A stretch of 64,000 nt of DNA, from the IMG/VR virus record IMGVR_UViG_3300048442_000818, positions 9,831 to 73,830 of that record; one strand, 5' to 3'. A program made the position numbers and the translations under genes. The notes under the pieces are model-generated. The model ran no database searches and had not been told where the DNA came from. It was given only the letters and a program-made list of their open reading frames with translations. Each line of letters starts with the position of its first letter. Positions within the stretch are counted from its first letter, which is position 1. This document shows positions 1 to 64,000 of this stretch, in pieces. Source of the stretch: a virus.

Positions 1-243
1 TGGAAAAAAATATCTGATTCATATACATGGAGTCAGATGGATATAGTTAAAGACTATATTGATGAACTAGAAAAAATTCCTCTTTCTCCGGTTTGTAAGG
101 GTCTTGTTGATAAAATCATTAAAAATGATTCAGCAGAATTTATTAAAGTTTATGCATTATCTAGTGCTTTAAATTCAACTGATAAAAAATCTAAGAGGTA
201 TAAAATTGCTCGTGAAATCTTTGACACTATCTTCGACAACTAA
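1..243 (+). CDS. C-terminal end of rIIA-like protein (partial, open from window edge)
   Basis: Frame open from base 1 to TAA at 243; lies immediately upstream of rIIB-like gene as in N4-like phages. Confidence 0.6.
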   Translation, partial: WKKISDSYTWSQMDIVKDYIDELEKIPLSPVCKGLVDKIIKNDSAEFIKVYALSSALNSTDKKSKRYKIAREIFDTIFDN

Positions 244-254
244 GGAATATAACC

Positions 255-1949
255 ATGAGTAAAGTGATTGTCCGTATTGTTGCTATTGTTGTAGATAAGC
301 AACACCTAACCATGTACAAGGAAGACGGTGATACCATTATCATTCGTCAAGGTGATCATCGTGTACGGAAAATTGTAGATGAGGTCACACCTATTATCGC
401 TAAACAAGGATATGCAGATATTGATCTGTCCTCTGAATACAGTAACCCATACCAACGCTTTGAGGAGAAATCGAACGGTTCTGTTCGTTTGTTCCGTGTA
501 GCTAAAAACAAATTGAAAAGTTTGTTTGGTATGGATAACGATGAAAAACCTGTTGAAGTTGCTTCTATTGGAGTTGTACCTCATAAAGACTTTGATCAGG
601 CGAAAGGTGAAAACCTCCACAACGCAGTAAATGAAATCATTGAAAATGCTGTTTCTGTTAGTGATCCCTCATTTAATGAGGAAAGTGTATCCCAACAAGG
701 TAAAATTACTGATAAGGAAAAACGTGGTTCAACGGAAGAATCTAATTACAGTGATACTGTTGTAGCACTTGTGAATGGTAAGATCATTCCCGGTATGGAA
801 AAAATCAAATCCCAGTTTGCTCGTGCAACTAAATTAGGTTCAACCAAAGGTGTAGAGAATTTCCTACTTCGCCTTAGTTCTGTAATTGACGAACGTAAGC
901 ACTCTGTGGATGATCTGCTCAATTTCATGGAACGCGGTGATCTACCTATTGCTGATGATGGTTCCATACTGGTCTATAAAGTTCTACGTACAACATCTGA
1001 AAAAGATGTGTTTGTAGACTGTCATTCCAAGAAAGTAAAACAATGGGTTGGTGCTTATGTTTGTATGGATCCATCCATGGTAGACCATGATCGCCGTAAG
1101 GCATGTTCTAACGGTCTGCATATTGCCCGCCGTGGTTACCTCTCTGGTGGCTTCACAGGTGATGTTTGTGTGCTTGCTAAGCTTGCACCTGAAGATGTGA
1201 TTGCTGTTCCTGAGTACGACGCAGATAAGCTCAGGGCTTGTGGTTATCACATCATTGGTCTGCTCAGTGATGAACACCATCAGCTCATTAAAAACCATAA
1301 GCCGATCAGTGAAACCACTAAAGGTAAGATCATTATTGGTAAAGCTATTGCTGGTGAGCATATTGGTAAAACACATGAAGTTCGTATTACCAAACAACAA
1401 GGTGAAGGTGTCATTGTTACAGAGTTAATCAAAGACGCTAAGCCAGTTAAGACTACCAAAGCTAAACCAGTAGATGCTCTATCTGATGTGGATGAAGAAA
1501 CCAATGATGAAGTTGTTGATCCCAAAAAAGTAGCAAAAGACTTCAATGATCTCACTCGTAAAGAACAAGTTAACAGACTTGTTGAACAAATTAACACTAT
1601 GTTCAAGCGTGAACAGTGGGAAGAAGTAAAAGCACTTTGGGTTGTATTGCAAAGTACTAAACGTAAAAGCAAAGTGAGTTGGGAAAAATTAGGTGTTAGC
1701 TCTGCATTCCTAAAATCTATGGATTCTGTAGTTAAGCACTCTAACTCAGTTAAAGAAATTCCCAAAGCTATTCCTAACAAACCAATCAATAAAACAAAAA
1801 GAGAAATCATTCATGAAATGATTCCACCAACTACTAAACAACAAGCTCTTGATATTATTTCTATCAAAAAGAAAGCTAAAAAAAGTTGGTCTAGTTTGGG
1901 AGTTACGGAAGAGCAAGTTAAACATATTGAGTCAATGTCTCAAAAATAG
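255..1949 (+). CDS. rIIB: rIIB-like protein
   Basis: rIIB motifs LPIADDGSILVYK, DCHS, CSNGLH, PEDVIAVP-YD--KLRAC-Y. Confidence 0.85.
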   Translation: MSKVIVRIVAIVVDKQHLTMYKEDGDTIIIRQGDHRVRKIVDEVTPIIAKQGYADIDLSSEYSNPYQRFEEKSNGSVRLFRVAKNKLKSLFGMDNDEKPVEVASIGVVPHKDFDQAKGENLHNAVNEIIENAVSVSDPSFNEESVSQQGKITDKEKRGSTEESNYSDTVVALVNGKIIPGMEKIKSQFARATKLGSTKGVENFLLRLSSVIDERKHSVDDLLNFMERGDLPIADDGSILVYKVLRTTSEKDVFVDCHSKKVKQWVGAYVCMDPSMVDHDRRKACSNGLHIARRGYLSGGFTGDVCVLAKLAPEDVIAVPEYDADKLRACGYHIIGLLSDEHHQLIKNHKPISETTKGKIIIGKAIAGEHIGKTHEVRITKQQGEGVIVTELIKDAKPVKTTKAKPVDALSDVDEETNDEVVDPKKVAKDFNDLTRKEQVNRLVEQINTMFKREQWEEVKALWVVLQSTKRKSKVSWEKLGVSSAFLKSMDSVVKHSNSVKEIPKAIPNKPINKTKREIIHEMIPPTTKQQALDIISIKKKAKKSWSSLGVTEEQVKHIESMSQK

Positions 1950-1958
1950 TCCCTTCCG

Positions 1959-1993
1959 GGATACCTCTAGTTAAAGTTATACTGGGGGTATCC
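1959..1993 (+). promoter_or_regulatory. Intergenic hairpin without U-tract (processing/stabilising site?)
   Basis: GGATACCTCTAGT...ACTGGGGGTATCC inverted repeat with G-U pairs. Confidence 0.4.
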
Positions 1994-2021
1994 TCATTAC
2001 TGAACCAGAAAGGAAAGCACC

Positions 2022-2438
2022 ATGTCTAATGCCTATCGTGCAAACCGTAAGGCGTCTGACGCTGACATCATTCGCTTGAACAGCGTAGGGCTGTCCCTGG
2101 CGACGATTGCCCGAGCGTTAGACTGTCACCCCACAACGATCACTTTACGCCTCAGATCACTGAACATTGCCCCTGCTGATACACGTCGTTCTTTCATGGA
2201 GGACGTGTTTCTTTCCTTGGATCTACCAACCCAAGAGTGGTTAGCCGATGAGCTAAGCTCAGGCATGTCTGTGAAAGAGTATGTACGTGAATTAATCGTT
2301 CAAGAGCACCAACGACACCTTAAACCTAAGGAGAAACAATCTAATGAGCACTCTCTACAACATTCACGAATGGTTTCAGAAAGCGGTACCCCAACCGACG
2401 GGCAAGAATCTAGCAGTACAAACGGGAGTACATCTTGA
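2022..2438 (+). CDS. Helix-turn-helix DNA-binding protein conserved in N4-like phages
   Basis: GLSLATIARALDCHPTTITLRL HTH; SD AAGGA upstream. Confidence 0.7.
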   Translation: MSNAYRANRKASDADIIRLNSVGLSLATIARALDCHPTTITLRLRSLNIAPADTRRSFMEDVFLSLDLPTQEWLADELSSGMSVKEYVRELIVQEHQRHLKPKEKQSNEHSLQHSRMVSESGTPTDGQESSSTNGSTS

Positions 2439-2784
2439 AGAAGTATGTGAATTCGTAAGGGAAATGCGTACTAATGATCTTCATGCTAGAGCATTGATTA
2501 AAAATCTAAATGATAGTTTAAATGATCTAGCTGATTATCTTAAAACTAAAGACATTCAAATTGAATTCCCTGATCCAGTAGAAACACTGGATGCTTTGTG
2601 TGATCAAATTGTCACTTCCGTGGGCATTGGTTACATGCTTGATATGGATGTTCCTGGTGGTACAGAGGAAGTCACAGATTCTAATTGGTCCAAGTTTGTC
2701 GATTATGAACCACAATTCGATGAAAACGGTAAAATTGACAAAGGACCGGACTACTTCAAACCAGATCTCACCTCTTATGTTTAA
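2344..2784 (+). CDS. MazG-like NTP pyrophosphohydrolase
   Basis: HLEEVCE...ETLDALCDQIV...SNWSK...ENGKI-KGPDYFKPDL pattern. Confidence 0.75.
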   Translation: MSTLYNIHEWFQKAVPQPTGKNLAVQTGVHLEEVCEFVREMRTNDLHARALIKNLNDSLNDLADYLKTKDIQIEFPDPVETLDALCDQIVTSVGIGYMLDMDVPGGTEEVTDSNWSKFVDYEPQFDENGKIDKGPDYFKPDLTSYV

Positions 2785-2836
2785 TACTTAACAAGTTTGG
2801 GGATCCTTTTCTGGATCCCCCTCAAGGATAATTCCC

Positions 2837-4141
2837 ATGAATCAAGATTCTCGTGATCCTTTGAACCAAGGACAACAGGCCGCTGCTGACGGTTTTTTTC
2901 AGTTTCTCTTTGACGAAGGAAACGAGTTAATTATCAGTGGTCCTGGTGGTGTAGGTAAAACTTTCCTTATGGGTCATCTCATTGATGAGATTATGCCCAG
3001 ATACCATGAGACCTGTGCCTTGATGGGTATCAAAGCTCACTACCAAGATGTGGTGATGACCGCCACCACCAACCAAGCAGCAGAAGTTTTAGGTGCTGCT
3101 ACCGGTAGACCTGCCACTACCATTCATTCCTTTCTTAACCTGAAAGTCACAGATGATTATGCTACTGGTAGAAGTATCTTAACTAAAACAGCAAACTGGA
3201 AAGTACACCATAACCTAATTATTTTTATTGATGAGGCTTATATGACTGATCGTGCTCTGTTGGCAAAATTACGGGAAGGTACACATAATTGTAAGATCGT
3301 ATTTGTTGGTGATCATTGTCAGTTGGCTCCCATCATGGAACCAGTAAGTGCAATATCCACACAGAACTTACCTTTCTATGAACTAACTGAACCAATGCGC
3401 AATGGTGCTCAACCTGCATTAATGAGAGTTTGCCAACAATTACGAAACACTGTTGAGACTGGTGATTTTCATCCAATACAAATTGTTCCCGGTGTCATTG
3501 ATTACCTTGATAATGCTGAAATGGAACAAGAAGTAAATAGAGTCTTTACAGATCCAAACACTAATTCCCGTATCCTGGCTTATACCAATGCTCGTGTAGT
3601 GGCATATAACGATCATATTCGGGATATCCGTCAGCTAACTGAAACGTATACTCTGAATGAAAAACTAATTAATAACTCAGCAATTCGTATGCGTAACGGT
3701 ATGCTGTCTGTTCAAGAAGAAGTTGAGATTATCCATCTTGATCATTCTTCACATAACGTAGAGATTGCTGAAGATGTGTTCCTACAGGTTATTGCGGCAG
3801 ATATCAAAACACGTTTTGGTGATATCTATAAAGGTGTTCATTTACCTGTTGATAAAGACCACTTCAACGCTTTAATTAAATTCTATCGCAGACAAAAGAA
3901 CTGGAATCGTTATTTCTATCTTAAAAATAACTTTCCTGATCTACGCCCGCGTGATGCGGTAACCGTACACAAAGCTCAAGGTAGTACCTTTGATTCTGTA
4001 TTTATTGATCTCGGTAACCTATCTACTTGTCACAATCCCAATCAAGCTGCTCGACTGCTGTACGTGGCTTTTACTCGTGCTTGCGGTAGAGTAGTGCTCT
4101 ACGGGAAACTGGCTGATAAGTACGGAGGGGTTATCCAATAG
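2837..4141 (+). CDS. SF1B (Dda/RecD-like) DNA helicase
   Basis: Walker A GPGGVGKT, IDEA, GD--QL, TVHKAQGST, LYVAFTRA. Confidence 0.92.
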   Translation: MNQDSRDPLNQGQQAAADGFFQFLFDEGNELIISGPGGVGKTFLMGHLIDEIMPRYHETCALMGIKAHYQDVVMTATTNQAAEVLGAATGRPATTIHSFLNLKVTDDYATGRSILTKTANWKVHHNLIIFIDEAYMTDRALLAKLREGTHNCKIVFVGDHCQLAPIMEPVSAISTQNLPFYELTEPMRNGAQPALMRVCQQLRNTVETGDFHPIQIVPGVIDYLDNAEMEQEVNRVFTDPNTNSRILAYTNARVVAYNDHIRDIRQLTETYTLNEKLINNSAIRMRNGMLSVQEEVEIIHLDHSSHNVEIAEDVFLQVIAADIKTRFGDIYKGVHLPVDKDHFNALIKFYRRQKNWNRYFYLKNNFPDLRPRDAVTVHKAQGSTFDSVFIDLGNLSTCHNPNQAARLLYVAFTRACGRVVLYGKLADKYGGVIQ

Positions 4142-4150
4142 GAGTTAATC

Positions 4151-4657
4151 ATGGGAGATGGTCAAATCCTCCAATGGATAGAAAGTATAAAAAGACAATT
4201 GTTCAAAGCTGAGCTTAGACGACATAACGAAATCATTGAAGAACTTAATGAACGTAATTCAAAAATCAAACAAATTCAATATATAGGATTTACTCATAGA
4301 GGTGATTTCTTCATTCCAAAAAGCTGTCAACATATAAGAATAAAACCAAAGTTACCAACATTAGCTTTTGAATTAATACCAGAAGCTGAAAAATTCTTTT
4401 TAGAGCTGGATAAATTTAATTTGGATAGTAAACAGATACACCAGATACTTTTTAAGCTGCTAAACCCTTGTATGGATAAGCAAGATATAAGAGACGCTTT
4501 GCCTGAGTGTATTGTCGCTTTATTTCCAAAACTTTCAGCTATAGAAAGAAGAAATGAACCTCAATGGTCTATCAGAAATAACCCTCGTGCTATAAAAGAG
4601 TATCAAAAAATACTCCCCAAAATTGAAATGTATTCGATGTCTCGTTTGCTGTATTAA
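4151..4657 (+). CDS. Hypothetical protein between helicase and polymerase (N4 gp38-like position)
   Basis: 168-aa ORF with SD AGGAG; synteny. Confidence 0.65.
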   Translation: MGDGQILQWIESIKRQLFKAELRRHNEIIEELNERNSKIKQIQYIGFTHRGDFFIPKSCQHIRIKPKLPTLAFELIPEAEKFFLELDKFNLDSKQIHQILFKLLNPCMDKQDIRDALPECIVALFPKLSAIERRNEPQWSIRNNPRAIKEYQKILPKIEMYSMSRLLY

Positions 4658-4666
4658 GGAACTGCC

Positions 4667-7264
4667 ATGCGTTACCTGACGCTCACCGATCAAGAACAAC
4701 CCAGCTATCCTCTAGCGCTATTGGTTCCCACTATCCGTAAAAACGAAATTCAACAAGAATATATAGATCCTTTTGGTATTCCTTATGAAGATGTGTTGAT
4801 CATGGATCTTCACTACTCTCAGATTAAAAAGAAAACTCCTGTATCTGAAATCAAGGAGTATATCAAAAGTGAACTCGTACCGGCATTAACAGATATCAAA
4901 ACTAAATATATTGTTGTTGCTGACGGGGATTATTTTAAAGTACTCACAGGTGTTACCAAAGTAGAAGTAAATTTGGGTTATGTCTTAGATTGTGCTTTTG
5001 GTCCGTGGAAAGTTATCTACGTACCAAACTATCGATCTATTTTTTATGACCCAGAAAAAGTACGCAATAAAATTAAACAAGGCATGGATGCTTTGATTAG
5101 TCATGCTTCTAACCAGTATGTTGAACCGGGGAATAGTATTATTCACTTTGCTGAGTACCCCCGAACCAATAAGGAAATTCAGCAATGGTTAGATAAACTT
5201 CTTGAGATGGATTGTGATCTAGCTATCGATATCGAAGCATTCGATTTGAAGCACCATAAAGCTGGTATCGGTACGATTACCTTCTGTTGGAATAAGCATG
5301 AAGGTATTGCTTTCCCTGTTGATTACGTAGAAATCCCAGGCGCTACAGAAGCACCTTTCGGTAAGCAGGTTAGAAATGATTCTATTCGTCAGATGCTGCG
5401 GATATTTTTTGAGCAGTATGTGCAGAAAGTAATTTACCACAATATCACTTATGACGTGTATATTTTGATTTATGAACTATACATGACAGAAATTCTTGAT
5501 ACTAAGGGATTACTTAAAGGTATTGAGGTATTGCTCAAAAACTGGGATGACACTAAGCTAATTACTTATTTAGCAACAAACTCATGTTCCGGTAATAAAT
5601 TATCTCTTAAAGATCAAGCACAAGAATTTGCTGGTAACTATGCTAAAAGTGATATCTACGATATTACAAGAATACCTTTACCAGATCTTTTGAAATATAA
5701 CCTTGTAGATGGTTTATCAACTTGGTATGTCCACGAGAAACATTGGAATACTATGATTGCTGATAAACAAGGTGATATATACGAAAGCCTGTTTAAAAAA
5801 GCTGCTACTGATATCATCCAAATGCAGCTTACAGGTATGCCTATTAACATGGATGAGGTTAAACGTGTAAAGAGTATTCTTGAAAGTGACGAAAAGAAAG
5901 CACTAGATACGCTGCACAGCAGTTCAATAGTTCAGCAATACACTTATCGTATGAACGAGAATTGGGTTAAATGGAAGAACTCCACACTTAAAAAGAAAAG
6001 AGTTACTTTGGCTGATGCTAAGGAAGTATTTAATCCAAACTCAAATCCTCAATTACAAGATTTACTCTATAATATGCTTGGTTTACCTGTCTTATCTTTA
6101 ACAGACAGTAAACAACCTTCAACAGATAAAGATACTATTAAAGCTCTGTTGAATCATACAAGTGACAAATTCATTAAAGAGTTCCTTAAAGCTTTACAGG
6201 ATTTTTCTGCTGTTACCAAGATCCTCAGTAGCTTTATTCCAGCAATGGAAAATGCTGCTCAAGGATCTGATGGTTGGCATTACCTGTTTGGGAACTTTAA
6301 CCTCGGTGGAACAGTGTCAGGCCGGTTAAGTAGTTCAGATCCAAACCTACAAAACCTTCCTGCCACTGGGTCCAGATACGCCAAACTGATCAAGGGCTGC
6401 TTCCAGGCTCCTCCTGGTTGGCTCTTCTGTGGTCTGGATTTTGCATCCTTGGAAGACCGCATTTCAGCGCTTACCACCAAGGATCCTAACAAGCTTGCTG
6501 TCTACCTTGATGGGTATGATGGTCACAGTCTCCGTGCCTACACATACTTTAGTGAGCAGATGCCGGATATTGATCCTGACTCAGTAGAAAGTATTAACTC
6601 GATCCAAGAAAAATATAAGAGTTACCGACAAGAAAGTAAGGCACCGACATTTGCACTAACGTACCAAGGAACCTTCAAAACACTCATGACCAATTGCGGT
6701 TTCTCCGAAGAAGACGCTAAGATCATTGAGGCACGTTACCACGAGCTTTATCAGGTCAGTGACGCTTGGGTACAGGATAAGCTGAACCAAGCAAGCAAGG
6801 ACGGTTATGTCACTGTGGCGTTCGGTTTACGGGTAAGGACACCACTGCTTAAGCAGGTAGTCATGGGTAACAGCAAAACACCTTATGAAGCTATGGCAGA
6901 AGGCAGAACAGCAGGTAATGCATTAGGTCAATCATGGTGCTTACTGAATAGCCGAGCTAGTGGTGAGTTTATGGAAAAGGTGCGCAAAAGTGAGCACAGA
7001 CTAAATATTCGTCCTTGTGCTCATATCCATGATGCCCAGTATATGTTAGTGAAAGATGATATTAGTGCGGTGCTTTATGCTAACAAACATCTTGTTAAAG
7101 CAGTAGAATGGCAAGAGCACCCCGATATCGCTCACGATGAGGTTAAGCTGGGTGGGGAGTTTTCAATCTTCTGGCCTGATTGGTCAAAGGAGATTACTAT
7201 CCCCAATGGAGCCACCGAATCAGTTGTTAGATCTGTAATCGAAAACCATCTGTTATCGGAGTAG
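4667..7264 (+). CDS. Family A DNA polymerase with 3'-5' exonuclease and N-terminal UDG-like region
   Basis: ExoI AIDIEA, ExoII HNITYD; GRLSSSDPNLQN; motif A DFASLE, motif B R---K---F---Y, motif C HD. Confidence 0.95.
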   Translation: MRYLTLTDQEQPSYPLALLVPTIRKNEIQQEYIDPFGIPYEDVLIMDLHYSQIKKKTPVSEIKEYIKSELVPALTDIKTKYIVVADGDYFKVLTGVTKVEVNLGYVLDCAFGPWKVIYVPNYRSIFYDPEKVRNKIKQGMDALISHASNQYVEPGNSIIHFAEYPRTNKEIQQWLDKLLEMDCDLAIDIEAFDLKHHKAGIGTITFCWNKHEGIAFPVDYVEIPGATEAPFGKQVRNDSIRQMLRIFFEQYVQKVIYHNITYDVYILIYELYMTEILDTKGLLKGIEVLLKNWDDTKLITYLATNSCSGNKLSLKDQAQEFAGNYAKSDIYDITRIPLPDLLKYNLVDGLSTWYVHEKHWNTMIADKQGDIYESLFKKAATDIIQMQLTGMPINMDEVKRVKSILESDEKKALDTLHSSSIVQQYTYRMNENWVKWKNSTLKKKRVTLADAKEVFNPNSNPQLQDLLYNMLGLPVLSLTDSKQPSTDKDTIKALLNHTSDKFIKEFLKALQDFSAVTKILSSFIPAMENAAQGSDGWHYLFGNFNLGGTVSGRLSSSDPNLQNLPATGSRYAKLIKGCFQAPPGWLFCGLDFASLEDRISALTTKDPNKLAVYLDGYDGHSLRAYTYFSEQMPDIDPDSVESINSIQEKYKSYRQESKAPTFALTYQGTFKTLMTNCGFSEEDAKIIEARYHELYQVSDAWVQDKLNQASKDGYVTVAFGLRVRTPLLKQVVMGNSKTPYEAMAEGRTAGNALGQSWCLLNSRASGEFMEKVRKSEHRLNIRPCAHIHDAQYMLVKDDISAVLYANKHLVKAVEWQEHPDIAHDEVKLGGEFSIFWPDWSKEITIPNGATESVVRSVIENHLLSE

Positions 7265-7299
7265 TGCTGTACCTTAGTCTAAATAAAGGGGATCAGTCC

Positions 7300-7632
7300 A
7301 TGTCTGCAAAGCCTACCCCATTTAAACGGGGACAGACTTTTAGTTTCCTGTTGGAAATACCTGCTGAAATTGATGATGGAGCTTTGAACAGTTGGAAACC
7401 AACTGCTCAATTGCGTCGAGAACGTGATAACACTCCTACCGGTAAAATTGCTGATATGAACTGCTTTTGGGCAGATCCAGGTATCAACAGATATCTAACT
7501 GTATATCACAATAACACAGGTAGCTGGCCTTTGGGTTTAGCAGAATTCGATGTTTTGCTTACTTCATCTGATGGTCAGCAGTTACGATCTACAACAGCAC
7601 TTTTCGATATTCAAAGAGGTATCACAAAATGA
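7300..7632 (+). CDS. Small tail/fibre-associated beta-sandwich adaptor protein
   Basis: ATG 7300 with SD AAGGGG; KRGQTF...AQLR...W--G---FDV...S-T pattern typical of genes preceding fibres. Confidence 0.55.
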
Positions 7633-8768
7633 GTATTTCCCCTTCTGCACTGGAGGGGTTAAGCCTCTCCTTAGTTGGTACTCCCATTCAAGGGCCTCCA
7701 GGGAACCAAGGTCAAAAAGGTGACAAGGGTGACCCTGGTCCTGCTGGTCCTCAAGGCATAAAAGGAGATAAAGGCGATACCGGTGATACCGGACCCAAGG
7801 GGGATACTGGTTATCCTGGTCCTCAGGGTATCCAAGGCCCAATTGGACCAGAAGGTCCACAAGGCCCTCAGGGTCCACAAGGTGAAAAAGGTGATTCAGG
7901 TCAAGGTCTGATACCCCGTGGTGATTTTGTTTTAGGTGAAACTTATAACCCAAATGAGTATGTATTCTCCCTTGGTTCTGGGGGTGTTACATCTATGTTC
8001 ATTTGCCAATCTACAGTTTCATTTGTTGCAGATGAAACACCATTAAATGACCCCACTAATTGGACCGAATTTGAAGCACCAGCCGGTGCTGATGGTAAGT
8101 CTGTTGAGTTACAAAAAAATGCTACGCATATCCAATGGCGCCAGGAAGGTGGTAATTGGCAAGATCTTATTGCTGTAGCCGATCTTCAAGGACCACAGGG
8201 CATTCAGGGTGAGCAAGGCCCTGCTGGTGACCCTGGAACGGATGGTATAGATGGTGAAGACGGTAAGACCATCTACACTGTGTCCGGTGCTCCAAGTGCT
8301 GCTACAGGCGTTGATGGTGATTACGCTATTGATCCAACTGCACAAATGTTCTATGGCCCTAAAGACTCTGGATCCTGGCCTGCTGGTGTCAGTATTAAAG
8401 GGGAAAAAGGTGATCCTGGGGATGGTACTACTGTTGATGAAAGTCAGTTCCTTAAAAAAGTAACACCACCCATTGTTCAATCAGGTACTGCACTGACTGT
8501 TACCGCTGCTTGGACAGGTGAAGTTGTTGAGTTAACGGCTGCCACTAACCAAACAATCACACTTCCAGAAGATGCTACAGAAAACTTACCTGTTGGTTCC
8601 CAAGGTGTATTTTGGGTAACAGGTGATGGTGTACCAACTTTCCAAATTGAGGGTACAGATCAACTTATCTCGTTCAATGATTTAGTAACCGCTGCTGGTA
8701 AAAACAGTTGGGTTACATGGTACAAAGCCGCATCTGGTCGTTGGACTCTTGGAGGACAGTTAGCATGA
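7629..8768 (+). CDS. Collagen-like tail fibre protein
   Basis: Multiple (Gly-X-Y)n tracts; phage fibre motifs GAP---G-DGD--ID-----YGPK--W. Confidence 0.85.
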
Positions 8769-10435
8769 TGTTACCAATGCTCCATGGATTATTGTCCTCT
8801 AAAGCAGGTATTGTACCCCCAGCTGAAGCTGAAGCACCTACTGGTTTCTTAACAGGTGATACTCTTATTGAATCAAGCACATCAACACTAACACCTGCAC
8901 GTCCTGTAGGTGGAGGTGATGGTACATATTATGCCTGGATTATGCACCGAGACACTCTGACTTTACCTGCTGGTTGGGAAGAAGTAGCTACTCAGTTTGT
9001 TGGTAATCAGGAACTAAACCAAGCACTGACAGTAGCTAAAGCCCCTGCGTCAGTAACTAATATGACTTTTACCCAAGCAAGTGCTCAACGGTTTCTCGGT
9101 GTGGTTTTAGAAACAATAGGTGGTAGTGATTGGATTGAAACAATTACAAGCCAAGATGGTATTAATGTAAATGGTTGGCATGTTGGGTCAACAATCACAC
9201 CTCCCGGTAAAGGTATTGTTATGTCGGGTAGTTGCTCCACCCTTGCAAATACTAGTGGAGCAACTGAATATATGAGTACTCTACCTAGAATTACTCCTTA
9301 TGATGTTGACGATAACCGTCTCTGTGTTGCTACAGGTAATGTAGTTAAAAATAATGAAGTAACACCAGAATTTTATTCTGAACCTTCTAATACCGAATTA
9401 GCAGAAATTTCTATCACTTTAACCGATAATTCAGAAACTCCAGAAGAATTTTCAACAATACCTTTTATTACTCGATGGAAAGCTGGGGCATTTGGTGAAG
9501 ACTTTATAGTGTTACCTCTAGTTTCAGGTGGTAATTATGATTTTTGGGTAGATTGGGGTTTTGGGGTAGTAGACCATATAACATCCTATGATGATGCTAA
9601 AAACTCATTTCCATTTGCCGACAGCAGTACACCAACATATGATGTTAAAATTTATGGTGAATGTGATCGTTGGCAATTTGGCAGTGTTTCTGCTGCCAGA
9701 GATTCATTTAAAGATGTCATTCAATGGGGTGATGTTGAGTGGTCTACTTGTTTTGAAATGTTTAATAATGTTGATTTTGGTGTAGATGTACTTACCGCCA
9801 CAGATATACCGAATACCACAAATGTAACTGATTTTAGTTATATGTTTGCTCAAAGTAACGGCTTGACAGTTGCGCCCGACCTAGATATGGGTCAGGCTTT
9901 AAACGCTAGTAATATGTTTTATCTGTCAGACATAGAACAGACACCGTACTACAACACCGCGCTTTGCCAAGACTTCGGGTATATGTTCTACGGCCTGAAC
10001 AATTTATCTGGGTTTGGTGGTCTGGATACTTCATCCGCAATTGAAACCAATGACATGTTTTTTGACTGCGAGGGTCTAACCTCCGTCAATATAAATACAA
10101 CCACAGTTGAAAATTTCTCAGGCATGTTTGCCAATAACGCAAGCATTATAGACTGCGGTACGTTAGACATAGGTAACAATGGTAGTACTATCCTCAACGT
10201 TTTCAATAATACCATTAACCTAACAACTTTCCGCATATTAAATGCCAATTCCGAGCTGCAATTAGAAGATACTGCCGTAACTTGGGCAACTATATCGCAG
10301 CTTTGGGATGATCTACCTGTTGTAAGTGGAGAGCTTTACCATAGGATTAATATACAAGGCACTCCAGCAGTGTCCGATCCAAACTACGATCCTCAACCGG
10401 CCATAGATAAAGGATGGACAGTTACAGACGCATAA
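8765..10435 (+). CDS. Putative receptor-binding/adhesin protein with DUF285/BspA-like repeats
   Basis: ATGA overlap with upstream stop; VDWG PKD-like motif, QWG motif, repeated [10 protein letters not shown]-type units. Confidence 0.7.
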
Positions 10436-10487
10436 GCTTACTGGTAAAGTGGTAGACCTTTTTCTGGTTCTACTGCTGAACTCACCC

Positions 10488-10512
10488 AGGGGGTCTAAGG
10501 ATCCCCTTTTTT
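10488..10512 (+). terminator. Rho-independent terminator
   Basis: AGGGGGTC-TAAG-GATCCCCT followed by T-tract. Confidence 0.7.
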
Positions 10513-10530
10513 AACTCTGGAGATGTACTA

Positions 10531-10914
10531 ATGAATGATCCCACTCTCAAACACCACCATCATCTTATTACCGGTGAAATTGTATTTACTGGTAATAATG
10601 ATGAGGTTAATGCTATCCGAGTTAACGGAGTACTTATCGATCCTGAAATCAGTATTCCTACCCGTTTACTTGGCAAAGCTCAGCAAATTCTTCAGTTAAA
10701 TTTCCATCAGAAAATGCAAGACGATAAAATCAAAGTTCTTGATGTTATCTTACTAAACTTCACCTATTTAGGTCATATGACTCAAGAAGAGTTTCATAAA
10801 GACCCTGAGGGTATGAAGCGTCAAGAGAAGAAAGAATCTGCTGAAAATAAACCAGATCTTTCTGTTGTTGGAACCAAAGAGGGGAACGACAATGGTTCAG
10901 AAGGCCAAGAATAA
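10531..10914 (+). CDS. Hypothetical protein, N4-like replication region
   Basis: 127-aa ORF with SD GGAG. Confidence 0.65.
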   Translation: MNDPTLKHHHHLITGEIVFTGNNDEVNAIRVNGVLIDPEISIPTRLLGKAQQILQLNFHQKMQDDKIKVLDVILLNFTYLGHMTQEEFHKDPEGMKRQEKKESAENKPDLSVVGTKEGNDNGSEGQE

Positions 10915-11224
10915 AACAATCAATGCAGCACTGGATAACCAGCAAAATAACCTATCCGGTGGCTTTACTAATTACTATCTCGCTCAAGTAGATAATCCAC
11001 AGCGGGATGAACAAGAACCTTATCAAGCTGAATGTGAGGATATCATTGAAGCTCTTGAGATGAATCCTGATGAAGCCAATATTTTTAAAGAAATTTGGCG
11101 TACAGCTAATGCTCGAAAGGGTAACGGCAAACCAGGTAATACACCCCTAAGAGCAGCAGAAAAGTATGTTCACTACTCTCGTCGTATTTATCGACGTGCT
11201 TTAAGAACAGCTAAAGCTCAGTAA
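10892..11224 (+). CDS. DUF3310-like protein (possible nucleotide kinase family)
   Basis: YY...ECEDIIEAL-M----NIFK-IWR...K...EK--HY pattern. Confidence 0.55.
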   Translation: MVQKAKNKTINAALDNQQNNLSGGFTNYYLAQVDNPQRDEQEPYQAECEDIIEALEMNPDEANIFKEIWRTANARKGNGKPGNTPLRAAEKYVHYSRRIYRRALRTAKAQ

Positions 11225-11231
11225 CATCCCC

Positions 11232-11259
11232 AAGCCGTAATCTCCGGTTACGGCTTTTT
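11232..11259 (+). terminator. Rho-independent terminator
   Basis: AAGCCGTAA/TTACGGCTT stem plus T-tract. Confidence 0.7.
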
Positions 11260-11277
11260 ATTCCAAGGAGATATTCC

Positions 11278-12246
11278 ATGGTTGTAACCAATAAGGGAGA
11301 TATCCCTATCGGTTTAGCTGTGTGGTTGCTGCATGATGAGTATGACTACGTTAATGAGTCAAATTACATCTCAGTAACCCAATTAATGAAACCACTGAGA
11401 CACATCATTCTACCTCGCAGAGTACCCGCAGAAGACCGTGTAGCAGACCTGGAAGATTACACCTCTCGTGCTTTGGGTAACTCTATCCATGATTCTATTG
11501 AGAAAGCCTGGATCAAGGGTTATGAGCGCAGCCTTAAGCTACTAGGTTACCCAGACAGTATGATTAAACGTGTCTGTGTAAATCCCACAGACGAAGAATT
11601 GGCAACTATTGAAAACCCCATTCCTGTTTACCTGGAACAACGTAGTATCCGTGAGTTTGGTAAATACAAACTTGGTGGTAAATATGACATGGTTGCTGAA
11701 GGTATTGTTCACGATAACAAATCAACTTCAGCATATACATGGTTATTTGGAACCAGAGATGAAGAGCACCGTCTTCAGGGTAGTCTTTATCGTTGGCTCA
11801 ATCCAAAGAGAATCACTGAAGATTTTATCCGTATTAACTTTATCTTCACTGATTGGCAAAAAGCTCAAGCTGCTCAAAATCCCAAGTATCCCCAAAAGCG
11901 TTTACTTCATAAAGACATTCCTCTTCTGTCTATTCAAGAAACAGAAGATTGGATCCAAGCTAAACTTAATTTGGTAGAGAAATACATCGATAGTCCTGAA
12001 AAGGATATTCCTGAATGCACAGATGAAGAACTCTGGCGTTCAGAAACTCAGTATAAGTACTACGCTAACCCCGAGAAGACCACTGGTCGATCCACTAAGA
12101 ATTTCTCTGATCCAGCATCAGCAAAGAAATACATGATGGAGAAAGGTGGTAAAGGTGTAATCGTCACTGTTCCTGGTGAGGTTAAGCGTTGTAATTACTG
12201 TGATGCTTTCCCTATCTGCACCCAAAAGGACAAGTACTTCTCATGA
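11278..12246 (+). CDS. PD-(D/E)XK exonuclease (N4 gp42-like)
   Basis: G---H, GKYD...DNKST, Q---Y motifs; C-terminal RCNYC---C. Confidence 0.8.
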   Translation: MVVTNKGDIPIGLAVWLLHDEYDYVNESNYISVTQLMKPLRHIILPRRVPAEDRVADLEDYTSRALGNSIHDSIEKAWIKGYERSLKLLGYPDSMIKRVCVNPTDEELATIENPIPVYLEQRSIREFGKYKLGGKYDMVAEGIVHDNKSTSAYTWLFGTRDEEHRLQGSLYRWLNPKRITEDFIRINFIFTDWQKAQAAQNPKYPQKRLLHKDIPLLSIQETEDWIQAKLNLVEKYIDSPEKDIPECTDEELWRSETQYKYYANPEKTTGRSTKNFSDPASAKKYMMEKGGKGVIVTVPGEVKRCNYCDAFPICTQKDKYFS

Positions 12247-14390
12247 TTGATCTAACTGGAGTCAGTCACCATCCCGCAATTGAAGAAATTGTGGAGGTGC
12301 TCTGTAATAAAACTCAGAATACTGATCGTGGTTTCTTTAGGACTGAAGTGGCTTACTTTTTGGCCAAGCTTGCTAGCAATATGCGGGCAACCGTTGTCAC
12401 GAAGGATCGTGGCGAGATTCCAGTAAATCTGTACGCACTAGCTTTAGCTACTTCTGGCTTCGGTAAAGGCCATTCAGTGAACGTCATGGAAAATGAGTTC
12501 ATCAGGGGCTTTAAGAAAAGATTCACAGAAGATACTATGCCAATTATCGCAGAGAAACATCTCTGGGATATTGCCAATGATCGTGCTCTCCGCAAAGGTA
12601 CTGACCAACAAGAAGAATACGATAAGGTAGAGGGCGAGTATAGGCGTGCTGGTGCGTTCCCGTTTACTTTTGACAGTGGTACCCCACCTGCTGTTAAACA
12701 GCTACGCCACAAGCTACTTCTGGCAGGCTGTGGCTCAATCAATCTACAGATTGATGAAATCGGTTCTAACCTGCTTGGTTCAGTAGATGTTCTTACTTTG
12801 TTCCTGGAGCTTTATGACCAGGGTATTGTGAAACAGAAACTAACCAAAAATACCAATGAGAACCAACGGAGTGAGGAGATCGATGGTAAAACCCCAACGA
12901 ACGCTCTGTTATTTGGTACCCCAAGCAAGCTGTTAGATGGTGGTCAGACCGAAGATCAGTTCTATTCTTTCCTGGAAACAGGGTATGCACGCCGATGTAT
13001 CTTTGGGTATGGACAACATGATCGAAAAGCCTTTAACTCGATGTCCCCTGAAGAGATCTACAAGCGGTTGATCCAGCCAGCAAACCACAATCTGGTGAAC
13101 AAATGGGCAAATCAGTTTGATAAATTAGCTGATCCCGCCATGTTCGGTTGGAAAATGGTAGTAGAAGATGATGTAGCTATACGTCTCTTGGAATACAAAA
13201 TTGCATGTGAAATGTCTGCTGACAACATGGCAGATCATGAAGAGATACGTAAAGCAGAACTCAGTCATCGGTACTTCAAGGCACTCAAATTAGCAGGTGC
13301 TTATGCTTTCATTGATGAAAGTAGTGAAGTGGAGATGGATCACTTAATGCAAGCAATTCTCTTGGTGGAAGAGTCTGGTGCTGCTTTTCAGACAATTCTC
13401 AATAGAGAAAAAACTTACGTTAAGTTGGCCAAATATATTGCTTCTGTTGGTTCAGAAGTAACCCATGCTGATTTGTTGGAAGCATTGCCATTTTATAAAT
13501 CAGGTAATGCTGCCCGTAATGAAATGATGACTTTAGCGACAGCATGGGGTTACAAAAAGCATATCATCATTAAGAAATCTTTTATTGATGGTATTGAATT
13601 CTTCAAGGGTGAAACTTTGGAGGAAACTGATCTAAATGAAATGGTGGTGGCTTACAGTGATCATTGGGCTTATCACTATTTGGGTGAGCGTGTTCCTTTT
13701 GATCAACTGCACGTAATGACTCAAGCAAAAGGAATGCATTGGGCAAACCATTTCTTTAAAAATGGCCACAGAGCCGAAGAGAATGTCTTTGCTGGTTTCA
13801 ACATGGTCGTTATTGATGTCGATGGCGATATCAGCTTAGATGCTGCCCATGAACTTATGAAAGAATATAAGTTCATGACTTATACCACTAAACGACACAC
13901 TGAGGAGGAGAATAGATTCAGACTTATTCTTCCCATCAACTACATGTTGGAATTGGATTCTGAAGAGTATAAAGAATTCATGAACAATGTGATGGGATGG
14001 TTACCGTTTAAAACAGATGATTCAGCTAACCAGAGATCCAAGAAGTGGGAGAGTTTCGATGGAAACTACCATTATAATTTTGATGGTGAAATTCTGGATG
14101 CTTTGAAGTTCATTCCTAAAACAAGTAAGAATGAATCTTATAAAAAGCAATTCCAGCAAGTGCAGTCCTTGGATAATCTGGAGCGTTGGTTCGCTCAACG
14201 CATCAGTACAGGTAATCGTAATAAGCAAATGCTGAAATACGCATTAGCTCTTGTTGATAATGGAATGAGCCTTGTGGATGTTAATAAACAGGTTCATGAA
14301 TTTAACAGCAAAATCAACAATCCACTTGATGCTTCAGAGATCGAATCAACGATCATGATTACTGTGGCAAAACGCTATCAACGCACCTAA
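12243..14390 (+). CDS. DNA primase (N4 gp43-like; P-loop N-domain, AEP-like and PriCT-like C-domains)
   Basis: TSGFGKG; VIDVD, TTKRH, RFRLILP; GNRN--ML-YA; synteny. Confidence 0.8.
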   Translation: MIDLTGVSHHPAIEEIVEVLCNKTQNTDRGFFRTEVAYFLAKLASNMRATVVTKDRGEIPVNLYALALATSGFGKGHSVNVMENEFIRGFKKRFTEDTMPIIAEKHLWDIANDRALRKGTDQQEEYDKVEGEYRRAGAFPFTFDSGTPPAVKQLRHKLLLAGCGSINLQIDEIGSNLLGSVDVLTLFLELYDQGIVKQKLTKNTNENQRSEEIDGKTPTNALLFGTPSKLLDGGQTEDQFYSFLETGYARRCIFGYGQHDRKAFNSMSPEEIYKRLIQPANHNLVNKWANQFDKLADPAMFGWKMVVEDDVAIRLLEYKIACEMSADNMADHEEIRKAELSHRYFKALKLAGAYAFIDESSEVEMDHLMQAILLVEESGAAFQTILNREKTYVKLAKYIASVGSEVTHADLLEALPFYKSGNAARNEMMTLATAWGYKKHIIIKKSFIDGIEFFKGETLEETDLNEMVVAYSDHWAYHYLGERVPFDQLHVMTQAKGMHWANHFFKNGHRAEENVFAGFNMVVIDVDGDISLDAAHELMKEYKFMTYTTKRHTEEENRFRLILPINYMLELDSEEYKEFMNNVMGWLPFKTDDSANQRSKKWESFDGNYHYNFDGEILDALKFIPKTSKNESYKKQFQQVQSLDNLERWFAQRISTGNRNKQMLKYALALVDNGMSLVDVNKQVHEFNSKINNPLDASEIESTIMITVAKRYQRT

Positions 14391-14396
14391 CCATTA

Positions 14397-14437
14397 GGGA
14401 TAATCAGTTCTTTCTTTGGTTTTGAACTGGTTATCCC
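14397..14437 (+). promoter_or_regulatory. 14-bp hairpin presenting TTTCTTTGGTT motif in loop
   Basis: GGGATAATCAGTTC / GAACTGGTTATCCC arms directly upstream of RBS. Confidence 0.5.
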
Positions 14438-14453
14438 ACAACAGGAGATTGAT

Positions 14454-15191
14454 ATGTCTCACGACCCGAATGAACCCAATGACCAGCTAGTACTGGTAGT
14501 TGGTTATTCAGCCACGGGTAAGAGTGCTTCTCTTAGAAATATCAGAGATCAGGATAAGTGGCTTTATCTGAATACTGAATCTGGTAAGCGCTTACCCTTC
14601 AAAAATAAGTTTCAATCATTTCGTATTTCAGATCCTTATCAAGTGTTTGAGGCATTTGATCATGGTACAGATAATCCTGATGTTAATGGTAACATTGTTG
14701 ACTCACTTACCTTCCTCATGGATATGTATGAGTCTCAGTACGTATTGGGATCTTCTAATACCATGCAAGGTTGGAGTAATTTCCAACAATACTTTAAAGA
14801 GTTGATGCAACAGAAGGTCACTCTGTTTAATAAACCAACTATTTTCACTGCCCATGTTCGTGATGACCTTGATGAAAAAAGTATGGAAATGAAAACTTCC
14901 GTACCCATTAAAGGTGCATTAAAGAACAATGGTGTGGAAGCTTATTTCTCCACGGTGGTAGCTGCTAAAAAAGTATCCATCAAAGAATTGGAGAAATATG
15001 GGAGTAACCTGTTAACCATTACTGAGGAAGAGAAGGATTTGGGCTATAAGCACGTATTCCAGACTCGACCTACAGCAAAAACAACAGGCGAAAGGATTCG
15101 ATCTCCCATGGGACTCTTTGATAAGAGTCAAACGTATATGGACAATGATGTTCAGCTTCTGCTGGATCATCTAAATGATTTCTACGATTAA
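14454..15191 (+). CDS. Sak4-like AAA ATPase / ssDNA annealing protein (N4 gp44-like)
   Basis: GYSATGKS, IVDSLT, FTAH; adjacent to SSB. Confidence 0.8.
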   Translation: MSHDPNEPNDQLVLVVGYSATGKSASLRNIRDQDKWLYLNTESGKRLPFKNKFQSFRISDPYQVFEAFDHGTDNPDVNGNIVDSLTFLMDMYESQYVLGSSNTMQGWSNFQQYFKELMQQKVTLFNKPTIFTAHVRDDLDEKSMEMKTSVPIKGALKNNGVEAYFSTVVAAKKVSIKELEKYGSNLLTITEEEKDLGYKHVFQTRPTAKTTGERIRSPMGLFDKSQTYMDNDVQLLLDHLNDFYD

Positions 15192-15221
15192 CTACCTACC
15201 TTTGCAAAGGAAGTAATTATC

Positions 15222-15962
15222 ATGAGTATGTTTAATAATCTAACCAATGAAGGTCTCGAAGAAACTCAAGACCGCCTTGGTGGTTTTGCTCCACTGGAAA
15301 CTGGTATTTACACCGGTGAAATTAAAGCATTGTACGGTGGTAAATCAGCCGGTGGTGCTACCAGTCTTACAGTCATTGTTGATTTTGAGGGTCGTGAGTA
15401 CCGGGAAACCCTGTATGTCACTAACCGTAAGGGAGAAAACTTCTTCCTGAATAAAGACGACAATACCAAAAAAGTACCTTTACCGGGCTTCACTGTTGCA
15501 GATGACATTTGTTTGATTGCAACTGGTGAGCCACTTGCGAACCAGGAACCAGAAGAGAAAGTAATCAAGGTATTCGATTTCGATGCCAAAAAGGAACTGC
15601 CTACCAATGTTCCAATGATTACTGCTGCTATCGGTCAAAAGATCTCTCTGGGTATCGTCAAGCAAACCGTTAATAAGAACGAAAAGCAAGGCGATGAATG
15701 GGTACCTACTGCTGAAACTCGTGACGAAAATGTCATTGAGAAGGTATTCCATCCTGAGCTAAAACTGACTGTTGCAGAAGCACGTAATGGTCAGGAAGAA
15801 GCTAAGTTCTGGGATGCCTGGATCCAGAAGAACGAAGGTCAGACCCGAGACAAGCGTAAGCTTAAAGGTGATCAAGGTGGTGTAACCGGTGCTCCTAAAG
15901 CCGGTGGTTCAGCCCCAGCATCATCCGGTCAACCACGTAAAAGCCTGTTTGGTGATAAGTAA
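15222..15962 (+). CDS. Single-stranded DNA-binding protein / late transcription activator (N4 gp45-like)
   Basis: D-LGG, YRETLYVT, LPGF motifs; C-terminal RKSLFG tail; synteny. Confidence 0.85.
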   Translation: MSMFNNLTNEGLEETQDRLGGFAPLETGIYTGEIKALYGGKSAGGATSLTVIVDFEGREYRETLYVTNRKGENFFLNKDDNTKKVPLPGFTVADDICLIATGEPLANQEPEEKVIKVFDFDAKKELPTNVPMITAAIGQKISLGIVKQTVNKNEKQGDEWVPTAETRDENVIEKVFHPELKLTVAEARNGQEEAKFWDAWIQKNEGQTRDKRKLKGDQGGVTGAPKAGGSAPASSGQPRKSLFGDK

Positions 15963-16012
15963 GTTTTAGGGGGTGTATTACACCCCCAACTCTCACCTAA
16001 ACAGGATGAGAT

Positions 16013-16834
16013 ATGTGGACAATCGAATTACCAATCCGAGTACCAATATCCAAAAAGAAGTTTTTCCTAATCAATTTGAATATGTACCGTAATGCTCACT
16101 TCCAAACACTGAACAAAGCTAAAAAGGTGTTTGCTGAACAGGTATCTCCGTTATTAAAAGGAATACCACACATGAGCGGTTGTACCATGGAATTTGTTCT
16201 ATATCCTGGTTCCCATCGTCTATGTGATGTGAGTAATATATGTTCAGTCGTGGATAAGTTTTTCTGCGATACGTTGGTAACTTGTGGTCATTTACCTGAT
16301 GACAACTACAATTACCTAACTGATATACGGTACAGGTTTGGAAAGGTGGATAAAATGAATCCTCGGGTTGAAGTCACTATTTCACCAGTGGGGGAAACCT
16401 CACCCATTAATCAGAATCAAAAGGAACAAGACATGCAAATCATCCTCGTCCAAGCCGAAGTAGAACAGGCTATCAAAGATTACATCAGTGAACGTCTCAC
16501 TCTCAGTGATGGTACTGAAATCCAAATCGATCTGTCCGCTACTCGTGGTGCAGATGGTATTAAAGCTACCATCGATTTGGTTGAAGGCCCCTCTCCTGTG
16601 GTAGAGAAAGACAAAGGTGTAAGTACCGATCAACCACAGAAAGCAGAAGCACAGGTTAAAACTGAAGAAGTAAAGTCTGAAGAGCCAGAAGCAGTTGAAG
16701 CCCCTGCTACCAAAGAACCAGAGCCAGATGCTGTTGAAGCTGTTGAAGCTAGTGAAGGCAAAGAAGAAGATAAAGAGGAAGAGGTTAAACCAAAAAGCCT
16801 ATTCTCTAATCTGAGTAAGCCTAAAAATAACTAG
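16013..16834 (+). CDS. RusA-like Holliday junction resolvase fused in-frame to an acidic-tailed domain (internal start at 16433)
   Basis: DVSN----DKF--D-L---G-L-DD and PRVEV RusA motifs; second SD+ATG at 16433. Confidence 0.7.
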   Translation: MWTIELPIRVPISKKKFFLINLNMYRNAHFQTLNKAKKVFAEQVSPLLKGIPHMSGCTMEFVLYPGSHRLCDVSNICSVVDKFFCDTLVTCGHLPDDNYNYLTDIRYRFGKVDKMNPRVEVTISPVGETSPINQNQKEQDMQIILVQAEVEQAIKDYISERLTLSDGTEIQIDLSATRGADGIKATIDLVEGPSPVVEKDKGVSTDQPQKAEAQVKTEEVKSEEPEAVEAPATKEPEPDAVEAVEASEGKEEDKEEEVKPKSLFSNLSKPKNN

Positions 16835-16855
16835 TACAGTTATTTTATAGCAGAT

Positions 16856-16886
16856 ATAAAAAGCCCCCTGTAAGGGGGCTTTTTAT
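16856..16886. terminator. Bidirectional terminator
   Basis: ATAAAAAGCCCCC-TGTAA-GGGGGCTTTTTAT perfect inverted repeat. Confidence 0.85.
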
Positions 16887-16898
16887 TTGGAGAAGTAA

Positions 16899-17135
16899 AT
16901 GAATACTTATTATCATTTTCAACGTAGAAAACTAAAATCCTGGTATTCAATAATTATTGAAACAGATGAGGAAAACGAAAGTAAATATGTGTTCTTTACA
17001 TCAAAAATACATAAGACAAAAAAACTTAAATTACCTATTTCATTTTCATTAGAATTTACAGATCAACAGATACTTAATGATCGTGATTTAGGAACTCAGT
17101 TATATAATAGATATGGAACAGATATTACTGAATAA
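16899..17135 (+). CDS. AT-rich hypothetical protein (moron-like)
   Basis: 78-aa ORF with SD GGAG between two near-identical terminators. Confidence 0.6.
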   Translation: MNTYYHFQRRKLKSWYSIIIETDEENESKYVFFTSKIHKTKKLKLPISFSLEFTDQQILNDRDLGTQLYNRYGTDITE

Positions 17136-17164
17136 AAGCCCCCTATCCTTGGGGGCTTTTTATT
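17131..17164. terminator. Bidirectional terminator at convergence of middle and late transcription
   Basis: AAAAGCCCCC-TATCCTT-GGGGGCTTTT. Confidence 0.85.
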
Positions 17165-17168
17165 TTGG

Positions 17169-20100
17169 TTAGTCCATCAGACTATACCAGGGGTTCAGTT
17201 CCCAACTGTTCCAACCCATTTCAGGACCAATTGAGTAACCAAGACTACCATCCATAGCTTGAGTGAAGATGTTATCATTTACTGGTAAACCAACACTGCT
17301 GGGTGCAGGTAGAGTTGATGCTACTAAGAAATGTAGAGGATTGTTTCTAAGAGTACTTAAGGCAATCTTAGCAATACGGATCTTGTAGTTGTAAAACCAC
17401 AGTAGACCCATATTCTCCATATACCCTCTCCAACGTCCCGGTAAGCGATCATAGTTCGCAAACTCGGTAGTTACCCTACCCAAAGCATCAGCACTACTCA
17501 TTTTCTTACGTTGAGTTAAATCATCGTAGAGTACTGCTTTAGCTACAAAGTCACTGTACTGTACAGACTTTTGAAGAGCCTGGAACAGTGGAGTGTCTTT
17601 CATGATTAAACCATACCGGGCAGCCGTTCTGAGTTTGGGGGGCAGCTTATCAATCTGCTTACTGAAGTAGCTGTACAGATTACCAGTAGTCAGTTCCAGA
17701 TCTTCAGAAGACATACCGATATCCGCAATAGTGCTGAATTCCCCTGCCTGGATCAAAGGCCAGATACTCAGACGCTGATTAGAGTCAGTGATGGATCGGA
17801 TCTCAGCACGCAGTTTACGCTCCCGTACAAAGTCTTGGCCTACCGCCCTGAGTTCAGCTTCCAAATCAATCTGACGTAAGCGGTTCTTCACATAAGCATT
17901 GATCTCTACCAGCTTAGCTGGATACCCACGTTTGATATCCCGTACCGGTACACCTCTACTCACCAACTGGTAAGTGGTTGAAATGAAGTTATACACCGGT
18001 ACTACCACCGATCTAACAATAATGTTAGTACGAATATCAGACATTATATTTTGTGTGAATTGTTCACCTTTCACTAGAGTTTTATAAGCATCTGGTCCCA
18101 TTAAACCAACAAAGAAGTTTCTCCAAGCTTCATTAGTTAATGGATCTCTGTTGTTGCTATTGGTCCAGAAATCACCAACAGAAGGGTTACGATAACCTAC
18201 TGCATCTTCTAGCATATCTTTACGAACCCAGAATTCATCCCCAAATTTGCGATGAATATAATCTCTAGTATCGTCAGAGAATAAATTCACAGCATCTCTT
18301 TGTACTGGGCTAAGATTAGAACCAAAAAGGTTCACATACTCGTTGATTTTATCACGGCTAATTTTCATATCAGCCGTATACATATCATGGAGTCTATCAA
18401 TAGAAGTCTCGTTGAAAATTTGAGACATCTTTTCTTCAACCTGACGACCTCGCCAAACACCTAACATCCGGCTTAGGTCTTGTGATTCAGGTTCCAAACG
18501 GGCTTTCTGTGCTGGATCCACTGACTGCTCGTAAGCAAAGATTTGGCCTCTCTCATCGAATACAGGCATCAGGTTCTCAACATCACCCTGTTCTTGAGAC
18601 AGTCTGCGAGTGATTCGGGTCACATCAGCACGCCCAAAGATACGACCTGCCACCAGATCAGAGGTGAGACCTGTATGGGGATCAACTCCTGAAGCCGTAC
18701 GGTTGATGTTCTGAATAAAGCCTTGAGCATAAGCAGTACGACCAGAAATAGGAGTAAAGTAGTAGCTCTTGCTTGAGCGTCGGTTATCCACATTACTACC
18801 GTTATACGGACCCATGTTCACATAACCACGGATCCGCATATTGGACTCCTGGGCATTCTCTTCAATACGTAGAGATGCACCAGGGCTTTGCTCAGCCGGT
18901 ATATGGCCTTTGTAGTGGTTCACCAGGGCCTTACCCTTGTTTGCCTTACGAAGCTCTGTTCTACGCTGTCCTTGAAGGTATCCCAGCACGAAGTTGAGAC
19001 CATTGCTCTCATCCTGAACCAAGGAGGCCATAGCCTGCTTATCCTGGGTGGATAAACCATCCACAGCGTACAGAGTGATCAGTTGATCAATAGACCGTTG
19101 TATGGAGCTGTCAGGTGCCTTCCAGCCTGCTTGTCTGGATTCACCAAATAGGTTTGAGATCGCATAAGCATTACGAAGCAGACTGACCCCTGTTTTACCG
19201 GTGTTCATGAAAGTGGCAAGTTGCTTCATCTTTCTTTGGTAAATAGGCCAGTGAGCAGTATCACTCTGCTGAATGAGTCCTTCCAGATCGTTGATCAAAG
19301 CATCCAGTGAAGTTTGGCTCTGGAATAGATCCACGATATCTTGCGCAGGCATTGTTTCCATCAGGGCTGCCAGATCCGTTTTACCCATAGAACGGTACAT
19401 TGAGGACCATTCTTCCTGAGACAGCTTTCGACTGAATTTGTTATGCAGCACTCGTGGAATTTCATCTCTAAAGTTCTGACGTAATTGCTGCACTGCTGCC
19501 CTGACAGTTTTGATCATGTCATAGACTTGAGCATTGCCTTCGGTACGATCTACAAGGTTGTTCACCAAATCATAGAACGGCTTCCAGATCCGACCACGGT
19601 TCATTAATCCCATCAGTTCTTGGGATACCATGTCGGCTCGTTCTTCAGAGGCAATGGACGAAGCCAGCTTTAGGAAGTTACCTGCGAGTTTAGTTGGAAG
19701 ACTCTGGGATTCCTGTCCTTTGGTTCCAAGTTTGTAACCGGTATCTGCAAGGGTTTGCATACCGTTTACCATCCAATCGTTTACAGCGTCATATTTATTA
19801 CCAATCTTATCTGTTACCTCGCGGATAGTGGTCTGCTCATCCAAAGCAGCTTTGGTAATCTGATTCATCAAATTATCCATAGCCGCTTTGACATTGGCAG
19901 CATCACGCTGACCTGACATACGATTTGACAGTGAATCTGATGCAGTGACCAATAAGTTATCCAAAGCAGCATCCATAGTTTTTTGATCTGACTTAACAGA
20001 TTTTGGAACCTGCATATTTGCTAAGATATCTCTAAACTCTTGGTTCACAGTGGATAGTGCAATGAACACAGGTAACAGAGTAGTGCGCCCATATGCATCT

Positions 20101-23100
20101 GTTTGACGATTTACTCGACCCAAAATAGTGTTGTATTTTTCTTGCGCATAATAGCGATCAGCATCAGGGTTACGAGAATTCTCTGGCATAAAGCTATCAA
20201 CACTCAGGTTTTTAGTTACATGAGTGTATAGCTCCTGCATTTGAGCCAAAGCGTTAGGATCCAATTTAGCTTCAGTAGCCAGAGTAGCTACGATTGTTTT
20301 GAATGTGGTGGCTTCATTGATATCCATATTGAAGTGAGCACTTACTGCATCATTCAGAGCATCAATGGCTACTTGGCCTGATTCTGAAAGGAGGCGGTTC
20401 TGCTGCACTTCGCGTTCGGTATCGGGATACTCATCTAAGAGATCAACAATCTTGGTTTGAAGAGCATTACGGATATCTCGTAAGCGGGTATTATTCCCAT
20501 AGGTTGCATGGAATAACGTACCTTCCTGGAATACAGAAGATAGATTTGGCTGAGTACGAATAATGATACCGGTGTTGAATTGTAGATTACTCAACACATC
20601 ATCAGCGTGTTTAGGAGCGTGCTTACGACCCCAAACTAATTTCTTGATTTCTTGCCACAGATCTTTAGCAAGTTGAACTAACTTGTTCGTTTTTGTTTTC
20701 TTCAGTCGATTAGTGATCTGTTCGTTAGTAAGACCCCATGCCATAAACTCGTTAAGGGCTTTAGCCTGTGAGGCAGCAGGATCCATATTCAGATCATTCT
20801 GAGCACTCTCAATAGCAGCTCTAGCATTATCAAATGCCATGTACATTTCGTTAGGTAAACCACTTTCCAGATCCATGGAAAGAAAATCATTGAGCATGAT
20901 CTCCATTCGCTCAATAGCCCTTCTTGCTTCTGGATCCACTTTTTCACCACGATAATATGAAAGCAGTGTTTCATAGGTAGAAGCGTGAACCATTTCGTGG
21001 ACCAAGGTTTCAGTGGTTGGGTTGATCAGATAAATCACCCGTTCCGCTACTGAAATCACACCGTGAGCCGTAGCATCTCCCGTGTTAATTGAACTCAAGC
21101 CAGTTTCACGTTGGTATGCAGCAATTTGCTCAGGTGTACCAGCAATGATTTTGTAATCTTTGGTTCCCAGATTACGAATGATTTGAGCATAGATATCTCT
21201 TTGTGGTTGGGTCATGTTGACCAACCGACCGAGATTTTTCAGGGCTGTCCAGCTAATTACACGTACACCTGAAGCTTTATGTTCACGGCCCACTTTCTGA
21301 ATATCTTCAGACATGCCATCAGCTACAGGAGCTTCTTCTGTAGCTTGCTGTTTGCCTGAAATTTTCTCTTGATAACGAGCATTCAATTCATCAGCAATTT
21401 GTTCAGGTGTCATCTGTGCATCAAGAGTTACAGTTCCATTCACATAAGGTGAGGCAGCACCAGCCATATGATCAATAGAATGAAGAACATCACTCATTAC
21501 CTGACGACGAATAGAGACACTATCTTCCGCTTGCTGAAGAAATTTACCTTTCCTATCCAACATATCCAAGATAGCTTGAGAAGTAGCTACTTCTTCTTCT
21601 GGATCCAGATAAGGAAACAAGGCACGGGTAAAATCTCTATGCATCGGTGTATCTTTCACCTGCATATCATTCTTTAACATATCTTCGATTAGATCTTTTG
21701 ATTTCATAAATTGTTTATAGGAATCATTGACTGCCTTAAACGGATTACCATTGATCCAGGAGTCATACACAGCCTTATTGGCTTTTTCACTGTATTCAGT
21801 GATTTTATCCAAAGGCATGTTGATACCATCAAAGATATCAAGGGTATTGTTCATTTCAGTATCCAGAGAAGTTCTCTGGATCATGTTAGCGTCACCCATA
21901 CCAATGGTTAGGAACGGAATACCCGCAACACCAGCATTGGCTGGGGCATAAGCGTAAGCATCCGTTCTCATGGTTCCATCAAGAGCACGACTGAATGCTG
22001 GACCACCTTCAAGCATCTGAGTCTTAGCAATTAGAAATACTTGACCTTGTGTTTGAACCAAAGGAGATACTTTGAATATTTCTTTGTAGATTGCAGTGAA
22101 GTCTTTACGAGAAAGGAAATCACCAGGACGGTAGGTAGGATCATTTTTCTTACGATCCTCTAACCGTTCATTAATCAATCTACGGAACAGATACTCCAAA
22201 ACAATAGACTGTGATTGGGTTGCTTGACGGATTTTATCAACAGACCTCATAAGAGGAGCACCAACTGTATCTTCAATACCAAACCGCAGAGGTCTAACAA
22301 AACCTTCAAGCATGTTTTGTTTGATACTTTGGATCTGTTCTGGTGTAAAAGTGAACTCTACTGGATCCGCAGACTGACGTGTGCGATCTGAAGGTTCTAA
22401 GAAGTATTCACCACTTCTCTGGTTATAGCGTATTTTATTGGCTAACAGGGTATTTAAAGCATCAACAAACTGACGACCCTGTTTTTCAGGATTTGGTTCA
22501 TTAGGGAATAGAGCTTCACCCAAGGTAATTTTAGGATAAGCTTCTCTTGCCTGGGCAAATTGAGACATTTTACTGTAAATGTCTTTCACCATTTGGGATG
22601 TAAGATTACCAGCAATACCTGAGATTGAAGAACCATACACCAAAATGGTAAGTGGGTTCTTGGCAATACCACGGTCAAGCTCAAAGGATCCTGGCTCACC
22701 TAATTCAACATCACCGTTGTACTTAACACCCGGTAATGTGACATTCATCAATGTCATCAATGCCTTAACGTTACCTAGTAGCCCATCAGATTTCTTATTA
22801 CGACCCAGTACATTGATAAGGGTACGTAGATGCTTATCTGAATTGATCGTAGCTGTTTTGTACAAATCAACAGGATCTCTTTGGCTGAGTTCAGCCATAG
22901 TTTGGCGAGTGCCGATAGAGACACCACCTTTAGAAATATTCTGGATCCACTCAGGAGTAAACCGGCCTGGGGTCATTAACATCATAGCGTTGATTGGGCC
23001 ATCGGTTACACCATCCCCCTCAAGATATATTGAGGTACGGAAAGATTCTCTCTCACCTAACGGAGTTTGTGTTAACCGTGCGTATTCCATAAGAGCATTC

Positions 23101-26100
23101 AAAGCTACAGGCGTAACATCAATACCCGCAGAATCAAGATGACCCTTCAGAATATAAGCATCCAGAGGATTTACCTCAGTAGTTATTAATGAGTTGGTAT
23201 CAGTGCCACTTACCCAATCGTTGATCAGATCCAGAGCAGGGACCAAAGGACCAGTAAGTAAGTTTTGTACTTGCTCAACTGTATCTTCTAAAAGTTGATT
23301 ATGAACTTTAATATCTAATGCTTGACCAATAGAAAGTAAGAAATGATTGTAAATAGTACTGTTTTCATTAGACAAATCAACAGTACTCCACGTAGGTAGA
23401 ATAGCCTCACGAACTGCTTTATCTGATTGAGGGTTGTAAGCACCCAGCATCTGCATACGCCCAACACGGGAAATATTATAAGCGTACCGAATTGGCATCT
23501 CAGAAACCGATACACCTTCTGTTTCAGCACGGTTAACCATACGATCAACCGTATTAAATAGGTGATTGTATGCAGAAGTAATAGTGCGATTTTTACCTTC
23601 AATAGATTTAGCATGGTTTATATTAAGGGTTTGATTATCACCCGCTGATTCACCAAGCAGAGTTAACATACCCTCTCTACCGAAAGCAGAGTATAGATTT
23701 ACCATTGGAATATTCAGATAAAAAGGTACTTTTTGTTTGTTCTCAATCGCTTCTTTTTGTTTTATAGTGTTAGCTACTTCTGGGTTATTCATCTGACGCT
23801 GGGCAACAGGAATTTCCTGATCACCAATGTAGAACACTTCTTCTGGACTAATTAGAACAGCATCATCAATAGCAGTTGGGTAAGCATGAATTGGATTACC
23901 TTCCATTGGTGATACAAGATACCGATTAGGTGTTTTATCTGAATCCAGACCAAAGGATTTCAGGTCAACGGTAGTGACACCCATCATACCCGTATCAATA
24001 AAAGCCCTGATCATTTCAGCAGCTACTGCTTCAGGAATACCCTCAGAATAAGCAATGTCCGCATCAGCAGTAGCCGTTACACCCCAGTATTCTTTGATCT
24101 TGTTAGCAAGAGATCGCTTCACCTGCTCAAGACTCATACCCTCATTGAGAAGGCGTATGACCTCATAAGGTACGATTTCAGCGTCCACACCAGTGATAGC
24201 AGAGATGTCTGAATCATCCATTGGAGTGTGGTACTGGTTAGATGTCAGTAACCACTGAATAGCTGCTAAAGCAGCAGTCTCTAACAATTCTGGGTTGTAT
24301 TGGTAACCTTCTGGTGTTTCATCAACAATATTAAGTGCTTTACCTCTAGCCCATCTTTGAATATCAGCATCAGTTTCTAATACATCACGGATCGTTCTTT
24401 TATCTTTATTTGAAGACCATGAATAACGACTATTTAAGAAACGATCTAAATTAGCAGACATAGCTGACATAAGACCACCGACAGATTGAACACTTTTAAT
24501 CTGTGCAGCAGTAAGATCATTAGTTTCACTCTTTATCAGGTATTCACTTGCTTTTGGATCATTGCGTAACAAAGTTTGATATTCAGATGCGATCTCAGGA
24601 GTTAAAGTGTATTTAGGGGTATTACCCATAAATTCAATCAAACTCCCGGATGAAGATAAAGCATCTTGAACCAAGAGGATGGGGGATCCTTCTTGACCGA
24701 TTAATCGAGTAGGTGCTTCTTCTGTGTTCGGTAATCTGAACACTTTTTTGAAGAAGTTTTCACCGCGAGTAAGTAGATTTGGGTATAGGGAATCCAAACC
24801 TGTAGTGGGGGTATCTACCGGTTCAGCCTCAGCAGAAACAGGTTCTGGGGTGGATTCCTCTATAGTGGTATCCACTTCTTCCTGGGGCTGTGTTTGAACA
24901 GGCTCTGGATCAGGTTGAGTTTCAGTAACTGGCTCAGGTTCTGGCTGTGCTTCTTGTTCTTGCACCTCTGGTTCAGGTTCAGCCGGTTTATTGATCTCAG
25001 CAAACGCCTCCGCAGGGGTAAGCTTACGGATATCAGCATCTGTTAAGCCACGCTCTCTTAATTGAGCACGCATAGCTTGCGTGATCATTACGGGTACGCT
25101 GGCTGTAGTGGTTTTTTGTGTTGGCGTATCTTTTGTGATTTGCTGTACCTGATCGGGGTTAAATACTACAACCTCCTCGTAACGGAACTCAGGGTCTGCA
25201 TAAAGTAAGCCGTCATACCCTTCCGTTATTAAGGCATCACGTTGTTCTGGTGTGATGCCTGTAATCACTATGGGATCATTATCTTTAACCAAATAAGGAT
25301 TTTGAATGTTTACCCGGAAAGTGAGTGTTACTCCCCCTTCTTGCATTCCTTGGGAATATGCAATGTTTTTTGTAGTGTAAAACCCAACGAGAGTACCCGT
25401 GTTGTTTCCTATAAAATGCACAGTAGAAGGTCGTTCACGTTCAGCAATCACTTTAAAATTTTCTGCTTCTACTGCCCTTGTTGTGTGGTAAGTCAACCCT
25501 TTTACTACGCTATCCGGAAAAATGTGATCGTATGCAGAAGTATCAGAAATAATCTCTGATTTTGGTTCAGCTTTTTTTAATTCAGAATTAGAGGTTGACT
25601 TATTTTGTTGATTTTTCGTAAATATTTCACGTAATCTTTCAGCATTAGCAACAGCAGTAGATTTACGACGTTCAAGATCAGATTTTATCTGCTCATACCT
25701 ACTATCATTTTTATCTACACCGGGATTTATATTGAGATTACGTGCATATCTTTCTGCCCTAAGTACTATATATTCTGCAAGATCAAAACGATCATTATTA
25801 ATTGCTGTATTTAGTTGTGCAAAAGTTTCTGGGTTTGAGGGATCAATTACTGGAGCAACTACCGCATCATATAGAGTTTTTTCTATTTCTGGGCTGTTTT
25901 GTCCTGGCGCACGATCACCCCTTATATATATTTGTTCATTCTTTTCAAAATCTAATTGTGCTTCGAGAGTCTCAATACGTAGTTCTGACCCTGACTCAAG
26001 AGTAGATTCTGCCTGTTCTTGCTGTTGTTCTGGCTCTGCTGTTACTTCAGCTTGTCTTTGTCCAGGTACAACACGCTCACCGGAACGGAAAGCATCAACA

Positions 26101-28919
26101 ACTTCTTGTGGTGTGCCTTCTAATGCTGGATCTAAAAATAGGGGTTCAAATTTCTCATTACCAAGCTCTGGGAATGCATCAACTAAACCATTGTAAATAT
26201 TCACAAGAGTTTCTTGCTCAGCTTGTACTGACTTAACCAGTTCTACTGATTTAGCTGATTTCCAGTTAACATACATGCCTTTGCTATCTGCTTTAGGGTT
26301 ATTAGATGACAATAACCACTCACGGGTAACAGGTACCAATGACATATACGGAACAGCTTCAGCATTAGGATTGCCGTTATCAAAGTGTTCATTAGCTGCT
26401 CTAACTTTGTTTTGCATGTGTTGTACAAACAAACCAAAGTCTTCCAGACGAGCACTAGCAATATCAGGACGATTACCACGAACAGCCTCAACAATACCTT
26501 TGGTATGCTGTAAAGCTGATCTGGCATTCTCCCTTCTTGGATCATTACTTGCTACGATCTGACTAGAAACTACGTCTTTAGCGGTTTGCAGACCACTATC
26601 AGCAATTTTCTTCTCAAGCTTTTGACGCTCACGAAGTAAGTCATAACTAACCTGTAATGCTTGACGTTGTGAGTTAGTTAACTCTAAACGACCCTCTTCA
26701 GCGTGCTTAAGAATACCTTCAATCACTTCAGGGTTGCCCTGGTCAGGCATTAGTTCAGCCATGGCAACGGCTGTACGGACACGGCGTTGACCTTCTTCCG
26801 TGTTGACGTTTCTTTCCGTAACAGGCTTCAGTGATTTAGTTACAGCACCACTTTTAGCGGATGCATCTAAAGCACGCATAGCTCTCATTACAGAAGCATT
26901 CTTTTCCAGATCCCAGATTAACCGGTCATATCGAAGCAATGTATCTCTGGCTTCGTGATCCTCAGGGATTTTTTCCATGATAGCCGGTTCAGCTTCTTTC
27001 AGGTCCAGAAGTGGCTGCATTAGCTCCTGTAGCACTGCTGCGGCTTGGATCTGTTCTGGGCCTTCGGGTAGGCGGGCTACTTCACGAGCTACTTCCTGAA
27101 TTGCTTCAACACGGTTTGTGGCCGTGGCTGTCACTTCACGAAGATTTTCTGGCACAGATTCAGGGTCAAACTGCATAGACTGAACCAAGGAAGAAACGTA
27201 AGCATTGCCTTCTGCACGCTCTTCTGGAGTGGCTTCTACGGTGTTGATCGTATCAGACAGGTCTTGTGCTGTTTCAGCCGTCTGTTGTGCTGTAGCGGCT
27301 GCCTGCTCTCTCATGGCTTCATCACCAACAGGTGATTGCTGCTGTACCTGCTGACGAATTTTGTCACCTCTTTCAACGATAGCGTTGAAAGCAGGCTTAC
27401 CTGCTTCAATAGCAGAAGAGATAGCCTTACGAGTTATTTTGTAAGTAGGTTCAGCAACAGTTCTAGTTGCTTGGGCAGCAGCACCAGGAGATCTAATAGC
27501 ACCGGCGGAAGTTACACCGTAAGCAGCACCTTCACCGACTTGACGGCCCACATCAGCAGATAATGACTGCTCAGGGTCAACATATTCCTGACTAGCTAAA
27601 TTCTCGGCCACACCGCTGACAGCGCCCTGTAATGCTTCTTCTCCAGGTTCTCTAAGTAGAACATCACCTGCTAACTGTCGAGCGCCAACAGCACGGAAAG
27701 GTGCTTCACCGATTCGTGAGATTGTACCTAAGCCTGCTGCAATAGGAGCTGTTCGGGTAGCAGCATAAAGACCAGCTTCATTAGCCAAATGTGTTTTGGC
27801 TTGTTCCTGGGCTGTTGCTTCATCCATACCCTGGTCAAGAAAGTTTTGCTTCAGTTCACGATAAGGTTGTGATGTCTGTTCCAGTTGTTCTACCGGAGTA
27901 GACATAATCTCGGTATTGACCTGTTGGTAGACACCACCACCTTCCATAGCACCAATAGCAGCAGGCCAAGCAGAAGCACTGGCTAAATCACGAGTACGAT
28001 CTGCTACCCTGGCAGCCGACATAGTGTCAGTTGCCCTGTCCAATTCAGCAGCTAAACGGGTAGAAACACTTCCTGCCACACCACCTGTGACAGCCCGACC
28101 AATGGCTTTAAGACCTTTGGTAATGACACCACCACCAACAATGGAACCAACACCCTCAGATGTACCTGAAAGCAACATGGTTGGGTCCGACACAGCATTG
28201 GCAATGGCATCAACAGCATCACTACCGACACGTTTAAGACCAGATACTAGTTCACCATCACCGGCTGCTAAATTAGCTTGATACTCAGCTTCATTATCTC
28301 TTTCAGCTAAATTTTGACGAGCTTCGTAATTACGACGAGCAGCACTTAACTGTTCTGATTGAGTGCCTTGTACCCATTCATTAGCGCTATTCATACCGTC
28401 AGTAATAGAAGCACCTAATTCAGCATCCAGTAAACCACCGCCCACTGCGGCAATACCACCAATGCTATTGCCCACACCAGCGGCTATCCCAGAAGCAGTG
28501 TCCCACAGTGCTTCACCAGTTGTACGGTCATAACCGGCTCTATCACGGCTTACCTCGGAAGAAGCAGCAGAAAACTGTCTAATCAATTCTGGTGCATCAG
28601 CCCCGTACTTCAAATATAACGAGGGGGTATCTAGGGTTCTGAGATCTTCCTCTAATTCACCCATGCTGGCAGCACCCATTTGGTTACCACGGCCAGCAGC
28701 AGCTTGATACATATCGGGGTTTATTTGGGGTAGTACACTACTGATTTGATCTTGCTTTTGGGCTGAAGCCTGGGTAATAGAATTCTTCTTTTCTCCTAGA
28801 GCACGTTGGAAAGCATTGTTCATAATCCCCCGTTCATCCACAGATAGTGGAGTTGCTCCTTGAGTTGGGGTAGTAGAAGACGTAACTGCTTGATCCAAGA
28901 GGGTCTGAAAATCTGCCAT
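17169..28919 (-). CDS. Virion-encapsidated RNA polymerase (N4 gp50-like), 3916 aa, with inserted ART-like domain
   Basis: SRVGR, motif A EGDGVTDGP, motif B RGIAKNPLT--YG, motif C IFDG; no Cys seen after ATG 28919. Confidence 0.95.
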   Translation of the reverse strand: MADFQTLLDQAVTSSTTPTQGATPLSVDERGIMNNAFQRALGEKKNSITQASAQKQDQISSVLPQINPDMYQAAAGRGNQMGAASMGELEEDLRTLDTPSLYLKYGADAPELIRQFSAASSEVSRDRAGYDRTTGEALWDTASGIAAGVGNSIGGIAAVGGGLLDAELGASITDGMNSANEWVQGTQSEQLSAARRNYEARQNLAERDNEAEYQANLAAGDGELVSGLKRVGSDAVDAIANAVSDPTMLLSGTSEGVGSIVGGGVITKGLKAIGRAVTGGVAGSVSTRLAAELDRATDTMSAARVADRTRDLASASAWPAAIGAMEGGGVYQQVNTEIMSTPVEQLEQTSQPYRELKQNFLDQGMDEATAQEQAKTHLANEAGLYAATRTAPIAAGLGTISRIGEAPFRAVGARQLAGDVLLREPGEEALQGAVSGVAENLASQEYVDPEQSLSADVGRQVGEGAAYGVTSAGAIRSPGAAAQATRTVAEPTYKITRKAISSAIEAGKPAFNAIVERGDKIRQQVQQQSPVGDEAMREQAAATAQQTAETAQDLSDTINTVEATPEERAEGNAYVSSLVQSMQFDPESVPENLREVTATATNRVEAIQEVAREVARLPEGPEQIQAAAVLQELMQPLLDLKEAEPAIMEKIPEDHEARDTLLRYDRLIWDLEKNASVMRAMRALDASAKSGAVTKSLKPVTERNVNTEEGQRRVRTAVAMAELMPDQGNPEVIEGILKHAEEGRLELTNSQRQALQVSYDLLRERQKLEKKIADSGLQTAKDVVSSQIVASNDPRRENARSALQHTKGIVEAVRGNRPDIASARLEDFGLFVQHMQNKVRAANEHFDNGNPNAEAVPYMSLVPVTREWLLSSNNPKADSKGMYVNWKSAKSVELVKSVQAEQETLVNIYNGLVDAFPELGNEKFEPLFLDPALEGTPQEVVDAFRSGERVVPGQRQAEVTAEPEQQQEQAESTLESGSELRIETLEAQLDFEKNEQIYIRGDRAPGQNSPEIEKTLYDAVVAPVIDPSNPETFAQLNTAINNDRFDLAEYIVLRAERYARNLNINPGVDKNDSRYEQIKSDLERRKSTAVANAERLREIFTKNQQNKSTSNSELKKAEPKSEIISDTSAYDHIFPDSVVKGLTYHTTRAVEAENFKVIAERERPSTVHFIGNNTGTLVGFYTTKNIAYSQGMQEGGVTLTFRVNIQNPYLVKDNDPIVITGITPEQRDALITEGYDGLLYADPEFRYEEVVVFNPDQVQQITKDTPTQKTTTASVPVMITQAMRAQLRERGLTDADIRKLTPAEAFAEINKPAEPEPEVQEQEAQPEPEPVTETQPDPEPVQTQPQEEVDTTIEESTPEPVSAEAEPVDTPTTGLDSLYPNLLTRGENFFKKVFRLPNTEEAPTRLIGQEGSPILLVQDALSSSGSLIEFMGNTPKYTLTPEIASEYQTLLRNDPKASEYLIKSETNDLTAAQIKSVQSVGGLMSAMSANLDRFLNSRYSWSSNKDKRTIRDVLETDADIQRWARGKALNIVDETPEGYQYNPELLETAALAAIQWLLTSNQYHTPMDDSDISAITGVDAEIVPYEVIRLLNEGMSLEQVKRSLANKIKEYWGVTATADADIAYSEGIPEAVAAEMIRAFIDTGMMGVTTVDLKSFGLDSDKTPNRYLVSPMEGNPIHAYPTAIDDAVLISPEEVFYIGDQEIPVAQRQMNNPEVANTIKQKEAIENKQKVPFYLNIPMVNLYSAFGREGMLTLLGESAGDNQTLNINHAKSIEGKNRTITSAYNHLFNTVDRMVNRAETEGVSVSEMPIRYAYNISRVGRMQMLGAYNPQSDKAVREAILPTWSTVDLSNENSTIYNHFLLSIGQALDIKVHNQLLEDTVEQVQNLLTGPLVPALDLINDWVSGTDTNSLITTEVNPLDAYILKGHLDSAGIDVTPVALNALMEYARLTQTPLGERESFRTSIYLEGDGVTDGPINAMMLMTPGRFTPEWIQNISKGGVSIGTRQTMAELSQRDPVDLYKTATINSDKHLRTLINVLGRNKKSDGLLGNVKALMTLMNVTLPGVKYNGDVELGEPGSFELDRGIAKNPLTILVYGSSISGIAGNLTSQMVKDIYSKMSQFAQAREAYPKITLGEALFPNEPNPEKQGRQFVDALNTLLANKIRYNQRSGEYFLEPSDRTRQSADPVEFTFTPEQIQSIKQNMLEGFVRPLRFGIEDTVGAPLMRSVDKIRQATQSQSIVLEYLFRRLINERLEDRKKNDPTYRPGDFLSRKDFTAIYKEIFKVSPLVQTQGQVFLIAKTQMLEGGPAFSRALDGTMRTDAYAYAPANAGVAGIPFLTIGMGDANMIQRTSLDTEMNNTLDIFDGINMPLDKITEYSEKANKAVYDSWINGNPFKAVNDSYKQFMKSKDLIEDMLKNDMQVKDTPMHRDFTRALFPYLDPEEEVATSQAILDMLDRKGKFLQQAEDSVSIRRQVMSDVLHSIDHMAGAASPYVNGTVTLDAQMTPEQIADELNARYQEKISGKQQATEEAPVADGMSEDIQKVGREHKASGVRVISWTALKNLGRLVNMTQPQRDIYAQIIRNLGTKDYKIIAGTPEQIAAYQRETGLSSINTGDATAHGVISVAERVIYLINPTTETLVHEMVHASTYETLLSYYRGEKVDPEARRAIERMEIMLNDFLSMDLESGLPNEMYMAFDNARAAIESAQNDLNMDPAASQAKALNEFMAWGLTNEQITNRLKKTKTNKLVQLAKDLWQEIKKLVWGRKHAPKHADDVLSNLQFNTGIIIRTQPNLSSVFQEGTLFHATYGNNTRLRDIRNALQTKIVDLLDEYPDTEREVQQNRLLSESGQVAIDALNDAVSAHFNMDINEATTFKTIVATLATEAKLDPNALAQMQELYTHVTKNLSVDSFMPENSRNPDADRYYAQEKYNTILGRVNRQTDAYGRTTLLPVFIALSTVNQEFRDILANMQVPKSVKSDQKTMDAALDNLLVTASDSLSNRMSGQRDAANVKAAMDNLMNQITKAALDEQTTIREVTDKIGNKYDAVNDWMVNGMQTLADTGYKLGTKGQESQSLPTKLAGNFLKLASSIASEERADMVSQELMGLMNRGRIWKPFYDLVNNLVDRTEGNAQVYDMIKTVRAAVQQLRQNFRDEIPRVLHNKFSRKLSQEEWSSMYRSMGKTDLAALMETMPAQDIVDLFQSQTSLDALINDLEGLIQQSDTAHWPIYQRKMKQLATFMNTGKTGVSLLRNAYAISNLFGESRQAGWKAPDSSIQRSIDQLITLYAVDGLSTQDKQAMASLVQDESNGLNFVLGYLQGQRRTELRKANKGKALVNHYKGHIPAEQSPGASLRIEENAQESNMRIRGYVNMGPYNGSNVDNRRSSKSYYFTPISGRTAYAQGFIQNINRTASGVDPHTGLTSDLVAGRIFGRADVTRITRRLSQEQGDVENLMPVFDERGQIFAYEQSVDPAQKARLEPESQDLSRMLGVWRGRQVEEKMSQIFNETSIDRLHDMYTADMKISRDKINEYVNLFGSNLSPVQRDAVNLFSDDTRDYIHRKFGDEFWVRKDMLEDAVGYRNPSVGDFWTNSNNRDPLTNEAWRNFFVGLMGPDAYKTLVKGEQFTQNIMSDIRTNIIVRSVVVPVYNFISTTYQLVSRGVPVRDIKRGYPAKLVEINAYVKNRLRQIDLEAELRAVGQDFVRERKLRAEIRSITDSNQRLSIWPLIQAGEFSTIADIGMSSEDLELTTGNLYSYFSKQIDKLPPKLRTAARYGLIMKDTPLFQALQKSVQYSDFVAKAVLYDDLTQRKKMSSADALGRVTTEFANYDRLPGRWRGYMENMGLLWFYNYKIRIAKIALSTLRNNPLHFLVASTLPAPSSVGLPVNDNIFTQAMDGSLGYSIGPEMGWNSWELNPWYSLMD

Positions 28920-28973
28920 GAGAACGGTACCCAATGTGAATATATGTTTGGAAGTAACTCTACCATAGATTTG

Positions 28974-29004
28974 AAAAAAAGAAGCCCCACCAATGCAGGG
29001 CTTC
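28974..29004 (-). terminator. Terminator upstream of vRNAP gene
   Basis: GAAGCCC...GGGCTTC followed by T7 on minus strand. Confidence 0.7.
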
Positions 29005-29032
29005 AAGTATTACAAGGTAGAGTTTACATGCC

Positions 29033-30898
29033 CTACTCAATCATAAACCCTCCAGGCATATGCCGCATCATACTATTTAATCGTTCTGTGCGGGTAGGCT
29101 CTTCACGGGTTTCCACTTCTTCTGGTTGTGTCACTGTTCTTGTTGGCATTAACGTGTCACTAGAAGCAGCACCTTGCTGTAGCGTCCTAAGTCTCTGTTC
29201 TGCAATATCAAGTTGAGCTTTAGCCTGCCTCACTGAACCAGCTAAACCAGGACGGCTTCGGGCTGCATTTACCAGAGTTTGGTATTCTTGATAAACCGCA
29301 TTGTACTGCTGTTGGGCAGCTTCTACCTGCTGACTGATTGCTGCAACAGTCTCGTTGGCATCTTGGACTTGTGGTCCAGCACCTTGAAGATATCGATCAA
29401 TTTGTTCAGAAAAACGCTCATCATTTATTCTTCGATCATTGCCAAGGTTGGGGGTCCGTCCTGTGATAGCTTGCCCTATTCCACCAAGACCTATTTCACC
29501 AAGAAATCCCAAACGACCAATATAATCGAGTACACCACCAATACCAGTTTCTGTTGGCATACCGCTGTTAAGTAACATTCTACCAATTTCTTTAGGTGGT
29601 ATTTGACCACCATTTTCCTGATAAACTCTATTAATAGTTCTTTCTAGGAATTCTCCTGAAGTACCAGCAAAAGGACTATTTTCACCTGATAATTGTTGTG
29701 CAACATCATAAGGTGAAGCTGTATCAGGTAGTTCATCCAAAATAGGTGCAGAAAAGTTACCTGTTCTAATTTGGTTTTCTGAAACACGTTCATTCAGTCT
29801 ACGCTGTAGAGCAGAAGTCCCGAGGTTATTAGCAATGGTTTGCTGTTGTTTTTGTTGGCTCCAATCATCGACGTTACCTGGACCAGCGTTATAGGCAGCC
29901 AAGGCTTTATCAACGTCCCCATCGTAGCGTTCAAGCATAGCACCCAGGTAATCACGTCCTACCCGTGCAAGCTCTTCTGGTGAGTTGTTTTCAGCCGGTC
30001 TGACGCCATAACCGGGATCTGTAGCAGTAGCAGGCATGACTTGCATCTCGCCTTGGGCACGCTCACCAGTACGGGTAACTGGACCCTGAATTAAACTACC
30101 ATCAGGGTTATATCGACGGTTACCTGATTCTTGTTGTAGTACATGAGGTACCAAAGCTTCTAGTTTTTCTTGGTTACTTTTACCAGATAAATCACCAGCA
30201 GCTTGTGTAATATTAGCCACATAGTTACGAGTTTCCTCAAAGGGGATACTTTGAACGAAACTGGAACCAACGGGGGAAGTTGCAGGGTTAGAGCCACCAG
30301 AAGCTGCACTGGAACCAGAAGAACCAGTAACCGGACCCATTACGTTTCCATAACCGTTACCTTCCAGAAGGGCGGTAATACGGTTAGCTTGACTTGGGGT
30401 GTACTGACCAGATTGAAGACCTTGAGCGATGATGGCATTGGCTGCTTCAGCATTAGGCGCTCTCTGGACAATATCCATATAAGCAGCTTCAGCCGCAGCA
30501 TTTGTTTCATTAGCCTTACGCTCACGATCACGAGTGTATTGGGTCCAATCCTGATTTGATTGTGTAATATCACGTTGATCTTGAGCAGTAGCACGCTGTA
30601 GCAACGTATCAGCACGGCGATCCGTTGACCGTAGTGCTTCAAGTGAAGCTCTGTTATTTAGACCATCAACTAGTGATCCATTCTGTAGTGCTGCTCTATA
30701 GGCTTCTGGATCCTGAATAGAATTAGCACGTTGAATCAAAGCACGATCTGCTGCATCAGTTTGAGCACCGGTATAAGTATCAACACCACTTTGGGCACTG
30801 GATACAGCACGATTTAATAGATCAGCCGCAGTACGAGTACCGTAAATAGCTGACCCAAAACTGGGTGCTGAAACATTACGCCACGTTAGAGTAGCCAT
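29033..30898 (-). CDS. Virion ejection protein with lytic transglycosylase domain (N4 gp51-like)
   Basis: MATLTWRNV start; QES, G-MQVMP-TA, ALAAYNAGPG, ETRNYV motifs. Confidence 0.85.
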   Translation of the reverse strand: MATLTWRNVSAPSFGSAIYGTRTAADLLNRAVSSAQSGVDTYTGAQTDAADRALIQRANSIQDPEAYRAALQNGSLVDGLNNRASLEALRSTDRRADTLLQRATAQDQRDITQSNQDWTQYTRDRERKANETNAAAEAAYMDIVQRAPNAEAANAIIAQGLQSGQYTPSQANRITALLEGNGYGNVMGPVTGSSGSSAASGGSNPATSPVGSSFVQSIPFEETRNYVANITQAAGDLSGKSNQEKLEALVPHVLQQESGNRRYNPDGSLIQGPVTRTGERAQGEMQVMPATATDPGYGVRPAENNSPEELARVGRDYLGAMLERYDGDVDKALAAYNAGPGNVDDWSQQKQQQTIANNLGTSALQRRLNERVSENQIRTGNFSAPILDELPDTASPYDVAQQLSGENSPFAGTSGEFLERTINRVYQENGGQIPPKEIGRMLLNSGMPTETGIGGVLDYIGRLGFLGEIGLGGIGQAITGRTPNLGNDRRINDERFSEQIDRYLQGAGPQVQDANETVAAISQQVEAAQQQYNAVYQEYQTLVNAARSRPGLAGSVRQAKAQLDIAEQRLRTLQQGAASSDTLMPTRTVTQPEEVETREEPTRTERLNSMMRHMPGGFMIE

Positions 30899-30908
30899 TT
30901 ACGTCTCC

Positions 30909-31301
30909 TTATCGACGTAGACGATTCTGGTCGATGTATTGTTGGGTTTGCTCGGCAGACTGGCCTTCCATTGCACCACGGGCACGGGCACGATCTTCTA
31001 GGGTAGTGTTGTAAGATTTGATCTGATTAGCCAAATTAGTATTAGTTACATCTTTGGTGTAATCCAATTGATCACGGGCAATTTTGTTAGCTTGCCATGC
31101 ACCCCAAAGATTACCAATAGTACCTAGACCATCTAGGCCCATTTTAAAAGTGGGGGCATTTAAGCCAAATTCAAAACCTCCGTTTTGACCCATCTGATTA
31201 CCATTAAACAAGTTACCTTTATTTTGTTGTTGCATAGCTTGATTAACAGCACTCATCGGCACATTACCGAAACCTTGAATAGTTAGAAAATCTTCATTCA
31301 T
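30909..31301 (-). CDS. Small virion/ejection protein (N4 gp52-like)
   Basis: Size, synteny, N--NQIKSYNT-LEDR-R-R motif. Confidence 0.75.
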   Translation of the reverse strand: MNEDFLTIQGFGNVPMSAVNQAMQQQNKGNLFNGNQMGQNGGFEFGLNAPTFKMGLDGLGTIGNLWGAWQANKIARDQLDYTKDVTNTNLANQIKSYNTTLEDRARARGAMEGQSAEQTQQYIDQNRLRR

Positions 31302-31311
31302 GATCCAACTC

Positions 31312-34008
31312 CTAGATAGTTGGTAATTCTGAGTTGATGGTGATATCGGTGAAGTTGGTGAGTAGGGATATACTCATATCCGCAACGTCACTCCCCACCA
31401 TCATGGTACGTTCTAAAAACGAGGCAGCAGGCTCATTAAAACTACCACGAATGTCGGTAAGGATTGTAGGGTCGAAAATACCAGGACCATATCCAATATT
31501 TTTAGCATAGAGTTCCTCTAGTTGTTTAGATTGTCTCTCATACTCATATTGAATTTCTTGGGATTCCTGAAGAGTTTCGCTGGCTTCAGCCGACATATAA
31601 TCAGCATACCCATTACCCACTGAACTCATGATACTCATAATACTATCAGCACGCATCATATTAGCGTAACTGGTTGCCAGATTCCCACCATTAGCAAGTG
31701 AAGTACCAACCCGCATTGCAATCACAGAAGCTACAGCAGCGACAATAGCACCTATCTTTTCACCAAATAGTGCTACAGCCCCAGCTTGGATGATCCTCAT
31801 TAGAACCATGGCAGCAATAGCATTAGCAACAGCACCCACCACAATAGCCGCCATGCCCGTAAACCCTAATGAAGCACCAACGCCAGCAGCCGTACCTAAT
31901 AGACCTGCACCTAAACCACCCGTGTAAACAGCAACAACAACAGCAACTACAATAAGAACTACTTTAAAGATACCTCTTTCATACCACCGCTGTTTAACAA
32001 TCTCATAGCTATTAAATACCATGAAACAACAAGCAGTAGACATTTGAGTAGCATCTTTAAGACTCATTTCTTTATAGATACCTTCATGAATAGGAATAAT
32101 AAAGCCTGATTCATCATTATCACGTAAAGCATCTTCAGCATATGTAGTCACATATTTACGACCATATACTCGATTATAGTGAACTAATCCATTTATTTCT
32201 AAACGTCTCCAAGTGTTTTCTGTTACTTGGTGATTTAGGTAAATTGCTGTTACTGAGTCGTATACTTCAATACCATAGTTAGGAATACCTGATGTATTTA
32301 ATTCTAAGGTTCTTTGTGTAAAATCTCTTGTTGGTCCAATTTCAAACCAAAATTCATCTTCCTCAGCATCAGGTTTAAGCAATCCTGTACCAAATTCTTC
32401 AGTAATAAAGTTCCATCGAATATCCATATCATAACGGAGAATTGGTAAATTATCCGCTGCAATGCTTAACCTGTTATTGGGCATTTCAGGATAAGGTAAT
32501 CTTTCTGGTTCTGGCTCCACAGAACTAAATCGACCTCTGCTTTTTTGATTTCCACGCCAAGTGAGCCATTCTTCCCAAGATTGATCAGCCGCTTCCCAGC
32601 GATCAACCCAAGATAAATGATCAGCTTTATTTGTTAATCTTGGGTCATTCATAATTGATTCAAAGAATCTATAAATATATTTTCTACAAGCCTGTTCTTC
32701 AACATTAAGTGATACACCGAATACAGCAAAGGCATAATCGATATCTTCTAATGAATCATTGTCTGCAATGATGGATTGCAAATCACTATAGTCAGCACCG
32801 GTTGCTTTTTGTAGTGCTCTTTTAGCACGAGGATAAATAGAATTAGGCCACCGACGAGACACAAACTGATTATCTACCCGCATAGGTATAAAGGGTAAGA
32901 ATGAACCACTATGCTCAGTCGGGATATCAAATAATGCATCTAATTCAGCATTACTAGAGTCTTTACCATAAATGAATACTTGAGTTGGGCCTGCGGAATA
33001 GTAAGTAGTAGTCTGTGAATCAATTCTATAAGATTTATCTAAGACTAACGTATCTGTCACAGTAGTTGTAGTAGTTGTTTTGGTAACACCACCACCTACA
33101 TCTTCTTCTTCTGTAGTTACGGTTGTTTCTTGGGTAATGGATCCAGTTTGGTCTAAATACATAGTTTCATTTTTAGTTTCAATAGTATCAGTTAGACCGT
33201 CATTATCTACTGGAGTACTCTTTAACCAAATTTCATGAATAATATCGTAAGTTTGATTATCTGTGGTTGTTTGCTCATCAGTAGTGCCAGGGGAACCATC
33301 CGAGTAAGTAACTTCGGTTGTCACCACAGTATCTAAATCAACTGATTCAGTTGAATTTGTGTCACTATCAAAAGTCCAATCTGTAGTGTCAGGGAAAGGA
33401 TCACTTGGATTTAGGTCAACAGTATCACCCGGAACCAAAGGGCCTACGATATTTTCTTCTGTTACATAATACGTTGAATACAAATATTGGTTATAGGGAT
33501 CAAAACCAACGGGAGAAAAAGAAATAGGAGTATGGGATTCATCATCCCAAGTGATTGTAATTGTGTTGGTATCCCCATTAATATCTGAGGTATACGGAGT
33601 ACTACGTAATAGTGGATAATTTTCCGCTATATATTGATCAGCCCACATACCAAAATCGGCTGAACCAGTATAAGCAGATTGCACTACAACACTGCTTCCG
33701 CTGTTGTGGGGGATTTCTTCTTTAAGTACGGTAGTATCAATTGAGTCACCTACTCTAATTGAACCAGAACGAATACCCACAGCATTTGAGTATCCACTTG
33801 TTCTGGCCCAACGAGCGAAGTTACGTAGCTTTATACCCGGTCCTTGGATATAACTGTCAGTGATGGTGTTACCCAGAGATTCACTCCCTGTAATAACACC
33901 ACCAATAACAGTAGTTTTTAAATAATCAGGTCTACCTGATTCTGGTCCTGCAAGGTTATAAACCACAGAACCAACAAAAACTTTTTTCTTACTACCAAAA
34001 ATACTCAC
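31312..34008 (-). CDS. Virion structural protein (N4 gp53-like)
   Basis: Synteny; hydrophobic Gly/Ala-rich segments near C-terminus. Confidence 0.75.
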   Translation of the reverse strand: MSIFGSKKKVFVGSVVYNLAGPESGRPDYLKTTVIGGVITGSESLGNTITDSYIQGPGIKLRNFARWARTSGYSNAVGIRSGSIRVGDSIDTTVLKEEIPHNSGSSVVVQSAYTGSADFGMWADQYIAENYPLLRSTPYTSDINGDTNTITITWDDESHTPISFSPVGFDPYNQYLYSTYYVTEENIVGPLVPGDTVDLNPSDPFPDTTDWTFDSDTNSTESVDLDTVVTTEVTYSDGSPGTTDEQTTTDNQTYDIIHEIWLKSTPVDNDGLTDTIETKNETMYLDQTGSITQETTVTTEEEDVGGGVTKTTTTTTVTDTLVLDKSYRIDSQTTTYYSAGPTQVFIYGKDSSNAELDALFDIPTEHSGSFLPFIPMRVDNQFVSRRWPNSIYPRAKRALQKATGADYSDLQSIIADNDSLEDIDYAFAVFGVSLNVEEQACRKYIYRFFESIMNDPRLTNKADHLSWVDRWEAADQSWEEWLTWRGNQKSRGRFSSVEPEPERLPYPEMPNNRLSIAADNLPILRYDMDIRWNFITEEFGTGLLKPDAEEDEFWFEIGPTRDFTQRTLELNTSGIPNYGIEVYDSVTAIYLNHQVTENTWRRLEINGLVHYNRVYGRKYVTTYAEDALRDNDESGFIIPIHEGIYKEMSLKDATQMSTACCFMVFNSYEIVKQRWYERGIFKVVLIVVAVVVAVYTGGLGAGLLGTAAGVGASLGFTGMAAIVVGAVANAIAAMVLMRIIQAGAVALFGEKIGAIVAAVASVIAMRVGTSLANGGNLATSYANMMRADSIMSIMSSVGNGYADYMSAEASETLQESQEIQYEYERQSKQLEELYAKNIGYGPGIFDPTILTDIRGSFNEPAASFLERTMMVGSDVADMSISLLTNFTDITINSELPTI

Positions 34009-34010
34009 GA

Positions 34011-34850
34011 TTATACTTCCAAATCGTTGTTTGATTTAATCTTACCTAAGATTTCATCAACACTAGCATTTTCAAAGTTTGGTGGCGGTAACAGACCTTC
34101 ATCGATGGTTTTCTGGGTAATCCAGGCGTCAGTGAATAGCTTAGCAGCTTTGATTTCATCGTTGCGCTGGTAACTGGTAATTTGTTGCGTATACAGGTCT
34201 TTCTGCTTACCTAACACACCAGCAACTGATCCACCATCAGTACGGGTATCACTGGTTTGAGCACGTTGAGCTTCTGTCTGCTCAGTTACCATGAGAAGCT
34301 GCTGAGGCAGCATACTATCAATATTAAATTGACCGGCTGCGTAGGTAACATCTTCAGTTGCTAGTTTTAATTTAGTTAGCGCAAAATTAGCTTTATTAAC
34401 TAACGCTTCAAGATGTAAAGAAGCATACTGCACTTTAGCTGTTTCAAGTTGAACTCTTGCAGTAATTGCTTGAGCTTGAGCTTGTACAGCTTGCCAATAG
34501 GAAGCATCTCTACCAAGCAAAAATTGAACAGCATTACTCATTGCACCTTGAGTTAGCTGAATAAATGCTTTGGTATACTCACCACCCGAAATACGACCCT
34601 TCTCGTATTCAATTTTAAGGTGGGCTGCAAAACCAGACATTAATGCATCAAAGGTACCTGCCCCGTTAACTTCACGAGTTGTTAGATCTTCATTGGTTAC
34701 CTTAATGATGGGTTGGTACATCTCTGAATCTGTACCACCAGGGATCTGGAATTCAGGACCAGAGAAATCGATATCAGGGATACTGACATCTTCCCCAGCC
34801 AGTAAAGCGGCTAGGAGTTCATTTGCTGATACATCGCCACCATATGTCAT
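34011..34850 (-). CDS. Virion structural protein (N4 gp54-like)
   Basis: G-FD-LM, G-I-G-EY, G-LGKQKDLY-QQI-SY motifs; synteny. Confidence 0.75.
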   Translation of the reverse strand: MTYGGDVSANELLAALLAGEDVSIPDIDFSGPEFQIPGGTDSEMYQPIIKVTNEDLTTREVNGAGTFDALMSGFAAHLKIEYEKGRISGGEYTKAFIQLTQGAMSNAVQFLLGRDASYWQAVQAQAQAITARVQLETAKVQYASLHLEALVNKANFALTKLKLATEDVTYAAGQFNIDSMLPQQLLMVTEQTEAQRAQTSDTRTDGGSVAGVLGKQKDLYTQQITSYQRNDEIKAAKLFTDAWITQKTIDEGLLPPPNFENASVDEILGKIKSNNDLEV

Positions 34851-34876
34851 GGGGATTCCTTCACTCTTTGTAGTTC

Positions 34877-34916
34877 AAATACACAAACGGCCCTACAGAT
34901 TATATCTGAGGGCCGT
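34877..34916 (-). terminator. Probable terminator
   Basis: ACGGCCCT-CAGAT/ATCTG-AGGGCCGT stem followed by T-rich run on minus strand. Confidence 0.5.
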
Positions 34917-34940
34917 CCACGTTACCGCTTACTATGACCT

Positions 34941-35633
34941 TTAATTCAAACTACCAGCAGCGGTTTGTGCAGAGGCCAGTTTTTCAAGTTCCTCTTTGGT
35001 CAGAGGAGGTAAAACCTCAAGAGCAAATTCCTGTGCCCAACTCTGCTCAACTTTGATTTGGTTGTTATTACGACGATCCTTGAAGGTACGGATATTCAAG
35101 AATTTACGGGACTTCAGGTTTTTGTAAATACAATATGGTACATGGTAACCGTTTTCAGTTACTTCACCAAAGGGCACAAATTTACGTACAGTACCCATAT
35201 ACTCATTTGCAACAGTGATAATTTCACCCGGAAGATCCTTTTTCTTTGGATCCAGGTTAGTAATTCGTAGCCGTACTAGCTTTAGATTTTCTTCAGCTAG
35301 TTTTTGTCGAAGCGTTTTACGCTTCTTTTTCGGTGCTGGGGTGGATACCTCGGGATCTTCCATTGAAGGTACGTTAGTGCCTCCACCCGATTGAGTAGTA
35401 TTGCCCTGATCTTTATCACCGGACATTTTAGCTTGAATACGTTCTTTAAGCGTTTCAATGCCGATATTATTGGAAAATTCAACACCCATCATACGAGCAC
35501 GTTGTTTGAGCAAGGAAAGCTCATCAACACTATCATCGTTACTGTTTTGGGTTTGTTCCTTTGCTTGTTTGGTTTTATCTTCTTCTTTCATTTCAGCTTG
35601 CTCATTAGTATTGAGATTCTGATCTTCACTCAT
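34941..35633 (-). CDS. Conserved protein (N4 gp55-like)
   Basis: LKQRA-MMG--FSNNIG-ETL, LVRLRIT-L-P-K; ATG 35633 with SD AGGA. Confidence 0.75.
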   Translation of the reverse strand: MSEDQNLNTNEQAEMKEEDKTKQAKEQTQNSNDDSVDELSLLKQRARMMGVEFSNNIGIETLKERIQAKMSGDKDQGNTTQSGGGTNVPSMEDPEVSTPAPKKKRKTLRQKLAEENLKLVRLRITNLDPKKKDLPGEIITVANEYMGTVRKFVPFGEVTENGYHVPYCIYKNLKSRKFLNIRTFKDRRNNNQIKVEQSWAQEFALEVLPPLTKEELEKLASAQTAAGSLN

Positions 35634-35665
35634 GGTCTTATTCCTTAGGTTCAGAATGGATTGAA

Positions 35666-35689
35666 CCAAGGGGAGCGAACTCCCCCTGG
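35666..35689 (-). promoter_or_regulatory. UUCG-capped hairpin after major capsid gene (stabiliser/attenuator)
   Basis: CCAGGGGGAG-TTCG-CTCCCCTTGG on minus strand. Confidence 0.55.
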
Positions 35690-35701
35690 ATCAGTTGCCC
35701 A

Positions 35702-36931
35702 TTATACCGGGGCGACGGTTTTGATTAGACCAATACGCTCAGGGCGCTTAACCAGGATACCGTAGTACCACTTGATGGAACTGAAGCCAGTTTCACCATA
35801 TGGATCATTACGGTCAGCGGTTTCACGACCCGGCATTTTAGTCAGTACGTTGAACTTCACAGTTTTACCATCAGTTTGGAAGCCGATGGTGGTGAAGCTG
35901 TCATCGCCCACAACCAAAATGGGGAATACATCATAGCGCTCAGTACCGCCAACGGTAGAAGAACGATAACCAGGGTTATCATCTACTTCAGCGCCAACGC
36001 CAGCCCAATGAAGCATCTCAGGAACCTGAACAAAACGGAAAGCATCAATAGAGCCAATCTCACCGTTAAGGATATTACCGGCATCAGCGTAGTGTTGAAC
36101 TTCAACAAACGCTTTATTACCGAACAGATCCTGCATTTCTTTCAGCAGAGGTACCAACTCAGAACCCACATAAGCTACCCGGCCAGCCGGAATAACTTTG
36201 GTATCGATCATCCGTGAACCAGTGATGATCTTGGTTTGCTTCGGAGTCCGGTTGTCAGTCAGGATTTGATCCAGACGCATAAGGTTCCGGTAGCTAACCA
36301 GAGAAGCCGGTACAACCGCATTTGGATCGGTATCATCTTCTTCACCGGTAACCTCATCATCGCTGGTGGCAGCACCAGCATAGAGGGTTACACCAGCACT
36401 GGAGAGCAGGTCTTTCTGGAGTACAGCTTCAGTAAGCTGAACTGCACCATTCATCAATTCCCGGCTCAGGTGGTCCTTCAGGCTGTCATCAGAATCAAAA
36501 TCCATAGATTCTTGGGTGAACTCATAGAAGAAACCAAACTTATGGATGGAACCTTCACGAGTTAGACGAGTGAAACCAATCCGGTTTACTCGGCCACCGT
36601 TCTCAGTAAGAGTCGGCAGTTTAGAGGTAATGGTGCCCACATCACGACTGGAACCATAGAGGTTACCATCAGCGATACTAACACCGTTTGCATCGATACC
36701 TTGATCGTTGATGTTACGATCATCAAGCAGAGGCACATACTCGTAAACCTTGATGGTTTTACCGTAGTGCTTCGGCATATTGGTAACACTCGCTAGAGGC
36801 ATAAAATACTGCTCTTTGCGAGATTCGATGATGGACTTCTTCAGGTAGAAGAAGGTGTTCATTTGATCAGAACCGTCACCATCAACGGTGGACTTCTGAC
36901 CATCAATCGGAGCGTTATAGTTAAGAGTCAT
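35702..36931 (-). CDS. Major capsid protein (N4 gp56-like)
   Basis: [37 protein letters not shown] motifs. Confidence 0.93.
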
Positions 36932-36942
36932 GACCTAATTCC

Positions 36943-38247
36943 TTAAAGGCGATCTGCCATTTTTTTGAGAAACTCGTCATCTGACATTGCCAGAGGATTA
37001 ACGATTTTCTCGGCTTTTTGGGTTGTACTGCGCGTTGCAGACGCTGCACTCGCTTTATCTCCATTCTTTACTTGCGGTTTAGGCTGCTGAACTCTGGTAG
37101 CAACAGGAGTCTTTTCTGGAACTGGATCCTGTTGTTGTACCTGTTTTTGGGGGTTATTTTGAACCAGATCGGCAAAAGCGCCTGCTTGATTCATTTCATC
37201 CCCTACAGCTTTATACGCCGTAATGAACGATGTTTGAGCGGGAATAGCCCCAAGAGCTTTACGGCGTTCAACCTCATTAGCGATACGTTCATAGATACCG
37301 TTTTCGCGTTGAGAGTGGATTACCGACATTAACTCAGGTGACTTCCACAACACTTCCTTACTGGCTTGATCCCATTGGGAATTGATCGTTTGAAGAGTTT
37401 CCGTACCGCTTGGATTAGATCTAAGATCTTCCAATGCATTAACGAATGCAGCCTCTTCATCCGACACCCTGTGATTGCCTTCTCGGTAAGTCGGTTCTTG
37501 ATTGGTATCGATATCCATAGGATCGATACCGGCCTCTTTGATGAGCTTTTTAATGGCTTCAGGGTTCTTCTTATCCAAATCAATTAGATAAGACAGTTTA
37601 CCTTCATCCAGTAGCTCATTATTTTCCAGCATGAGCAGAACTTTTCGATACGGCGTAATAGCCTGCATCTTTTTGGTGTAGTTAGCACCCATCTGCATCA
37701 ACTGAATTGCCTCTTCAGGCGAATTAAGTTGGATGGTTTTTCCATTTGCTTTTAATGGAGCCATCACTTGTTTGTAGAAAGCTTCATAATCTGGAGCTTC
37801 CTCTTTTTTATCCTTGTCTTCCTTTTCTTTACTTTCTGGATCCTTATCCTGTTCCTCTTTGGATTTAGGATCAGGATCTTGTTTGTCAGGATCTTTATCG
37901 TCCTTTTTATCTTTGGGGTCAACCCCATCATCCTCTTTTTTAGAGGTGTCTTTAGGATCAACTACACTATCATCATCTTTAGGGTCAGTGTTAGCTGGAT
38001 CATCTTCATCACTTACAGTACCAGCTTCATGCTCAGGATCTTTATTTGGATCCTCTTCAGGATCTACCTCAGGCGGATCATCCTGGATTTTATCGGGATC
38101 TGGGTCATCATCAGTATTGGTATTATCTGGATCTGGAGTTACCTCACCAGGATCCTCCCCACCCGCCGAAGCAGGTGGGGAGTTCATGGTCAGGAACTCA
38201 TCATCAGACATACCTAAGATGTCTTGATCTTCGTTCCTGGTACCCAT
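36943..38247 (-). CDS. N4 gp57-like protein (probable scaffold; often labelled tape measure)
   Basis: MSDDEF at both ends, acidic low-complexity N-half, KANGK...LMQMGANYT-KM. Confidence 0.75.
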   Translation of the reverse strand: MGTRNEDQDILGMSDDEFLTMNSPPASAGGEDPGEVTPDPDNTNTDDDPDPDKIQDDPPEVDPEEDPNKDPEHEAGTVSDEDDPANTDPKDDDSVVDPKDTSKKEDDGVDPKDKKDDKDPDKQDPDPKSKEEQDKDPESKEKEDKDKKEEAPDYEAFYKQVMAPLKANGKTIQLNSPEEAIQLMQMGANYTKKMQAITPYRKVLLMLENNELLDEGKLSYLIDLDKKNPEAIKKLIKEAGIDPMDIDTNQEPTYREGNHRVSDEEAAFVNALEDLRSNPSGTETLQTINSQWDQASKEVLWKSPELMSVIHSQRENGIYERIANEVERRKALGAIPAQTSFITAYKAVGDEMNQAGAFADLVQNNPQKQVQQQDPVPEKTPVATRVQQPKPQVKNGDKASAASATRSTTQKAEKIVNPLAMSDDEFLKKMADRL

Positions 38248-38579
38248 TATTCACCCTCCTCCTGTCGAGCAGCTTCAATCTCATACTCAAGACCTTGAAT
38301 GCTGCTTTCTGCTTGATTACCTAGAGTAACAACTACAGACAGGTAACGACGGAGATGACCAGCAGCTTGAGCAAGAGCAATGGCATCGGCACGTTCACGA
38401 TCACCCAGGTTAGGATCAGCACTGGTTTGGGCGTAACGAGCACACTCATTAACACAGAATTCTTCGAGAATTAGTTTCTTAAACTCTCGGTTACTATGGA
38501 GTTTAAGAGCCATTTCACGACGATTCATCAGTTGCTTGGCTTCTTCAAGTTGCTTTTCGAGTGCAAAGACTTCAGACAT
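38247..38579 (-). CDS. Conserved protein (N4 gp58-like)
   Basis: Synteny between portal and gp57; N-EFKKLI motif. Confidence 0.7.
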   Translation of the reverse strand: MSEVFALEKQLEEAKQLMNRREMALKLHSNREFKKLILEEFCVNECARYAQTSADPNLGDRERADAIALAQAAGHLRRYLSVVVTLGNQAESSIQGLEYEIEAARQEEGE

Positions 38580-38618
38580 GGCTGGTTGGTCCTTTTAGGT
38601 CCAGTTAATTAATACAGG

Positions 38619-40847
38619 TCAAGGTTGTATTGGTGGATTTTGCCTTGCCAATACATCTTGACCCCATGGGGACTCAGACGGATTGCCTTGGTCCTGTTCC
38701 CTTAATATATCACTAAGTTGGTTGAAACCGATAGCAGCTTCGATATCGGGATCACGTTCACCTTCTTTTCTTGCTTCAGTGAGCGCCTTAGTGACCTCAA
38801 GGTTCTGATTACCCTGAGACTGAGCTTGTTGCTTATCCATCTCACGGGCGTGTTTTGTACCTGTCTCTTGTTCAACAAAATCAAGATCAGCTTGGTCTTT
38901 CTTAGCTGCTGCTTCTGCTGCTTTGGCATTATTGAGATTAATCTCACTCTGAATCTCTTGATTCTCTAATCTCAATTTCTCAACTTCTAATTGAGCTTTC
39001 TCTTGCTCAACTGGATCAGGTGTTGGTTCCCAATTCTTCAATTGATGTGCCAAAGACGGCATACGTTTCAATGTAGCAATTTCAGACAGAATAGTCATGC
39101 TAATTTTAGGATCCATGTTTGGACCCATGGTTTGTAGCATAAAGCCTAGATCCTGCGCTTTAGCGTCATCAACCTCAGCAGTTGCAATATCTACTTCAAG
39201 ATCGAAATTGCCTTTAAGATCCTCACGATTAACCGTAACGAAATCATCATTGGTAACTCTAACAACTTCTTCTTCAGAAAGAAACTCTGAGTTCATAGCA
39301 ATGATTTTAGTGCCGATCTCAGACATCCCTTTGGCTAAACGACGGAGAATAGCCATTTCACGCTTAGAAGCTGCATCTAATACGCTACGGGTATTAGCTG
39401 CTACATCCCCGTAACTGTCACCAGAAATACCCCCACTGAACGATTTGACCCCTGTTAGAGCTTCTGCTTCTTGGTTCTGGAGATTAAGCATCAGCATGGC
39501 TGATTGGGGGATTTCAGGGTATTTATGTTCAATGATGCCCTGGTTAGTAGGCATATTGGGGTTGAATTCATAATCCTGACCGTTCTCATACCGACGACGG
39601 TTTAATGGATCCAACATGCCCTTAGCAAAGCCTTGCTGACTGTTTGCTGAACGACCCAGTAGATCGATCATACCCCGTGTTACAGCGCCTAGAATCGCTT
39701 GGTTATCCCCAAGCATCTCAGCATCAGGTTCACCGTACAGATCACGTTTGATGGGCAAATAGGGAACCAGAACAAAGGGGAGTTTATTGTCTGGGAATGG
39801 GTTTAATTCCATCCGAATAAGTGTATCCCCGATCCAGGTAGCAACAAACGGAACTAACTCACCATCATCCTCAAGATCATAGAAACCCCAGTATTCGTAA
39901 GCGACTACTTTTTTACGCATCGCATCACTGAAGTTATATTCTTGGGGTGTGGTGGTTTCGTGGTCCGGTTGAGAAAGAGGAGTACTACCTTCCCAGTTAA
40001 CTCGATCTAAATTTTTATACCGTTTACCTTCTTTTTTTAACTCTGCTTGATTTGTTTCAAATGAAACAATAACAAATAGGGCTTTATCTAAATCACCATT
40101 ACAAGAGGGATCAATAACCACATTGGCTGGATTCATGATCTCAACAGTAGGACGATTTTCAATAACCTTTTCAGATTCAATCTCTTCTTCACCCACCTGA
40201 ACAGCAACAGTAATTAGTTCCTGTTCTTCATAAAGTTCAACAGCCGCTTTTAGTGCAGGGCTAACCTGTTCGTTGAACATTCGTGGATTTTCAAGTTTAG
40301 TTTCCAATGCTTGCTGGAAAATCTGAAGATCTTGCTCATCAGTAATTTCATAATGTTCCCATACAGGAACAGTAGAATTTACAGTTTTAGTGACACGTTT
40401 CCAACCTAGACGAGCAACACACGTACCTTCATCAACTGTTGAACGCACGTAATCATCAATTAATTTAACTCTGTTTAGTTTAGTACGGAATTGCCAATTA
40501 AGTACTAATTCATTCTGTCTTGCACTATCTGTATCTTCCCAAGTAACGGGGTCAACTTTGAACAATCTATCTGAACTAAGAAATGGCTCAGATAAAGCAG
40601 AGTATCGCCACTCAGCTTGGCGACGAACAAGCTTGGGTTGAACACTAGAACGTCCTTTTACTTTAGGGGGACGTGCTTTACCCCGGATCTTAAGTAGATC
40701 AGTCCATTCTTCGATACGCTGTAACTGAGCATCATGAGAAGGTTTGGCTTGTTCCAAATCTTGCTTAAGAGTCAGCAATGTAGGTTCGTTCTTCCAATTC
40801 GTCATTTTTTTAGCGAACGGAGTACGGGGTAATTGACTATTGTCCAT
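38619..40847 (-). CDS. Portal protein (N4 gp59-like)
   Basis: [35 protein letters not shown]. Confidence 0.92.
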
Positions 40848-41391
40848 TGGTTCCGCCTACAGTTTCGTCGCTTAGGAGAGTTCGATCATTCATGATCTGT
40901 TCGCCTAATCGTCTGAGTTGGTTTTCACGGAGTCTAAGAGTGTCCCTGAGTTCTCGTACCAAATATCTACCCTCTTCAAGAGATTGGTCGAGTTCGGCTG
41001 CATGGCTTGCAAGACTTCTACACTCAGCGGCTCCACTTTCGGCCTGACGTTGATATACTCTGGCTCGCTCGGTACTGTTCTGCAACCTACGCTCATACTC
41101 AGAACGCTGATTAGCAATAGCCACTTCATATTCGCGTTGAGCTTCAGATAGTTCATGGGTAATCCTCGTATTTTCTTCCCGAAACTCTTCTTCTTTATCA
41201 GCAATGATATCTTTTAATCGCTTAATTTCTTTGCGCTCTGCTTTTTTGGCTTCATCCCATTTATCTTGAACTTCATTTGAACCATGGGAAACACCTGCAT
41301 CATAGAGTTTATACGCCCCATACCCAATAAGGGCAATCACCATTAGGTATGGTAAGGCTTTCAAAAGATATTTACCGATTAGCGGACCCAT
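40837..41391 (-). CDS. i-spanin (Rz-like)
   Basis: N-terminal TM helix plus long coiled coil, downstream of endolysin. Confidence 0.8.
40905..41129 (-). CDS. o-spanin (Rz1-like lipoprotein) embedded in i-spanin
   Basis: [16 protein letters not shown] lipobox, Pro-rich mature part, alternate frame fully inside Rz. Confidence 0.8.
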   Translation of the reverse strand: MKWLLLISVLSMSVGCRTVPSEPEYINVRPKVEPLSVEVLQAMQPNSTNLLKRVDIWYENSGTLLDSVKTNSDD

Positions 41392-41995
41392 AATCTTGGC
41401 AAGCCTTTAAAGGTACGTTACTAATTCTATGATCTACCCACCCCACAGTAAATTGGGGTAAGTGATCAAGTTCCATGTAATATACAGCTTGTTGTGCATC
41501 AATTAACTTAATAATCAATTCACAAGCTTTCACATCACCACGAATACGTTCAAGAGATTCATACGCATTAATTGTTGCTGGACCTACTCTACCATCAACA
41601 CTTATTTCTAGGTAGTCCAAACCATCTCTGTTTAACGAGTTCAATGCTTTTTGGAACCAACGGGATGGACGGGTAGGGCCGGTATTCACACCAGCATCAA
41701 TTAATTTATGAGCTACTGCTGGTTGAATCTGAACCAGGGGAAGAAATCCCGGCTTGTCTATGTAATCTTCGTAGTAGATCTCTTGAGCAAACTCTTTGGG
41801 GAGGTTCTGCATTGGTCCCACATAACCGTGGTTACGTGCTACCTCTTCTGTGATGCCGTGGTTAGTGGCTCCACCAGGATCATCGGGATTGTTAACGTAA
41901 CCCCCTTCCACATTAAAAATAGCGGCAATAATTAATGCACCGATACCGGCAACACTACCGCCTATTAGACCTTTTTTTGTGGTAGAGCGCTTCAT
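41372..41995 (-). CDS. SAR endolysin, glycoside hydrolase family 108
   Basis: EGGYVNNPDDPGGATNHGIT; basic N-terminus then Gly/Ala-rich hydrophobic SAR segment; C-terminal GW--R. Confidence 0.9.
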   Translation of the reverse strand: MKRSTTKKGLIGGSVAGIGALIIAAIFNVEGGYVNNPDDPGGATNHGITEEVARNHGYVGPMQNLPKEFAQEIYYEDYIDKPGFLPLVQIQPAVAHKLIDAGVNTGPTRPSRWFQKALNSLNRDGLDYLEISVDGRVGPATINAYESLERIRGDVKACELIIKLIDAQQAVYYMELDHLPQFTVGWVDHRISNVPLKACQDYGSANR

Positions 41996-42324
41996 AGACC
42001 TCGTTCCCTGATAGCAGCTAATTGAGCTTCGTGAAGCTCTTTACGGCGTCTCTCTTCAGCTAGTTGTAACTCACGTTTGAACTCAATTTGTTCTGTTTCT
42101 CTGCGATCCCTTCTACGTTGAAAATAATAGTTAATCAAGAAACCGAGGACAGTTACAAGAATACCAATCAGAACAGCAGCAGCATTGCTGGTAAACCAAC
42201 CGAAAATACTAGCCATGGTACCCCCTCCCATACCCCATTTAGATGCTATCGAAGATACCGTGGCATCTACTGCTGTATCTTGAAGAGACATACGATTCCC
42301 CAAAGGTTTGCTGTTAGTGTTCAT
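41992..42324 (-). CDS. Holin (start uncertain)
   Basis: Hydrophobic segments plus highly charged C-terminus, directly upstream of endolysin. Confidence 0.7.
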   Translation of the reverse strand: MNTNSKPLGNRMSLQDTAVDATVSSIASKWGMGGGTMASIFGWFTSNAAAVLIGILVTVLGFLINYYFQRRRDRRETEQIEFKRELQLAEERRRKELHEAQLAAIRERGL

Positions 42325-42396
42325 TGGAATCCTCATCCTGTGAGGGATTGTTACATTTTAGAGGGTTTCTGTGTACAAAAATATCCTCTAAAACAC

Positions 42397-45315
42397 CTAT
42401 TCAGATTCATCTGGGTTAGCGTAAACCACTAGATTCCCCGATGTTGCATAGAATGTTTGGGTATCGCTACTGTAATTTAATTGGGAGCGTCTTGGAACAT
42501 AAGTGTAATCACTCAATACCCAGGATTCTCCAGGCAGCTTCATTGCTAGATTTGTTGGGGAAGAGTAAGTAGATGCCCACATAACTTGGTCATTTGCACC
42601 AATATCACTGATACCCCAAGAATCTTCTGTTAAATCCCATAATAATTGTTCAAACTGCCAATCTTGACCTAATAAATTGCAACTAACAACTTTACGGTTA
42701 GTAGTTAAAATATAGATTCTACCATCAAATTGTACCGTCTTGTTAAAATTTAAACCTGCCAAATCACCTGTTAACTCAGGAAGTATTGTTACATTTTTAC
42801 TTGACGGATCGTAAATATAACGCCCACCACCTAATACTAAATAAGTGTTATCACTTAATTTATGTGAACAATTTAGTCTACCCTGGTTAACTAACTCACT
42901 TGGTCCGTAGAACAATTCCCACTTGTCTACTTGAGAACTATCTGGTGATACTGTTCCAAATAAATTAATACCATTCATTGTTCTACAGAACAGTAATCTA
43001 TCTCCTGTTGTATCATATGGGATAATAACAGGGAATTGTGTTGTAGAACCTCTTAGAAAATCATCATAGGGAAAACTCACATCACCATTGGGATTTTGAG
43101 CATATAAACCAATGCCGGCAGTTATATATAAACTATCCCCAACACTGATTATATCTCCATTATTTGTTAATGAGTCTGTGAATTCACCAAATACATTTAT
43201 ATTGGTGTACTCATCCCAAACATCTAAAGCAGTGTTACTAATAAAATGAGTTGGTGATATAGCATCTTCTTTTAGTATTACTCTATTATCTGATAGTACT
43301 TTATAACGACCAGGTTCAAACTCACGTTCACCACCAAACGGAGTAGGTATTTTTGGTATAATTGAGTTATTGGTGACAAGTTCCCAAACAAGGAAATTAT
43401 TTTCCCAACTGCTTGAGGAAATTCCTGTTGATTTAAACAGATAAAGTTCCCCATCTGAATCTTTTGTTTGGGTCATATAGGCAGTATCACCTATAATAAA
43501 GGTAAAGGAGTTACCCATATATTCTGGGTATGGTGGACCACTTATAGGTGAAACTCCTTCACCACCATTCCAGTTAACAAAGTCTGAAGTACTGTAGACA
43601 TAACTAGTATCAGGGAAGTAGAAATAATCCCCATAACAAAAAATACCATATACGAATTTTGCAACTCTGTGCCAAGATAAACCATCACTGGTGTAGAAAA
43701 CAGATGCCCGTAATTGAGATGTATCCGTTGTAGTGACAAATGCGGTATAGGATCCATTACCAACAATATTACCTAATACTTCAAATTCAAAACCACTGGT
43801 GTTAAAACCATTATCAAATGAATTTGCTTTGGTCCAGGTATCACCATTATCATTGCTTACAAGAAATCTTTCTGCATAGTAAGCATTATCCTGACTACCA
43901 GTAAATTTATTATGTACAGCATATATTTTGTTACCAAATACATGAAAATTAAAGTTACTGCTAATAGTTGAATCTATATCTGATACATATACTTCAGTAT
44001 AAGAATTATTTTTTAGTTTTAAAAATACAATTCTAATATCGTCTTCAGATATAAACTTACTAGCAGTGATTAATAAACCACCGTCATTAGTTCCTGTACC
44101 ACTACCTAGAGAATATGGATGCTCTGTGCAGGCCCCATTAACCGGTTCATAGATTGAACCGTTTAATTTGTATGTATTTTCTCCAGAGACAAAAAGCTCA
44201 TTATTTGCTTTTTGAAAGTTAGTCAGTCTAGCTGTATCAACAGTAAAAGCCTCTGATCTGATACTAATTGTTATTGGGTTCTCTTCACCAAAATTCAAAG
44301 TATCTTTAAAAGGTGCTCTATTTTTTGTTGAATCTTTATTTACTAGGTAATGTACTTTACCTGCATAAGAAATAGTATCTAAAATTTCTTCATTACCTAA
44401 ATCTACATCCAACACTTTAATCCATTCTGGAATGTCTGGATGAGATTCATATGTTGCTGTGTCAGGGTAGCTATAACTGAACTCATCAGGTAGCTGAGTT
44501 AATTTAGCAGTAAAATCAATGTTACGGGGTTGTCCATAATCAATAGCAGTAATATTGGTAGTGCCCATATTAGGTAAATATTCAGTGATACTACTTAAAA
44601 TAGCTACACTTGTTAATAAATTACCATCTACATAAAATAAAACTGAATTTGTTGATGGTTTAAATTGTAATGCAAAAACAGTTGTTAGGGGTACTTCAAT
44701 TCGGCCAATACCACCTGAACCATCTGCATACATCAACTGGATAATGCTTGTGTCCTCTGAAGACACAGTTAAGTAAGCAACACCAGCACCAATCTCTGTC
44801 AGGGTCCAAGTGAAATTAGCACCCGATAGTGTATTAAATTGGAATTCTATGACTGAATTTGGGGGTGTTTCTGCGACAAGATCTGGGTACTCAACCATAC
44901 CGCCCACACCCACCCCAAAAGTGCTTGCTGGAGCAGATGCTGAACCAGTAACAGTGAACCCCCAGTCTGTTTGTTCTACTGAACTGTTTTCCCCAATAGC
45001 CTGCCAAATGATTGGATATTCCAGAGAAGGTTTTATATAGGCAGGGATACTTACAACACCCTCACCATCAGAAATATTTGCATTTTCTGGTGATGTTAAT
45101 AGCACGCTAAATTGCGTATCTACTGTGGCAGGTGATTGATCCACTATTGGAATGAAAATATCCTTTTCAGTTTCTCCTGGGCGAAACGTAAGTACCCCGG
45201 ACTTCACTTCATAGAAATCCGGGGCAATGGCTGTACCGTCTTGAGTGGTATATTCCACTGTAACTGTTTCAGGAGTCATCTCACTCAAAACAACAGTGAA
45301 CCGTGCTTGTTTCAT
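42397..45315 (-). CDS. Tail spike/adhesin with N-terminal Calx-beta domain and probable beta-propeller region
   Basis: FTVVLS...VTVEYTT-DGTA-A-D....G-LTF-PGETEK Calx-beta; S-DNGDTW and TSDGLSW Asp-box motifs; AT-rich. Confidence 0.7.
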   Translation of the reverse strand: MKQARFTVVLSEMTPETVTVEYTTQDGTAIAPDFYEVKSGVLTFRPGETEKDIFIPIVDQSPATVDTQFSVLLTSPENANISDGEGVVSIPAYIKPSLEYPIIWQAIGENSSVEQTDWGFTVTGSASAPASTFGVGVGGMVEYPDLVAETPPNSVIEFQFNTLSGANFTWTLTEIGAGVAYLTVSSEDTSIIQLMYADGSGGIGRIEVPLTTVFALQFKPSTNSVLFYVDGNLLTSVAILSSITEYLPNMGTTNITAIDYGQPRNIDFTAKLTQLPDEFSYSYPDTATYESHPDIPEWIKVLDVDLGNEEILDTISYAGKVHYLVNKDSTKNRAPFKDTLNFGEENPITISIRSEAFTVDTARLTNFQKANNELFVSGENTYKLNGSIYEPVNGACTEHPYSLGSGTGTNDGGLLITASKFISEDDIRIVFLKLKNNSYTEVYVSDIDSTISSNFNFHVFGNKIYAVHNKFTGSQDNAYYAERFLVSNDNGDTWTKANSFDNGFNTSGFEFEVLGNIVGNGSYTAFVTTTDTSQLRASVFYTSDGLSWHRVAKFVYGIFCYGDYFYFPDTSYVYSTSDFVNWNGGEGVSPISGPPYPEYMGNSFTFIIGDTAYMTQTKDSDGELYLFKSTGISSSSWENNFLVWELVTNNSIIPKIPTPFGGEREFEPGRYKVLSDNRVILKEDAISPTHFISNTALDVWDEYTNINVFGEFTDSLTNNGDIISVGDSLYITAGIGLYAQNPNGDVSFPYDDFLRGSTTQFPVIIPYDTTGDRLLFCRTMNGINLFGTVSPDSSQVDKWELFYGPSELVNQGRLNCSHKLSDNTYLVLGGGRYIYDPSSKNVTILPELTGDLAGLNFNKTVQFDGRIYILTTNRKVVSCNLLGQDWQFEQLLWDLTEDSWGISDIGANDQVMWASTYSSPTNLAMKLPGESWVLSDYTYVPRRSQLNYSSDTQTFYATSGNLVVYANPDESE

Positions 45316-45326
45316 TTTTATACCCT

Positions 45327-46172
45327 TCAGATTGTAATACCTGAACCAGTGAGGGGAATACTGAGTACTTGTCTTGGTAAATCTTCCCTTGATAGATACA
45401 CAATAATGTATCCGTTATATTCTCTTACTTCGGTTGGTTGGAAACCAATTTCTATAGTATTTGTGTCATTTGGTTCCATAGTAGTATCTACTAGGCTGCC
45501 CCCCGACACTAAAGTGAATACACCAGTAACGGTCACAGAATCGATAACAAAACTGACATTACCAGAATTTTCCAGAGTTACTGCTAGAACTTCACTATCT
45601 ACAAGATTGACTTCTATATCACCAAAATCCAACGATTCAGGTGTTATGGAGGCAGCCATAACTTGAGGTTCAGGATCAGGATCTGGATCAGATTCGTCAA
45701 TGACACCATCCAAGATGCTTAAGGTTTCTGCTTGGGGTTCAGGTGAGTTAGTAGCACCATACCCAATGAACTCAATGAATTCTTTGCCTCTGGCATCACC
45801 AGTATCAATGTAAACACCGCCAGTGTTTAAACCTACATTTTTAGGTTTAAAAGTGACATTGAGTTCAAATGTTTCATCAGGTTCCAGAGTTGCCGGTGCG
45901 TTATGACTAACAATAAATGCACCCACAGGGGTGATATCGACAATATTTAATGGTCGGTAGCCTGTATTGCGTACTGTCCCTGTTTGGGACGTAGATAACT
46001 CATCGACCATTAAGGTACCGAAGGTCATCTTAGAGGGAGTTACATCAGCATCATAGGGATACTCATCACGATGCATATCATGAATTACACGACTGGAGGC
46101 ATCCCGATTAGGGCTATAGGCATCAATCGGGATATAACCCTCTGGCTTATCGCCGTAAGGACCATGTGTCAT
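45327..46172 (-). CDS. Tail protein with two Ig-like (ASH/choice-of-anchor D-like) domains
   Basis: Two units of P----FG...N-G...I..I...F...EP...F-P...G. Confidence 0.65.
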   Translation of the reverse strand: MTHGPYGDKPEGYIPIDAYSPNRDASSRVIHDMHRDEYPYDADVTPSKMTFGTLMVDELSTSQTGTVRNTGYRPLNIVDITPVGAFIVSHNAPATLEPDETFELNVTFKPKNVGLNTGGVYIDTGDARGKEFIEFIGYGATNSPEPQAETLSILDGVIDESDPDPDPEPQVMAASITPESLDFGDIEVNLVDSEVLAVTLENSGNVSFVIDSVTVTGVFTLVSGGSLVDTTMEPNDTNTIEIGFQPTEVREYNGYIIVYLSREDLPRQVLSIPLTGSGITI

Positions 46173-47107
46173 TATGGATTCTCCAATGTCTCAATACGGG
46201 TTGCCAGGGCTTCAATGGTGGCCTGTAAATCACCAGCAGTAACCCCACCATCACCAGCAGCAATCGTTACAGTAGTACCGTCTTGGGTTCCTGTATGTTT
46301 AGTCCGATTCAGTAGATATGCGTCTGTTTGGTTAGCTGTGGCGTTCTCTTGTATAGCTGCCAGTTTATCTTTCTCAGCTTGAGAGTAGACAACTAAGTTA
46401 CCTAACTCAGCATAAATTGCCATAAGCTGTGTCATGTTATCTTCAATGGCAAGAAGCTCAGTCAGGCTACCGTGTACAGCTAAAAGCTCAGTGATATTAG
46501 AACCAATAGGAACAAGATCAGTGAGGTTATCACTGATTGTCTGAAGCATTGCCAAGTTAGATTGGATATCTAACAAAGCTGTCATATTGGTTTCAATGTT
46601 CAATAGCTCAGTTAAGTTAGTGTGTAGATCAACCAACTTAGTTAGGTCATTAAATAGAGCAGTTAGTTTGGGAATTTCAGGAACTAAAGCCTCAATTTCA
46701 TCTAGTACACCATAGATTGCCAATAATTGGCTCATATTAGTGAATAGACTGTTTATTTGTTGTAGGTTAGCTTCAACCTCTGAAATAGGACCAAGATTGT
46801 TAGCAACTTGCACAACTTTAGTGATATCACCCGATACTGCTTCAATATCATTAATATTTTCATGAACAATTAGCAGTTGTTCTTCAATTGCAGCAATCTG
46901 TTGGATGACTTCGAGATTACCAACAATAGTGGCAATATCTTCTAACTGTTGGCTGACGTTATAGACTTCTTCCAAGTGATGAGAAACATGCTTTACAAAA
47001 GCAATGTTCAATGCCAGAAATTTCACGGTGTCATACGCATTGCCGATCATCTTATCAACAAGCGGATCCGTGCCACCATAAGGGTCATTTACTGTTCTTA
47101 AGCCCAT
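46172..47107 (-). CDS. Tail fibre/appendage protein with helical repeats
   Basis: LVDKMIGNAYD-VK N-terminus; long Leu/Ile-periodic helical repeat; R--HTGTQ motif. Confidence 0.65.
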   Translation of the reverse strand: MGLRTVNDPYGGTDPLVDKMIGNAYDTVKFLALNIAFVKHVSHHLEEVYNVSQQLEDIATIVGNLEVIQQIAAIEEQLLIVHENINDIEAVSGDITKVVQVANNLGPISEVEANLQQINSLFTNMSQLLAIYGVLDEIEALVPEIPKLTALFNDLTKLVDLHTNLTELLNIETNMTALLDIQSNLAMLQTISDNLTDLVPIGSNITELLAVHGSLTELLAIEDNMTQLMAIYAELGNLVVYSQAEKDKLAAIQENATANQTDAYLLNRTKHTGTQDGTTVTIAAGDGGVTAGDLQATIEALATRIETLENP

Positions 47108-47109
47108 GA

Positions 47110-47814
47110 TTAAACCCATCCTCTTCTTTGGAATCGAGTATTGGTAGTTGAGATACTAGTGCTGACCAGATCATGTTCTTCTGCATCAGCGCAGATATTC
47201 TCGTAGTAGATATAGAACTCTTGGGATTTGGCGGTGGTTTCCTGGGTATTCATGTTGCCAAAAATTTTTGAGGCAATGAACGCAGTAAGGGCACCATGGA
47301 GTACATCAGGTAAGTCCACCTCATCTTCCAGATTTTCATGGGAAAGGGGTGGGTGCTTTGCTTGATATAGTACACTTAAAGCAACTCCAGGTTTTACGTG
47401 GGGAACCTGAAGTACTTTAGCTTGTGGGGTAAATAGTGAATCACAGCGTTCACTATCATTCAATGGAAGCTTACAATTTAAGCTGTCATAGACTTCTAAA
47501 ATTCTAATTACATCTTCTAGGAAAGGTTCTCTACCCAAATCTTTAATATATGGGTAAGAAGTTTCTTCTGGATTCCAATTAGTTTCAGCGAACCGTTTTG
47601 TAAGATGGTAGTTAGTAATACCCTCTACCATCTCAACAATCACATCTTTTTCACTTAGAACAAATCGAGAGTATAAACGTAGCAAACCCTCGTTAGCATG
47701 AATAATCACCTTTTCTTGGTGTTCTTCTGCAATTGTCCCAGTGCCGTCTACTGATAGGGATAAGTTACTCAATTCCCCGTAGGATAGCTTTTTAAATAAC
47801 TCTGCTACGTTCAT
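47110..47814 (-). CDS. Head-tail adaptor/virion protein (N4 gp67-like)
   Basis: LSYGELSN, N-GL-RLY-RF-L, RF--RGWV; next to terminase. Confidence 0.75.
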   Translation of the reverse strand: MNVAELFKKLSYGELSNLSLSVDGTGTIAEEHQEKVIIHANEGLLRLYSRFVLSEKDVIVEMVEGITNYHLTKRFAETNWNPEETSYPYIKDLGREPFLEDVIRILEVYDSLNCKLPLNDSERCDSLFTPQAKVLQVPHVKPGVALSVLYQAKHPPLSHENLEDEVDLPDVLHGALTAFIASKIFGNMNTQETTAKSQEFYIYYENICADAEEHDLVSTSISTTNTRFQRRGWV

Positions 47815-47827
47815 ACGTTATGTGTCC

Positions 47828-49417
47828 TCACACGATATAGGAAGATAGGCCATTTACTTCCCGTGGCTGCTGATCATCATCCCAAATTTCTGTTTCCATT
47901 GGTGAAGCAGGCACTGCGTCTGAGGGCTTCCAGGCTTTAATAAATCCAAGCATTGAAATGGCATCAATACAGTCATCTTTACCTTTGATACCACTGATCG
48001 TTGCTAACCGGATCTGTTGCATGGTTTGGCCCATAATGGTGGAAGATTTCATCTCTTCCGGGAAATACATTTTCCCAGCCTTAAACCAAGGCACCACCAA
48101 ATTGAATCGGGACAGTTTATCTTGGATGGGTCGGATACCCGGTTGACCGCTCTTCTCTGAAGAAGCAAAGTTAAACCAAATATTTCGAGTTACCATCTCG
48201 CTCTGGAGCCAATTAATAAAAGCTCCTTGCTGACCTGTTACCTCAATACCAACTTGCTGTGGCTTGTACAACTGTACTAAACGAAACAGGTCATTGATAG
48301 TGTGATCCATGGTCTGGCGCTCACAAATACCATCTACCCAGAACCAGTCACCATTAGCATTGTACGCCCAAACAAATATAACAGAGAAGTCTGCTGTTTG
48401 TTTTTTTGAGGTCGCAAAGTCAGTGGTAATGTAGAAATTGAAAATTCCCTGGTTAGACAACAACTTACTGCGACTATACCAACGAATTTCTTCGTCCTGT
48501 ACTAGCCTTTCATCCGAAGAGCTAATACGTAACATCAGTTCCTGGTAAAACCCTGACAGTTTACCAGTCTTTTCTGCCAGATCGTACTGACTCTTAATGT
48601 AGTCGTAGGTAAAGCGATCTGGCCATGCACTGGAGAATTCTGATTCCTCACAAGGGAATTTCTCACAGACAGGCCATACGTTCACGTCCCAAGCACCCGA
48701 TTCTACTGCTTCAATCAAGATATCTTCCTGATTAAAGGGAGTACCATTAAACACCACTTTACGACGGTCAGGATCTAGCGCGTGGTTCACACCCTTATAA
48801 ACAGTGTCCTTAATAGCCATCATAGATGCTTTAGAATTCGCATCATCATCACTGACCAAATCATCCAACACCGCCAGCATCGGACGTTTACCAAAGATTT
48901 TGGTACCACGGAGACTTGTTTTGGCCCCGAACATACGGATACCCAACAACTCACCATTACGGTTACCAAACTCAATATAGCTATCTGTAAAGTGACTATG
49001 AGGAATCCACTGTTGGGCAAACTCTGAGTTGTTATATCTAAACTCAATATTCTTACGTGCTGACTTAACACCATTTTCCATAGAATCCGAAATGTAGATC
49101 ATTCCATCCACAGGACCAAATCCAGGAATATAGTGGAACATACCTAAGAATAGACTTAGGTATTCCATAAATAGAGTAGTCTTACTTGCACCCCGAAAAC
49201 ATAGATTAGCTACATAAGGGCTGGGTTCCACCAACTTATCTAGCATTTTTAGGTGTACAGGGGGGGTTCTGTGAGATTCCCCCTCTTTACCATTTACTAG
49301 CTTAATGAAGTTCATAAATGTCAGTGAGAATTCCGTAGGTACATATTCTCTGGAATTCAGACTATCGTAATTAACTTCATCTAACCATTCATCGAGACTT
49401 TGCTTACGGAGTGCCAT
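47828..49417 (-). CDS. terL: Terminase large subunit
   Basis: FRGASKTT, VLDD, GTP, nuclease TTDFA and DD-ID. Confidence 0.93.
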   Translation of the reverse strand: MALRKQSLDEWLDEVNYDSLNSREYVPTEFSLTFMNFIKLVNGKEGESHRTPPVHLKMLDKLVEPSPYVANLCFRGASKTTLFMEYLSLFLGMFHYIPGFGPVDGMIYISDSMENGVKSARKNIEFRYNNSEFAQQWIPHSHFTDSYIEFGNRNGELLGIRMFGAKTSLRGTKIFGKRPMLAVLDDLVSDDDANSKASMMAIKDTVYKGVNHALDPDRRKVVFNGTPFNQEDILIEAVESGAWDVNVWPVCEKFPCEESEFSSAWPDRFTYDYIKSQYDLAEKTGKLSGFYQELMLRISSSDERLVQDEEIRWYSRSKLLSNQGIFNFYITTDFATSKKQTADFSVIFVWAYNANGDWFWVDGICERQTMDHTINDLFRLVQLYKPQQVGIEVTGQQGAFINWLQSEMVTRNIWFNFASSEKSGQPGIRPIQDKLSRFNLVVPWFKAGKMYFPEEMKSSTIMGQTMQQIRLATISGIKGKDDCIDAISMLGFIKAWKPSDAVPASPMETEIWDDDQQPREVNGLSSYIV

Positions 49418-50090
49418 CTTCGGTCTCTCCTTCAATTAATCTCTGGTCAGCGATTTCTTTTGTGCTAACACCCCCAGAGATTAGATTTCTTTGTTTTGTG
49501 GCCAGTTCTACCAACATATCCTTGAGTTCATTCATACCAGATTGTTCTCCCATATCAATGTTAACCAGAGGCCCTGCCTCTTTAGGCTTAGCTAGGTGGG
49601 TTAATACACTGTTTGCAGCTTGTGTACGGACCATCTCACTTTGAGCATTGGTCATCAAATCAACTTGAGTATTGATCGCTTTCTGATATGCATCCTGGTT
49701 CAGTACCCAACTGGGTACCAATGTCTGTTCCAGGATCAGGTTTACCAACTTACCTCTATTGTAGGCAGACACGTAAGCAGCAATGTCTTTTGAGCTTGTC
49801 CCTTTTGCGACTAACTGAGCGTGCCTTTGAGGAAACGTCCTGAAGTAAGCATCTTGATTACTCATCCCCATAAGCTTGAAGCTGACATAGGTCACAGCAT
49901 GGAGGTAGTCTTCTGTTTTGAATTTCCCCTCCTGCAAAACTTTGGTGTAGGAGATAAAGTTCTCCCTCACCTGCTCTGCAACAATTGGATCCTGAACAAT
50001 CGTATTGATCTTGTTCACCAAAGAAGGGGTGGCAGCATTTTTCAAGTTTGCGGGGAGTGCCCGTGCTACTTGATCCACTGTCAAAGTCAT
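49404..50090 (-). CDS. Terminase small subunit (N4 gp69-like)
   Basis: Directly upstream of terL; Y--AV-YVS-KLMG, SE-VR--AA-S-L-HL. Confidence 0.75.
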   Translation of the reverse strand: MTLTVDQVARALPANLKNAATPSLVNKINTIVQDPIVAEQVRENFISYTKVLQEGKFKTEDYLHAVTYVSFKLMGMSNQDAYFRTFPQRHAQLVAKGTSSKDIAAYVSAYNRGKLVNLILEQTLVPSWVLNQDAYQKAINTQVDLMTNAQSEMVRTQAANSVLTHLAKPKEAGPLVNIDMGEQSGMNELKDMLVELATKQRNLISGGVSTKEIADQRLIEGETEDGTP

Positions 50091-50125
50091 TTCTAGTTAC
50101 CTCTGTTCAAATATATGCTGTGGGG

Positions 50126-50155
50126 CGCTCAGACCACCCAAGGGTGGTCTTCGCG
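50126..50155 (-). promoter_or_regulatory. Hairpin with tandem GA mismatch and CTTG loop
   Basis: Minus strand CGC-GA-AGACCACC-CTTG-GGTGGTCT-GA-GCG. Confidence 0.6.
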
Positions 50156-50164
50156 TTTTTGTCA

Positions 50165-50941
50165 TTATACTCTACTTAACCTGATACTCAGAATAGTACA
50201 GTATTGAACCATTGTGCCAAGCTGATCTTTCAACAGTTTTTGGTCTTCTTCAGGTAGCTTATTAATAGTGTCACCTACCAAAAAAGCCTCTAATTTACCG
50301 ATCTTCTGATTAAGCTCAGCGTATTCTTTACGCAAACGATCTGCATAAGTGGCCCCGGTACTGTCAAAAGCCTCATAGCTTTGCTCAAAGACATCTTGGG
50401 GGGACCAGCTCACGTAACCGCCAAACCCATCTACGTTCTTGGCTCCACCATCGGCGTACATCACCAAATAACCAGGATCATCCCCATTTTCATCAGAAGG
50501 CAGTTCCCAACTACGGAGATCGTTATACGTCTGACGACTCATCGGTACCGCATAAACTACCTTAGTACCGATATAGGTCTTTGGATCCCCAAACTTAAAC
50601 AGGAGGTCATCCATGCTTAGTGGGGTAGACTGTTCTACCAGACTGGCTTTGTTCCGAAGGGCATACCCTTCCAATCCCCAGATCTTTTCACGGGCATTCT
50701 TACGAGCCACGTCCCGGCCCACATCTGCATCAAAATTGGCAGGGCTGGCACAGGCACTCTCACCCGTCACGGTGTACCCATTCTTCAAGGTAAGCAGACA
50801 GATCGTCTGACAGGTACCAGGGAAGACGTAGTAATCCTCAGTTACAATCTGATCATCCACGTCGCTAGGCTTGATCCGAGGAGCAGTAAGACCCTTGCTC
50901 TGGATCATCTCTTCAATCGTATTTTCCTGTTCAGTACTCAT
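50165..50941 (-). CDS. Three-domain protein: N4 gp49/Sf6 gp66 domain + YIGTK/SWSP domain + crAss001_48-like helical domain; candidate anti-defence sponge
   Basis: APRI...TIC-LTL-NG-TV-GESAC-SP-NFD--G---A---A--KIW-LEGY; YIGTK...GYLV-Y...SWSP--VFE; R---E--EL--K--KL--F...Q---M--Y--IL--R; ATG 50941 with SD GAGAGG. Confidence 0.75.
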   Translation of the reverse strand: MSTEQENTIEEMIQSKGLTAPRIKPSDVDDQIVTEDYYVFPGTCQTICLLTLKNGYTVTGESACASPANFDADVGRDVARKNAREKIWGLEGYALRNKASLVEQSTPLSMDDLLFKFGDPKTYIGTKVVYAVPMSRQTYNDLRSWELPSDENGDDPGYLVMYADGGAKNVDGFGGYVSWSPQDVFEQSYEAFDSTGATYADRLRKEYAELNQKIGKLEAFLVGDTINKLPEEDQKLLKDQLGTMVQYCTILSIRLSRV

Positions 50942-51110
50942 GGTGTAACCTCTCTGTTGTGTTGTCGTCGAATGACACGTAGACTTTAGACCACATTTAG
51001 CCACCAAACAATACTTCACCACTAGGGTAAGAGGTAGACGGAGCCTATTGTCTTGTGCCAAGACCATCAGGAGTGTTGGCTATCTACTAATAACAAACAA
51101 CACCTAAGAC

Positions 51111-51139
51111 TTGAACCAAGGGAAAAACGGGGCTAATCT
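51111..51139 (+). promoter_or_regulatory. Sigma70-like promoter
   Basis: TTGAAC-N17-TAATCT. Confidence 0.4.
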
Positions 51140-51145
51140 CGTATG

Positions 51146-51285
51146 TGTTAGGCGTGAGAAGCGGCAACAGGCCCCAGCAAAGAGGTGGGCTGAATAACCC
51201 TTTGCAGGTAGAGCTGCCCTGCTAGCACAGCACCTCCAGGCAGTGATCTACTACTAAGCCCTCTACCCAAATAGAGGGCTTTTTT
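51146..51285 (+). ncRNA. Candidate ~140-nt structured small RNA
   Basis: GC-rich stretch with no convincing ORF between a sigma70-like promoter and a terminator; internal stems. Confidence 0.35.
51256..51285 (+). terminator. Rho-independent terminator
   Basis: AAGCCCTCTA-CCCAAA-TAGAGGGCTT plus T-tract. Confidence 0.8.
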
Positions 51286-51305
51286 ATGCCCCATATAAAG
51301 TAGGT

Positions 51306-51398
51306 ACTCAGAATTCCCCTTCACGAATAAATCTCCTCCTCGCAGGGACTAGCGTCCCTGCTCAGTCGTCGCTTTATTTGCTCAGGGGAATTCTTCGC
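51306..51398 (-). other. Long strand-asymmetric hairpin with multiple tandem GA/GA mismatches
   Basis: Nested arms AGAATTCCCCT/AGGGGAATTCT, AATAAA/TTTATT, GCAGGGAC/GTCCCTGC separated by TC/TC (GA/GA on minus strand). Confidence 0.7.
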
Positions 51399-51467
51399 GT
51401 TTTGATAAAAAAGAGTTGTAATGTGTGATTCTTGATGTAAGATGGAATCTCTAACCAACTAGGAGAT

Positions 51468-51809
51468 ATGAAAATGTTTACTCCCGCTTTCGAGAATGAT
51501 GACGTGCTAGCTGCTCACACTACCTCCAAAAGAGGCCGTAAGCCTAGTGAATTGTTCGTACAACTTCGTGATATGCCTGTATCAGACACTTGGTATGAAG
51601 TAGATGGTGAAGTATATCCTGATGCACAGAAATTCCGTGCTAAGGTATATCGCTATGCCAAAAACGGTGCCGGCAAATTCAAAGTCCGTGCTACTCCAGA
51701 AGGTACTTTCATTAAGAAAGTTTCTGGTCCGGGTTCTAATCAGGAAGTTGCACAAGCTACTCCCGACACTGAATCTGAAGATCAACATGATGGTCAAGCA
51801 GATGAATGA
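51468..51809 (+). CDS. Small basic protein, possibly DNA-binding
   Basis: SD AGGAG; RGRKP AT-hook-like motif; upstream TTGTAA-N16-TAAGAT; own terminator. Confidence 0.7.
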   Translation: MKMFTPAFENDDVLAAHTTSKRGRKPSELFVQLRDMPVSDTWYEVDGEVYPDAQKFRAKVYRYAKNGAGKFKVRATPEGTFIKKVSGPGSNQEVAQATPDTESEDQHDGQADE

Positions 51810-51827
51810 TCTATAAAACAGATCATG

Positions 51828-51859
51828 AAAAAAGCCCCTTAATTGGGGCTTTTTTTTTT
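51828..51859. terminator. Bidirectional terminator
   Basis: AAAAAAGCCCC-TTAATT-GGGGCTTTTTTTTTT. Confidence 0.85.
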
Positions 51860-51864
51860 GTCTA

Positions 51865-51943
51865 TACTTCAAACTTACCTCGTGATAGTAGGTACCTCCA
51901 AAATATATTGAGTAGTACTTCAAATTTATATCGTGATATTTGG
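51865..51943 (+). repeat. Imperfect 28-bp direct repeats near the presumed genome end
   Basis: TACTTCAAACTTACCTCGTGATAGTAGG (51865) vs TACTTCAAATTTATATCGTGATATTTGG (51916), 23/28 identical, degenerate copy between. Confidence 0.65.
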
Positions 51944-52072
51944 AGCAATTCAGATTTTTTTATAGTTATGTACGGTTGTAGTGTTTCACACTATTCACAC
52001 CCATCACACTAAAGTACCCCCCCGGTGTACGTATATATCTCACACTGGTCCTACCCTACCCCATGTGAGCTT

Positions 52073-52091
52073 GCGGCTGCGCCGCTTCTGG
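52073..52091 (+). promoter_or_regulatory. vRNAP early hairpin promoter, predicted +1 at G52090
   Basis: GCGGC-TGC-GCCGC-TTCT-GG: 5-bp stem, template C(GCA)G triloop, loop centre 11 nt upstream of GG as in N4 promoters; precedes first early gene. Confidence 0.8.
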
Positions 52092-52178
52092 TGATTCATT
52101 GTGTACGTGTGTGTGGTTTCTTTGGTTCCAGTAACTGAGAACCATACTACTAACTTAACTCTAGGAGAAACTCATATC

Positions 52179-52517
52179 ATGGCTAACTCACGCATGACCA
52201 TCAGTGCTGTATTGGGCATGGTTCAGTCCACTGCTCAGACCATTACCAACTCACTCAACGCTGTCAACGACGGTGTGGAGATGATCAACAATGCAGTGTC
52301 TGATGCTGCTGAACGTCAACAGATCCGCTCTGATAACGACATGGCAATGTACGAATCAGTGTATGTTGCTGAGAAAGCTCTTGAGCTTGACCAGAGTCGT
52401 GATCACATTCGTTCTTACATCTCTCAGTCTGAACAGCACAAAAGTGGTTACGAATCAGCTTTAACCGAACTTCAACAAGCTGTAGCCCAACGCAAATCCA
52501 AGCGTGGTAATAAGTAA
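52179..52517 (+). CDS. Early protein, N4 gp1-like
   Basis: First ORF after hairpin promoter; SD AGGAG; helical. Confidence 0.6.
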   Translation: MANSRMTISAVLGMVQSTAQTITNSLNAVNDGVEMINNAVSDAAERQQIRSDNDMAMYESVYVAEKALELDQSRDHIRSYISQSEQHKSGYESALTELQQAVAQRKSKRGNK

Positions 52518-52615
52518 CCGATAACCTAACGGCTCTACTCTCTATCTTGAGTACTTGAGTAGAGTCGTTAATTCTCCCTTCAACTTACCTCTACTTATCT
52601 TGGGAGTATTGACTC

Positions 52616-52789
52616 ATGTCTCCATTCTCTCCATGTGACCCTGACAAGCTGACTCATGCTTCCTTGCTTGAGCTAGAGATCTACTTTGGTCTGCCTGCTG
52701 ACCAAGCTCAACAGCTACTGGATCAAGGTATGTCCTTGAGTGAAATCAAGGAGTTGCAACGTCAACGGTATCAACAAACTGTCCACTAA
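52616..52789 (+). CDS. Small early hypothetical protein (57 aa; not in ORF track)
   Basis: SD GGGAG; MSPFSPCDPDK...QTVH*. Confidence 0.55.
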   Translation: MSPFSPCDPDKLTHASLLELEIYFGLPADQAQQLLDQGMSLSEIKELQRQRYQQTVH

Positions 52790-52801
52790 GAGGCTACTCT
52801 T

Positions 52802-52933
52802 ATGCGTGAATATCTCATCCTGCTCATCGTTGTAATGTTTATCCTCTTCGGTGCGCTGTACTTCACTTCACCAATGCAACTGTTGCCTGAATGTCAGGGG
52901 CGTCAAGTTCCTCTGTTCTGTGTGCAAGACTGA
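52802..52933 (+). CDS. Small membrane peptide (43 aa; not in ORF track)
   Basis: SD GAGG; MREYLILLIVVMFILFGALYF TM helix followed by two Cys. Confidence 0.55.
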   Translation: MREYLILLIVVMFILFGALYFTSPMQLLPECQGRQVPLFCVQD

Positions 52934-52998
52934 CTTCTGTTCTTTTGGTTGGTTATAAACCTCAAACTCTTTACCTATAAATCTGGAGTAACATTCTC

Positions 52999-53391
52999 AT
53001 GGCTATTGATTTCGATAAAACTTTCGGTGCTCGTGCTGCTGGTAACAAACCTGCTCAACAGGCTGACCGTCCCAAATCTCAGTACTGGCTGAACTTGGGT
53101 TATACCTCTGACGTGGAAGACGAAGACGGCTCCATGCGCTTCGTATCTCTGCCCATTGGTATTCCTCTGGACAACCAGGAACGGCTTCCCACAAACAGCC
53201 GTAACCAGGAGTTCGCTGCGTTTCAGTCAGCACGTAACGATCTTCTGGACCAGATCCAGGAAGTCGCTAAAAGCCTGGAACCGGGCGAATACCGTACTCT
53301 CAACCTTGAGATCCAACTGCGTCGTGTCAACGATGACGCTCCTGAGATCTCTGCTGATGCGAATCCGTTCACCAAGAAGCTCGATCTCTGA
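52999..53391 (+). CDS. ssDNA-binding RNAP II co-activator (N4 gp2/Drc-like)
   Basis: WLNLGY, FVSLP-GIPLD, RN-LL, IQLRRV motifs. Confidence 0.85.
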   Translation: MAIDFDKTFGARAAGNKPAQQADRPKSQYWLNLGYTSDVEDEDGSMRFVSLPIGIPLDNQERLPTNSRNQEFAAFQSARNDLLDQIQEVAKSLEPGEYRTLNLEIQLRRVNDDAPEISADANPFTKKLDL

Positions 53392-53399
53392 ACCATCCT

Positions 53400-53435
53400 A
53401 GAACCATCTCTTGTAACTAAGAGGTGGTTCTTTTT
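53400..53435 (+). terminator. Rho-independent terminator
   Basis: AGAACCATCTCTT/AAGAGGTGGTTCT plus T-tract. Confidence 0.75.
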
Positions 53436-53538
53436 ATTCAATTCTTGATAGTGGATAGAGTAGACATAAATATAGGTGCGATAAACTAAGTTCTACTTTT
53501 GAGCACTTTTTGACTAATCCAACTGAAAGGATAAGACC

Positions 53539-53718
53539 ATGGACCAAGATGCTATTTATGCTGGTGTAGTGTGCCCTCAATGTGGGCCTGTGGACCTGAC
53601 ATTCCGTCAATACATGGACCAAATTTGTAAACCTGATGCTCTCTGGAAATGCCCTAAGTGTGGTCAGGACTCTGACTTCGATGATGAGCGTTTTGAAGAG
53701 ATTCAGGGTATTAACTAA
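53539..53718 (+). CDS. Zinc-ribbon protein (59 aa; not in ORF track)
   Basis: CPQCG...CPKCG; SD AAGGA. Confidence 0.65.
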   Translation: MDQDAIYAGVVCPQCGPVDLTFRQYMDQICKPDALWKCPKCGQDSDFDDERFEEIQGIN

Positions 53719-53733
53719 TAAGTGAGAACAAAC

Positions 53734-53919
53734 ATGAAATTCATTAAATGGGTTATCAAACTGAGATTCAGTATCATTGATCTATTGACTTACGGTATGT
53801 TCATAGCACTACTGCAACATGATATGTTTGCTATTGCTATGTTCACAATGATCATTGGTATTGGTACCTCTGTATTTCTTGAGGGTAGATATGGACACCT
53901 ACTAAAAAGGAACTACTAA
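53734..53919 (+). CDS. Small membrane protein
   Basis: Two hydrophobic segments. Confidence 0.55.
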   Translation: MKFIKWVIKLRFSIIDLLTYGMFIALLQHDMFAIAMFTMIIGIGTSVFLEGRYGHLLKRNY

Positions 53920-54050
53920 TGTTTCATAGATCAACAACTAAACCCAGTCTCAAGATAAAACTCATCAGTGCTTTGATTGTTATCATGATGTTGTCAATCC
54001 AAGGCACCATTCTCTATGTAATTGGTCATTTCATTATTAAATACTGGTAG
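53919..54050 (+). CDS. Small membrane peptide (43 aa; not in ORF track)
   Basis: TAATG coupling; single TM segment. Confidence 0.5.
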   Translation: MFHRSTTKPSLKIKLISALIVIMMLSIQGTILYVIGHFIIKYW

Positions 54051-54070
54051 ATATAAATAGGAGAAAGATC

Positions 54071-54613
54071 ATGTCCAAGACGCTTATCTATGCGGGCATC
54101 GGTAGCCGCCAAACACCAGAGCCTGTGCTGGCCTCCATGTATTCGATAGCACAACAATTGTCTGACTTCTGGATGCTGAGATCAGGTCACGCTGATGGTG
54201 CTGATATGGCCTTTGAAAAGGGTTGTATTAGCAAAGCTGGAGCCATGGAAATCATGGTGCCGTGGCTTGGCTTCAATAAAGCACCAACAAACGATGCACG
54301 TTATATACGTCCCAAAGCTACTGACATATTGGCTAAGTTTGCTGGTCAATTTCACCCTAACTGGGCTAACTGCAAAGATACCGTGAAATTGATGCATATG
54401 TGTAATTGCTGTCAGATTCTCGGTGAATACGGTGATGCACCGGTCGATATGGTGATTTGTTGGACACCTGGAGGCAAAGGCGGTGGTGGCACTGGTCAAG
54501 CTATTCGTGTAGCTCACCATTTCGATATACCGGTCTTTGATCTTGGTAGTAAACGTACCGCAGAAGACCTGTGTACTTTTGTGTCACTCGTCGAGCATCA
54601 ATCTGCCGATTGA
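54071..54613 (+). CDS. SLOG-superfamily (DprA/Smf/YspA-like) nucleotide-binding protein
   Basis: YAGIGSR-TP, LRSG-A-GAD-AFE, GGTGQA-R-A, IPVF-L. Confidence 0.8.
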   Translation: MSKTLIYAGIGSRQTPEPVLASMYSIAQQLSDFWMLRSGHADGADMAFEKGCISKAGAMEIMVPWLGFNKAPTNDARYIRPKATDILAKFAGQFHPNWANCKDTVKLMHMCNCCQILGEYGDAPVDMVICWTPGGKGGGGTGQAIRVAHHFDIPVFDLGSKRTAEDLCTFVSLVEHQSAD

Positions 54614-54650
54614 TCCTCTCCTCGCGTTAATTTGTTGGGTTTGTTTTGTT

Positions 54651-54893
54651 ATGCCAATGACATTGACTGAGAAAAACCGCATTACCCAGATGATTATTAA
54701 ATATGGAACCAAAGAGGTAATGCGGAACATCAACAATGCTCAGAGGAATCTGAGTGAGGAATATTACCGTGATAATCCAGAAGCAATCATTCATGAATAT
54801 GTACCTGTTATACATGATTGCTACGTGAAACTTGCAGATGTGGAATACAGGAGACTGACAGATGCCGAAGAGAATCTTCGTATTCGGAAGTAA
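54651..54893 (+). CDS. Hypothetical protein
   Basis: ORF filling gap between SLOG and macro-like genes; start uncertain. Confidence 0.45.
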   Translation: MPMTLTEKNRITQMIIKYGTKEVMRNINNAQRNLSEEYYRDNPEAIIHEYVPVIHDCYVKLADVEYRRLTDAEENLRIRK

Positions 54894-55245
54894 TGAGGCG
54901 GGTATCCATGGTGCTGGTGCGGCTAAAACAGCGTACCAGAAGCATGGTGCTCGATGGGGTAAGTCCTATGGTCATTACGGGGATAGCTTTGCTATCCCTA
55001 CCAAGGACGACATCATCAAGACACTGCCCATTCCCGTAATCAAACAGTACGTTGAAGGATTCATAGCTTATGCTTGGGGACACCCCAAACTTAACTTTAA
55101 GGTGACGTGTATTGGCTGTGGCCTTGCAGGTCTCAAACACCAAGACATAGCACCATTGTTTAAGAATGCTCCTAGCAACTGTTATTTCGATGAACTCTGG
55201 AAAGAGTGGTTAGGAGATAAACATAAATATTGGGGTACTTTCTAA
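54862..55245 (+). CDS. Macrodomain-like protein (IFVFGSN family)
   Basis: IFVFGSN--G-HGAGAA, AIPTK, IGCGLAG motifs resembling macrodomain loops. Confidence 0.7.
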   Translation: MPKRIFVFGSNEAGIHGAGAAKTAYQKHGARWGKSYGHYGDSFAIPTKDDIIKTLPIPVIKQYVEGFIAYAWGHPKLNFKVTCIGCGLAGLKHQDIAPLFKNAPSNCYFDELWKEWLGDKHKYWGTF

Positions 55246-55436
55246 TGCCTATATTTATAACTGGTTTCATCGCTGGTGTACTTTTATGGGCTATATTTAT
55301 ACTCTTAGGAAGCTTTATTATTTATAGTCAAAATGAACATTTAGCAATACGGTTAGAGAACTTATGGAAGTACATTCTAGGGTTCGGTCTAAGCTTTAGT
55401 TTTATAGTTAGCCTGATAATGGAGTACTTAATCTAA
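55245..55436 (+). CDS. Small two-TM membrane protein
   Basis: TAATG coupling; two hydrophobic helices. Confidence 0.55.
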   Translation: MPIFITGFIAGVLLWAIFILLGSFIIYSQNEHLAIRLENLWKYILGFGLSFSFIVSLIMEYLI

Positions 55437-55615
55437 TGGAAACATTCTATGCATTTAAAAACAGTAGTGGTGTAACCACTCGTATGCAGTTTTCATCTGT
55501 TCGTCTAGCATCAAAATGGCTAGAAGATATGAAAAAACATAATCCGACTTATGCCAGTAAACTCACGTTAGTAAAAGTGACTGTAACCAGGGTAGAGGAA
55601 GAAATTGATGTCTGA
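55436..55615 (+). CDS. Hypothetical protein (59 aa; not in ORF track)
   Basis: TAATG coupling, SD GGAG; METFYAFK...EIDV*. Confidence 0.55.
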   Translation: METFYAFKNSSGVTTRMQFSSVRLASKWLEDMKKHNPTYASKLTLVKVTVTRVEEEIDV

Positions 55616-56423
55616 TTCTAAAACTGCTCATCAGATTAAGCTTGAACGTCTATACAACAAGAATCAGTTGATTCCTCGTGTACGACGTGAATTTACTGAA
55701 TGTGAGGAGTTTAGTTTTACGTCATACATTGTGAGTAAACAAATACCAGTCAATTTTGGACTGGATTTACTTGTCCAAATGGCTCTTCATAAAAGAGCCA
55801 ACCTGGACACACTGGTAGGCTGTCTACGACATCACTTTCATGATAGCCAGCTCACTGCGGATATGATCCTTAAGTGTGCTGAGGCTGACTTGATAGACTT
55901 CTCACAGAACTTACGTATGTTCATTGTGAAGTTTACTATCAGCCAAGATGTTCAAGAAGAACTGGATCGTTATCAATTTCCACTGCCTATGGTAGTACCA
56001 CCCAAAAAGCTCAAGAGTAACCGTGATATTGGTTATCTTATGAGTAGTGGGTCAGTAATACTCAGGAATAATCATCATAATGATGATGTCTGTTTAGATC
56101 ACCTAAACAGAGTTAATAAAATAAAGCTTACAGTTAATCTAGATACAGTCACAATGGTTAAGAATAAGTGGCGTAATTTAGATAAACCAAAACAAGGTGA
56201 AACTCAAGATGATTTCATCCGTCGTAAGAAAGCATTTGAGAAGTATGATCGTAGTGCTCGTGATGTAATCAATCTTCTGATCCAAGAGGGTAATGAGTTT
56301 TACCTTACCCACAAATACGATAAACGTGGTCGAACCTATTGCATGGGTTACCACTGTTCATACCAAGCAGCACCTTGGAATAAAGCTGTTTTAGAATTCT
56401 CAGAGAAAGAAATAATTCAGTAA
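55608..56423 (+). CDS. RNA polymerase II subunit 1 (N4 gp15-like)
   Basis: LPMVVPP, DKRGR-Y (DxxGR motif of T7-like RNAP N-half). Confidence 0.9.
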   Translation: MSDSKTAHQIKLERLYNKNQLIPRVRREFTECEEFSFTSYIVSKQIPVNFGLDLLVQMALHKRANLDTLVGCLRHHFHDSQLTADMILKCAEADLIDFSQNLRMFIVKFTISQDVQEELDRYQFPLPMVVPPKKLKSNRDIGYLMSSGSVILRNNHHNDDVCLDHLNRVNKIKLTVNLDTVTMVKNKWRNLDKPKQGETQDDFIRRKKAFEKYDRSARDVINLLIQEGNEFYLTHKYDKRGRTYCMGYHCSYQAAPWNKAVLEFSEKEIIQ

Positions 56424-56429
56424 TTATGT

Positions 56430-56456
56430 AAAGCCACTTATTTAAGCGGCTTTTTT
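56430..56456 (+). terminator. Weak terminator between RNAP II subunit genes
   Basis: AAAGCC-CTTA/TAAG-GGCTTT plus T-tract. Confidence 0.5.
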
Positions 56457-56480
56457 ATTTCACTAATTAAGGAGTACAAG

Positions 56481-57683
56481 ATGCAACGATTCACGCCTAA
56501 GCAGTATCTTATGATTGATATCGCCAATTCATTTGGCTTAGACAATAAGAATTGGGATGTACGTCTTGATTGGTTTAAGCAACATGAAGATCATCTTATT
56601 GAAATGCTTCCTCAAGCAAAAGAACCTGCACTTTTCTATGCTGGTATTCAAGCATGGGAAAATGTGAAAGCAACTAAACCTATTGGGTATCCTATATCTC
56701 TTGATGCAACAGCCAGTGGTTTACAATTGCTTGCTGCTCTTACAGGTGATCGTAATGCAGCAAGACTGTGTAATGTCGTAGATACAGGTAACAGGGAAGA
56801 TGCCTATACCAATGTCTATATGACAATGGTCAATAAAATCAACGAAGCAGCTAAGATAAAACGGGATGACACCAAGCAAGCTATTATGACTGCACTGTAT
56901 GGCTCACAAGCTGTACCTCGTGAAGTCTTTGGTGAAGGACCACTGCTTAAGGTGTTCTTTGACACCATGCAAGAAGTGGCACCTGCTGCTTGGGAATTGA
57001 ATGAAGCATTCCTGGATATCTGGGATCCTGATGCTCTGTCCCACGATTGGATTCTTCCTGATAATTTCCATGTTCATATTAAGGTAATGCGTACTGTTAA
57101 AGAGACAGTCCATTTCCTGAATGAACCAGTGGAAACAAGTCATAAGGTAAATGCTCCTATCGAAGAAGGACGTTCATTAGGTGCAAATACTATTCATTCA
57201 TTGGATGGTTTAATTGTTCGTGAAATGAGTCGTCGTTGTGATTATGACCCTGAGCAAATAAAGAATATAATCAAAACTTTCAATAAGCCTAAAAATAATT
57301 ACCCACTAGAAGATAATAAAACTAATCGTATGCTGCATACTCTTTGGAATCATTACAAAGAAAGTGGTTATTTATCTGCTAGAATTCTCGACTATATCAC
57401 TGAAGATAATATTAATAGCATTGATAAGACTGTTATCAGTGATCTTATTGATACCCTCCCAGAAAAACCTTTTAAAATCTTATCAGTACATGACTGTTTC
57501 CGTGTGTTGCCTAATTACGGCAATGATCTGCGCTATCAGTATAATCTTCAGCTTATGTTGATTGCTAAATCCAATATGCTTCAGTATTTGCTGAGTCAGA
57601 TTCTCAATAGACCCGTTACCATCGGTAAACTGGATCCCACACTGCATGAGGATATCCTGGACGCAAACTACTCATTGAGTTAA
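56481..57683 (+). CDS. RNA polymerase II subunit 2 (N4 gp16-like)
   Basis: Motif A DATASGLQ, motif B R---K---MT--YG, motif C HDCF. Confidence 0.92.
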   Translation: MQRFTPKQYLMIDIANSFGLDNKNWDVRLDWFKQHEDHLIEMLPQAKEPALFYAGIQAWENVKATKPIGYPISLDATASGLQLLAALTGDRNAARLCNVVDTGNREDAYTNVYMTMVNKINEAAKIKRDDTKQAIMTALYGSQAVPREVFGEGPLLKVFFDTMQEVAPAAWELNEAFLDIWDPDALSHDWILPDNFHVHIKVMRTVKETVHFLNEPVETSHKVNAPIEEGRSLGANTIHSLDGLIVREMSRRCDYDPEQIKNIIKTFNKPKNNYPLEDNKTNRMLHTLWNHYKESGYLSARILDYITEDNINSIDKTVISDLIDTLPEKPFKILSVHDCFRVLPNYGNDLRYQYNLQLMLIAKSNMLQYLLSQILNRPVTIGKLDPTLHEDILDANYSLS

Positions 57684-57688
57684 ATTCA

Positions 57689-57720
57689 AGAAACCTCCAA
57701 TCCTGGAGGTTTCTCTTTTT
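57689..57720 (+). terminator. Rho-independent terminator
   Basis: AGAAACCTCCA-ATCC-TGGAGGTTTCT plus T-tract. Confidence 0.75.
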
Positions 57721-57743
57721 GCAAAAAGAAAGGAATGAACCAA

Positions 57744-58253
57744 ATGAGTGATCTACAACTGGCATTCAATGCCACAACGAAAGCAGCCCGTATTCAGCTT
57801 GATGGTGCTACACCTCCTGCTGGTAGTACGGTAGTGGGTACATTTTCTTATCCTAATGATGATTCACGACCCTTAGGTCAAGACATTAATCATGTAGCTT
57901 ATCAAGAGGTGCAAGAAGTTCTGTACCAACAAGGTGTACTTGATATGGCTTCAGTGGTCATCACAAAGGATGAAGATGTAGACCTTGAACCAGTAGTGAA
58001 TGTCACTGCTGTTTTTCTTGGTCCTGATCCTGCTGATCTTGCTGTCAGTGACACGTACCAACTTTCAGTAGTTGTAGAACCAGACGATGCTACTGATAAG
58101 AGTGTGTCATTTGGATCATCCGATGAAGCTGTAGCTACTGTAGACAGCGAGGGTCTGGTTACGGCTGTAGCAGCCGGTACAGCAACCATTACGGTTACCA
58201 CCACTGACGGTGGATTCACTGCAACCAATGAGATTACTGTGGTTGCTGAATAA
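57744..58253 (+). CDS. Capsid decoration protein with Big_2 Ig-like domain (N4 gp17-like)
   Basis: P-DATDKSV---SSD--VATVD--G-VTAVA-GTATITVTT-DG; position after RNAP2. Confidence 0.8.
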   Translation: MSDLQLAFNATTKAARIQLDGATPPAGSTVVGTFSYPNDDSRPLGQDINHVAYQEVQEVLYQQGVLDMASVVITKDEDVDLEPVVNVTAVFLGPDPADLAVSDTYQLSVVVEPDDATDKSVSFGSSDEAVATVDSEGLVTAVAAGTATITVTTTDGGFTATNEITVVAE

Positions 58254-58292
58254 GCCGCTGCATAATCTTTTCCTTGGTTCCACCAACTAAAC

Positions 58293-58321
58293 AAAGCCCC
58301 TTAGAGATAAGGGGCTTTTTT
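58293..58321 (+). terminator. Rho-independent terminator
   Basis: AAAGCCCCTTA/TAAGGGGCTTT plus T-tract. Confidence 0.75.
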
Positions 58322-58345
58322 CGTTATAAAAATAGAGGCTTACTT

Positions 58346-58588
58346 ATGAGCCAAAGTAAAAAGCAAACCATGATTGAAGTAGTTACTAATACTTCAATTG
58401 GTTTTATAGGTAGTTGGTTAATCGTTTGGATGATTGTTCATCTAACTGAGAATTCGTTTTACGCAGCTACCCTTACCACTACGCTCTGCACTGTATGGAG
58501 CTTTGTACGTGGATATTGGGTACGTCGTTACTTCAATTACAGAGAGAAAAATCATGGGGTACAGAAATTTCCAAAGTGCAATAAATAG
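58346..58588 (+). CDS. Small membrane protein (MSQS---E---N---G...S--R-Y--RR-FN family)
   Basis: SD GAGG; two TM segments; common phage family pattern. Confidence 0.65.
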   Translation: MSQSKKQTMIEVVTNTSIGFIGSWLIVWMIVHLTENSFYAATLTTTLCTVWSFVRGYWVRRYFNYREKNHGVQKFPKCNK

Positions 58589-58760
58589 TGCAAGATCTGA
58601 TCCAAAAAGAAGAGATAGTTTTATTACCCACTGCAAACATGATAAACGCTATTATGTCATGTTTGGTTGGCCTGAATCTTCAATTCCTAACGGGCATAAG
58701 ATACTTGTCAGAGTAACTTTTGTACCTCTTGTTAAGGAGACAAATAATGTCAAAAAATAA
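58554..58760 (+). CDS. Hypothetical protein
   Basis: Overlapping operon arrangement. Confidence 0.5.
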   Translation: MGYRNFQSAINSARSDPKRRDSFITHCKHDKRYYVMFGWPESSIPNGHKILVRVTFVPLVKETNNVKK

Positions 58761-58977
58761 GAGAATGATTCCATACAATAGTTTAAAACACAGAGAAAGT
58801 TTATATAACTTTATCAGTGGTTGGATGGAAGGTATGGATGATCTTCCTGATGGTGCTTGGCAAGCTGTAATTGAAGAGGGTGTAGAAGAATTCTCTAAAC
58901 ACTACCTCATTGATATTGATAGCAATGATGGTTTTCATGAATATTTATCTGCTGAACAGGAGAACGAAAGTGAATAA
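58747..58977 (+). CDS. Hypothetical acidic protein (DDLPDGAW motif)
   Basis: SD AAGGAG. Confidence 0.6.
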   Translation: MSKNKRMIPYNSLKHRESLYNFISGWMEGMDDLPDGAWQAVIEEGVEEFSKHYLIDIDSNDGFHEYLSAEQENESE

Positions 58978-59272
58978 GTATTTCTATAAGCAATTCACTG
59001 ATCAATCAGATAAAGCCCATCAATGGGCTGTAATGAACCCCAGCGGTACTCTTTGTATTGCTTGGTGTTTGAATGAAAATGTCGCTAAGAAACTGACCCA
59101 AGAAATGAATGACAATGAGTCAGTTCGCATTAATCCTAAAGAACTTCCTGATGATCTTGACCTTACAACCAATAATGGTGATTGGCGTGGTGATGCTGAT
59201 TTTCGATCAGGTTGGAACAGTTGTCTGAACCATGTGAAAGACATTCTCATTCGTAAAATAATGGAGAACTAG
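58970..59272 (+). CDS. Hypothetical protein (GWN-C motif)
   Basis: GTG start with SD AGGAG. Confidence 0.55.
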   Translation: MNKYFYKQFTDQSDKAHQWAVMNPSGTLCIAWCLNENVAKKLTQEMNDNESVRINPKELPDDLDLTTNNGDWRGDADFRSGWNSCLNHVKDILIRKIMEN

Positions 59273-59274
59273 TT

Positions 59275-59712
59275 ATGGTCGGTAAATACCATATAGCATT
59301 TTTTATGTGCCATAACTGTAATAAAGAATGGGCAAGAATTTTCGGTATTAATCAATGTCCCAATTGTGAGTGGCAACCAACACCAGCAAACATCAACGCC
59401 CTGCCTGAAAAGATTCGTGAATATATTCATCATCTTGAAGCTAACTGTGATCCTGCTGGAACAGTTCAAGATGTAGCTATACTCAAAGATCAAGTAAGAG
59501 ATCTAGGTAAAGCTCTTCGTATGCTTCGTGATAATCAAACAGAAGAACCACTCAAACCAAAGTTTGAGGTTGGTATGCCTGTTAAAACGCCAGATGGTAT
59601 TGGTGTAATTCATAAAAAAGAAGATGATGGTATATGGACAGTACTCCACACCTGTGGTCTTCAAAAATTATTTGGAGAGAAGAAAATTATTCGATTATTC
59701 CCTGAAACCTAA
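59275..59712 (+). CDS. Hypothetical Zn-finger/coiled-coil/SH3-like mosaic protein
   Basis: CHNC...CPNC; INALPE--R-YIH-LE; KFEVG--V-TPDG-G. Confidence 0.6.
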   Translation: MVGKYHIAFFMCHNCNKEWARIFGINQCPNCEWQPTPANINALPEKIREYIHHLEANCDPAGTVQDVAILKDQVRDLGKALRMLRDNQTEEPLKPKFEVGMPVKTPDGIGVIHKKEDDGIWTVLHTCGLQKLFGEKKIIRLFPET

Positions 59713-59722
59713 TAGGTGATGT

Positions 59723-60022
59723 ATGGAAGATTTACCTAAATCACTAATAGATGCTGTACAAGAAGCAGATGATATATACCAAAAATTAGTTGATAAGTAT
59801 GAAGTGTTAGCTAATGCATCGCCTACAGGCCCAGTAGCTTCTCCGCATTTCAGGAATATATATGATGCAGTTAATCATATAAATAAACGAAGACAGCAAA
59901 TACAAGTATTAGTTAAAGACATCACCCAATTACGTAAAACAGAAGATTTTTATAGTGAAGATGTAAATCATGCTATGGAAATCATACGAGCATGTAAAAG
60001 AGAAATAGAAGAAGGTGAGTAG
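59723..60022 (+). CDS. Hypothetical protein
   Basis: SD AGGTG; 99 aa. Confidence 0.55.
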   Translation: MEDLPKSLIDAVQEADDIYQKLVDKYEVLANASPTGPVASPHFRNIYDAVNHINKRRQQIQVLVKDITQLRKTEDFYSEDVNHAMEIIRACKREIEEGE

Positions 60023-60138
60023 TTTATGATAGCACTTTGGTTTCTATTAGCAGTTATCGCATACTGCATATATTCATTAAAAACTGTCTTCTGTGGATTA
60101 TTGGAAGCATTTGAACATACTGATGATGAGGAAGAATC

Positions 60139-61281
60139 ATGACTGAGCAGCAGAGAAGTTTTAATCCGGATCAAGCCGCCATGGATGCAGTTTCTCGCAT
60201 CCAGGCCATCATGGCACTGGGGAAGTTTGGCGCCCAGAAATCAGCACAGATTCAGGACATCATCGCGGATACCATCCGCGCCTCCCTCTCCCATGCCAAG
60301 GGGGAGGCAGTAGGAGAAATCACGATTGACAAGCATGGTGATGCGCATTTCAGGGCCAGCCTAGGCTACCTAGACCTGGATCAAGGCACGTACGAACTCT
60401 ACACCCACCCCGCGCCCCAGGTGGCAGAGGAGCATATTCCCGTCCCACGAGCGCTGGTTGAGCATTGGGCTAATGTGGATGCGTTTCAGGCTCCGAAAGG
60501 CGCAGCAATGGAGCTGAAAACTATAGCCCAACAAATGCTTGCTAATTTTGATGCAAAGGCCCCTAAAACCGCGCCCCAGGTGGCGGTGCCAGAAGAAGCA
60601 ATAGCAGAGGTTGTTATCGAATCAGATTACTGGAATAGAGGGCATTTCCACGAGGGTCGTAAAAAAGAGATCAGAGTATTGAAAGGATTAAGGAACATAC
60701 CAGTCGGCACTTTGCTTTATTTTTACCCTGAGCCTCAGGTGGCGTCACTGGAGGAGTGCGTACAACTTGATCATTATGACGCTGGCATACTGAGTGGTAA
60801 TGATGATAGTCCAACATGTTGGTGGCATGATTATATTCGTTCCGAGTTAGATGCTGCTCATCAATTCTACCAGGAACAAGTTAATACAATAATTCTCCCC
60901 CATGCCGAGGAGGAGGCGTTTGGTTGGTTTACGGAGGATCATGACACGGACAAGTCCGCGACCACCTATGACCCCGTTGTTGCTGAGCGATGGCGAGCGA
61001 AAGGGTGGCCCGTCTGGCCGCTTTACACCCACCCCGCGCCCTCCCAGCAGCCTGTAAGCGATCCTGATGGAAAGTCGAAACAAGCTGCTTTACAGGATGA
61101 GGCAGGATTCACCCCACAGAGGCTGATGGAATCCGCTCCGAACGGATGCTGGGGACAGTCTGAGTATGTCCTCCGTAACTACGTAGACGGTATCCTACAC
61201 TCCGTTGACATCGGTGGTCACCGGTTTGTTCTGAAGCAAGCTTCCCCCGACCCGGATGAGCGGGAGCACTCCAATGACTGA
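60139..61281 (+). CDS. Mosaic accessory protein with repeated LYTHPAP/PQVA linkers (Ea/Ead-like)
   Basis: Internal nucleotide repeats; GC-richer than flanks. Confidence 0.65.
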   Translation: MTEQQRSFNPDQAAMDAVSRIQAIMALGKFGAQKSAQIQDIIADTIRASLSHAKGEAVGEITIDKHGDAHFRASLGYLDLDQGTYELYTHPAPQVAEEHIPVPRALVEHWANVDAFQAPKGAAMELKTIAQQMLANFDAKAPKTAPQVAVPEEAIAEVVIESDYWNRGHFHEGRKKEIRVLKGLRNIPVGTLLYFYPEPQVASLEECVQLDHYDAGILSGNDDSPTCWWHDYIRSELDAAHQFYQEQVNTIILPHAEEEAFGWFTEDHDTDKSATTYDPVVAERWRAKGWPVWPLYTHPAPSQQPVSDPDGKSKQAALQDEAGFTPQRLMESAPNGCWGQSEYVLRNYVDGILHSVDIGGHRFVLKQASPDPDEREHSND

Positions 61282-61549
61282 GCGCACAGACCGCGAGCTG
61301 CTGGAGCTGGCCGCGAAGGCGGCCGGAGAATGGCCGGAATCCTGGCATGACAGTGAAGCCTACTTTACCGGTGTGCTGTCTCGCTGGAACCCCCTGGAAG
61401 ACGACGGCGACGCATTCCGGCTAATGGTGGCGCTAGGCATCCGCCCGGAGTTTGATGGCTATGCAGAATTAGCGATGCAGGACGAGCTATATAAAACCCG
61501 CCGCGCCATCGTCCGCGCCGCTGCCGCCATGGCAGAGGGAGATAAATGA
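61274..61549 (+). CDS. Hypothetical protein of temperate-phage type (DRELLELAAKAAG...WNPL-DDGDA-RL...TRRAIV-AAA)
   Basis: High GC; SD GGGAG. Confidence 0.65.
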   Translation: MTERTDRELLELAAKAAGEWPESWHDSEAYFTGVLSRWNPLEDDGDAFRLMVALGIRPEFDGYAELAMQDELYKTRRAIVRAAAAMAEGDK

Positions 61550-61576
61550 TGATCCTTATTGTATGTGAGGTAAATT

Positions 61577-61771
61577 ATGTCTTATCTATATCGAATAGGG
61601 AAAGGGTCAACTAGACGTGTTATGCATCTTGCTAGGTATGGTGCATTAGGTGATATTAGTGGTCCTCTTTGCGGGAAAAAACTAGATCTTGATACTGCAA
61701 TCAATGTTCCGCATGATACACCAATATGTAAAGATTGTTATCGTATTTGGAAAAAGGCTAATAATTTATGA
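61577..61771 (+). CDS. Small Cys/His metal-binding protein
   Basis: H...LCG...CKDC; SD GAGG. Confidence 0.55.
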   Translation: MSYLYRIGKGSTRRVMHLARYGALGDISGPLCGKKLDLDTAINVPHDTPICKDCYRIWKKANNL

Positions 61772-61950
61772 ATGAGCGTATTGTTGGTGAGAAGCACCAC
61801 TCTGCTAAATTAACCGCAGAAAAAGTGCAAGAAATGAGATCTCTTGCTAGTACTCTTGGTATGCGGGGTGCTTGGCAAAAAGTAGCTCCTGAAGTTTCTT
61901 GGACCTCAGCTCATAGAGCTATCAATGGCCTAACCTGGAAACACTTATGA
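61768..61950 (+). CDS. Stand-alone HTH resembling the C-terminal DNA-binding domain of HNH endonucleases
   Basis: GEKH-SAKLT-E-V-E-R...VS------I-G-TWKH. Confidence 0.6.
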   Translation: MNERIVGEKHHSAKLTAEKVQEMRSLASTLGMRGAWQKVAPEVSWTSAHRAINGLTWKHL

Positions 61951-62147
61951 CTCGTTATATTCCAATTGATAATTGCGAACAATGCCCCTTTAAAGACCAT
62001 AAGGGGGCATTTGCTGAAGTATCATACGTCCCAGTATGCCGAAAAACGAATTGTATTCTTCCACATTCGATCGAAAAATCAGGTAATCAAACTGTCGCAA
62101 GACATTCTAATGAAATACCTGATTGGTGTCCTCTATCTAAACTATAG
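61947..62147 (+). CDS. Small Cys-rich protein
   Basis: C--CPF...C...IPDWCPL. Confidence 0.6.
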   Translation: MTRYIPIDNCEQCPFKDHKGAFAEVSYVPVCRKTNCILPHSIEKSGNQTVARHSNEIPDWCPLSKL

Positions 62148-62220
62148 CCATGGAAATATTAATTTTAATTTTTATATTAATATTTCTTTATGCTTGGTTA
62201 GGTCCATAAAGGTAAACAAA

Positions 62221-62511
62221 ATGTTCGTGAATAAAATATATGTGTTAATGAAATCCGGTGATATCCTAGAAACACATACCCAATTAACTGAAGAAGACAT
62301 TAAAGAACTTGAGTTTACAACTGGTGGAGCAGTTTGTGCTTTCAATACTGATATGATCCAAGATTGTAAACGCTATCGTGCTTTACGTGATCCTGATAAT
62401 TTCCCCCCTGATGAAAGTAATCCTGATGGTCCGAGCCTTTGGGATCAGCTCTGTAATCTTGAAGGTGATGACTTTGATCAATTTATTGATGAGCGCGTTC
62501 TAAAGGAATGA
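62221..62511 (+). CDS. Hypothetical protein (start uncertain)
   Basis: D--RYR-LR motif; coupled to next ORF. Confidence 0.5.
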   Translation: MFVNKIYVLMKSGDILETHTQLTEEDIKELEFTTGGAVCAFNTDMIQDCKRYRALRDPDNFPPDESNPDGPSLWDQLCNLEGDDFDQFIDERVLKE

Positions 62512-62735
62512 GTATTATGGGCAAAACATCTCAACGTAAACACCAAGCATTCCAAGAAGGTATAGAGGATGGGCGTAAAGGCTTACCTGTGCGATATAAT
62601 GTAAGACACCGATTTAGTGAACACTACATGAATGGTTATCGCAAGGGTCAATCTTTTAAAGATGCTAAAAAGAGAAAACCAGGAATGGGTATTCGTTTTG
62701 TTTTCTGGGTTATCAAAAAACTCGGAGTTGACTAA
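62508..62735 (+). CDS. Hypothetical protein
   Basis: ATGA coupling; EG-EDG...Y--GY-KG. Confidence 0.55.
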   Translation: MSIMGKTSQRKHQAFQEGIEDGRKGLPVRYNVRHRFSEHYMNGYRKGQSFKDAKKRKPGMGIRFVFWVIKKLGVD

Positions 62736-62962
62736 TGTCTAAATCTATTTTTGAAAGAGATCGCATACAGCGATATCTCAAACACATACTGGAAAACCCC
62801 GGTCATTATGTTCATATCCGTAAATTAAAAACTCCCCATAGCAAAACTTACAATCGTATTGAACGTCAAAAAACCATGGCATGTGTGGAGAAATCTCTAC
62901 AACTTATGGGTATTGAGTATGATCGCCCAGATAACAGTTATAAGATCATGGTGTACAAATGA
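62735..62962 (+). CDS. Hypothetical protein
   Basis: TAATG coupling. Confidence 0.55.
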   Translation: MSKSIFERDRIQRYLKHILENPGHYVHIRKLKTPHSKTYNRIERQKTMACVEKSLQLMGIEYDRPDNSYKIMVYK

Positions 62963-63315
62963 AACCTGATCGTCGTCATAAAATCATTCAAAAACTAGAA
63001 GATCGCTGTGACATTGTTGATACCGGTTTTGTTATTAACGGTAAACCCTCTCCCTGCCACCTCTGGACTGGACCAACCTCAGGTACAGGTCGTGGCGGTG
63101 GTTATGGGAGAATGTGTTTAGATGGACAAACAGTTGCCACACATATTGTGGCTTACACTCATTATTTTGGTTATGTCCCTCGTAAAAAACAGATAGATCA
63201 TCTCTGTAATCAACGATCTTGTTGTAACCCTGCTCACCTGGAATTAGTCACCCATCTCAAGAACCAACGAAGAAAAGTAGCTCGTGTTAAAGATAAACTA
63301 GCTACTGTTTCTTAA
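62959..63315 (+). CDS. HNH endonuclease-family protein
   Basis: C-LWTG, GYG, IDHLC-QR-CCNP-HLE-VT---N. Confidence 0.85.
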   Translation: MKPDRRHKIIQKLEDRCDIVDTGFVINGKPSPCHLWTGPTSGTGRGGGYGRMCLDGQTVATHIVAYTHYFGYVPRKKQIDHLCNQRSCCNPAHLELVTHLKNQRRKVARVKDKLATVS

Positions 63316-63376
63316 TCTATATTTCTTGTTTTGGTTCTAAACCTCTAATTCAAACTAGACACTTAGGATATTAATT

Positions 63377-63515
63377 ATGAGTGCTGATAAGCGTTCTGTG
63401 CATTACTTCTCGTAATCCTGGTGAAGAAGATGTTCGTTGTACTCCGTTAGGTCATTTATGTCCTGAAGATCCTATAGCTGCCTATATCCCACCAGACAAA
63501 AGGATAACTCACTAA
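63377..63515 (+). pseudogene. Possible deletion remnant / frameshifted small gene
   Basis: SD AGGA + MSADKRSV start stops after 12 codons while another frame continues to TAA overlapping next ATG. Confidence 0.3.
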
Positions 63516-64000
63516 TGACAGTTGATCTCTATCGTTCTACTCCCCGTCAGGTTCGTAAATTCGTAGCTGAGTGTTTGCAGGCTGGTTTGGTTCCCTATGT
63601 GGAATCAAGCCCAGGTATGGGTAAATCCAGTATCATGCGAGCACTTGCTGATGAGTATAATCTGGAATTGATTGACCACCGTCTAAGTACCAGTGCTCCA
63701 GAAGATCTATCTGGTCTACCTCGTTTTGATGAAAATGGACAAGCTCGCTTCAGTCCCTTTGCTGATCTGTTCCCTATTGAGGGTACAAAACTACCTGAAG
63801 GTAAACAGGGCTGGATGCTATTCCTGGATGAGTTTAACTCTGCCAGTAAATCTGTACAGGCTGCCGCTTATAAACTCATCCTGGACCGTATGGTAGGTCA
63901 GCATAAGCTTCATCCTAACGTAGTGATCACAGCGGCTGGTAACCTGTCTACTGACCGGGCTATTACTAATCCCATCAGTACAGCCATGCAGTCACGGGTT
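63515..64000 (+). CDS. MoxR-like AAA+ ATPase (N4 gp24-like), partial
   Basis: MTVDLYRS..., Walker A SSPGMGKS, Walker B LFLDE, AAGN; open to window end. Confidence 0.85.
   Translation, partial: MTVDLYRSTPRQVRKFVAECLQAGLVPYVESSPGMGKSSIMRALADEYNLELIDHRLSTSAPEDLSGLPRFDENGQARFSPFADLFPIEGTKLPEGKQGWMLFLDEFNSASKSVQAAAYKLILDRMVGQHKLHPNVVITAAGNLSTDRAITNPISTAMQSRV

Follow-up and report, generated by a model that had tools for sequence, protein, structure and literature searches.

A predicted ADP-ribosyltransferase domain of the ART-PolyVal type within the linker of an N4-type virion RNA polymerase from an uncultured marine phage

The largest gene in the window, by which we mean the whole stretch of 64,000 nucleotides that was analysed (positions 9,831 to 73,830 of IMG/VR record IMGVR_UViG_3300048442_000818), encodes a virion RNA polymerase (vRNAP) of the N4 type. 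The virus record is complete at 73.8 kb, and the sequencing runs that match it come from seawater or marine metagenomes, possibly including the sample from which the record was assembled; no RNA datasets are listed among the runs containing this virus. Counted from the first ATG at 28919 the protein is 3916 amino acids long, compared with 3500 for N4 gp50, and both lengths agree with those given in an earlier reading of this DNA, referred to here as the initial annotation. The open frame itself extends to a TTG at 29006 (17169..29006, minus strand, 3945 codons).

Pfam recognises vRNAP_dom_2, vRNAP_plug, N4_RNAP_helical and vRNAP_dom in the protein with E values of 1e-9 to 1e-53, PHROG 2206 (“virion RNA polymerase”) matches it with 2682 bits, and blastp aligns it with N4 gp50 at 41% identity across 2666 amino acids. 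Homologues of N4 gp51, gp52 and gp53 lie upstream of the gene and the N4 order is kept. The T7-like polymerase core has matches in 211 cultured phages, none of them above 41% identity, so the phage represents a lineage with no cultured close relative. The C-terminal part carries the HEMVH motif of a zincin-like peptidase (MPTase) module, and HExxHAxT is kept in an alignment of the proteins that carry the ADP-ribosyltransferase (ART) domain described below. Iyer et al. place an HExxH zincin module in all N4-like vRNAPs and suggest that it may release domains after injection.

The additional length of the protein relative to N4 gp50 includes a single block. In the blastp alignment residues 44-976 of the vRNAP correspond to N4 residues 18-940 and residues 1309-3914 to N4 residues 944-3498, and because the protein aligns on either side of the block, the latter is a clean single-point insertion at N4 940/944. 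It separates the N-terminal domain from the polymerase core, as the initial annotation had placed it. A 2026 structural study describes residues 907-1007 of N4 vRNAP as a flexible linker of about 100 residues that connects a membrane-inserting N-terminal domain to the polymerase; in the model put forward there, the linker keeps the polymerase attached to the membrane as it regains its fold in the cytoplasm (PMC13434306). The insertion point falls within this published linker.

The insert and its surroundings are listed in Table 1. Low-complexity sequence flanks the ART domain, as had been noted before, with Ser, Asn and Lys prevailing ahead of it and Glu, Pro and Thr following a small helical motif. 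An AlphaFold2 (AF2) model of the whole 328-residue insert has a mean pLDDT of 40 and is confident only at this helical motif (pLDDT 63-83). In the model the motif resembles HeH/Rho-N by eye, and Pfam gives no match for it.

Table 1. Features of the vRNAP gene and of its insert, in coordinates of the window
Feature	Position	Strand	Basis
vRNAP gene, 3916 aa from first ATG	17169..28919	minus	ORF list and translation
Insert relative to N4 gp50, 332 aa (vRNAP residues 977-1308)	24996..25991	minus	blastp
Ser/Asn/Lys-rich low-complexity stretch before ART	25524-25622	minus	composition
ADP-ribosyltransferase domain, ART-PolyVal / N4-ART type, ~130 aa (residues 1133-1262)	25134..25523	minus	Pfam, hhalign, AF2, Foldseek/VIA
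His1145, motif YHTT, strand 1, predicted NAD+-binding	25485..25487	minus	conservation and VIA ranges
Tyr1181, motif GFYTT, strand 2, predicted nicotinamide-stacking	25377..25379	minus	alignments
Asp1236, GYDG motif	25212..25214	minus	invariant in every alignment, including that with the roseophage RPP1 domain
Glu1249, motif EEVVVF, predicted catalytic acid	25173..25175	minus	conservation and VIA ranges
Small three-helix HeH-like motif directly after ART (residues 1276-1311, 36 residues)	24987..25094	minus	AF2 model
Acidic Glu/Pro/Thr-rich low-complexity linker, 63 aa (16 Glu, 14 Pro)	24798..24986	minus	composition count
T7-like polymerase core of vRNAP	21462..23759	minus	Pfam domains, P0002 residues 1750-2515
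HEMVH motif of C-terminal zincin-like peptidase (MPTase) module	20985..20999	minus	motif position

Translation of the minus strand between 25000 and 25700 yields the motifs LTYHTT, GFYTT, NIQNPY, EGYDGL and EEVVVFNPDQV, the same series that the initial annotation had quoted in assigning the block to the ART-PolyVal family. ART-PolyVal (PF18760) is the only relevant Pfam family for the domain and matches it at an E value of 1.6e-4 and 22.9 bits over profile positions 10-139 of 140, the gathering score of the family being 31.2. A homologous vRNAP that is 52% identical over the domain (P0003) exceeds this gathering score with 32.3 bits. When 1.84 billion representative proteins were searched with the domain by phmmer, with heuristics switched off, 17 matches reached E ≤1e-3, four of them below 1e-10, and the distant matches P0012, P0018, P0020 and P0021 are members of PF18760 (47-89 bits; library-wide E 2.8e-5 to 7.6e-4). 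When a profile of the seven closest sequences was compared by hhalign with Pfam-positive members, the probability was 99.6% and the E value 2.7e-24, with YH.T, G.Y, NP, GYDG and E..F.P.Q all kept in register; an alignment that included short family members was set aside, its His motif being misplaced. On this evidence the domain is an ART-PolyVal homologue, which we read as a divergent subfamily with a signature of its own (NPYLVKDND and DPEFRYEE), and the assignment made from the motifs holds.

The sub-threshold Pfam score might nevertheless be taken to mean that the motifs are a chance resemblance and that the block is a folded spacer unrelated to ARTs. A sequence search of the PDB with the domain is in keeping with this, as it returned a chance-level match only; a profile of the full-length alignment matched only the C-terminal part of N4 vRNAP and was uninformative about the ART. 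Against it stand the hhalign result, the library-wide significant matches to PF18760 members, the homologue above the gathering score and a predicted fold that matches almost only ARTs, and together they leave this explanation effectively refuted.

Modelled on its own, the domain reaches a pLDDT of 70.6 and a pTM of 0.67. The best Foldseek matches in the PDB are all PARP-family catalytic domains, with E values around 1e-2 and probabilities of 0.96-1.0. An exhaustive VIA comparison with 48,161 chains gave a top Z of 7.7 over 119 residues, and nearly all of the 50 matches listed belong to the ART superfamily: they include PARPs, diphtheria-type toxins, RES, ParT, Arr, pertussis toxin and Scabin, the R-S-E toxins being the weakest structural matches among those listed. 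The single scores are middling (Z <8), and it is the consistency of the match list that carries the call of a PARP- or diphtheria-toxin-like ART fold for the model.

The catalytic domains of PARP1, PARP2 and tankyrase are thus the best structural matches, and in them the His and Glu of the model coincide with the PARP triad. Identity to the PARPs is only 13-18%, however, and the domain, at about 130 residues, lacks their helical and regulatory parts. The Pfam PARP family (PF00644) gave no match at E values up to 1 with either the domain or the whole vRNAP. We therefore rejected membership of the PARP family itself, the likeness being one of fold and triad.

The three residues proposed as catalytic by the initial annotation lie exactly at the codons it had named, as His1145, Tyr1181 and Glu1249. 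His1145 is kept in all members of the clade and in the canonical members of the family. The sequence Gly-Phe-Tyr is invariant in the seven-sequence alignment, and Tyr1181 aligns with the Tyr of the canonical G-x-Y-F-[TS] motif; its motif also resembles the G-I-Y-F-A motif of PARPs. Glu1249 is at least 90% conserved and is replaced by Asp in P0008. The ends of the aligned ranges in the VIA matches point to the same residues: in the usual numbering of the PARP residues, His1145 falls within one residue of PARP1 H862, PARP2 H428 and TNKS1 H1184, and counted from the C-terminal ends Glu1249 falls on PARP1 E988, PARP2 E558, PARP3 E514, TNKS1 E1291 and PARP10 I987. Arithmetic on these ranges leads us to infer that the His, Tyr and Glu would sit together in one cleft of the modelled domain.

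With His1145, Tyr1181 and Glu1249 present and conserved, the domain is by sequence a member of the His/Tyr/acid (E/D/Q) group. Iyer et al. (2017) described the family as H-Y-D (PMC5512222), whereas the aligned acid here is Glu, and the acid meant in 2017 may be at the position of Asp1236 or at that of Glu1249. The triad of the initial annotation thus appears to be correct, with Glu1249 as the probable acid.

Retention of these residues also bears on whether the domain is an enzyme at all. PARP13 and the pseudo-PARP of TASOR are among the structural matches, the sequence is divergent and scores below the Pfam gathering threshold, and in the literature searched we found no report of activity for any vRNAP-borne ART, all of which would suit a catalytically dead domain of the PARP13/TASOR kind that acts in the linker as a spacer, a sensor of NAD+ or ADP-ribose, or a binding module. 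It is usually the His or the Glu that has gone in pseudo-ARTs, however, while all seven members of the clade retain the His, the Tyr, the acid, the NP and the GYDG, and the domain is better conserved than the essential polymerase that carries it. We therefore consider a dead domain very unlikely.

An ART in an N4-like vRNAP is not new. Iyer et al. (2017) wrote of the ARTs of polyvalent proteins as “prototyped by” that in the vRNAP of Roseovarius Plymouth podovirus 1 (RPP1) and proposed the same Alt-like role after injection (PMC5512222), and in 2022 the family was named “N4-like/N4-ART” and counted among the most frequent viral ARTs (PMC9503650). The novelty implied by the initial annotation is consequently lost: the fusion, the family and the hypothesis are already published, and the window provides a further example, divergent and intact-looking in sequence. 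The condition it had set for novelty, that the domain not be present in most N4-like vRNAPs, is satisfied in a narrow sense only, in that most cultured N4-like phages do lack it. What can be added is modest, namely the precise site in the N4 linker at which the insert lies, an uncommon subfamily that spans distant marine vRNAPs, and identity patterns that hint at mobility of the module.

The ART of RPP1 (CBX87992.1) also matches PF18760, with 36.5 bits over residues 1023-1096, and it too lies in an N4-like vRNAP at the junction of N-terminal domain and polymerase; both phages are marine. The two domains are nevertheless barely alignable, with no phmmer match at E 10 and an hhalign E value of 0.045, and RPP1 has beside its ART a second zincin (M90/SprT-like, residues 1252-1387) that the window protein lacks. 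The polymerase of the window is 25% identical to that of RPP1 as against 41% to that of N4. As it resembles the N4 polymerase much more than the roseophage polymerases do, what is known of N4 vRNAP, including the linker and the model of ejection, should be transferable to it. With an ART that is compact, well conserved and apparently intact in a polymerase this close to that of N4, the window contributes to the study of ARTs that phages deliver, a subject now attracting attention (T4 Alt, ModB, DarT and NAD+-based defence).

The canonical ART-PolyVal domains of polyvalent proteins from phages and conjugative elements (for example P0020, P0021 with a fused PBECR5 nuclease, and the multi-copy P0009-P0017) are of the same family by the hhalign comparison given above and have the same order of motifs, and in them too the effector lies within a giant protein that is delivered. 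They are about 25-30% identical to the window domain, whose clade is rare. The vRNAP of the window, which carries an HExxH zincin module besides the ART, likewise has the make-up of a virion-packaged, multidomain polyvalent protein, a class in which a zincin MPTase is common. In crAss-like phages a canonical ART-PolyVal member matches ORFs annotated “RNAP associated protein fused to zincin protease” or “RNA-polymerase subunit”. There too an ART rides on a polymerase carried in the particle, but the type of polymerase is unrelated and the ART subfamily is different.

The likeness to T4 Alt is that of an ART carried by the particle, which is delivered with the DNA and modifies host proteins before phage genes are expressed. 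Alt differs in being a separate head protein of the R-S-E (Alt/VIP2) clade, while the window domain is of the H-Y-E type, PARP-like and part of a polymerase. The Arg, Ser-Thr-Ser and Glu-x-Glu motifs of Alt/VIP2 were looked for in the domain and not found, its motifs being YHTT, GFYTT and EEVVVF, and membership of the Alt/VIP2 family was ruled out on the H-Y-E type of these motifs.

We consider it probable that the domain is a genuine, divergent ART-PolyVal (“N4-ART”) enzyme, PARP-like with an H-Y-[E/D] active site, that rides in the vRNAP linker, is injected and likely ADP-ribosylates host macromolecules. By analogy with Alt, an injected NAD+-dependent effector is plausible. The N4-type vRNAP would be threaded into the cell together with the DNA, and the polymerase would, as in N4, stay tethered to the inner membrane via the linker. 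Given such injection and such a tether, the ART, if not cleaved off, would come to lie in the cytoplasm close to where the DNA enters, and would refold there ahead of any phage gene expression. It would then most likely mono-ADP-ribosylate macromolecules of the host, proteins being the likeliest, at the expense of host NAD+. It might do so on its tether or once the zincin peptidase of the same polypeptide has released it, and the purpose could be take-over of the host or counter-defence in the style of T4 Alt.

The target is the part of this scheme for which a different answer deserves some weight. An active enzyme of the ART fold could instead modify nucleic acid in the manner of DarT or Scabin (the entering DNA or its single-stranded hairpin promoters, for example), have the vRNAP itself as its substrate, or do no more than use up NAD+. 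The structural match list includes ARTs directed at DNA, RNA and small molecules (Scabin, Arr, RES and ParT), the tether would hold the ART where the DNA enters the cell, beside a polymerase with single-stranded DNA as its ligand, and directly after the ART comes the HeH-like helical motif, of a shape that often binds nucleic acid. Iyer et al. (2022, PMC9503650) allow for both proteins and nucleic acids as substrates of the family. PARPs that modify proteins lead the structural matches, however, the helical motif has no profile support, and the authors who described the family favour host proteins and the Alt analogy (PMC5512222). We hold this reading to be possible and distinctly less probable than the one above. 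A partner “eraser” consisting of a SLOG domain and a macrodomain, considered elsewhere in the window at 54071-55245, was rejected, as the region gave only DNA_processg_A at an E value of 0.088 and the macrodomain ORF had no Pfam match.

The distribution of the subfamily can be compared with that of the RPP1-type ART. The latter occurs inside the vRNAP in 18 records, all of them roseophage N4-likes except for one partial crAss-like match. The subfamily of the window gave no tblastn match at E 1e-3 in 50,697 phage records and no match in a single-protein scan of IMG/VR, while a narrower, alignment-based scan found two loci. It is present at the same junction in three further uncultured vRNAPs, namely P0003, P0004 and an ORF of L006 that is 3638 amino acids long with a core 48% identical to N4.

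Compared between vRNAP carriers, the ART shows 41-64% identity and the remainder of the protein 20-41%, and because the ART is so much better conserved than the polymerase it is presumably under selection as a working module. The L006 and P0004 proteins share 64% identity in the ART together with a common indel of about 30 residues, but only 28% identity in the core, and the closest polymerase relative of L006 is that of N4, which has no ART. This discordance of ART and polymerase is one of pairwise identities and a single shared indel, and it fits an exchange of cassettes, their capture at the linker on several occasions, or a constraint of unusual strength. The window ART is moreover far closer to the ARTs of polyvalent proteins than to the roseophage vRNAP ART. 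Independent capture of an ART at the same linker by the window phage and by RPP1 is plausible, because the two ARTs are barely alignable and the polymerases are only 25% identical.

A bolder proposal would be that the linker of marine N4-like vRNAPs serves as a cargo bay in which ARTs are repeatedly captured and exchanged among distant phages, and that the present subfamily acts locally where the DNA crosses the membrane. Its substrate there might be the incoming DNA or its hairpin promoters, the vRNAP itself, whose transcription it would switch, or a sensor of host defence, for example; an Alt-like enzyme that diffuses and modifies the RNA polymerase of the host would be a different thing. 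We regard this combination as a long shot. The subfamily has further carriers in P0006, a vRNAP-like protein of great divergence in which the ART lies close to the N-terminus, and in two proteins that are not vRNAPs, P0005 (at L005 4782-8717) and P0008.

The identity between the ARTs of two carriers of the subfamily, the 3638-aa vRNAP of locus L006 and the vRNAP P0004, is 64%, while that between their polymerases is only about 28%. The two ARTs also have in common an insertion of approximately 30 residues, placed after the Tyr strand and ahead of the strand that follows it. The polymerase of L006 is 48% identical to that of N4, which itself contains no ART.

P0006 (3783 aa) resembles vRNAP but is very divergent: its only matches are to the C-terminal domain and, weakly, to the core. 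It has an ART of the same subfamily at residues 345–464, which is near the N-terminus and not at the linker. In L005 the ART lies at the C-terminal end of a complete protein that is set among a row of large ORFs (701, 1330 and >784 aa). None of these ORFs has a Pfam family or resembles vRNAP; they probably encode internal or ejection proteins of another kind of podophage.

Features of the vRNAP, of the loci carrying the ART subfamily and of a rejected partner candidate
Feature	Sequence	Coordinates	Strand	Remarks
First ~150 insert residues, N-terminal of ART	window	25524-25991	-	predicted helical, very low model confidence
Three-helix motif, 36 residues, directly C-terminal to ART	window	24987-25094	-	predicted structure; contains MRAQLRERGLTDADIRKLTPAEA
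HEMVH motif, C-terminal part of vRNAP	window	20985-20999	-	kept as HExxHAxT among carriers
SLOG + macrodomain candidate pair	window	54071-55245	+	
Complete 1311-aa protein with C-terminal ART	L005 (IMGVR_UViG_3300017527_000170)	4782-8717	+	same ART subfamily
vRNAP ORF	L006	5103-16016	+	

Upstream of the ART, the first insert residues have no family match, and about 60 of them (vRNAP residues 1075–1133) are also present in P0008. The region C-terminal to the ART is common to the vRNAP and the 1311-aa protein of L005. The three-helix motif, the sole confident region in the model of the whole insert (pLDDT 63–83), matched no family in Pfam and by eye looks like the HeH/SAP/Rho-N type.

In the fold search, the ART model matched residues 1418–1610 of chain B of PDB 9k3a, the cyanophage A4 pre-ejectosome, with a Z score of 7.1 over 113 residues, a row that ranks amid the PARP rows. 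Because the structure paper (PMC12002296) contains neither “ADP-ribosyl” nor “PARP”, an ART-like domain in this ejection protein may have passed unremarked.

The proposal that a SLOG and macrodomain pair partners the ART as its ADP-ribose “eraser” was rejected for lack of Pfam support; the sole match of the first ORF was to DNA_processg_A (E 0.088), and the putative macrodomain ORF had no Pfam matches.

Pfam reported nothing at the HEMVH site of the vRNAP. At N4 residues 2130–2448, Iyer 2017 (PMC5512222) located a zincin-like MPTase, to which this motif corresponds.

What the first reader, a model, noticed from the sequence alone, without database searches (positions are those of the whole stretch)
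50165..50941. Three-domain fusion that looks like a multivalent immune-signal sponge/eraser
Seen: the 258-aa protein is three small phage domains in tandem: an N4 gp49/Sf6 gp66-type domain (aa ~15-100), a YIGTK...SWSP-VFE domain (~120-190) and a helical crAss001_48/Y16Q-like domain (~198-258). Knowledge (from memory, needs confirmation): the gp49/66 family corresponds to the anti-CBASS sponge Acb4, the YIGTK/SWSP domain often occurs fused to DUF2829 (Tad2), and sponge domains tend to fuse with each other. Inference: one polypeptide neutralising several nucleotide signals (cGAMP, gcADPR or others); domains 2 and 3 may have separate specificities.
Basis: partly seen in the sequence, partly recalled or inferred. 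Interest (0 to 1): 0.8.

Follow-up and report, generated by a model that had tools for sequence, protein, structure and literature searches.

The report
Acb4–unnamed domain–Sequestin phage sponge fusion
An N4-like phage gene joins two published "sponge" domains that soak up bacterial alarm nucleotides (Acb4 and Sequestin) through a small, highly conserved middle domain that no database names; the sponge fusion is already known, so only the middle domain's job is open.

Summary
The ORF at 50165-50941 (-) encodes a 258-aa protein with three domains. Residues 23-98 match Pfam PF13876, the Acb4 family. Residues 198-257 match PF21825, the Sequestin family. Residues 121-190 are a compact beta-rich domain (D2) with no Pfam, NCBIfam, PADLOC or PDB match.

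Acb4-Sequestin fusions are already published. Tal et al. 2025 described them, and gp59 of Pseudomonas phage Ab09 was shown to bind gcADPR and cyclic dinucleotides. Here the four Sequestin ligand residues are kept, and the Acb4 fold matches PDB 9E4W.

D2 is the open part:
- It defines at least 1,389 protein clusters.
- It sits next to Tad2, Sequestin, Acb4 or Acb2/Tad1 domains in most of its top 150 relatives.
- It forms the front half of phage N4 gp49.

D2 is a relative of the N-terminal domain of "RyR Tad" (Pectobacterium phage CB1 gp68). That domain forms a strand-swapped dimer in a crystal and had no anti-Thoeris I activity on its own. I therefore read D2 as most likely an architectural dimerisation module. 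A third binding function is not excluded.

The scan has reported the same architecture in other phage genomes. Verdict: a new variant of a known kind, of moderate interest.

The parts
50165..50941 (-). Complete CDS, 258 aa plus stop (P0001): a three-domain anti-signalling protein
   Evidence: Translation without stops. Homologues of 243-272 aa with the same architecture.
50949..50954 (-). Ribosome-binding site GAGAGG, 7 nt upstream of the ATG at 50941
   Evidence: Read directly from the sequence.
50648..50875 (-). Domain 1, aa 23-98: Acb4-family sponge domain (PF13876)
   Evidence: Pfam E 4.6e-27. PDB 9E4W by sequence, E 1e-3. PDB 9E4W by fold: probability 1.00, TM 0.66-0.78 normalised to the target, rmsd 1.1-1.7 A over 65-71 residues in most chains. 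45% identical to the Acb4 half of Ab09 gp59, E 4e-27.
50372..50581 (-). Domain 2 (D2), aa 121-190: unnamed, highly conserved small beta-barrel-like domain (YIGTK...PM...GYLV.Y.DG...Y.SWSP..F..Y)
   Evidence: No Pfam, NCBIfam, PADLOC or PDB sequence match. 1,389 clusters in the representative library. AF2 model with pLDDT 94.5. Only weak SH3/Tudor-like fold matches, best Z 4.5. Homologous to the N-terminal domain of CB1 gp68 'RyR Tad'.
50171..50350 (-). Domain 3, aa 198-257: Sequestin-family helical hairpin (PF21825)
   Evidence: Pfam E 8.4e-18. Two long helices in the AF2 model. R202, E206, Q240 and R254 are invariant or nearly so in 48 Sequestin domains, with the spacing of SequestinA R8/E12/Q47/R61. 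The same four residues align in Ab09 gp59.
50131..50150 (.). GC-rich hairpin between this gene and the next gene downstream (228 aa, in the small-terminase position)
   Evidence: Terminator-like on the + strand only. Its role for the minus-strand gene was not established.

Best explanation
The gene encodes a modular counter-defence protein of an N4-like (Schitoviridae) phage.

The N-terminal Acb4 domain should assemble into a tetramer and sequester CBASS-type cyclic dinucleotides. The C-terminal Sequestin domain should pair as an antiparallel dimer and sequester the type I Thoeris signal 3'cADPR (1''-3' gcADPR). One protein would therefore blunt two signalling defences, as shown experimentally for the two-domain homologue Ab09 gp59.

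The middle domain D2 belongs to a very widespread phage domain family that is attached to nearly every sponge family. Its only studied (and divergent) relative forms a beta1-strand-swapped dimer. I therefore infer that D2 most likely acts as an architectural dimerisation or clamping module. It would help organise the oligomer of the neighbouring sponge domain rather than act as a proven third sponge.

Shown here: domain identities, conservation of the Sequestin ligand residues, the Acb4 fold, and D2's distribution and homology. Inferred: ligand identities, oligomeric state, and D2's role.
For: Domain 1 is Acb4-like: Pfam PF13876 at 94.8 bits, PDB 9E4W by sequence and by fold, and 45% identity to Ab09 gp59's Acb4 half. 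Acb4 is a tetrameric cyclic-dinucleotide sponge. N4-type Acb4 binds c-di-AMP at 111 nM.

Domain 3 is Sequestin-like: PF21825 at 64.5 bits. This family was shown to sequester 3'cADPR, with R8/E12/Q47/R61 lining the modelled pocket; alanine substitution of E12, Q47 or R61 abolished anti-defence activity, while R8A did not. The matching R202/E206/Q240/R254 are invariant or nearly so and align with Ab09 gp59.

Ab09 gp59 (Acb4-Sequestin, 147 aa) binds gcADPR tightly and 3'3'-cGAMP and 2'3'-cAA more weakly, is a tetramer, and inhibits type I Thoeris and partly CBASS II-A.

D2:
- A compact five-strand, two-helix domain in the AF2 model, pLDDT 94.5.
- Among its top 150 relatives, fused to Sequestin (47), Tad2 (43), Acb4 (38) and the Acb2/Tad1 hairpin (2).
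- Almost always sits directly N-terminal to Tad2 or Sequestin, with linkers of about 5 residues.
- Homologous to CB1 gp68 residues 5-64: BLASTP E 9e-7, profile E 9e-9. Foldseek also matches the Yersinia phage TG1 RyR protein, E 2.8e-5, TM 0.70 normalised to the query.
- In the gp68 crystal structure this domain is a strand-swapped dimer forming a five-stranded sheet, both domains contribute to dimerisation, and the isolated N-domain had no anti-Thoeris I activity.
Against: No binding, oligomer or phenotype data exist for this protein.

The Acb4 guanine-pocket residues of SPO1 are not kept (K36 becomes C44, E49 becomes T57). Y57 becomes A65 and T70 becomes V78 (mapped). Ligand preference therefore probably differs from SPO1 Acb4.

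The scaffold reading of D2 rests on a divergent relative. That relative lacks D2's own near-invariant polar motif R136, Y139, N140, R143, W145, P148, E151 and N169. The relative was tested alone against only one defence system.

[quoted passage not shown] It is more conserved than its partner domains, at 60% against 32-40% pairwise identity, although that sample is biased by how it was chosen. Both points are odd for a pure scaffold.

The gene heads the late-strand terminase block rather than the published anti-signalling hotspot, so its expression timing is unknown.
Confidence: 0.55

Rival explanations
1. D2 is a third, autonomous counter-defence module. It would be either a sponge for a signal not covered by Acb4 or Sequestin (for example His-ADPR, N7-cADPR, cyclic mononucleotides or cyclic oligoadenylates) or a binder of a host immune protein. 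The protein would then be trivalent.
For: The fusion logic that led to the discovery of Sequestin applies equally to D2. D2 was invisible to that Pfam-based screen because it has no Pfam model. D2 exists as a stand-alone ORF and with many unrelated tails. It has a near-invariant set of aromatic and charged residues (K127, R136, Y139, N140, R143, W145, E151, Y162, D164, N169, Y176, W179) of the kind that line nucleotide pockets. This set is kept in phages of Proteobacteria and Clostridium, which fits a universal small ligand better than a host protein.
Against: No similarity to any known sponge by profile or fold. The domain is acidic, with mean net charge -3.2 and -6 in this copy, whereas most sponges have basic pockets. 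The related gp68 N-domain had no activity alone, and the ligand in that crystal sat in the C-terminal domain. The polar motif decays in Bacteroidota-phage and gp68 versions.
Confidence: 0.3
2. The sponge domains are real, but D2 is only an inert linker or solubility spacer, carried along because an N4 gp48-like gene fused with an N4 gp49-like gene. It would make no functional contribution.
For: In phage N4 and Bp4 the Acb4 gene and the D2-Tad2 gene are adjacent. A simple read-through fusion plus a swap of the C-terminal module would give this architecture.
Against: An inert spacer would not keep about 25 near-invariant positions across 150 clusters, nor fold with pLDDT 94.5. It would also not persist as a separate ORF.
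Confidence: 0.05
3. The protein is not a counter-defence factor in this phage. It would instead have a late morphogenetic or packaging-related role, given its place directly upstream of the terminase genes.
For: The gene is on the late strand, immediately before the 228-aa gene in the small-terminase position and the large terminase gene. The same placement is seen in Rhizobium phage RHph_X3_15.
Against: Both flanking domains belong to families with experimentally shown sponge function, and their ligand residues are conserved. The same domains in other N4-like phages sit in the replication-side anti-signalling hotspot. Sponge inserts in structural operons are seen elsewhere, for example in the Clostridium phage CP51 head operon.
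Confidence: 0.05

Closest known systems
Ab09 gp59, the Acb4-Sequestin fusion of Pseudomonas phage vB_PaeP_C2-10_Ab09 (preprint 10.64898/2026.06.04.730250); also the YH6 fusion in Tal et al., 10.1101/2025.07.12.664507
   Same: N4-like phage. Acb4 domain at the N-terminus (45% identical, E 4e-27) and Sequestin domain at the C-terminus with the same R/E/Q/R ligand residues. Expected dual action against Thoeris I and CBASS.
   Different: gp59 is 147 aa with the two domains directly abutting. The window protein carries an extra ~100 residues (aa 99-197) containing D2. gp59 lies in the primase-vRNAP hotspot, whereas this gene lies upstream of the terminase genes.
Phage N4 gp48 (Acb4) plus gp49 (D2 + Tad2-like), and the Bp4 orf33/orf32 pair
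   Same: Same Acb4 and D2 modules in the same order. D2 of gp49 matches the D2 profile at E 2.5e-34.
   Different: In N4 these are two separate genes. The module after D2 is Tad2 (PF11195), not Sequestin.
RyR Tad (Pectobacterium phage vB_PatP_CB1 gp68), N-terminal domain
   Same: Homologous small beta domain placed directly N-terminal to a helical gcADPR sponge domain. Shared K..A.PM, GYLV.Y, Y.SWSP..VF motifs. Five-strand topology as in the AF2 model.
   Different: Only 37% identity over 68 residues. gp68 lacks D2's R..YN..R.W.LP.DE helix-loop motif and the 10-residue GG..N loop. Its partner is a RyR Repeat12-like domain, which none of D2's top 150 relatives carry.
SPO1 Acb4 (PDB 9E4W)
   Same: Same fold. 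The adenine-pocket residues F62 and I66 correspond to F70 and V74, and the G-R-D turn is kept (G75, R76, D77).
   Different: About 23% identity. The guanine-pocket residues K36 and E49 are replaced by C44 and T57, so a different cyclic-dinucleotide preference is likely. Gram-negative-phage Acb4s bind 3'3'-cAA.
SequestinA/B and T4 Y16Q (PF21825)
   Same: A 60-residue helical hairpin with four conserved ligand-contact residues at matching spacing.
   Different: Sequestin is usually a stand-alone 60-80 aa protein. Here it is the C-terminal module of a 258-aa fusion.

Membership tests
Acb4 (PF13876, Phage_gp49_66) | Matches the family profile above the curated cut-off | tested here: met
   94.8 bits against a cut-off of 27, aa 23-98 covering profile positions 1-81 of 82.
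Acb4 (PF13876, Phage_gp49_66) | dsRBD-like alpha-beta-beta-beta-alpha protomer fold as in PDB 9E4W | tested here: met
   Foldseek of the full-length AF2 model against 9E4W chains: probability 1.00, TM 0.66-0.78 normalised to the target, rmsd 1.1-1.7 A over 65-71 residues in most chains.
Acb4 (PF13876, Phage_gp49_66) | Ligand-contact residues of the SPO1 Acb4 3'3'-cGAMP pocket | tested here: inconclusive
   Using the ungapped alignment and the residues listed: F62 maps to F70, I66 to V74, F48 to Y56, and G-R-D is kept. K36 maps to C44, E49 to T57, Y57 to A65 and T70 to V78. The family is known to vary in specificity.
Acb4 (PF13876, Phage_gp49_66) | Homotetramer with inter-protomer pockets that binds cyclic dinucleotides | not testable with these tools
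Sequestin (PF21825, crAss001_48) | Matches the family profile above the curated cut-off | tested here: met
   64.5 bits against a cut-off of 24.8, aa 198-257 covering profile positions 2-61 of 61.
Sequestin (PF21825, crAss001_48) | Conserved 3'cADPR-contact residues (SequestinA R8, E12, Q47, R61) | tested here: met
   R202, E206, Q240 and R254 are 98-100% conserved in 48 Sequestin domains. Their spacing matches (R-x3-E; Q to R is 14 residues). They align with the same residues in the gcADPR-binding Ab09 gp59. Caveat: SequestinA itself was not aligned.
Sequestin (PF21825, crAss001_48) | Antiparallel helical-hairpin homodimer that sequesters 3'cADPR | not testable with these tools
   The monomer model shows two long helices, 199-222 and 231-257. 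The dimer and ligand could not be modelled.
Tad2 (PF11195, DUF2829), considered for domain 2 | Sequence or profile similarity to the Tad2 family | tested here: not met
   No PF11195 hit for D2 even at E<=10. hhalign of the D2 profile against a Tad2 profile gave probability 0.4%. Tad2 sits next to D2, not over it, in Bp4 orf32 and N4 gp49.
Tad2 (PF11195, DUF2829), considered for domain 2 | Tad2 fold (PDB 8SME/8WJE) | tested here: inconclusive
   Only chance-level Foldseek rows to SPO1 Tad2, E 0.9-2.6 and TM 0.31-0.35.
RyR Tad N-terminal domain family (CB1 gp68 residues 1-86), for domain 2 | Detectable homology to the gp68 N-terminal domain | tested here: met
   BLASTP E 9e-7, 37% identity over 68 residues. 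D2 profile E 9e-9 on gp68 residues 5-64. Intermediate Clostridium and Bacteroidota phage members bridge the two. Foldseek hit to the TG1 homologue, E 2.8e-5.
RyR Tad N-terminal domain family (CB1 gp68 residues 1-86), for domain 2 | beta1 strand-swapped homodimer forming a five-stranded sheet | not testable with these tools
   The AF2 monomer has five strands in the expected order. The gp68 structure is not in the held PDB copy.
Lockin / TadIV-1 / Tad1 / Acb2, considered for domain 2 | Sequence or fold similarity to these sponge families | tested here: inconclusive
   No PDB sequence hit, and none of them appeared in the fold searches. TadIV-1 is all-helical. Lockin was reported absent from INPHARED genomes, whereas D2 is in 132 of them. 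Two to three of D2's top 150 relatives carry an Acb2/Tad1 hairpin as a neighbouring domain, not as D2 itself.

The most novel reading that the evidence does not exclude
D2 is an undescribed, autonomous counter-defence domain, present in over a thousand phage protein clusters and in model phage N4 (gp49). It would bind its own immune signal or host immune protein through the near-invariant R136/Y139/N140/R143/W145/E151 surface. That would make this protein a true trivalent inhibitor and add a new family to the known phage sponges.
Probability: 0.3. Interest if true: 0.75.

Novelty: new variant of a known kind. Interest (0 to 1): 0.5.

Why it matters
Phage sponge proteins decide whether CBASS, Thoeris and related nucleotide-signalling defences work. 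They also trigger guard systems such as Panoptes and PanDA.

The Acb4-Sequestin part of this protein adds nothing new. The middle domain is different. It is one of the most widespread sponge-associated modules without a name or a tested function, and it is present in the model phage N4. The Pfam-based fusion screen that discovered Sequestin could not have seen it, because it has no Pfam model.

If D2 only clamps dimers, that would explain how phages bolt different sponges onto a common chassis. If it binds something itself, it is a new anti-defence family. Both outcomes can be tested with simple biochemistry.

Tried and rejected

Searches on D2 that found nothing useful:
- PADLOC and NCBIfam scans gave nothing.
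- PDB sequence search with D2 alone gave only chance hits. With the A2 profile it hit only the flanking Acb4 and Tad2 parts.
- Foldseek against PDB with the D2 model gave no match at E<=1e-3.
- VIA-align wide search gave a best Z of 4.5 (DUF1653, CarD/Mfd, Tudor, SH3), below the level that distinguishes kinship from a common small-barrel arrangement.
- hhalign of D2 against Tad2, Acb4 and Sequestin profiles gave probabilities below 1%.
- A relaxed Pfam scan (E<=5) of 150 D2-containing proteins showed no family recurring on D2.
- The ESM Atlas returned only unnamed viral clusters.
- The word-indexed homologue search returned only 5 proteins and no informative names.

Other dead ends:
- The PDB copy does not hold the gp68 or Sequestin structures.
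- Literature searches for a described function of this domain found only the gp68 N-domain remark.
- The search for related loci in IMG/VR with the single protein returned 7 loci, too few for statistics.

Ideas rejected:
- The 300-aa start at 51067: there is no support from homologue lengths, and the RBS precedes 50941.
- An 'eraser' activity: no enzymatic domain was found.
- A Tad2 or second D2 elsewhere in the 73.8-kb phage record: none found.
Full report
**Observation**

The minus-strand ORF at 50165..50941 translates to 258 residues (P0001). A GAGAGG ribosome-binding site lies 7 nt upstream of the ATG at 50941. An in-frame ATG at 51067 would give 300 aa. However, the closest full-length homologue (Rhizobium phage RHph_X3_15, 252 aa, 45% identity) aligns from residue 6, so the 258-aa reading stands.

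Pfam gives two confident domains:
- PF13876 (Phage_gp49_66) at aa 23-98, E 4.6e-27.
- PF21825 (crAss001_48) at aa 198-257, E 8.4e-18.

Nothing in Pfam, NCBIfam or PADLOC covers aa ~100-197. PHROGs has only 'unknown function' families for that stretch.

**Context**

The window is part of a 73.8-kb IMG/VR virus record judged complete. It has a 3,945-aa virion RNA polymerase and a large terminase 72-77% identical to those of N4-like phages of Erwinia, Pseudomonas and Rhizobium. It is therefore a Schitoviridae phage without a close isolated relative.

The gene heads the late-strand block, directly before a 228-aa gene in the small-terminase position and the large terminase gene. The same placement occurs in RHph_X3_15. 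It is not in the primase-to-vRNAP 'anti-signalling hotspot' described for N4-like phages. In this phage that hotspot holds only a Sak4-like ATPase and two unassigned ORFs. The record carries no Tad2 and no second copy of the middle domain.

**Domain 1 is Acb4**

PF13876 is the family founded by SPO1 Acb4, a tetrameric sponge for 3'3'-cGAMP and related CBASS signals (10.1101/2024.12.30.630793). P0001 hits PDB 9E4W by sequence (E 1e-3). The full-length AF2 model (pLDDT 94.7) hits 9E4W by fold, with probability 1.00, TM 0.66-0.78 normalised to the target, and rmsd 1.1-1.7 A in most chains.

I mapped the published contact residues through the ungapped alignment:
- Kept: the adenine pocket (F62 maps to F70, I66 to V74), the stacking aromatic (F48 to Y56) and the G-R-D turn.
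- Not kept: the guanine-reading K36 and E49 (C44 and T57 here), and Y57 and T70 (A65 and V78 here).

This matches the reported variation in the family. Acb4s from phages of Gram-negative hosts also bind 3'3'-cAA. N4 Acb4 binds c-di-AMP at 111 nM and thereby triggers PanDA and Panoptes.

**Domain 3 is Sequestin**

Tal et al. (10.1101/2025.07.12.664507) found PF21825 because it is the unknown family most often fused to Tad2 (60 cases) and Acb4 (91 cases). They showed that it sequesters 3'cADPR and cancels type I Thoeris.

Their model places R8, E12, Q47 and R61 of SequestinA in the ligand pocket. Alanine substitution of E12, Q47 or R61 abolished anti-defence activity, while R8A did not. In P0001, R202, E206, Q240 and R254 have the same spacing. 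They are 98-100% conserved among 48 Sequestin domains of related proteins.

**The fusion of these two domains is already characterised**

Ab09 gp59 (147 aa: Acb4 1-83, Sequestin 84-147) binds 1''-3' gcADPR tightly. It binds 3'3'-cGAMP more weakly and also binds 2'3'-cAA. It is a tetramer, inhibits type I Thoeris strongly and CBASS II-A partly, and triggers Panoptes (10.64898/2026.06.04.730250).

I fetched gp59. Its Acb4 half is 45% identical to domain 1 (E 4e-27). Its Sequestin half aligns with domain 3 with the four key residues matched. The window protein differs by about 100 extra residues between the two halves.

**Domain 2 (D2): what it is**

A full HMMER search with aa 108-197 found 1,389 representative clusters at E<=1e-3 and 664 at E<=1e-10. 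tblastn found D2 in 132 isolated phage genomes, infecting Escherichia, Vibrio, Klebsiella, Pseudomonas, Clostridium, Bacteroides and others.

Among the top 150 relatives, Pfam finds Sequestin in 47, Tad2 in 43, Acb4 in 38 and the Acb2/Tad1 hairpin in 2. No Pfam family recurs on D2 itself, even at E<=5.

My own domain HMMs give these architectures:

| Architecture | Count (of 150) |
|---|---|
| D2-Tad2 | 38 |
| Acb4-D2-Sequestin | 24 |
| D2-Sequestin | 23 |
| D2 with unassigned tails | 34 |
| D2 alone | 10 |
| Acb4-D2 | 8 |
| D2-Acb4 | 6 |

D2 usually sits directly N-terminal to Tad2 or Sequestin. The unassigned tails are diverse and mostly singletons.

Phage N4 gp48 is Acb4, and gp49 is D2 (aa 9-75) plus Tad2 (aa 83-159). 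The same holds for Bp4 orf33 and orf32. The window gene therefore looks like a gp48/gp49-type pair fused into one frame, with Sequestin in place of Tad2.

About 25 positions are at least 90% conserved. They include K127, P133, M134, R136, Y139, N140, R143, W145, P148, E151, G157, Y162, D164, N169, Y176, S178, W179, S180, P181, F185 and Y189.

Within the same proteins, D2 is more conserved (about 60% pairwise identity) than Acb4 (40%), Sequestin (32%) or Tad2 (33%). This sample was chosen by D2 similarity, so the contrast is inflated.

**D2: fold and kin**

AF2 with 150 sequences gives a confident model (pLDDT 94.5, pTM 0.84). It has five short strands and two helices.

- Foldseek against PDB finds nothing at E<=1e-3.
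- The Foldseek-independent search gives only SH3/Tudor/CarD-like small-barrel rows, best Z 4.5 for DUF1653. That is below the level that shows kinship.
- Profile-profile comparison with Tad2, Acb4 and Sequestin is negative.

Against predicted viral structures, besides obvious family members, the model hit a 'ryanodine receptor domain' protein of Yersinia phage TG1 (E 2.8e-5, TM 0.70 normalised to the query). That led to the RyR Tad protein of the 2026 preprint, Pectobacterium phage CB1 gp68.

According to the preprint:
- The C-terminal RyR-like domain of gp68 is a gcADPR sponge.
- In the crystal, that N-domain forms a domain-swapped dimer. Its beta1 strand inserts into the partner to complete a five-stranded sheet.
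- Both domains contribute to dimerisation.
- The isolated N-domain (1-86) had no anti-Thoeris I activity.

I fetched gp68 and tested the link. BLASTP of D2 against gp68 gives E 9e-7, with 37% identity over 68 residues. The D2 profile matches gp68 residues 5-64 at E 9e-9.

An alignment that includes Clostridium, Parabacteroides and Bacteroides phage members shows a graded series. All share the core motifs YI.TK...PM, GY.V.Y.DG and Y.SW.P..F. The helix-loop motif R..YN..R.W.LP.DE and the 10-residue GG..N loop are progressively lost toward gp68. D2 and the gp68 N-domain therefore belong to one family, with gp68 at its divergent edge. The gp68 structure is not in the held PDB copy.

**Most likely mechanism**

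The protein is a dual sponge. The Acb4 tetramer would take up cyclic dinucleotides, and Sequestin dimers would take up 3'cADPR, as shown for Ab09 gp59.

For D2, the best-anchored reading is an architectural one. A strand-swapping dimer module placed directly before a dimerising helical sponge would lock or orient the assembly.

This reading is not secure, for four reasons:
- The experimental anchor is a divergent relative that lacks D2's own invariant polar surface.
- That relative was tested alone against only one defence system.
- D2 persists as a stand-alone ORF.
- D2's conservation is unusually high for a scaffold.

Against the third-sponge idea:
- D2 is acidic, with mean net charge -3.2 and -6 in this copy.
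- It resembles no known sponge.
- The ligand in the gp68 crystal lies in the other domain.

I put the clamp reading at roughly 0.5-0.6 and an autonomous binding function at about 0.3. 

**Comparison and novelty**

- Acb4: profile and fold criteria are met. The ligand residues are only partly kept.
- Sequestin: profile and ligand residues are met.
- D2: not a member of Tad2, which was tested and not met. It is a member of the unnamed family that includes the gp68 N-domain.

The two-sponge fusion is already known. The three-module form and the D2 family proper (N4 gp49 N-terminus) have no described function in the literature I could search.

Earlier follow-ups in this scan reached the same architecture on other phage genomes. 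I treat that as a repeat, not as evidence.

Verdict: a new variant of a known kind, of moderate interest. The value lies in D2 as a well-defined and easily testable candidate.

Noticed in passing
window 14454-16834 (+): The published N4-like 'anti-signalling hotspot' between the primase (12243-14390) and the virion RNA polymerase (17169-29006) here holds only a Sak4-like ATPase (PF13479) and two ORFs of 246 and 273 aa with no family. It carries no recognisable sponge. In this phage the sponge gene sits at the head of the terminase block instead, as in Rhizobium phage RHph_X3_15.
   Followed up: partly
window 50942-51467: About 520 nt without a convincing ORF separates the sponge gene from the first plus-strand early-type gene (51468). 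It contains a strong terminator-like hairpin on the + strand at 51256-51281. A second one at 50131-50150 lies just downstream of the sponge gene, so the gene is bracketed by plus-strand terminator-like hairpins. This may be near the physical genome ends.
   Followed up: no
proteins P0052 (aa 72-196) and P0117 (aa 72-148), relatives: Two D2-containing proteins share a C-terminal module with the motif DYAW.WHCNIAMAAFDAGCPH, which has no Pfam match. By the same fusion logic it could be another sponge-associated domain.
   Followed up: no
proteins P0082 and P0083: After D2 these proteins begin like Tad2 (G.SFG.AIEALK.GKK) and then run into low-complexity sequence. They look like frameshifted or mis-assembled D2-Tad2 genes in metagenomes, so some 'D2 with unassigned tail' counts are probably artefacts.
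   Followed up: no
L014:598-1062 (Clostridium phage vB_CpeS-CP51) and L016:598-996 (Bacteroides phage BF1-TP2): D2-containing genes also sit inside head-morphogenesis or lysis gene blocks in unrelated siphophages. In CP51 the gene lies between the minor head protein and the scaffold protein. In BF1-TP2 it lies after the endolysin. Sponge inserts in late operons may therefore be common.
   Followed up: no
search_dna_similar rows H19, H21, H48, H80: Several GenBank phage records annotate the D2-Tad2 or Acb4 genes as 'anti-CRISPR protein'. This was probably inherited from AcrIIA7-like Tad2 annotation and is likely misleading for these genes.
   Followed up: no

Follow-up and report, generated by a model that had tools for sequence, protein, structure and literature searches.

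The strongest hairpin in the 64,000-nt window that we analyzed (bases 9831-73830 of a 73,830-bp virus record) is an imperfect palindrome of 93 bases at 51306-51398, whose structure is conserved by compensatory change in two metagenomic relatives (L056 and L019) and whose mismatches are mostly G.A oppositions on one and the same strand. The hairpin is real. Most likely it is a strand-specific DNA signal, and our tentative proposal, held at somewhat less than even confidence, is that it acts by analogy to the N4 promoters, folding on the template strand, being recognized by a phage RNA polymerase (RNAP) or a primase, and directing it toward the concatemer junction. A preliminary description of this DNA had transcribed the 93 bases exactly and had suggested that selection maintains a structure folding on one strand only, near a presumed genome end, by the logic of the N4 hairpin promoters, an interpretation that our results support in part. 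The genome is that of an uncultured, marine, N4-like (Schitoviridae) phage of 73.8 kb from seawater-type samples. It encodes a 3945-aa ORF of vRNAP size, a split N4-type RNAPII (55605-56423 and 56481-57683), rIIB and a Dda-like helicase, with TerL and a TerS-like protein encoded on the minus strand and adjoining the hairpin region.

The palindrome can be extended by sequence reading to 51303-51401, and folding combined with mismatch analysis points to its purine-rich minus strand as the one that would fold. On that strand the hairpin is closed at its base by a C-G pair (51307/51397) and a tandem GA, the latter being a TC/TC step on the plus strand that separates the basal pair from the outer stem of 11 bp (51310-51320/51384-51394, here and below in plus-strand coordinates). 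A further tandem GA and a short mixed step lead to the middle stem of 6 bp plus one G.T (51326-51331/51373-51378), above which a C-G pair with a tandem GA is repeated three times as a ladder containing one bulged T. The apical stem of 8 bp (51342-51349/51354-51361) carries the loop GCTA (tagc on the plus strand, 51350-51353). Folding energies are -19.7 (plus) and -21.6 (minus) kcal/mol as DNA (z -5.7 and -5.4) and -37.1 (plus) and -47.7 (minus) kcal/mol as RNA (z -6.3 and -7.1), which amounts to a nearest-neighbour strand asymmetry of 1.9 (DNA) and 10.6 (RNA) kcal/mol; none of 200 shuffled sequences folded as well. In a gapped hairpin scan of the 64 kb, needed because the bulge makes an ungapped finder overlook the hairpin, it ranked first with a score of 19 versus 16 for the runner-up, and of 28 versus 19 when T.C oppositions were left unpenalized.

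Fourteen mismatches interrupt the window hairpin, and on the minus strand ten of them are purine-purine, every one a G.A (10 T.C among 14 on the plus strand; binomial p ~5e-5, with 0.2 expected under uniformity). They are arranged as tandem 5'-GA-3'/3'-AG-5' steps, four in number or five when the lone T is treated as a bulge, and no step runs in the reverse order; this bears out the earlier count of up to five TC/TC oppositions that are GA/GA on the minus strand. The same bias runs through the window, L056 and L019 hairpins taken together. On the strand equivalent to the window minus strand, 34 of 41 mismatches are purine-purine, 29 of these 34 are G.A, and the tandem steps occur 11 times in the 5'-GA-3'/3'-AG-5' order and once reversed (binomial p 2e-8, 2e-5 and 3e-3, respectively), as compared by hand and by our own dynamic-programming alignment, which has a slight bias toward G.A but leaves little freedom since most loops are symmetric. 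All three hairpins are closed at the base by a tandem GA and then a C-G pair, giving CTC-hairpin-TCGCG on the plus strand. Sheared G.A pairs are known to be stable, and the mismatches are accordingly expected to favour folding of the purine-rich DNA strand. Folding on one strand only, as suggested in the preliminary description, does not agree with the computed energies and is an expectation rather than a demonstration, because nearest-neighbour models fold both strands. That the plus strand is also predicted by these models to fold well is an observation that speaks against a strand-specific DNA signal.

The relatives were surveyed through 43 loci recovered with the TerS-like protein and 80 recovered from metagenomes with a 258-aa protein encoded beside the hairpin, and among these loci only L056 and L019 carry a long hairpin at the syntenic place. 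The L056 hairpin (2722-2827, on the opposite strand of its locus) shares its outer stem and flanks with the window (CTCAGAATTCCCCT ... AGGGGAATTCTTCGCG), with the outer 14-16 nt of both arms identical and a different interior; its DNA energy is -26.7 kcal/mol for the GA strand and -23.8 for the TC strand (z -6.7 and -5.8). The L019 hairpin (2541-2634) has helices of 10, 6 and 8 bp that all differ in sequence from those of the window, and its GA and TC strands fold with -17.9 versus -16.4 kcal/mol as DNA and -36.5 versus -30.8 as RNA. The three-helix plan is nevertheless common to the three, and it is again the same strand that carries the tandem GA steps, 3-4 of them, in L056 and L019. The homologous loci thus keep GA/GA in the context of different helices, which is the opposite of what would have told against the earlier interpretation. 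A MAFFT/RNAalifold alignment of the three hairpins was discarded as meaningless since L019 shares no sequence. The divergence of L019 also bears on the possibility that the palindrome is a duplex operator for a dimeric regulator in a divergent control region. Its position between divergent transcription units and the arms shared by the window and L056 would suit an operator, but the L019 arms keep complementarity with no sequence in common with the window, 93 bp far exceeds the length of an operator, and a strand-asymmetric mismatch chemistry is irrelevant in duplex DNA. We consider an operator most improbable and rejected it on these three grounds.

The element is uncommon and confined to a small clade. 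No further long hairpin of this type was found on either strand in 723 kb of relatives' loci, and N4, L068, L058 and about 120 loci of other relatives lack it. A blastn search of the intergenic region with the hairpin against the relatives' loci returned no sequence-level homologs except a 76-nt block in L019, a blastn comparison of the region with 50,697 phage records gave only chance 46-nt matches to the terminator, and a pattern scan with the outer stem found nothing in viral contigs; in genome contigs it picked up three bacterial palindromes, all unrelated. In L014 there is just a mini version, GC-tgc-GC flanked by a 3x3 loop that reads on the other strand as T.G plus a tandem GA. Contigs of four sequencing runs were compared over 50700-52500. 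Strain X5 is identical over the hairpin, and strain X3, from a run that seems culture-like, differs at 51307 (C>T) and at loop base 51352. The first X3 change leaves a T.G pair on the plus strand and an A.C on the minus strand, and as such it keeps the plus-strand pair at the cost of the minus-strand one, an observation unfavourable to a DNA signal on the minus strand. The second turns the minus-strand loop GCTA into GTTA, an accepted mini-hairpin loop (PMC13037366); that just one middle loop base of the apex changed, and to this loop, is an observation favourable to such a signal. In strain X2, whose flanks are 95-99% identical, the contigs continue into unlike sequence across 51211-51436, and the hairpin may be missing or exchanged there. 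Rarity among relatives and the unlike sequence in a near-identical strain sit poorly with the DNA-signal reading; the element is perhaps dispensable, and this, together with its restriction to one clade, tempers its importance.

The hairpin sits in a 525-nt divergent gap, the counterpart of the gp69|gp70 gap in N4, between rightward genes and a leftward late operon that consists, in order, of the 258-aa gene (50165-50941), the TerS-like gene and TerL. Upstream of the hairpin the plus strand has a non-coding stretch (51005-51285), a candidate small RNA with a conserved 5' motif, ACAATA..AAGA.AG..GAGCCTATTG, which is common to the window, N4, L019 and L014; a pattern scan with this motif found only the contig of L019 and one chance coding match. 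A strong intrinsic terminator (51256-51285) ends the stretch 20 nt before the hairpin. The hairpin itself could be read as a back-up terminator on the plus strand behind that of the small RNA, given that its extended plus-strand stem is followed by CG and TTTT, with the T run two bases after the stem, and that a short related hairpin at 50126-50161 (described below) directly precedes TTTTT and has been called terminator-like. But no T run comes after the hairpins of L056 and L019, the strong terminator already lies just upstream, and the consistent T.C oppositions would be left unexplained. This reading is highly improbable and was rejected because the T run is not conserved in the orthologs. 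Scans for tRNA and tmRNA found none, and P0002 gave no matches by tblastn in phages or by scans.

The N4 record opens with TGGTGG, CACACC-type repeats, a poly-C run, promoter P1 and gp1. Its bases 1-125 align with 51968-52100 of the window, and likewise with the equivalent parts of L056, L014, L019 and L068, and its final bases align with 51935-51975. Because both ends of the N4 record align there, homology places the concatemer junction, and with it the probable physical left end, at about 51972 (+/- 10), in agreement with the earlier impression that the hairpin lies near a genome end. The putative left end (51972-52072, plus strand) contains CACACC repeats and a poly-C run aligning with N4 bases 1-90, and is followed by a predicted canonical N4-type early (vRNAP) promoter at 52073-52091 (plus strand; GCGGC-tgc-GCCGC, then ttctGG). 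This promoter, the only one of its kind in the window, stands upstream of the gp1 homologue (~52180-52517); long-stem hairpins of the class able to mark middle promoters were not found in the window. On the other side, the AT-rich pre-junction region (51858-51972, plus strand) contains a 28-nt direct repeat (51865-51892 and 51916-51943) and is homologous, over window positions 51858-51975, to the ~175 nt beyond the L056 and L019 hairpins as well as to the end of the N4 record. Ancestrally, then, the hairpin would have lain ~175 nt upstream of the junction. In the window phage the distance to the putative junction is 575-665 nt, longer because a gene cassette has been inserted (51399-51857, plus strand). 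The cassette, which L056 and L019 lack, stands between the hairpin and the pre-junction region and contains a weak sigma70-like promoter (TTGTAA-16-TAAGAT), a 113-aa ORF (51468-51809) and a terminator (51827-51856). The 113-aa protein has homologues, and there are relatives of 65-72% identity.

This position allows the palindrome to be an element of the junction or of packaging that works independently of any polymerase, snapping back or extruding near the right end and being used by terminase, a nuclease or the replisome for duplication of the terminal repeat or for the start of packaging. Consistent with it are the fixed spacing of ~175 nt from the putative junction in L056 and L019, beside the conserved AT-rich repeats, and the adjoining TerS-like and TerL genes. 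The identity of the outer arms in the window and L056, with different interiors, and the recurrence of the basal frame at 50126 suggest a protein that reads the base of the hairpin. T7 offers a precedent in a hairpin form of its DNA, seen in infection and containing the terminal repeat, for which such a role has been proposed; it is on record in work cited in PMC4281155. Yet the candidate hairpins that we folded from the T7 right end have no GA/TC asymmetry, N4 and most relatives lack the element even though they face the same end-duplication problem, and in the window a 460-nt gene cassette intervenes between hairpin and junction. With the physical termini placed by homology only, we regard this role as improbable.

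The base of the hairpin has a second copy in the window. The 12-mer TCTTCGCGTTTT occurs exactly twice, each time at the 3' base of a hairpin with CTCAGA opposite it on the 5' side, so that the long hairpin and a short one at 50126-50161 (minus strand) share an 18-nt frame (CTCAGA ... TCTTCGCGTTTT, plus strand). The short hairpin has an unrelated 8-bp stem and one basal tandem GA on the minus strand, is followed on the plus strand by T5, and lies between the TerS-like gene and the 258-aa gene, both late, with its GA strand being the sense strand of the late mRNA. Frame hairpins (ggggCTC-stem-TCGCG) occupy this intergenic position in L014 and L018 too, and in L014 a C-tgc-G hairpin comes directly after. 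The base frame thus appears, from its sequence recurrence, to be under sequence-specific selection in this sublineage. Since the frames at 50126-50161 and 51303-51403 bracket the 258-aa gene, the two hairpins might be boundaries of a swappable module made up of this gene and the small-RNA region, comparable to T4-type PeSL cassettes or folded attC sites. The content between the TerS-like gene and the junction is indeed highly variable among relatives, and strain X2 differs across 51211-51436. However, the X2 breakpoints do not lie at the frames, the genome has just two frame copies, no recombinase was found nearby, and the three-helix plan is conserved at a single site in very divergent relatives; a function in recombination is therefore very improbable.

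The strongest rival to a DNA signal is an RNA stem-loop. According to it, the long hairpin is the 5'-terminal stem-loop of the leftward late (terminase) mRNA and the short copy an intercistronic stem-loop, both supposed to stabilize or process the message or to bind a protein, with tandem G.A serving as an RNA motif. The minus-strand RNA fold is the most stable one (-47.7 versus -37.1 kcal/mol, and in L019 -36.5 versus -30.8), and weak -10-like hexamers stand 6 nt before the minus-strand base in the window (TATCAA, 51407-51402) and in L019 (TAATTT). The short copy, just past the stop of the 258-aa gene between minus-strand late genes and conserved in L014 and L018, fits an RNA as well, and its position inside the late operon with the GA strand in mRNA sense is an observation against the DNA reading. 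On the other hand, L056 has no -10-like hexamer at the equivalent place, and a transcript starting there would carry a leader of 170-455 nt antisense to the candidate small RNA. The apex GCGCAGC of the relatives is special as DNA and far less stable as RNA (PMC13037366), and it is also the heptamer found in the DNA promoters of these phages. No Rfam family matches, either at gathering score over the window (Rfam 15) or at E<=1 over 50900-52200, where only terminator-like chance matches appeared and none on the hairpin. We judge the RNA reading unlikely, though it is to be taken seriously; if it is right, the element is an ordinary message-stabilizing stem-loop with an unusual mismatch chemistry.

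The tip of the hairpin is what connects it to the promoters of these phages. When the relatives were scanned for hairpins closed by C-G with T..C loops, the early promoters were recovered; their non-template strand has xxGC-tNc-GCxx and then ttNtGG, the G being 11-12 nt away from the loop centre. N4 P1 (~94) and P2 (~563) have the same grammar, and the published N4 promoter rules agree (GC-G(N)A-GC heptamer, -10G, -8G and a purine at -11; PMC4496689). In L056 and L019 the 8-bp apical stem ends in GC-tgc-GC, that is, GCGCAGC on the GA strand, which is the early-promoter heptamer class of related phages and of N4 P1 and P2; the chance of this heptamer at a triloop apex is 1/256 per hairpin. GCGNAGC is a mini-hairpin motif of DNA, and its RNA counterpart has a much lower melting temperature (PMC13037366). 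The centre of the heptamer is C in L056, L019 and the L014 mini version, as in the window promoter at 52077. In the window the positional equivalent of the GC-GCA-GC apex (51342-51361, minus strand) is C-GCTA-G, a G..A-closable loop of the GNNA type. Within AC-GCTA-GT the loop is of 4 nt, an A-T replaces the G-C at the second pair (the -8G equivalent), and just the inner C-G pair plus G..A are retained (ACGCTAGT), a resemblance at the level of sequence only. Tetraloop hairpins of the GCGNNAGC type occupy early-promoter positions in L056 and L052, and on this basis the G..A-closable tetraloop of the window may fall within the promoter class. The dimensions of the apex also fit the description of the middle promoters of LUZ7, whose hairpins have stems of 6 bp or more and loops of 3-4 nt (PMC9163698).

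The apex is promoter-like, yet the element as a whole is not a canonical early promoter. The ttNtGG start is absent after the apex in all three long hairpins, whereas it is present in 12 of 14 canonical promoter hairpins of the relatives, N4 and the window (the exceptions being L014 2283 and L002 1960), and the would-be -4 to +1 segment of the template is base-paired within the long hairpin. The element lies left of the putative junction, between the late operon and the right end and outside the left-end early region, where N4 vRNAP promoters are placed for mechanistic reasons (PMC4496689). A canonical N4 early promoter was accordingly rejected, as the heptamer fails in the window, the start site is missing and the location is wrong. 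Of the N4 logic invoked in the preliminary description, the N4-like genome and the GC-GCA-GC apex of the orthologs stand, and a canonical initiation region does not.

Returning to the strand-specific DNA signal, compensating helices, G.A on the same strand and a DNA-type tip together argue for selection on the folded minus-strand DNA arm. In the mechanism that we propose, the duplex would be opened by supercoil-driven cruciform extrusion, by a fork or by an ssDNA-binding protein. The purine-rich minus strand would then fold into the long hairpin, with its internal loops closed by tandem sheared G.A and its tip forming a GNA/GNNA mini-hairpin (GC-GCA-GC in the relatives), whereas the pyrimidine-rich plus-strand arm, with T.C at the same places, should be easier to melt and to coat with SSB. 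The hairpin that persists would then belong to the strand that is the template for rightward synthesis and, lying immediately ahead of the concatemer junction, could serve as the entry or recognition site for vRNAP, for RNAPII with an ssDNA-binding cofactor, or for a primase. By position it would correspond to T7 phiOR and could support priming or transcription in the direction of the junction and the end of the genome. Apart from the structure, its conservation and its position, the parts of this scheme, namely DNA folding, SSB asymmetry, the reading protein and the downstream role, are inferred. More specifically, and this we consider rather doubtful, an RNAP may read the GA-zipped hairpin of this clade in order to prime replication and/or to trigger junction processing or packaging, and not for gene expression. 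vRNAP is reportedly needed in N4 DNA replication, and the hairpin, if it does prime replication or packaging, would be a possible cis site for this requirement and a hairpin-promoter counterpart of phiOR.

The ingredients of such a hairpin, namely sheared G.A pairs, mini-hairpins and promoters that act as hairpins, are known separately. The papers that we consulted describe neither a long, GA-zipped hairpin that is present in single copy near the right end of a Schitoviridae genome and has a promoter-type tip, nor a Schitoviridae origin or pac site. Functional as DNA, the element would be a natural, tunable example of a sequence that makes one cruciform arm persist, a candidate cis site for Schitoviridae replication or packaging, and a simple test bed for work with oligonucleotides, SSB and mini-vRNAP.

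N4-type phages are the textbook case of promoters formed by extruded DNA hairpins, the known ones being of 5-7 bp and at the left end only. With N4 P1-P3, which are used by the virion RNA polymerase gp50, the element shares the phage family, a hairpin on the template strand (its GA strand is the template for rightward synthesis), the GC-GNA-GC tip with a sheared G.A (GCGCAGC in L056 and L019) and a built-in strand asymmetry. In N4 the asymmetry arises as SSB melts the arm of the non-template strand but not that of the template strand (PMC4496689), and here it would come from repeated tandem G.A pairs, extending the hairpin-promoter logic to ~93 nt. The element differs from P1-P3 in its three helices and 3-5 tandem G.A, compared to a stem of 5-7 bp, in lacking a single-stranded -4 to +1 segment and a G start, and in its position to the right of the late operon rather than in a left-end early cluster. 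It also has a pyrimidine at the centre or a 4-nt loop, and in the window it has no G-C pair equivalent to -8G, which is essential in N4 (PMC4496689). The RNAPII promoters of LUZ7 are likewise GC-rich hairpins (stem of 6 bp or more, loop of 3-4 nt); they use an ssDNA-binding cofactor, and the rightmost rightward genes of LUZ7 are transcribed in mid infection (PMC9163698). LUZ7 is a distant relative, and unlike here no long GA-zipped extension of its promoters has been described (PMC9163698). The same tip motif is found in the mini-hairpins GCGNAGC/GCGNNAGC at G4-type complementary-strand origins and RSF1010 ssiA, which are strand-specific folded ssDNA with SSB exclusion as the proposed principle (PMC13037366). 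Those hairpins belong to ssDNA replicons or plasmid origins and are read by primase, whereas the element belongs to a linear dsDNA phage.

T7 provides the closest comparison for position. Its phiOR, a promoter and secondary origin at 39229 of 39937, is a duplex promoter, and the likeness is one of position only. The T7 terminal repeat is 160 bp, and its right-end elements, like the hairpin described here, lie a few hundred bp to the left of it and are oriented toward the junction. Plasmids that carry the T7 origin plus the junction get packaged, according to work cited in PMC4281155. Both phages have T7-like single-subunit RNAPs and direct terminal repeats, those of the window phage being placed by homology only, and the element stands at the end of the unique sequence opposite to the early promoters, near the junction, where T7 keeps its replication and packaging signals.

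Beside the long hairpin (51306-51398), the plus strand of the window carries a candidate small RNA (51005-51285), in which a conserved 5' motif (ACAATA..AAGA.AG..GAGCCTATTG[T/C]C) is followed by about 200 nt of ORF-free, non-coding sequence and then by a strong intrinsic terminator. All three elements are present in two of the loci fetched from relatives, L019 (2640-2830) and L014 (2600-2860), and a further relative's locus, L058 (1330-1720), has a terminator and, in common with the window, other blocks of the non-coding stretch. In N4, the 5' motif immediately precedes gp70 (L054 3500-3545), and the gp70-gp71 gap shares the GAATAACC block with the small-RNA region of the window. A search of Rfam gave no match for the candidate. 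In sequencing run X2, from a near-identical strain, the flanks are 95-99% identical and the contigs diverge over 51211-51436, a segment spanning the 3' end of the candidate small RNA, the long hairpin and the start of the inserted 113-aa cassette.

On the plus strand at 51803-51827, a 7-bp hairpin is framed by GA/GA (GA-ATGATCT-loop-AGATCAT-GA); it overlaps the 113-aa ORF at the stop codon, lies directly before the terminator of that ORF, and may be a chance occurrence. Another 7-bp plus-strand hairpin (ATCAATC-tgcc-GATTGAT, 54597-54640) lies where the DprA/SLOG-like gene ends and is followed by CCTCTCCTCGCGTT, which resembles the TCGCGTT tail of both the long hairpin and its short copy (50126-50161). 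In L014 (3691-3717, minus strand of the locus), a frame hairpin (CTC-stem-TCGCG) in the gap between the TerS-like gene and the 259-aa gene overlaps a promoter-like hairpin, TCGCGCC-tgc-GGCGCGA, that has no canonical start; this is a second site that combines the GA frame with a GCA mini-hairpin.

We infer a physical left end at 51972-52072, where the architecture is that of the N4 record start (L055 1-90): GGT(G/T)G, repeats of the CACACC type (in the window, three copies of 17 nt at 51986-52056) and a poly-C run (52017-52025), followed by promoter P1. The same poly-C run is found in L002, L009, L019, L020, L040, L044, L056 and L068. The AT-rich stretch directly before the inferred junction contains a 28-nt direct repeat (51865-51892 and 51916-51943, 82% identical) that is a candidate site for the terminase or for replication; L056 and L019 contain a related block (TATATAGCGAT).

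Comparison of early-promoter hairpins (L056 2463, 1921 and 275; L052 2545, 1682 and 1013; window 52077; L014 2282 and 1196) separated the relatives into two loop classes, with tetraloops (template GC-GNNA-GC) in L056 and L052 versus triloops in the window, L014, L016, L002 and N4. N4 early promoters need a purine at the loop centre, whereas several of the hairpins compared, including P1 of the window, have a pyrimidine there.
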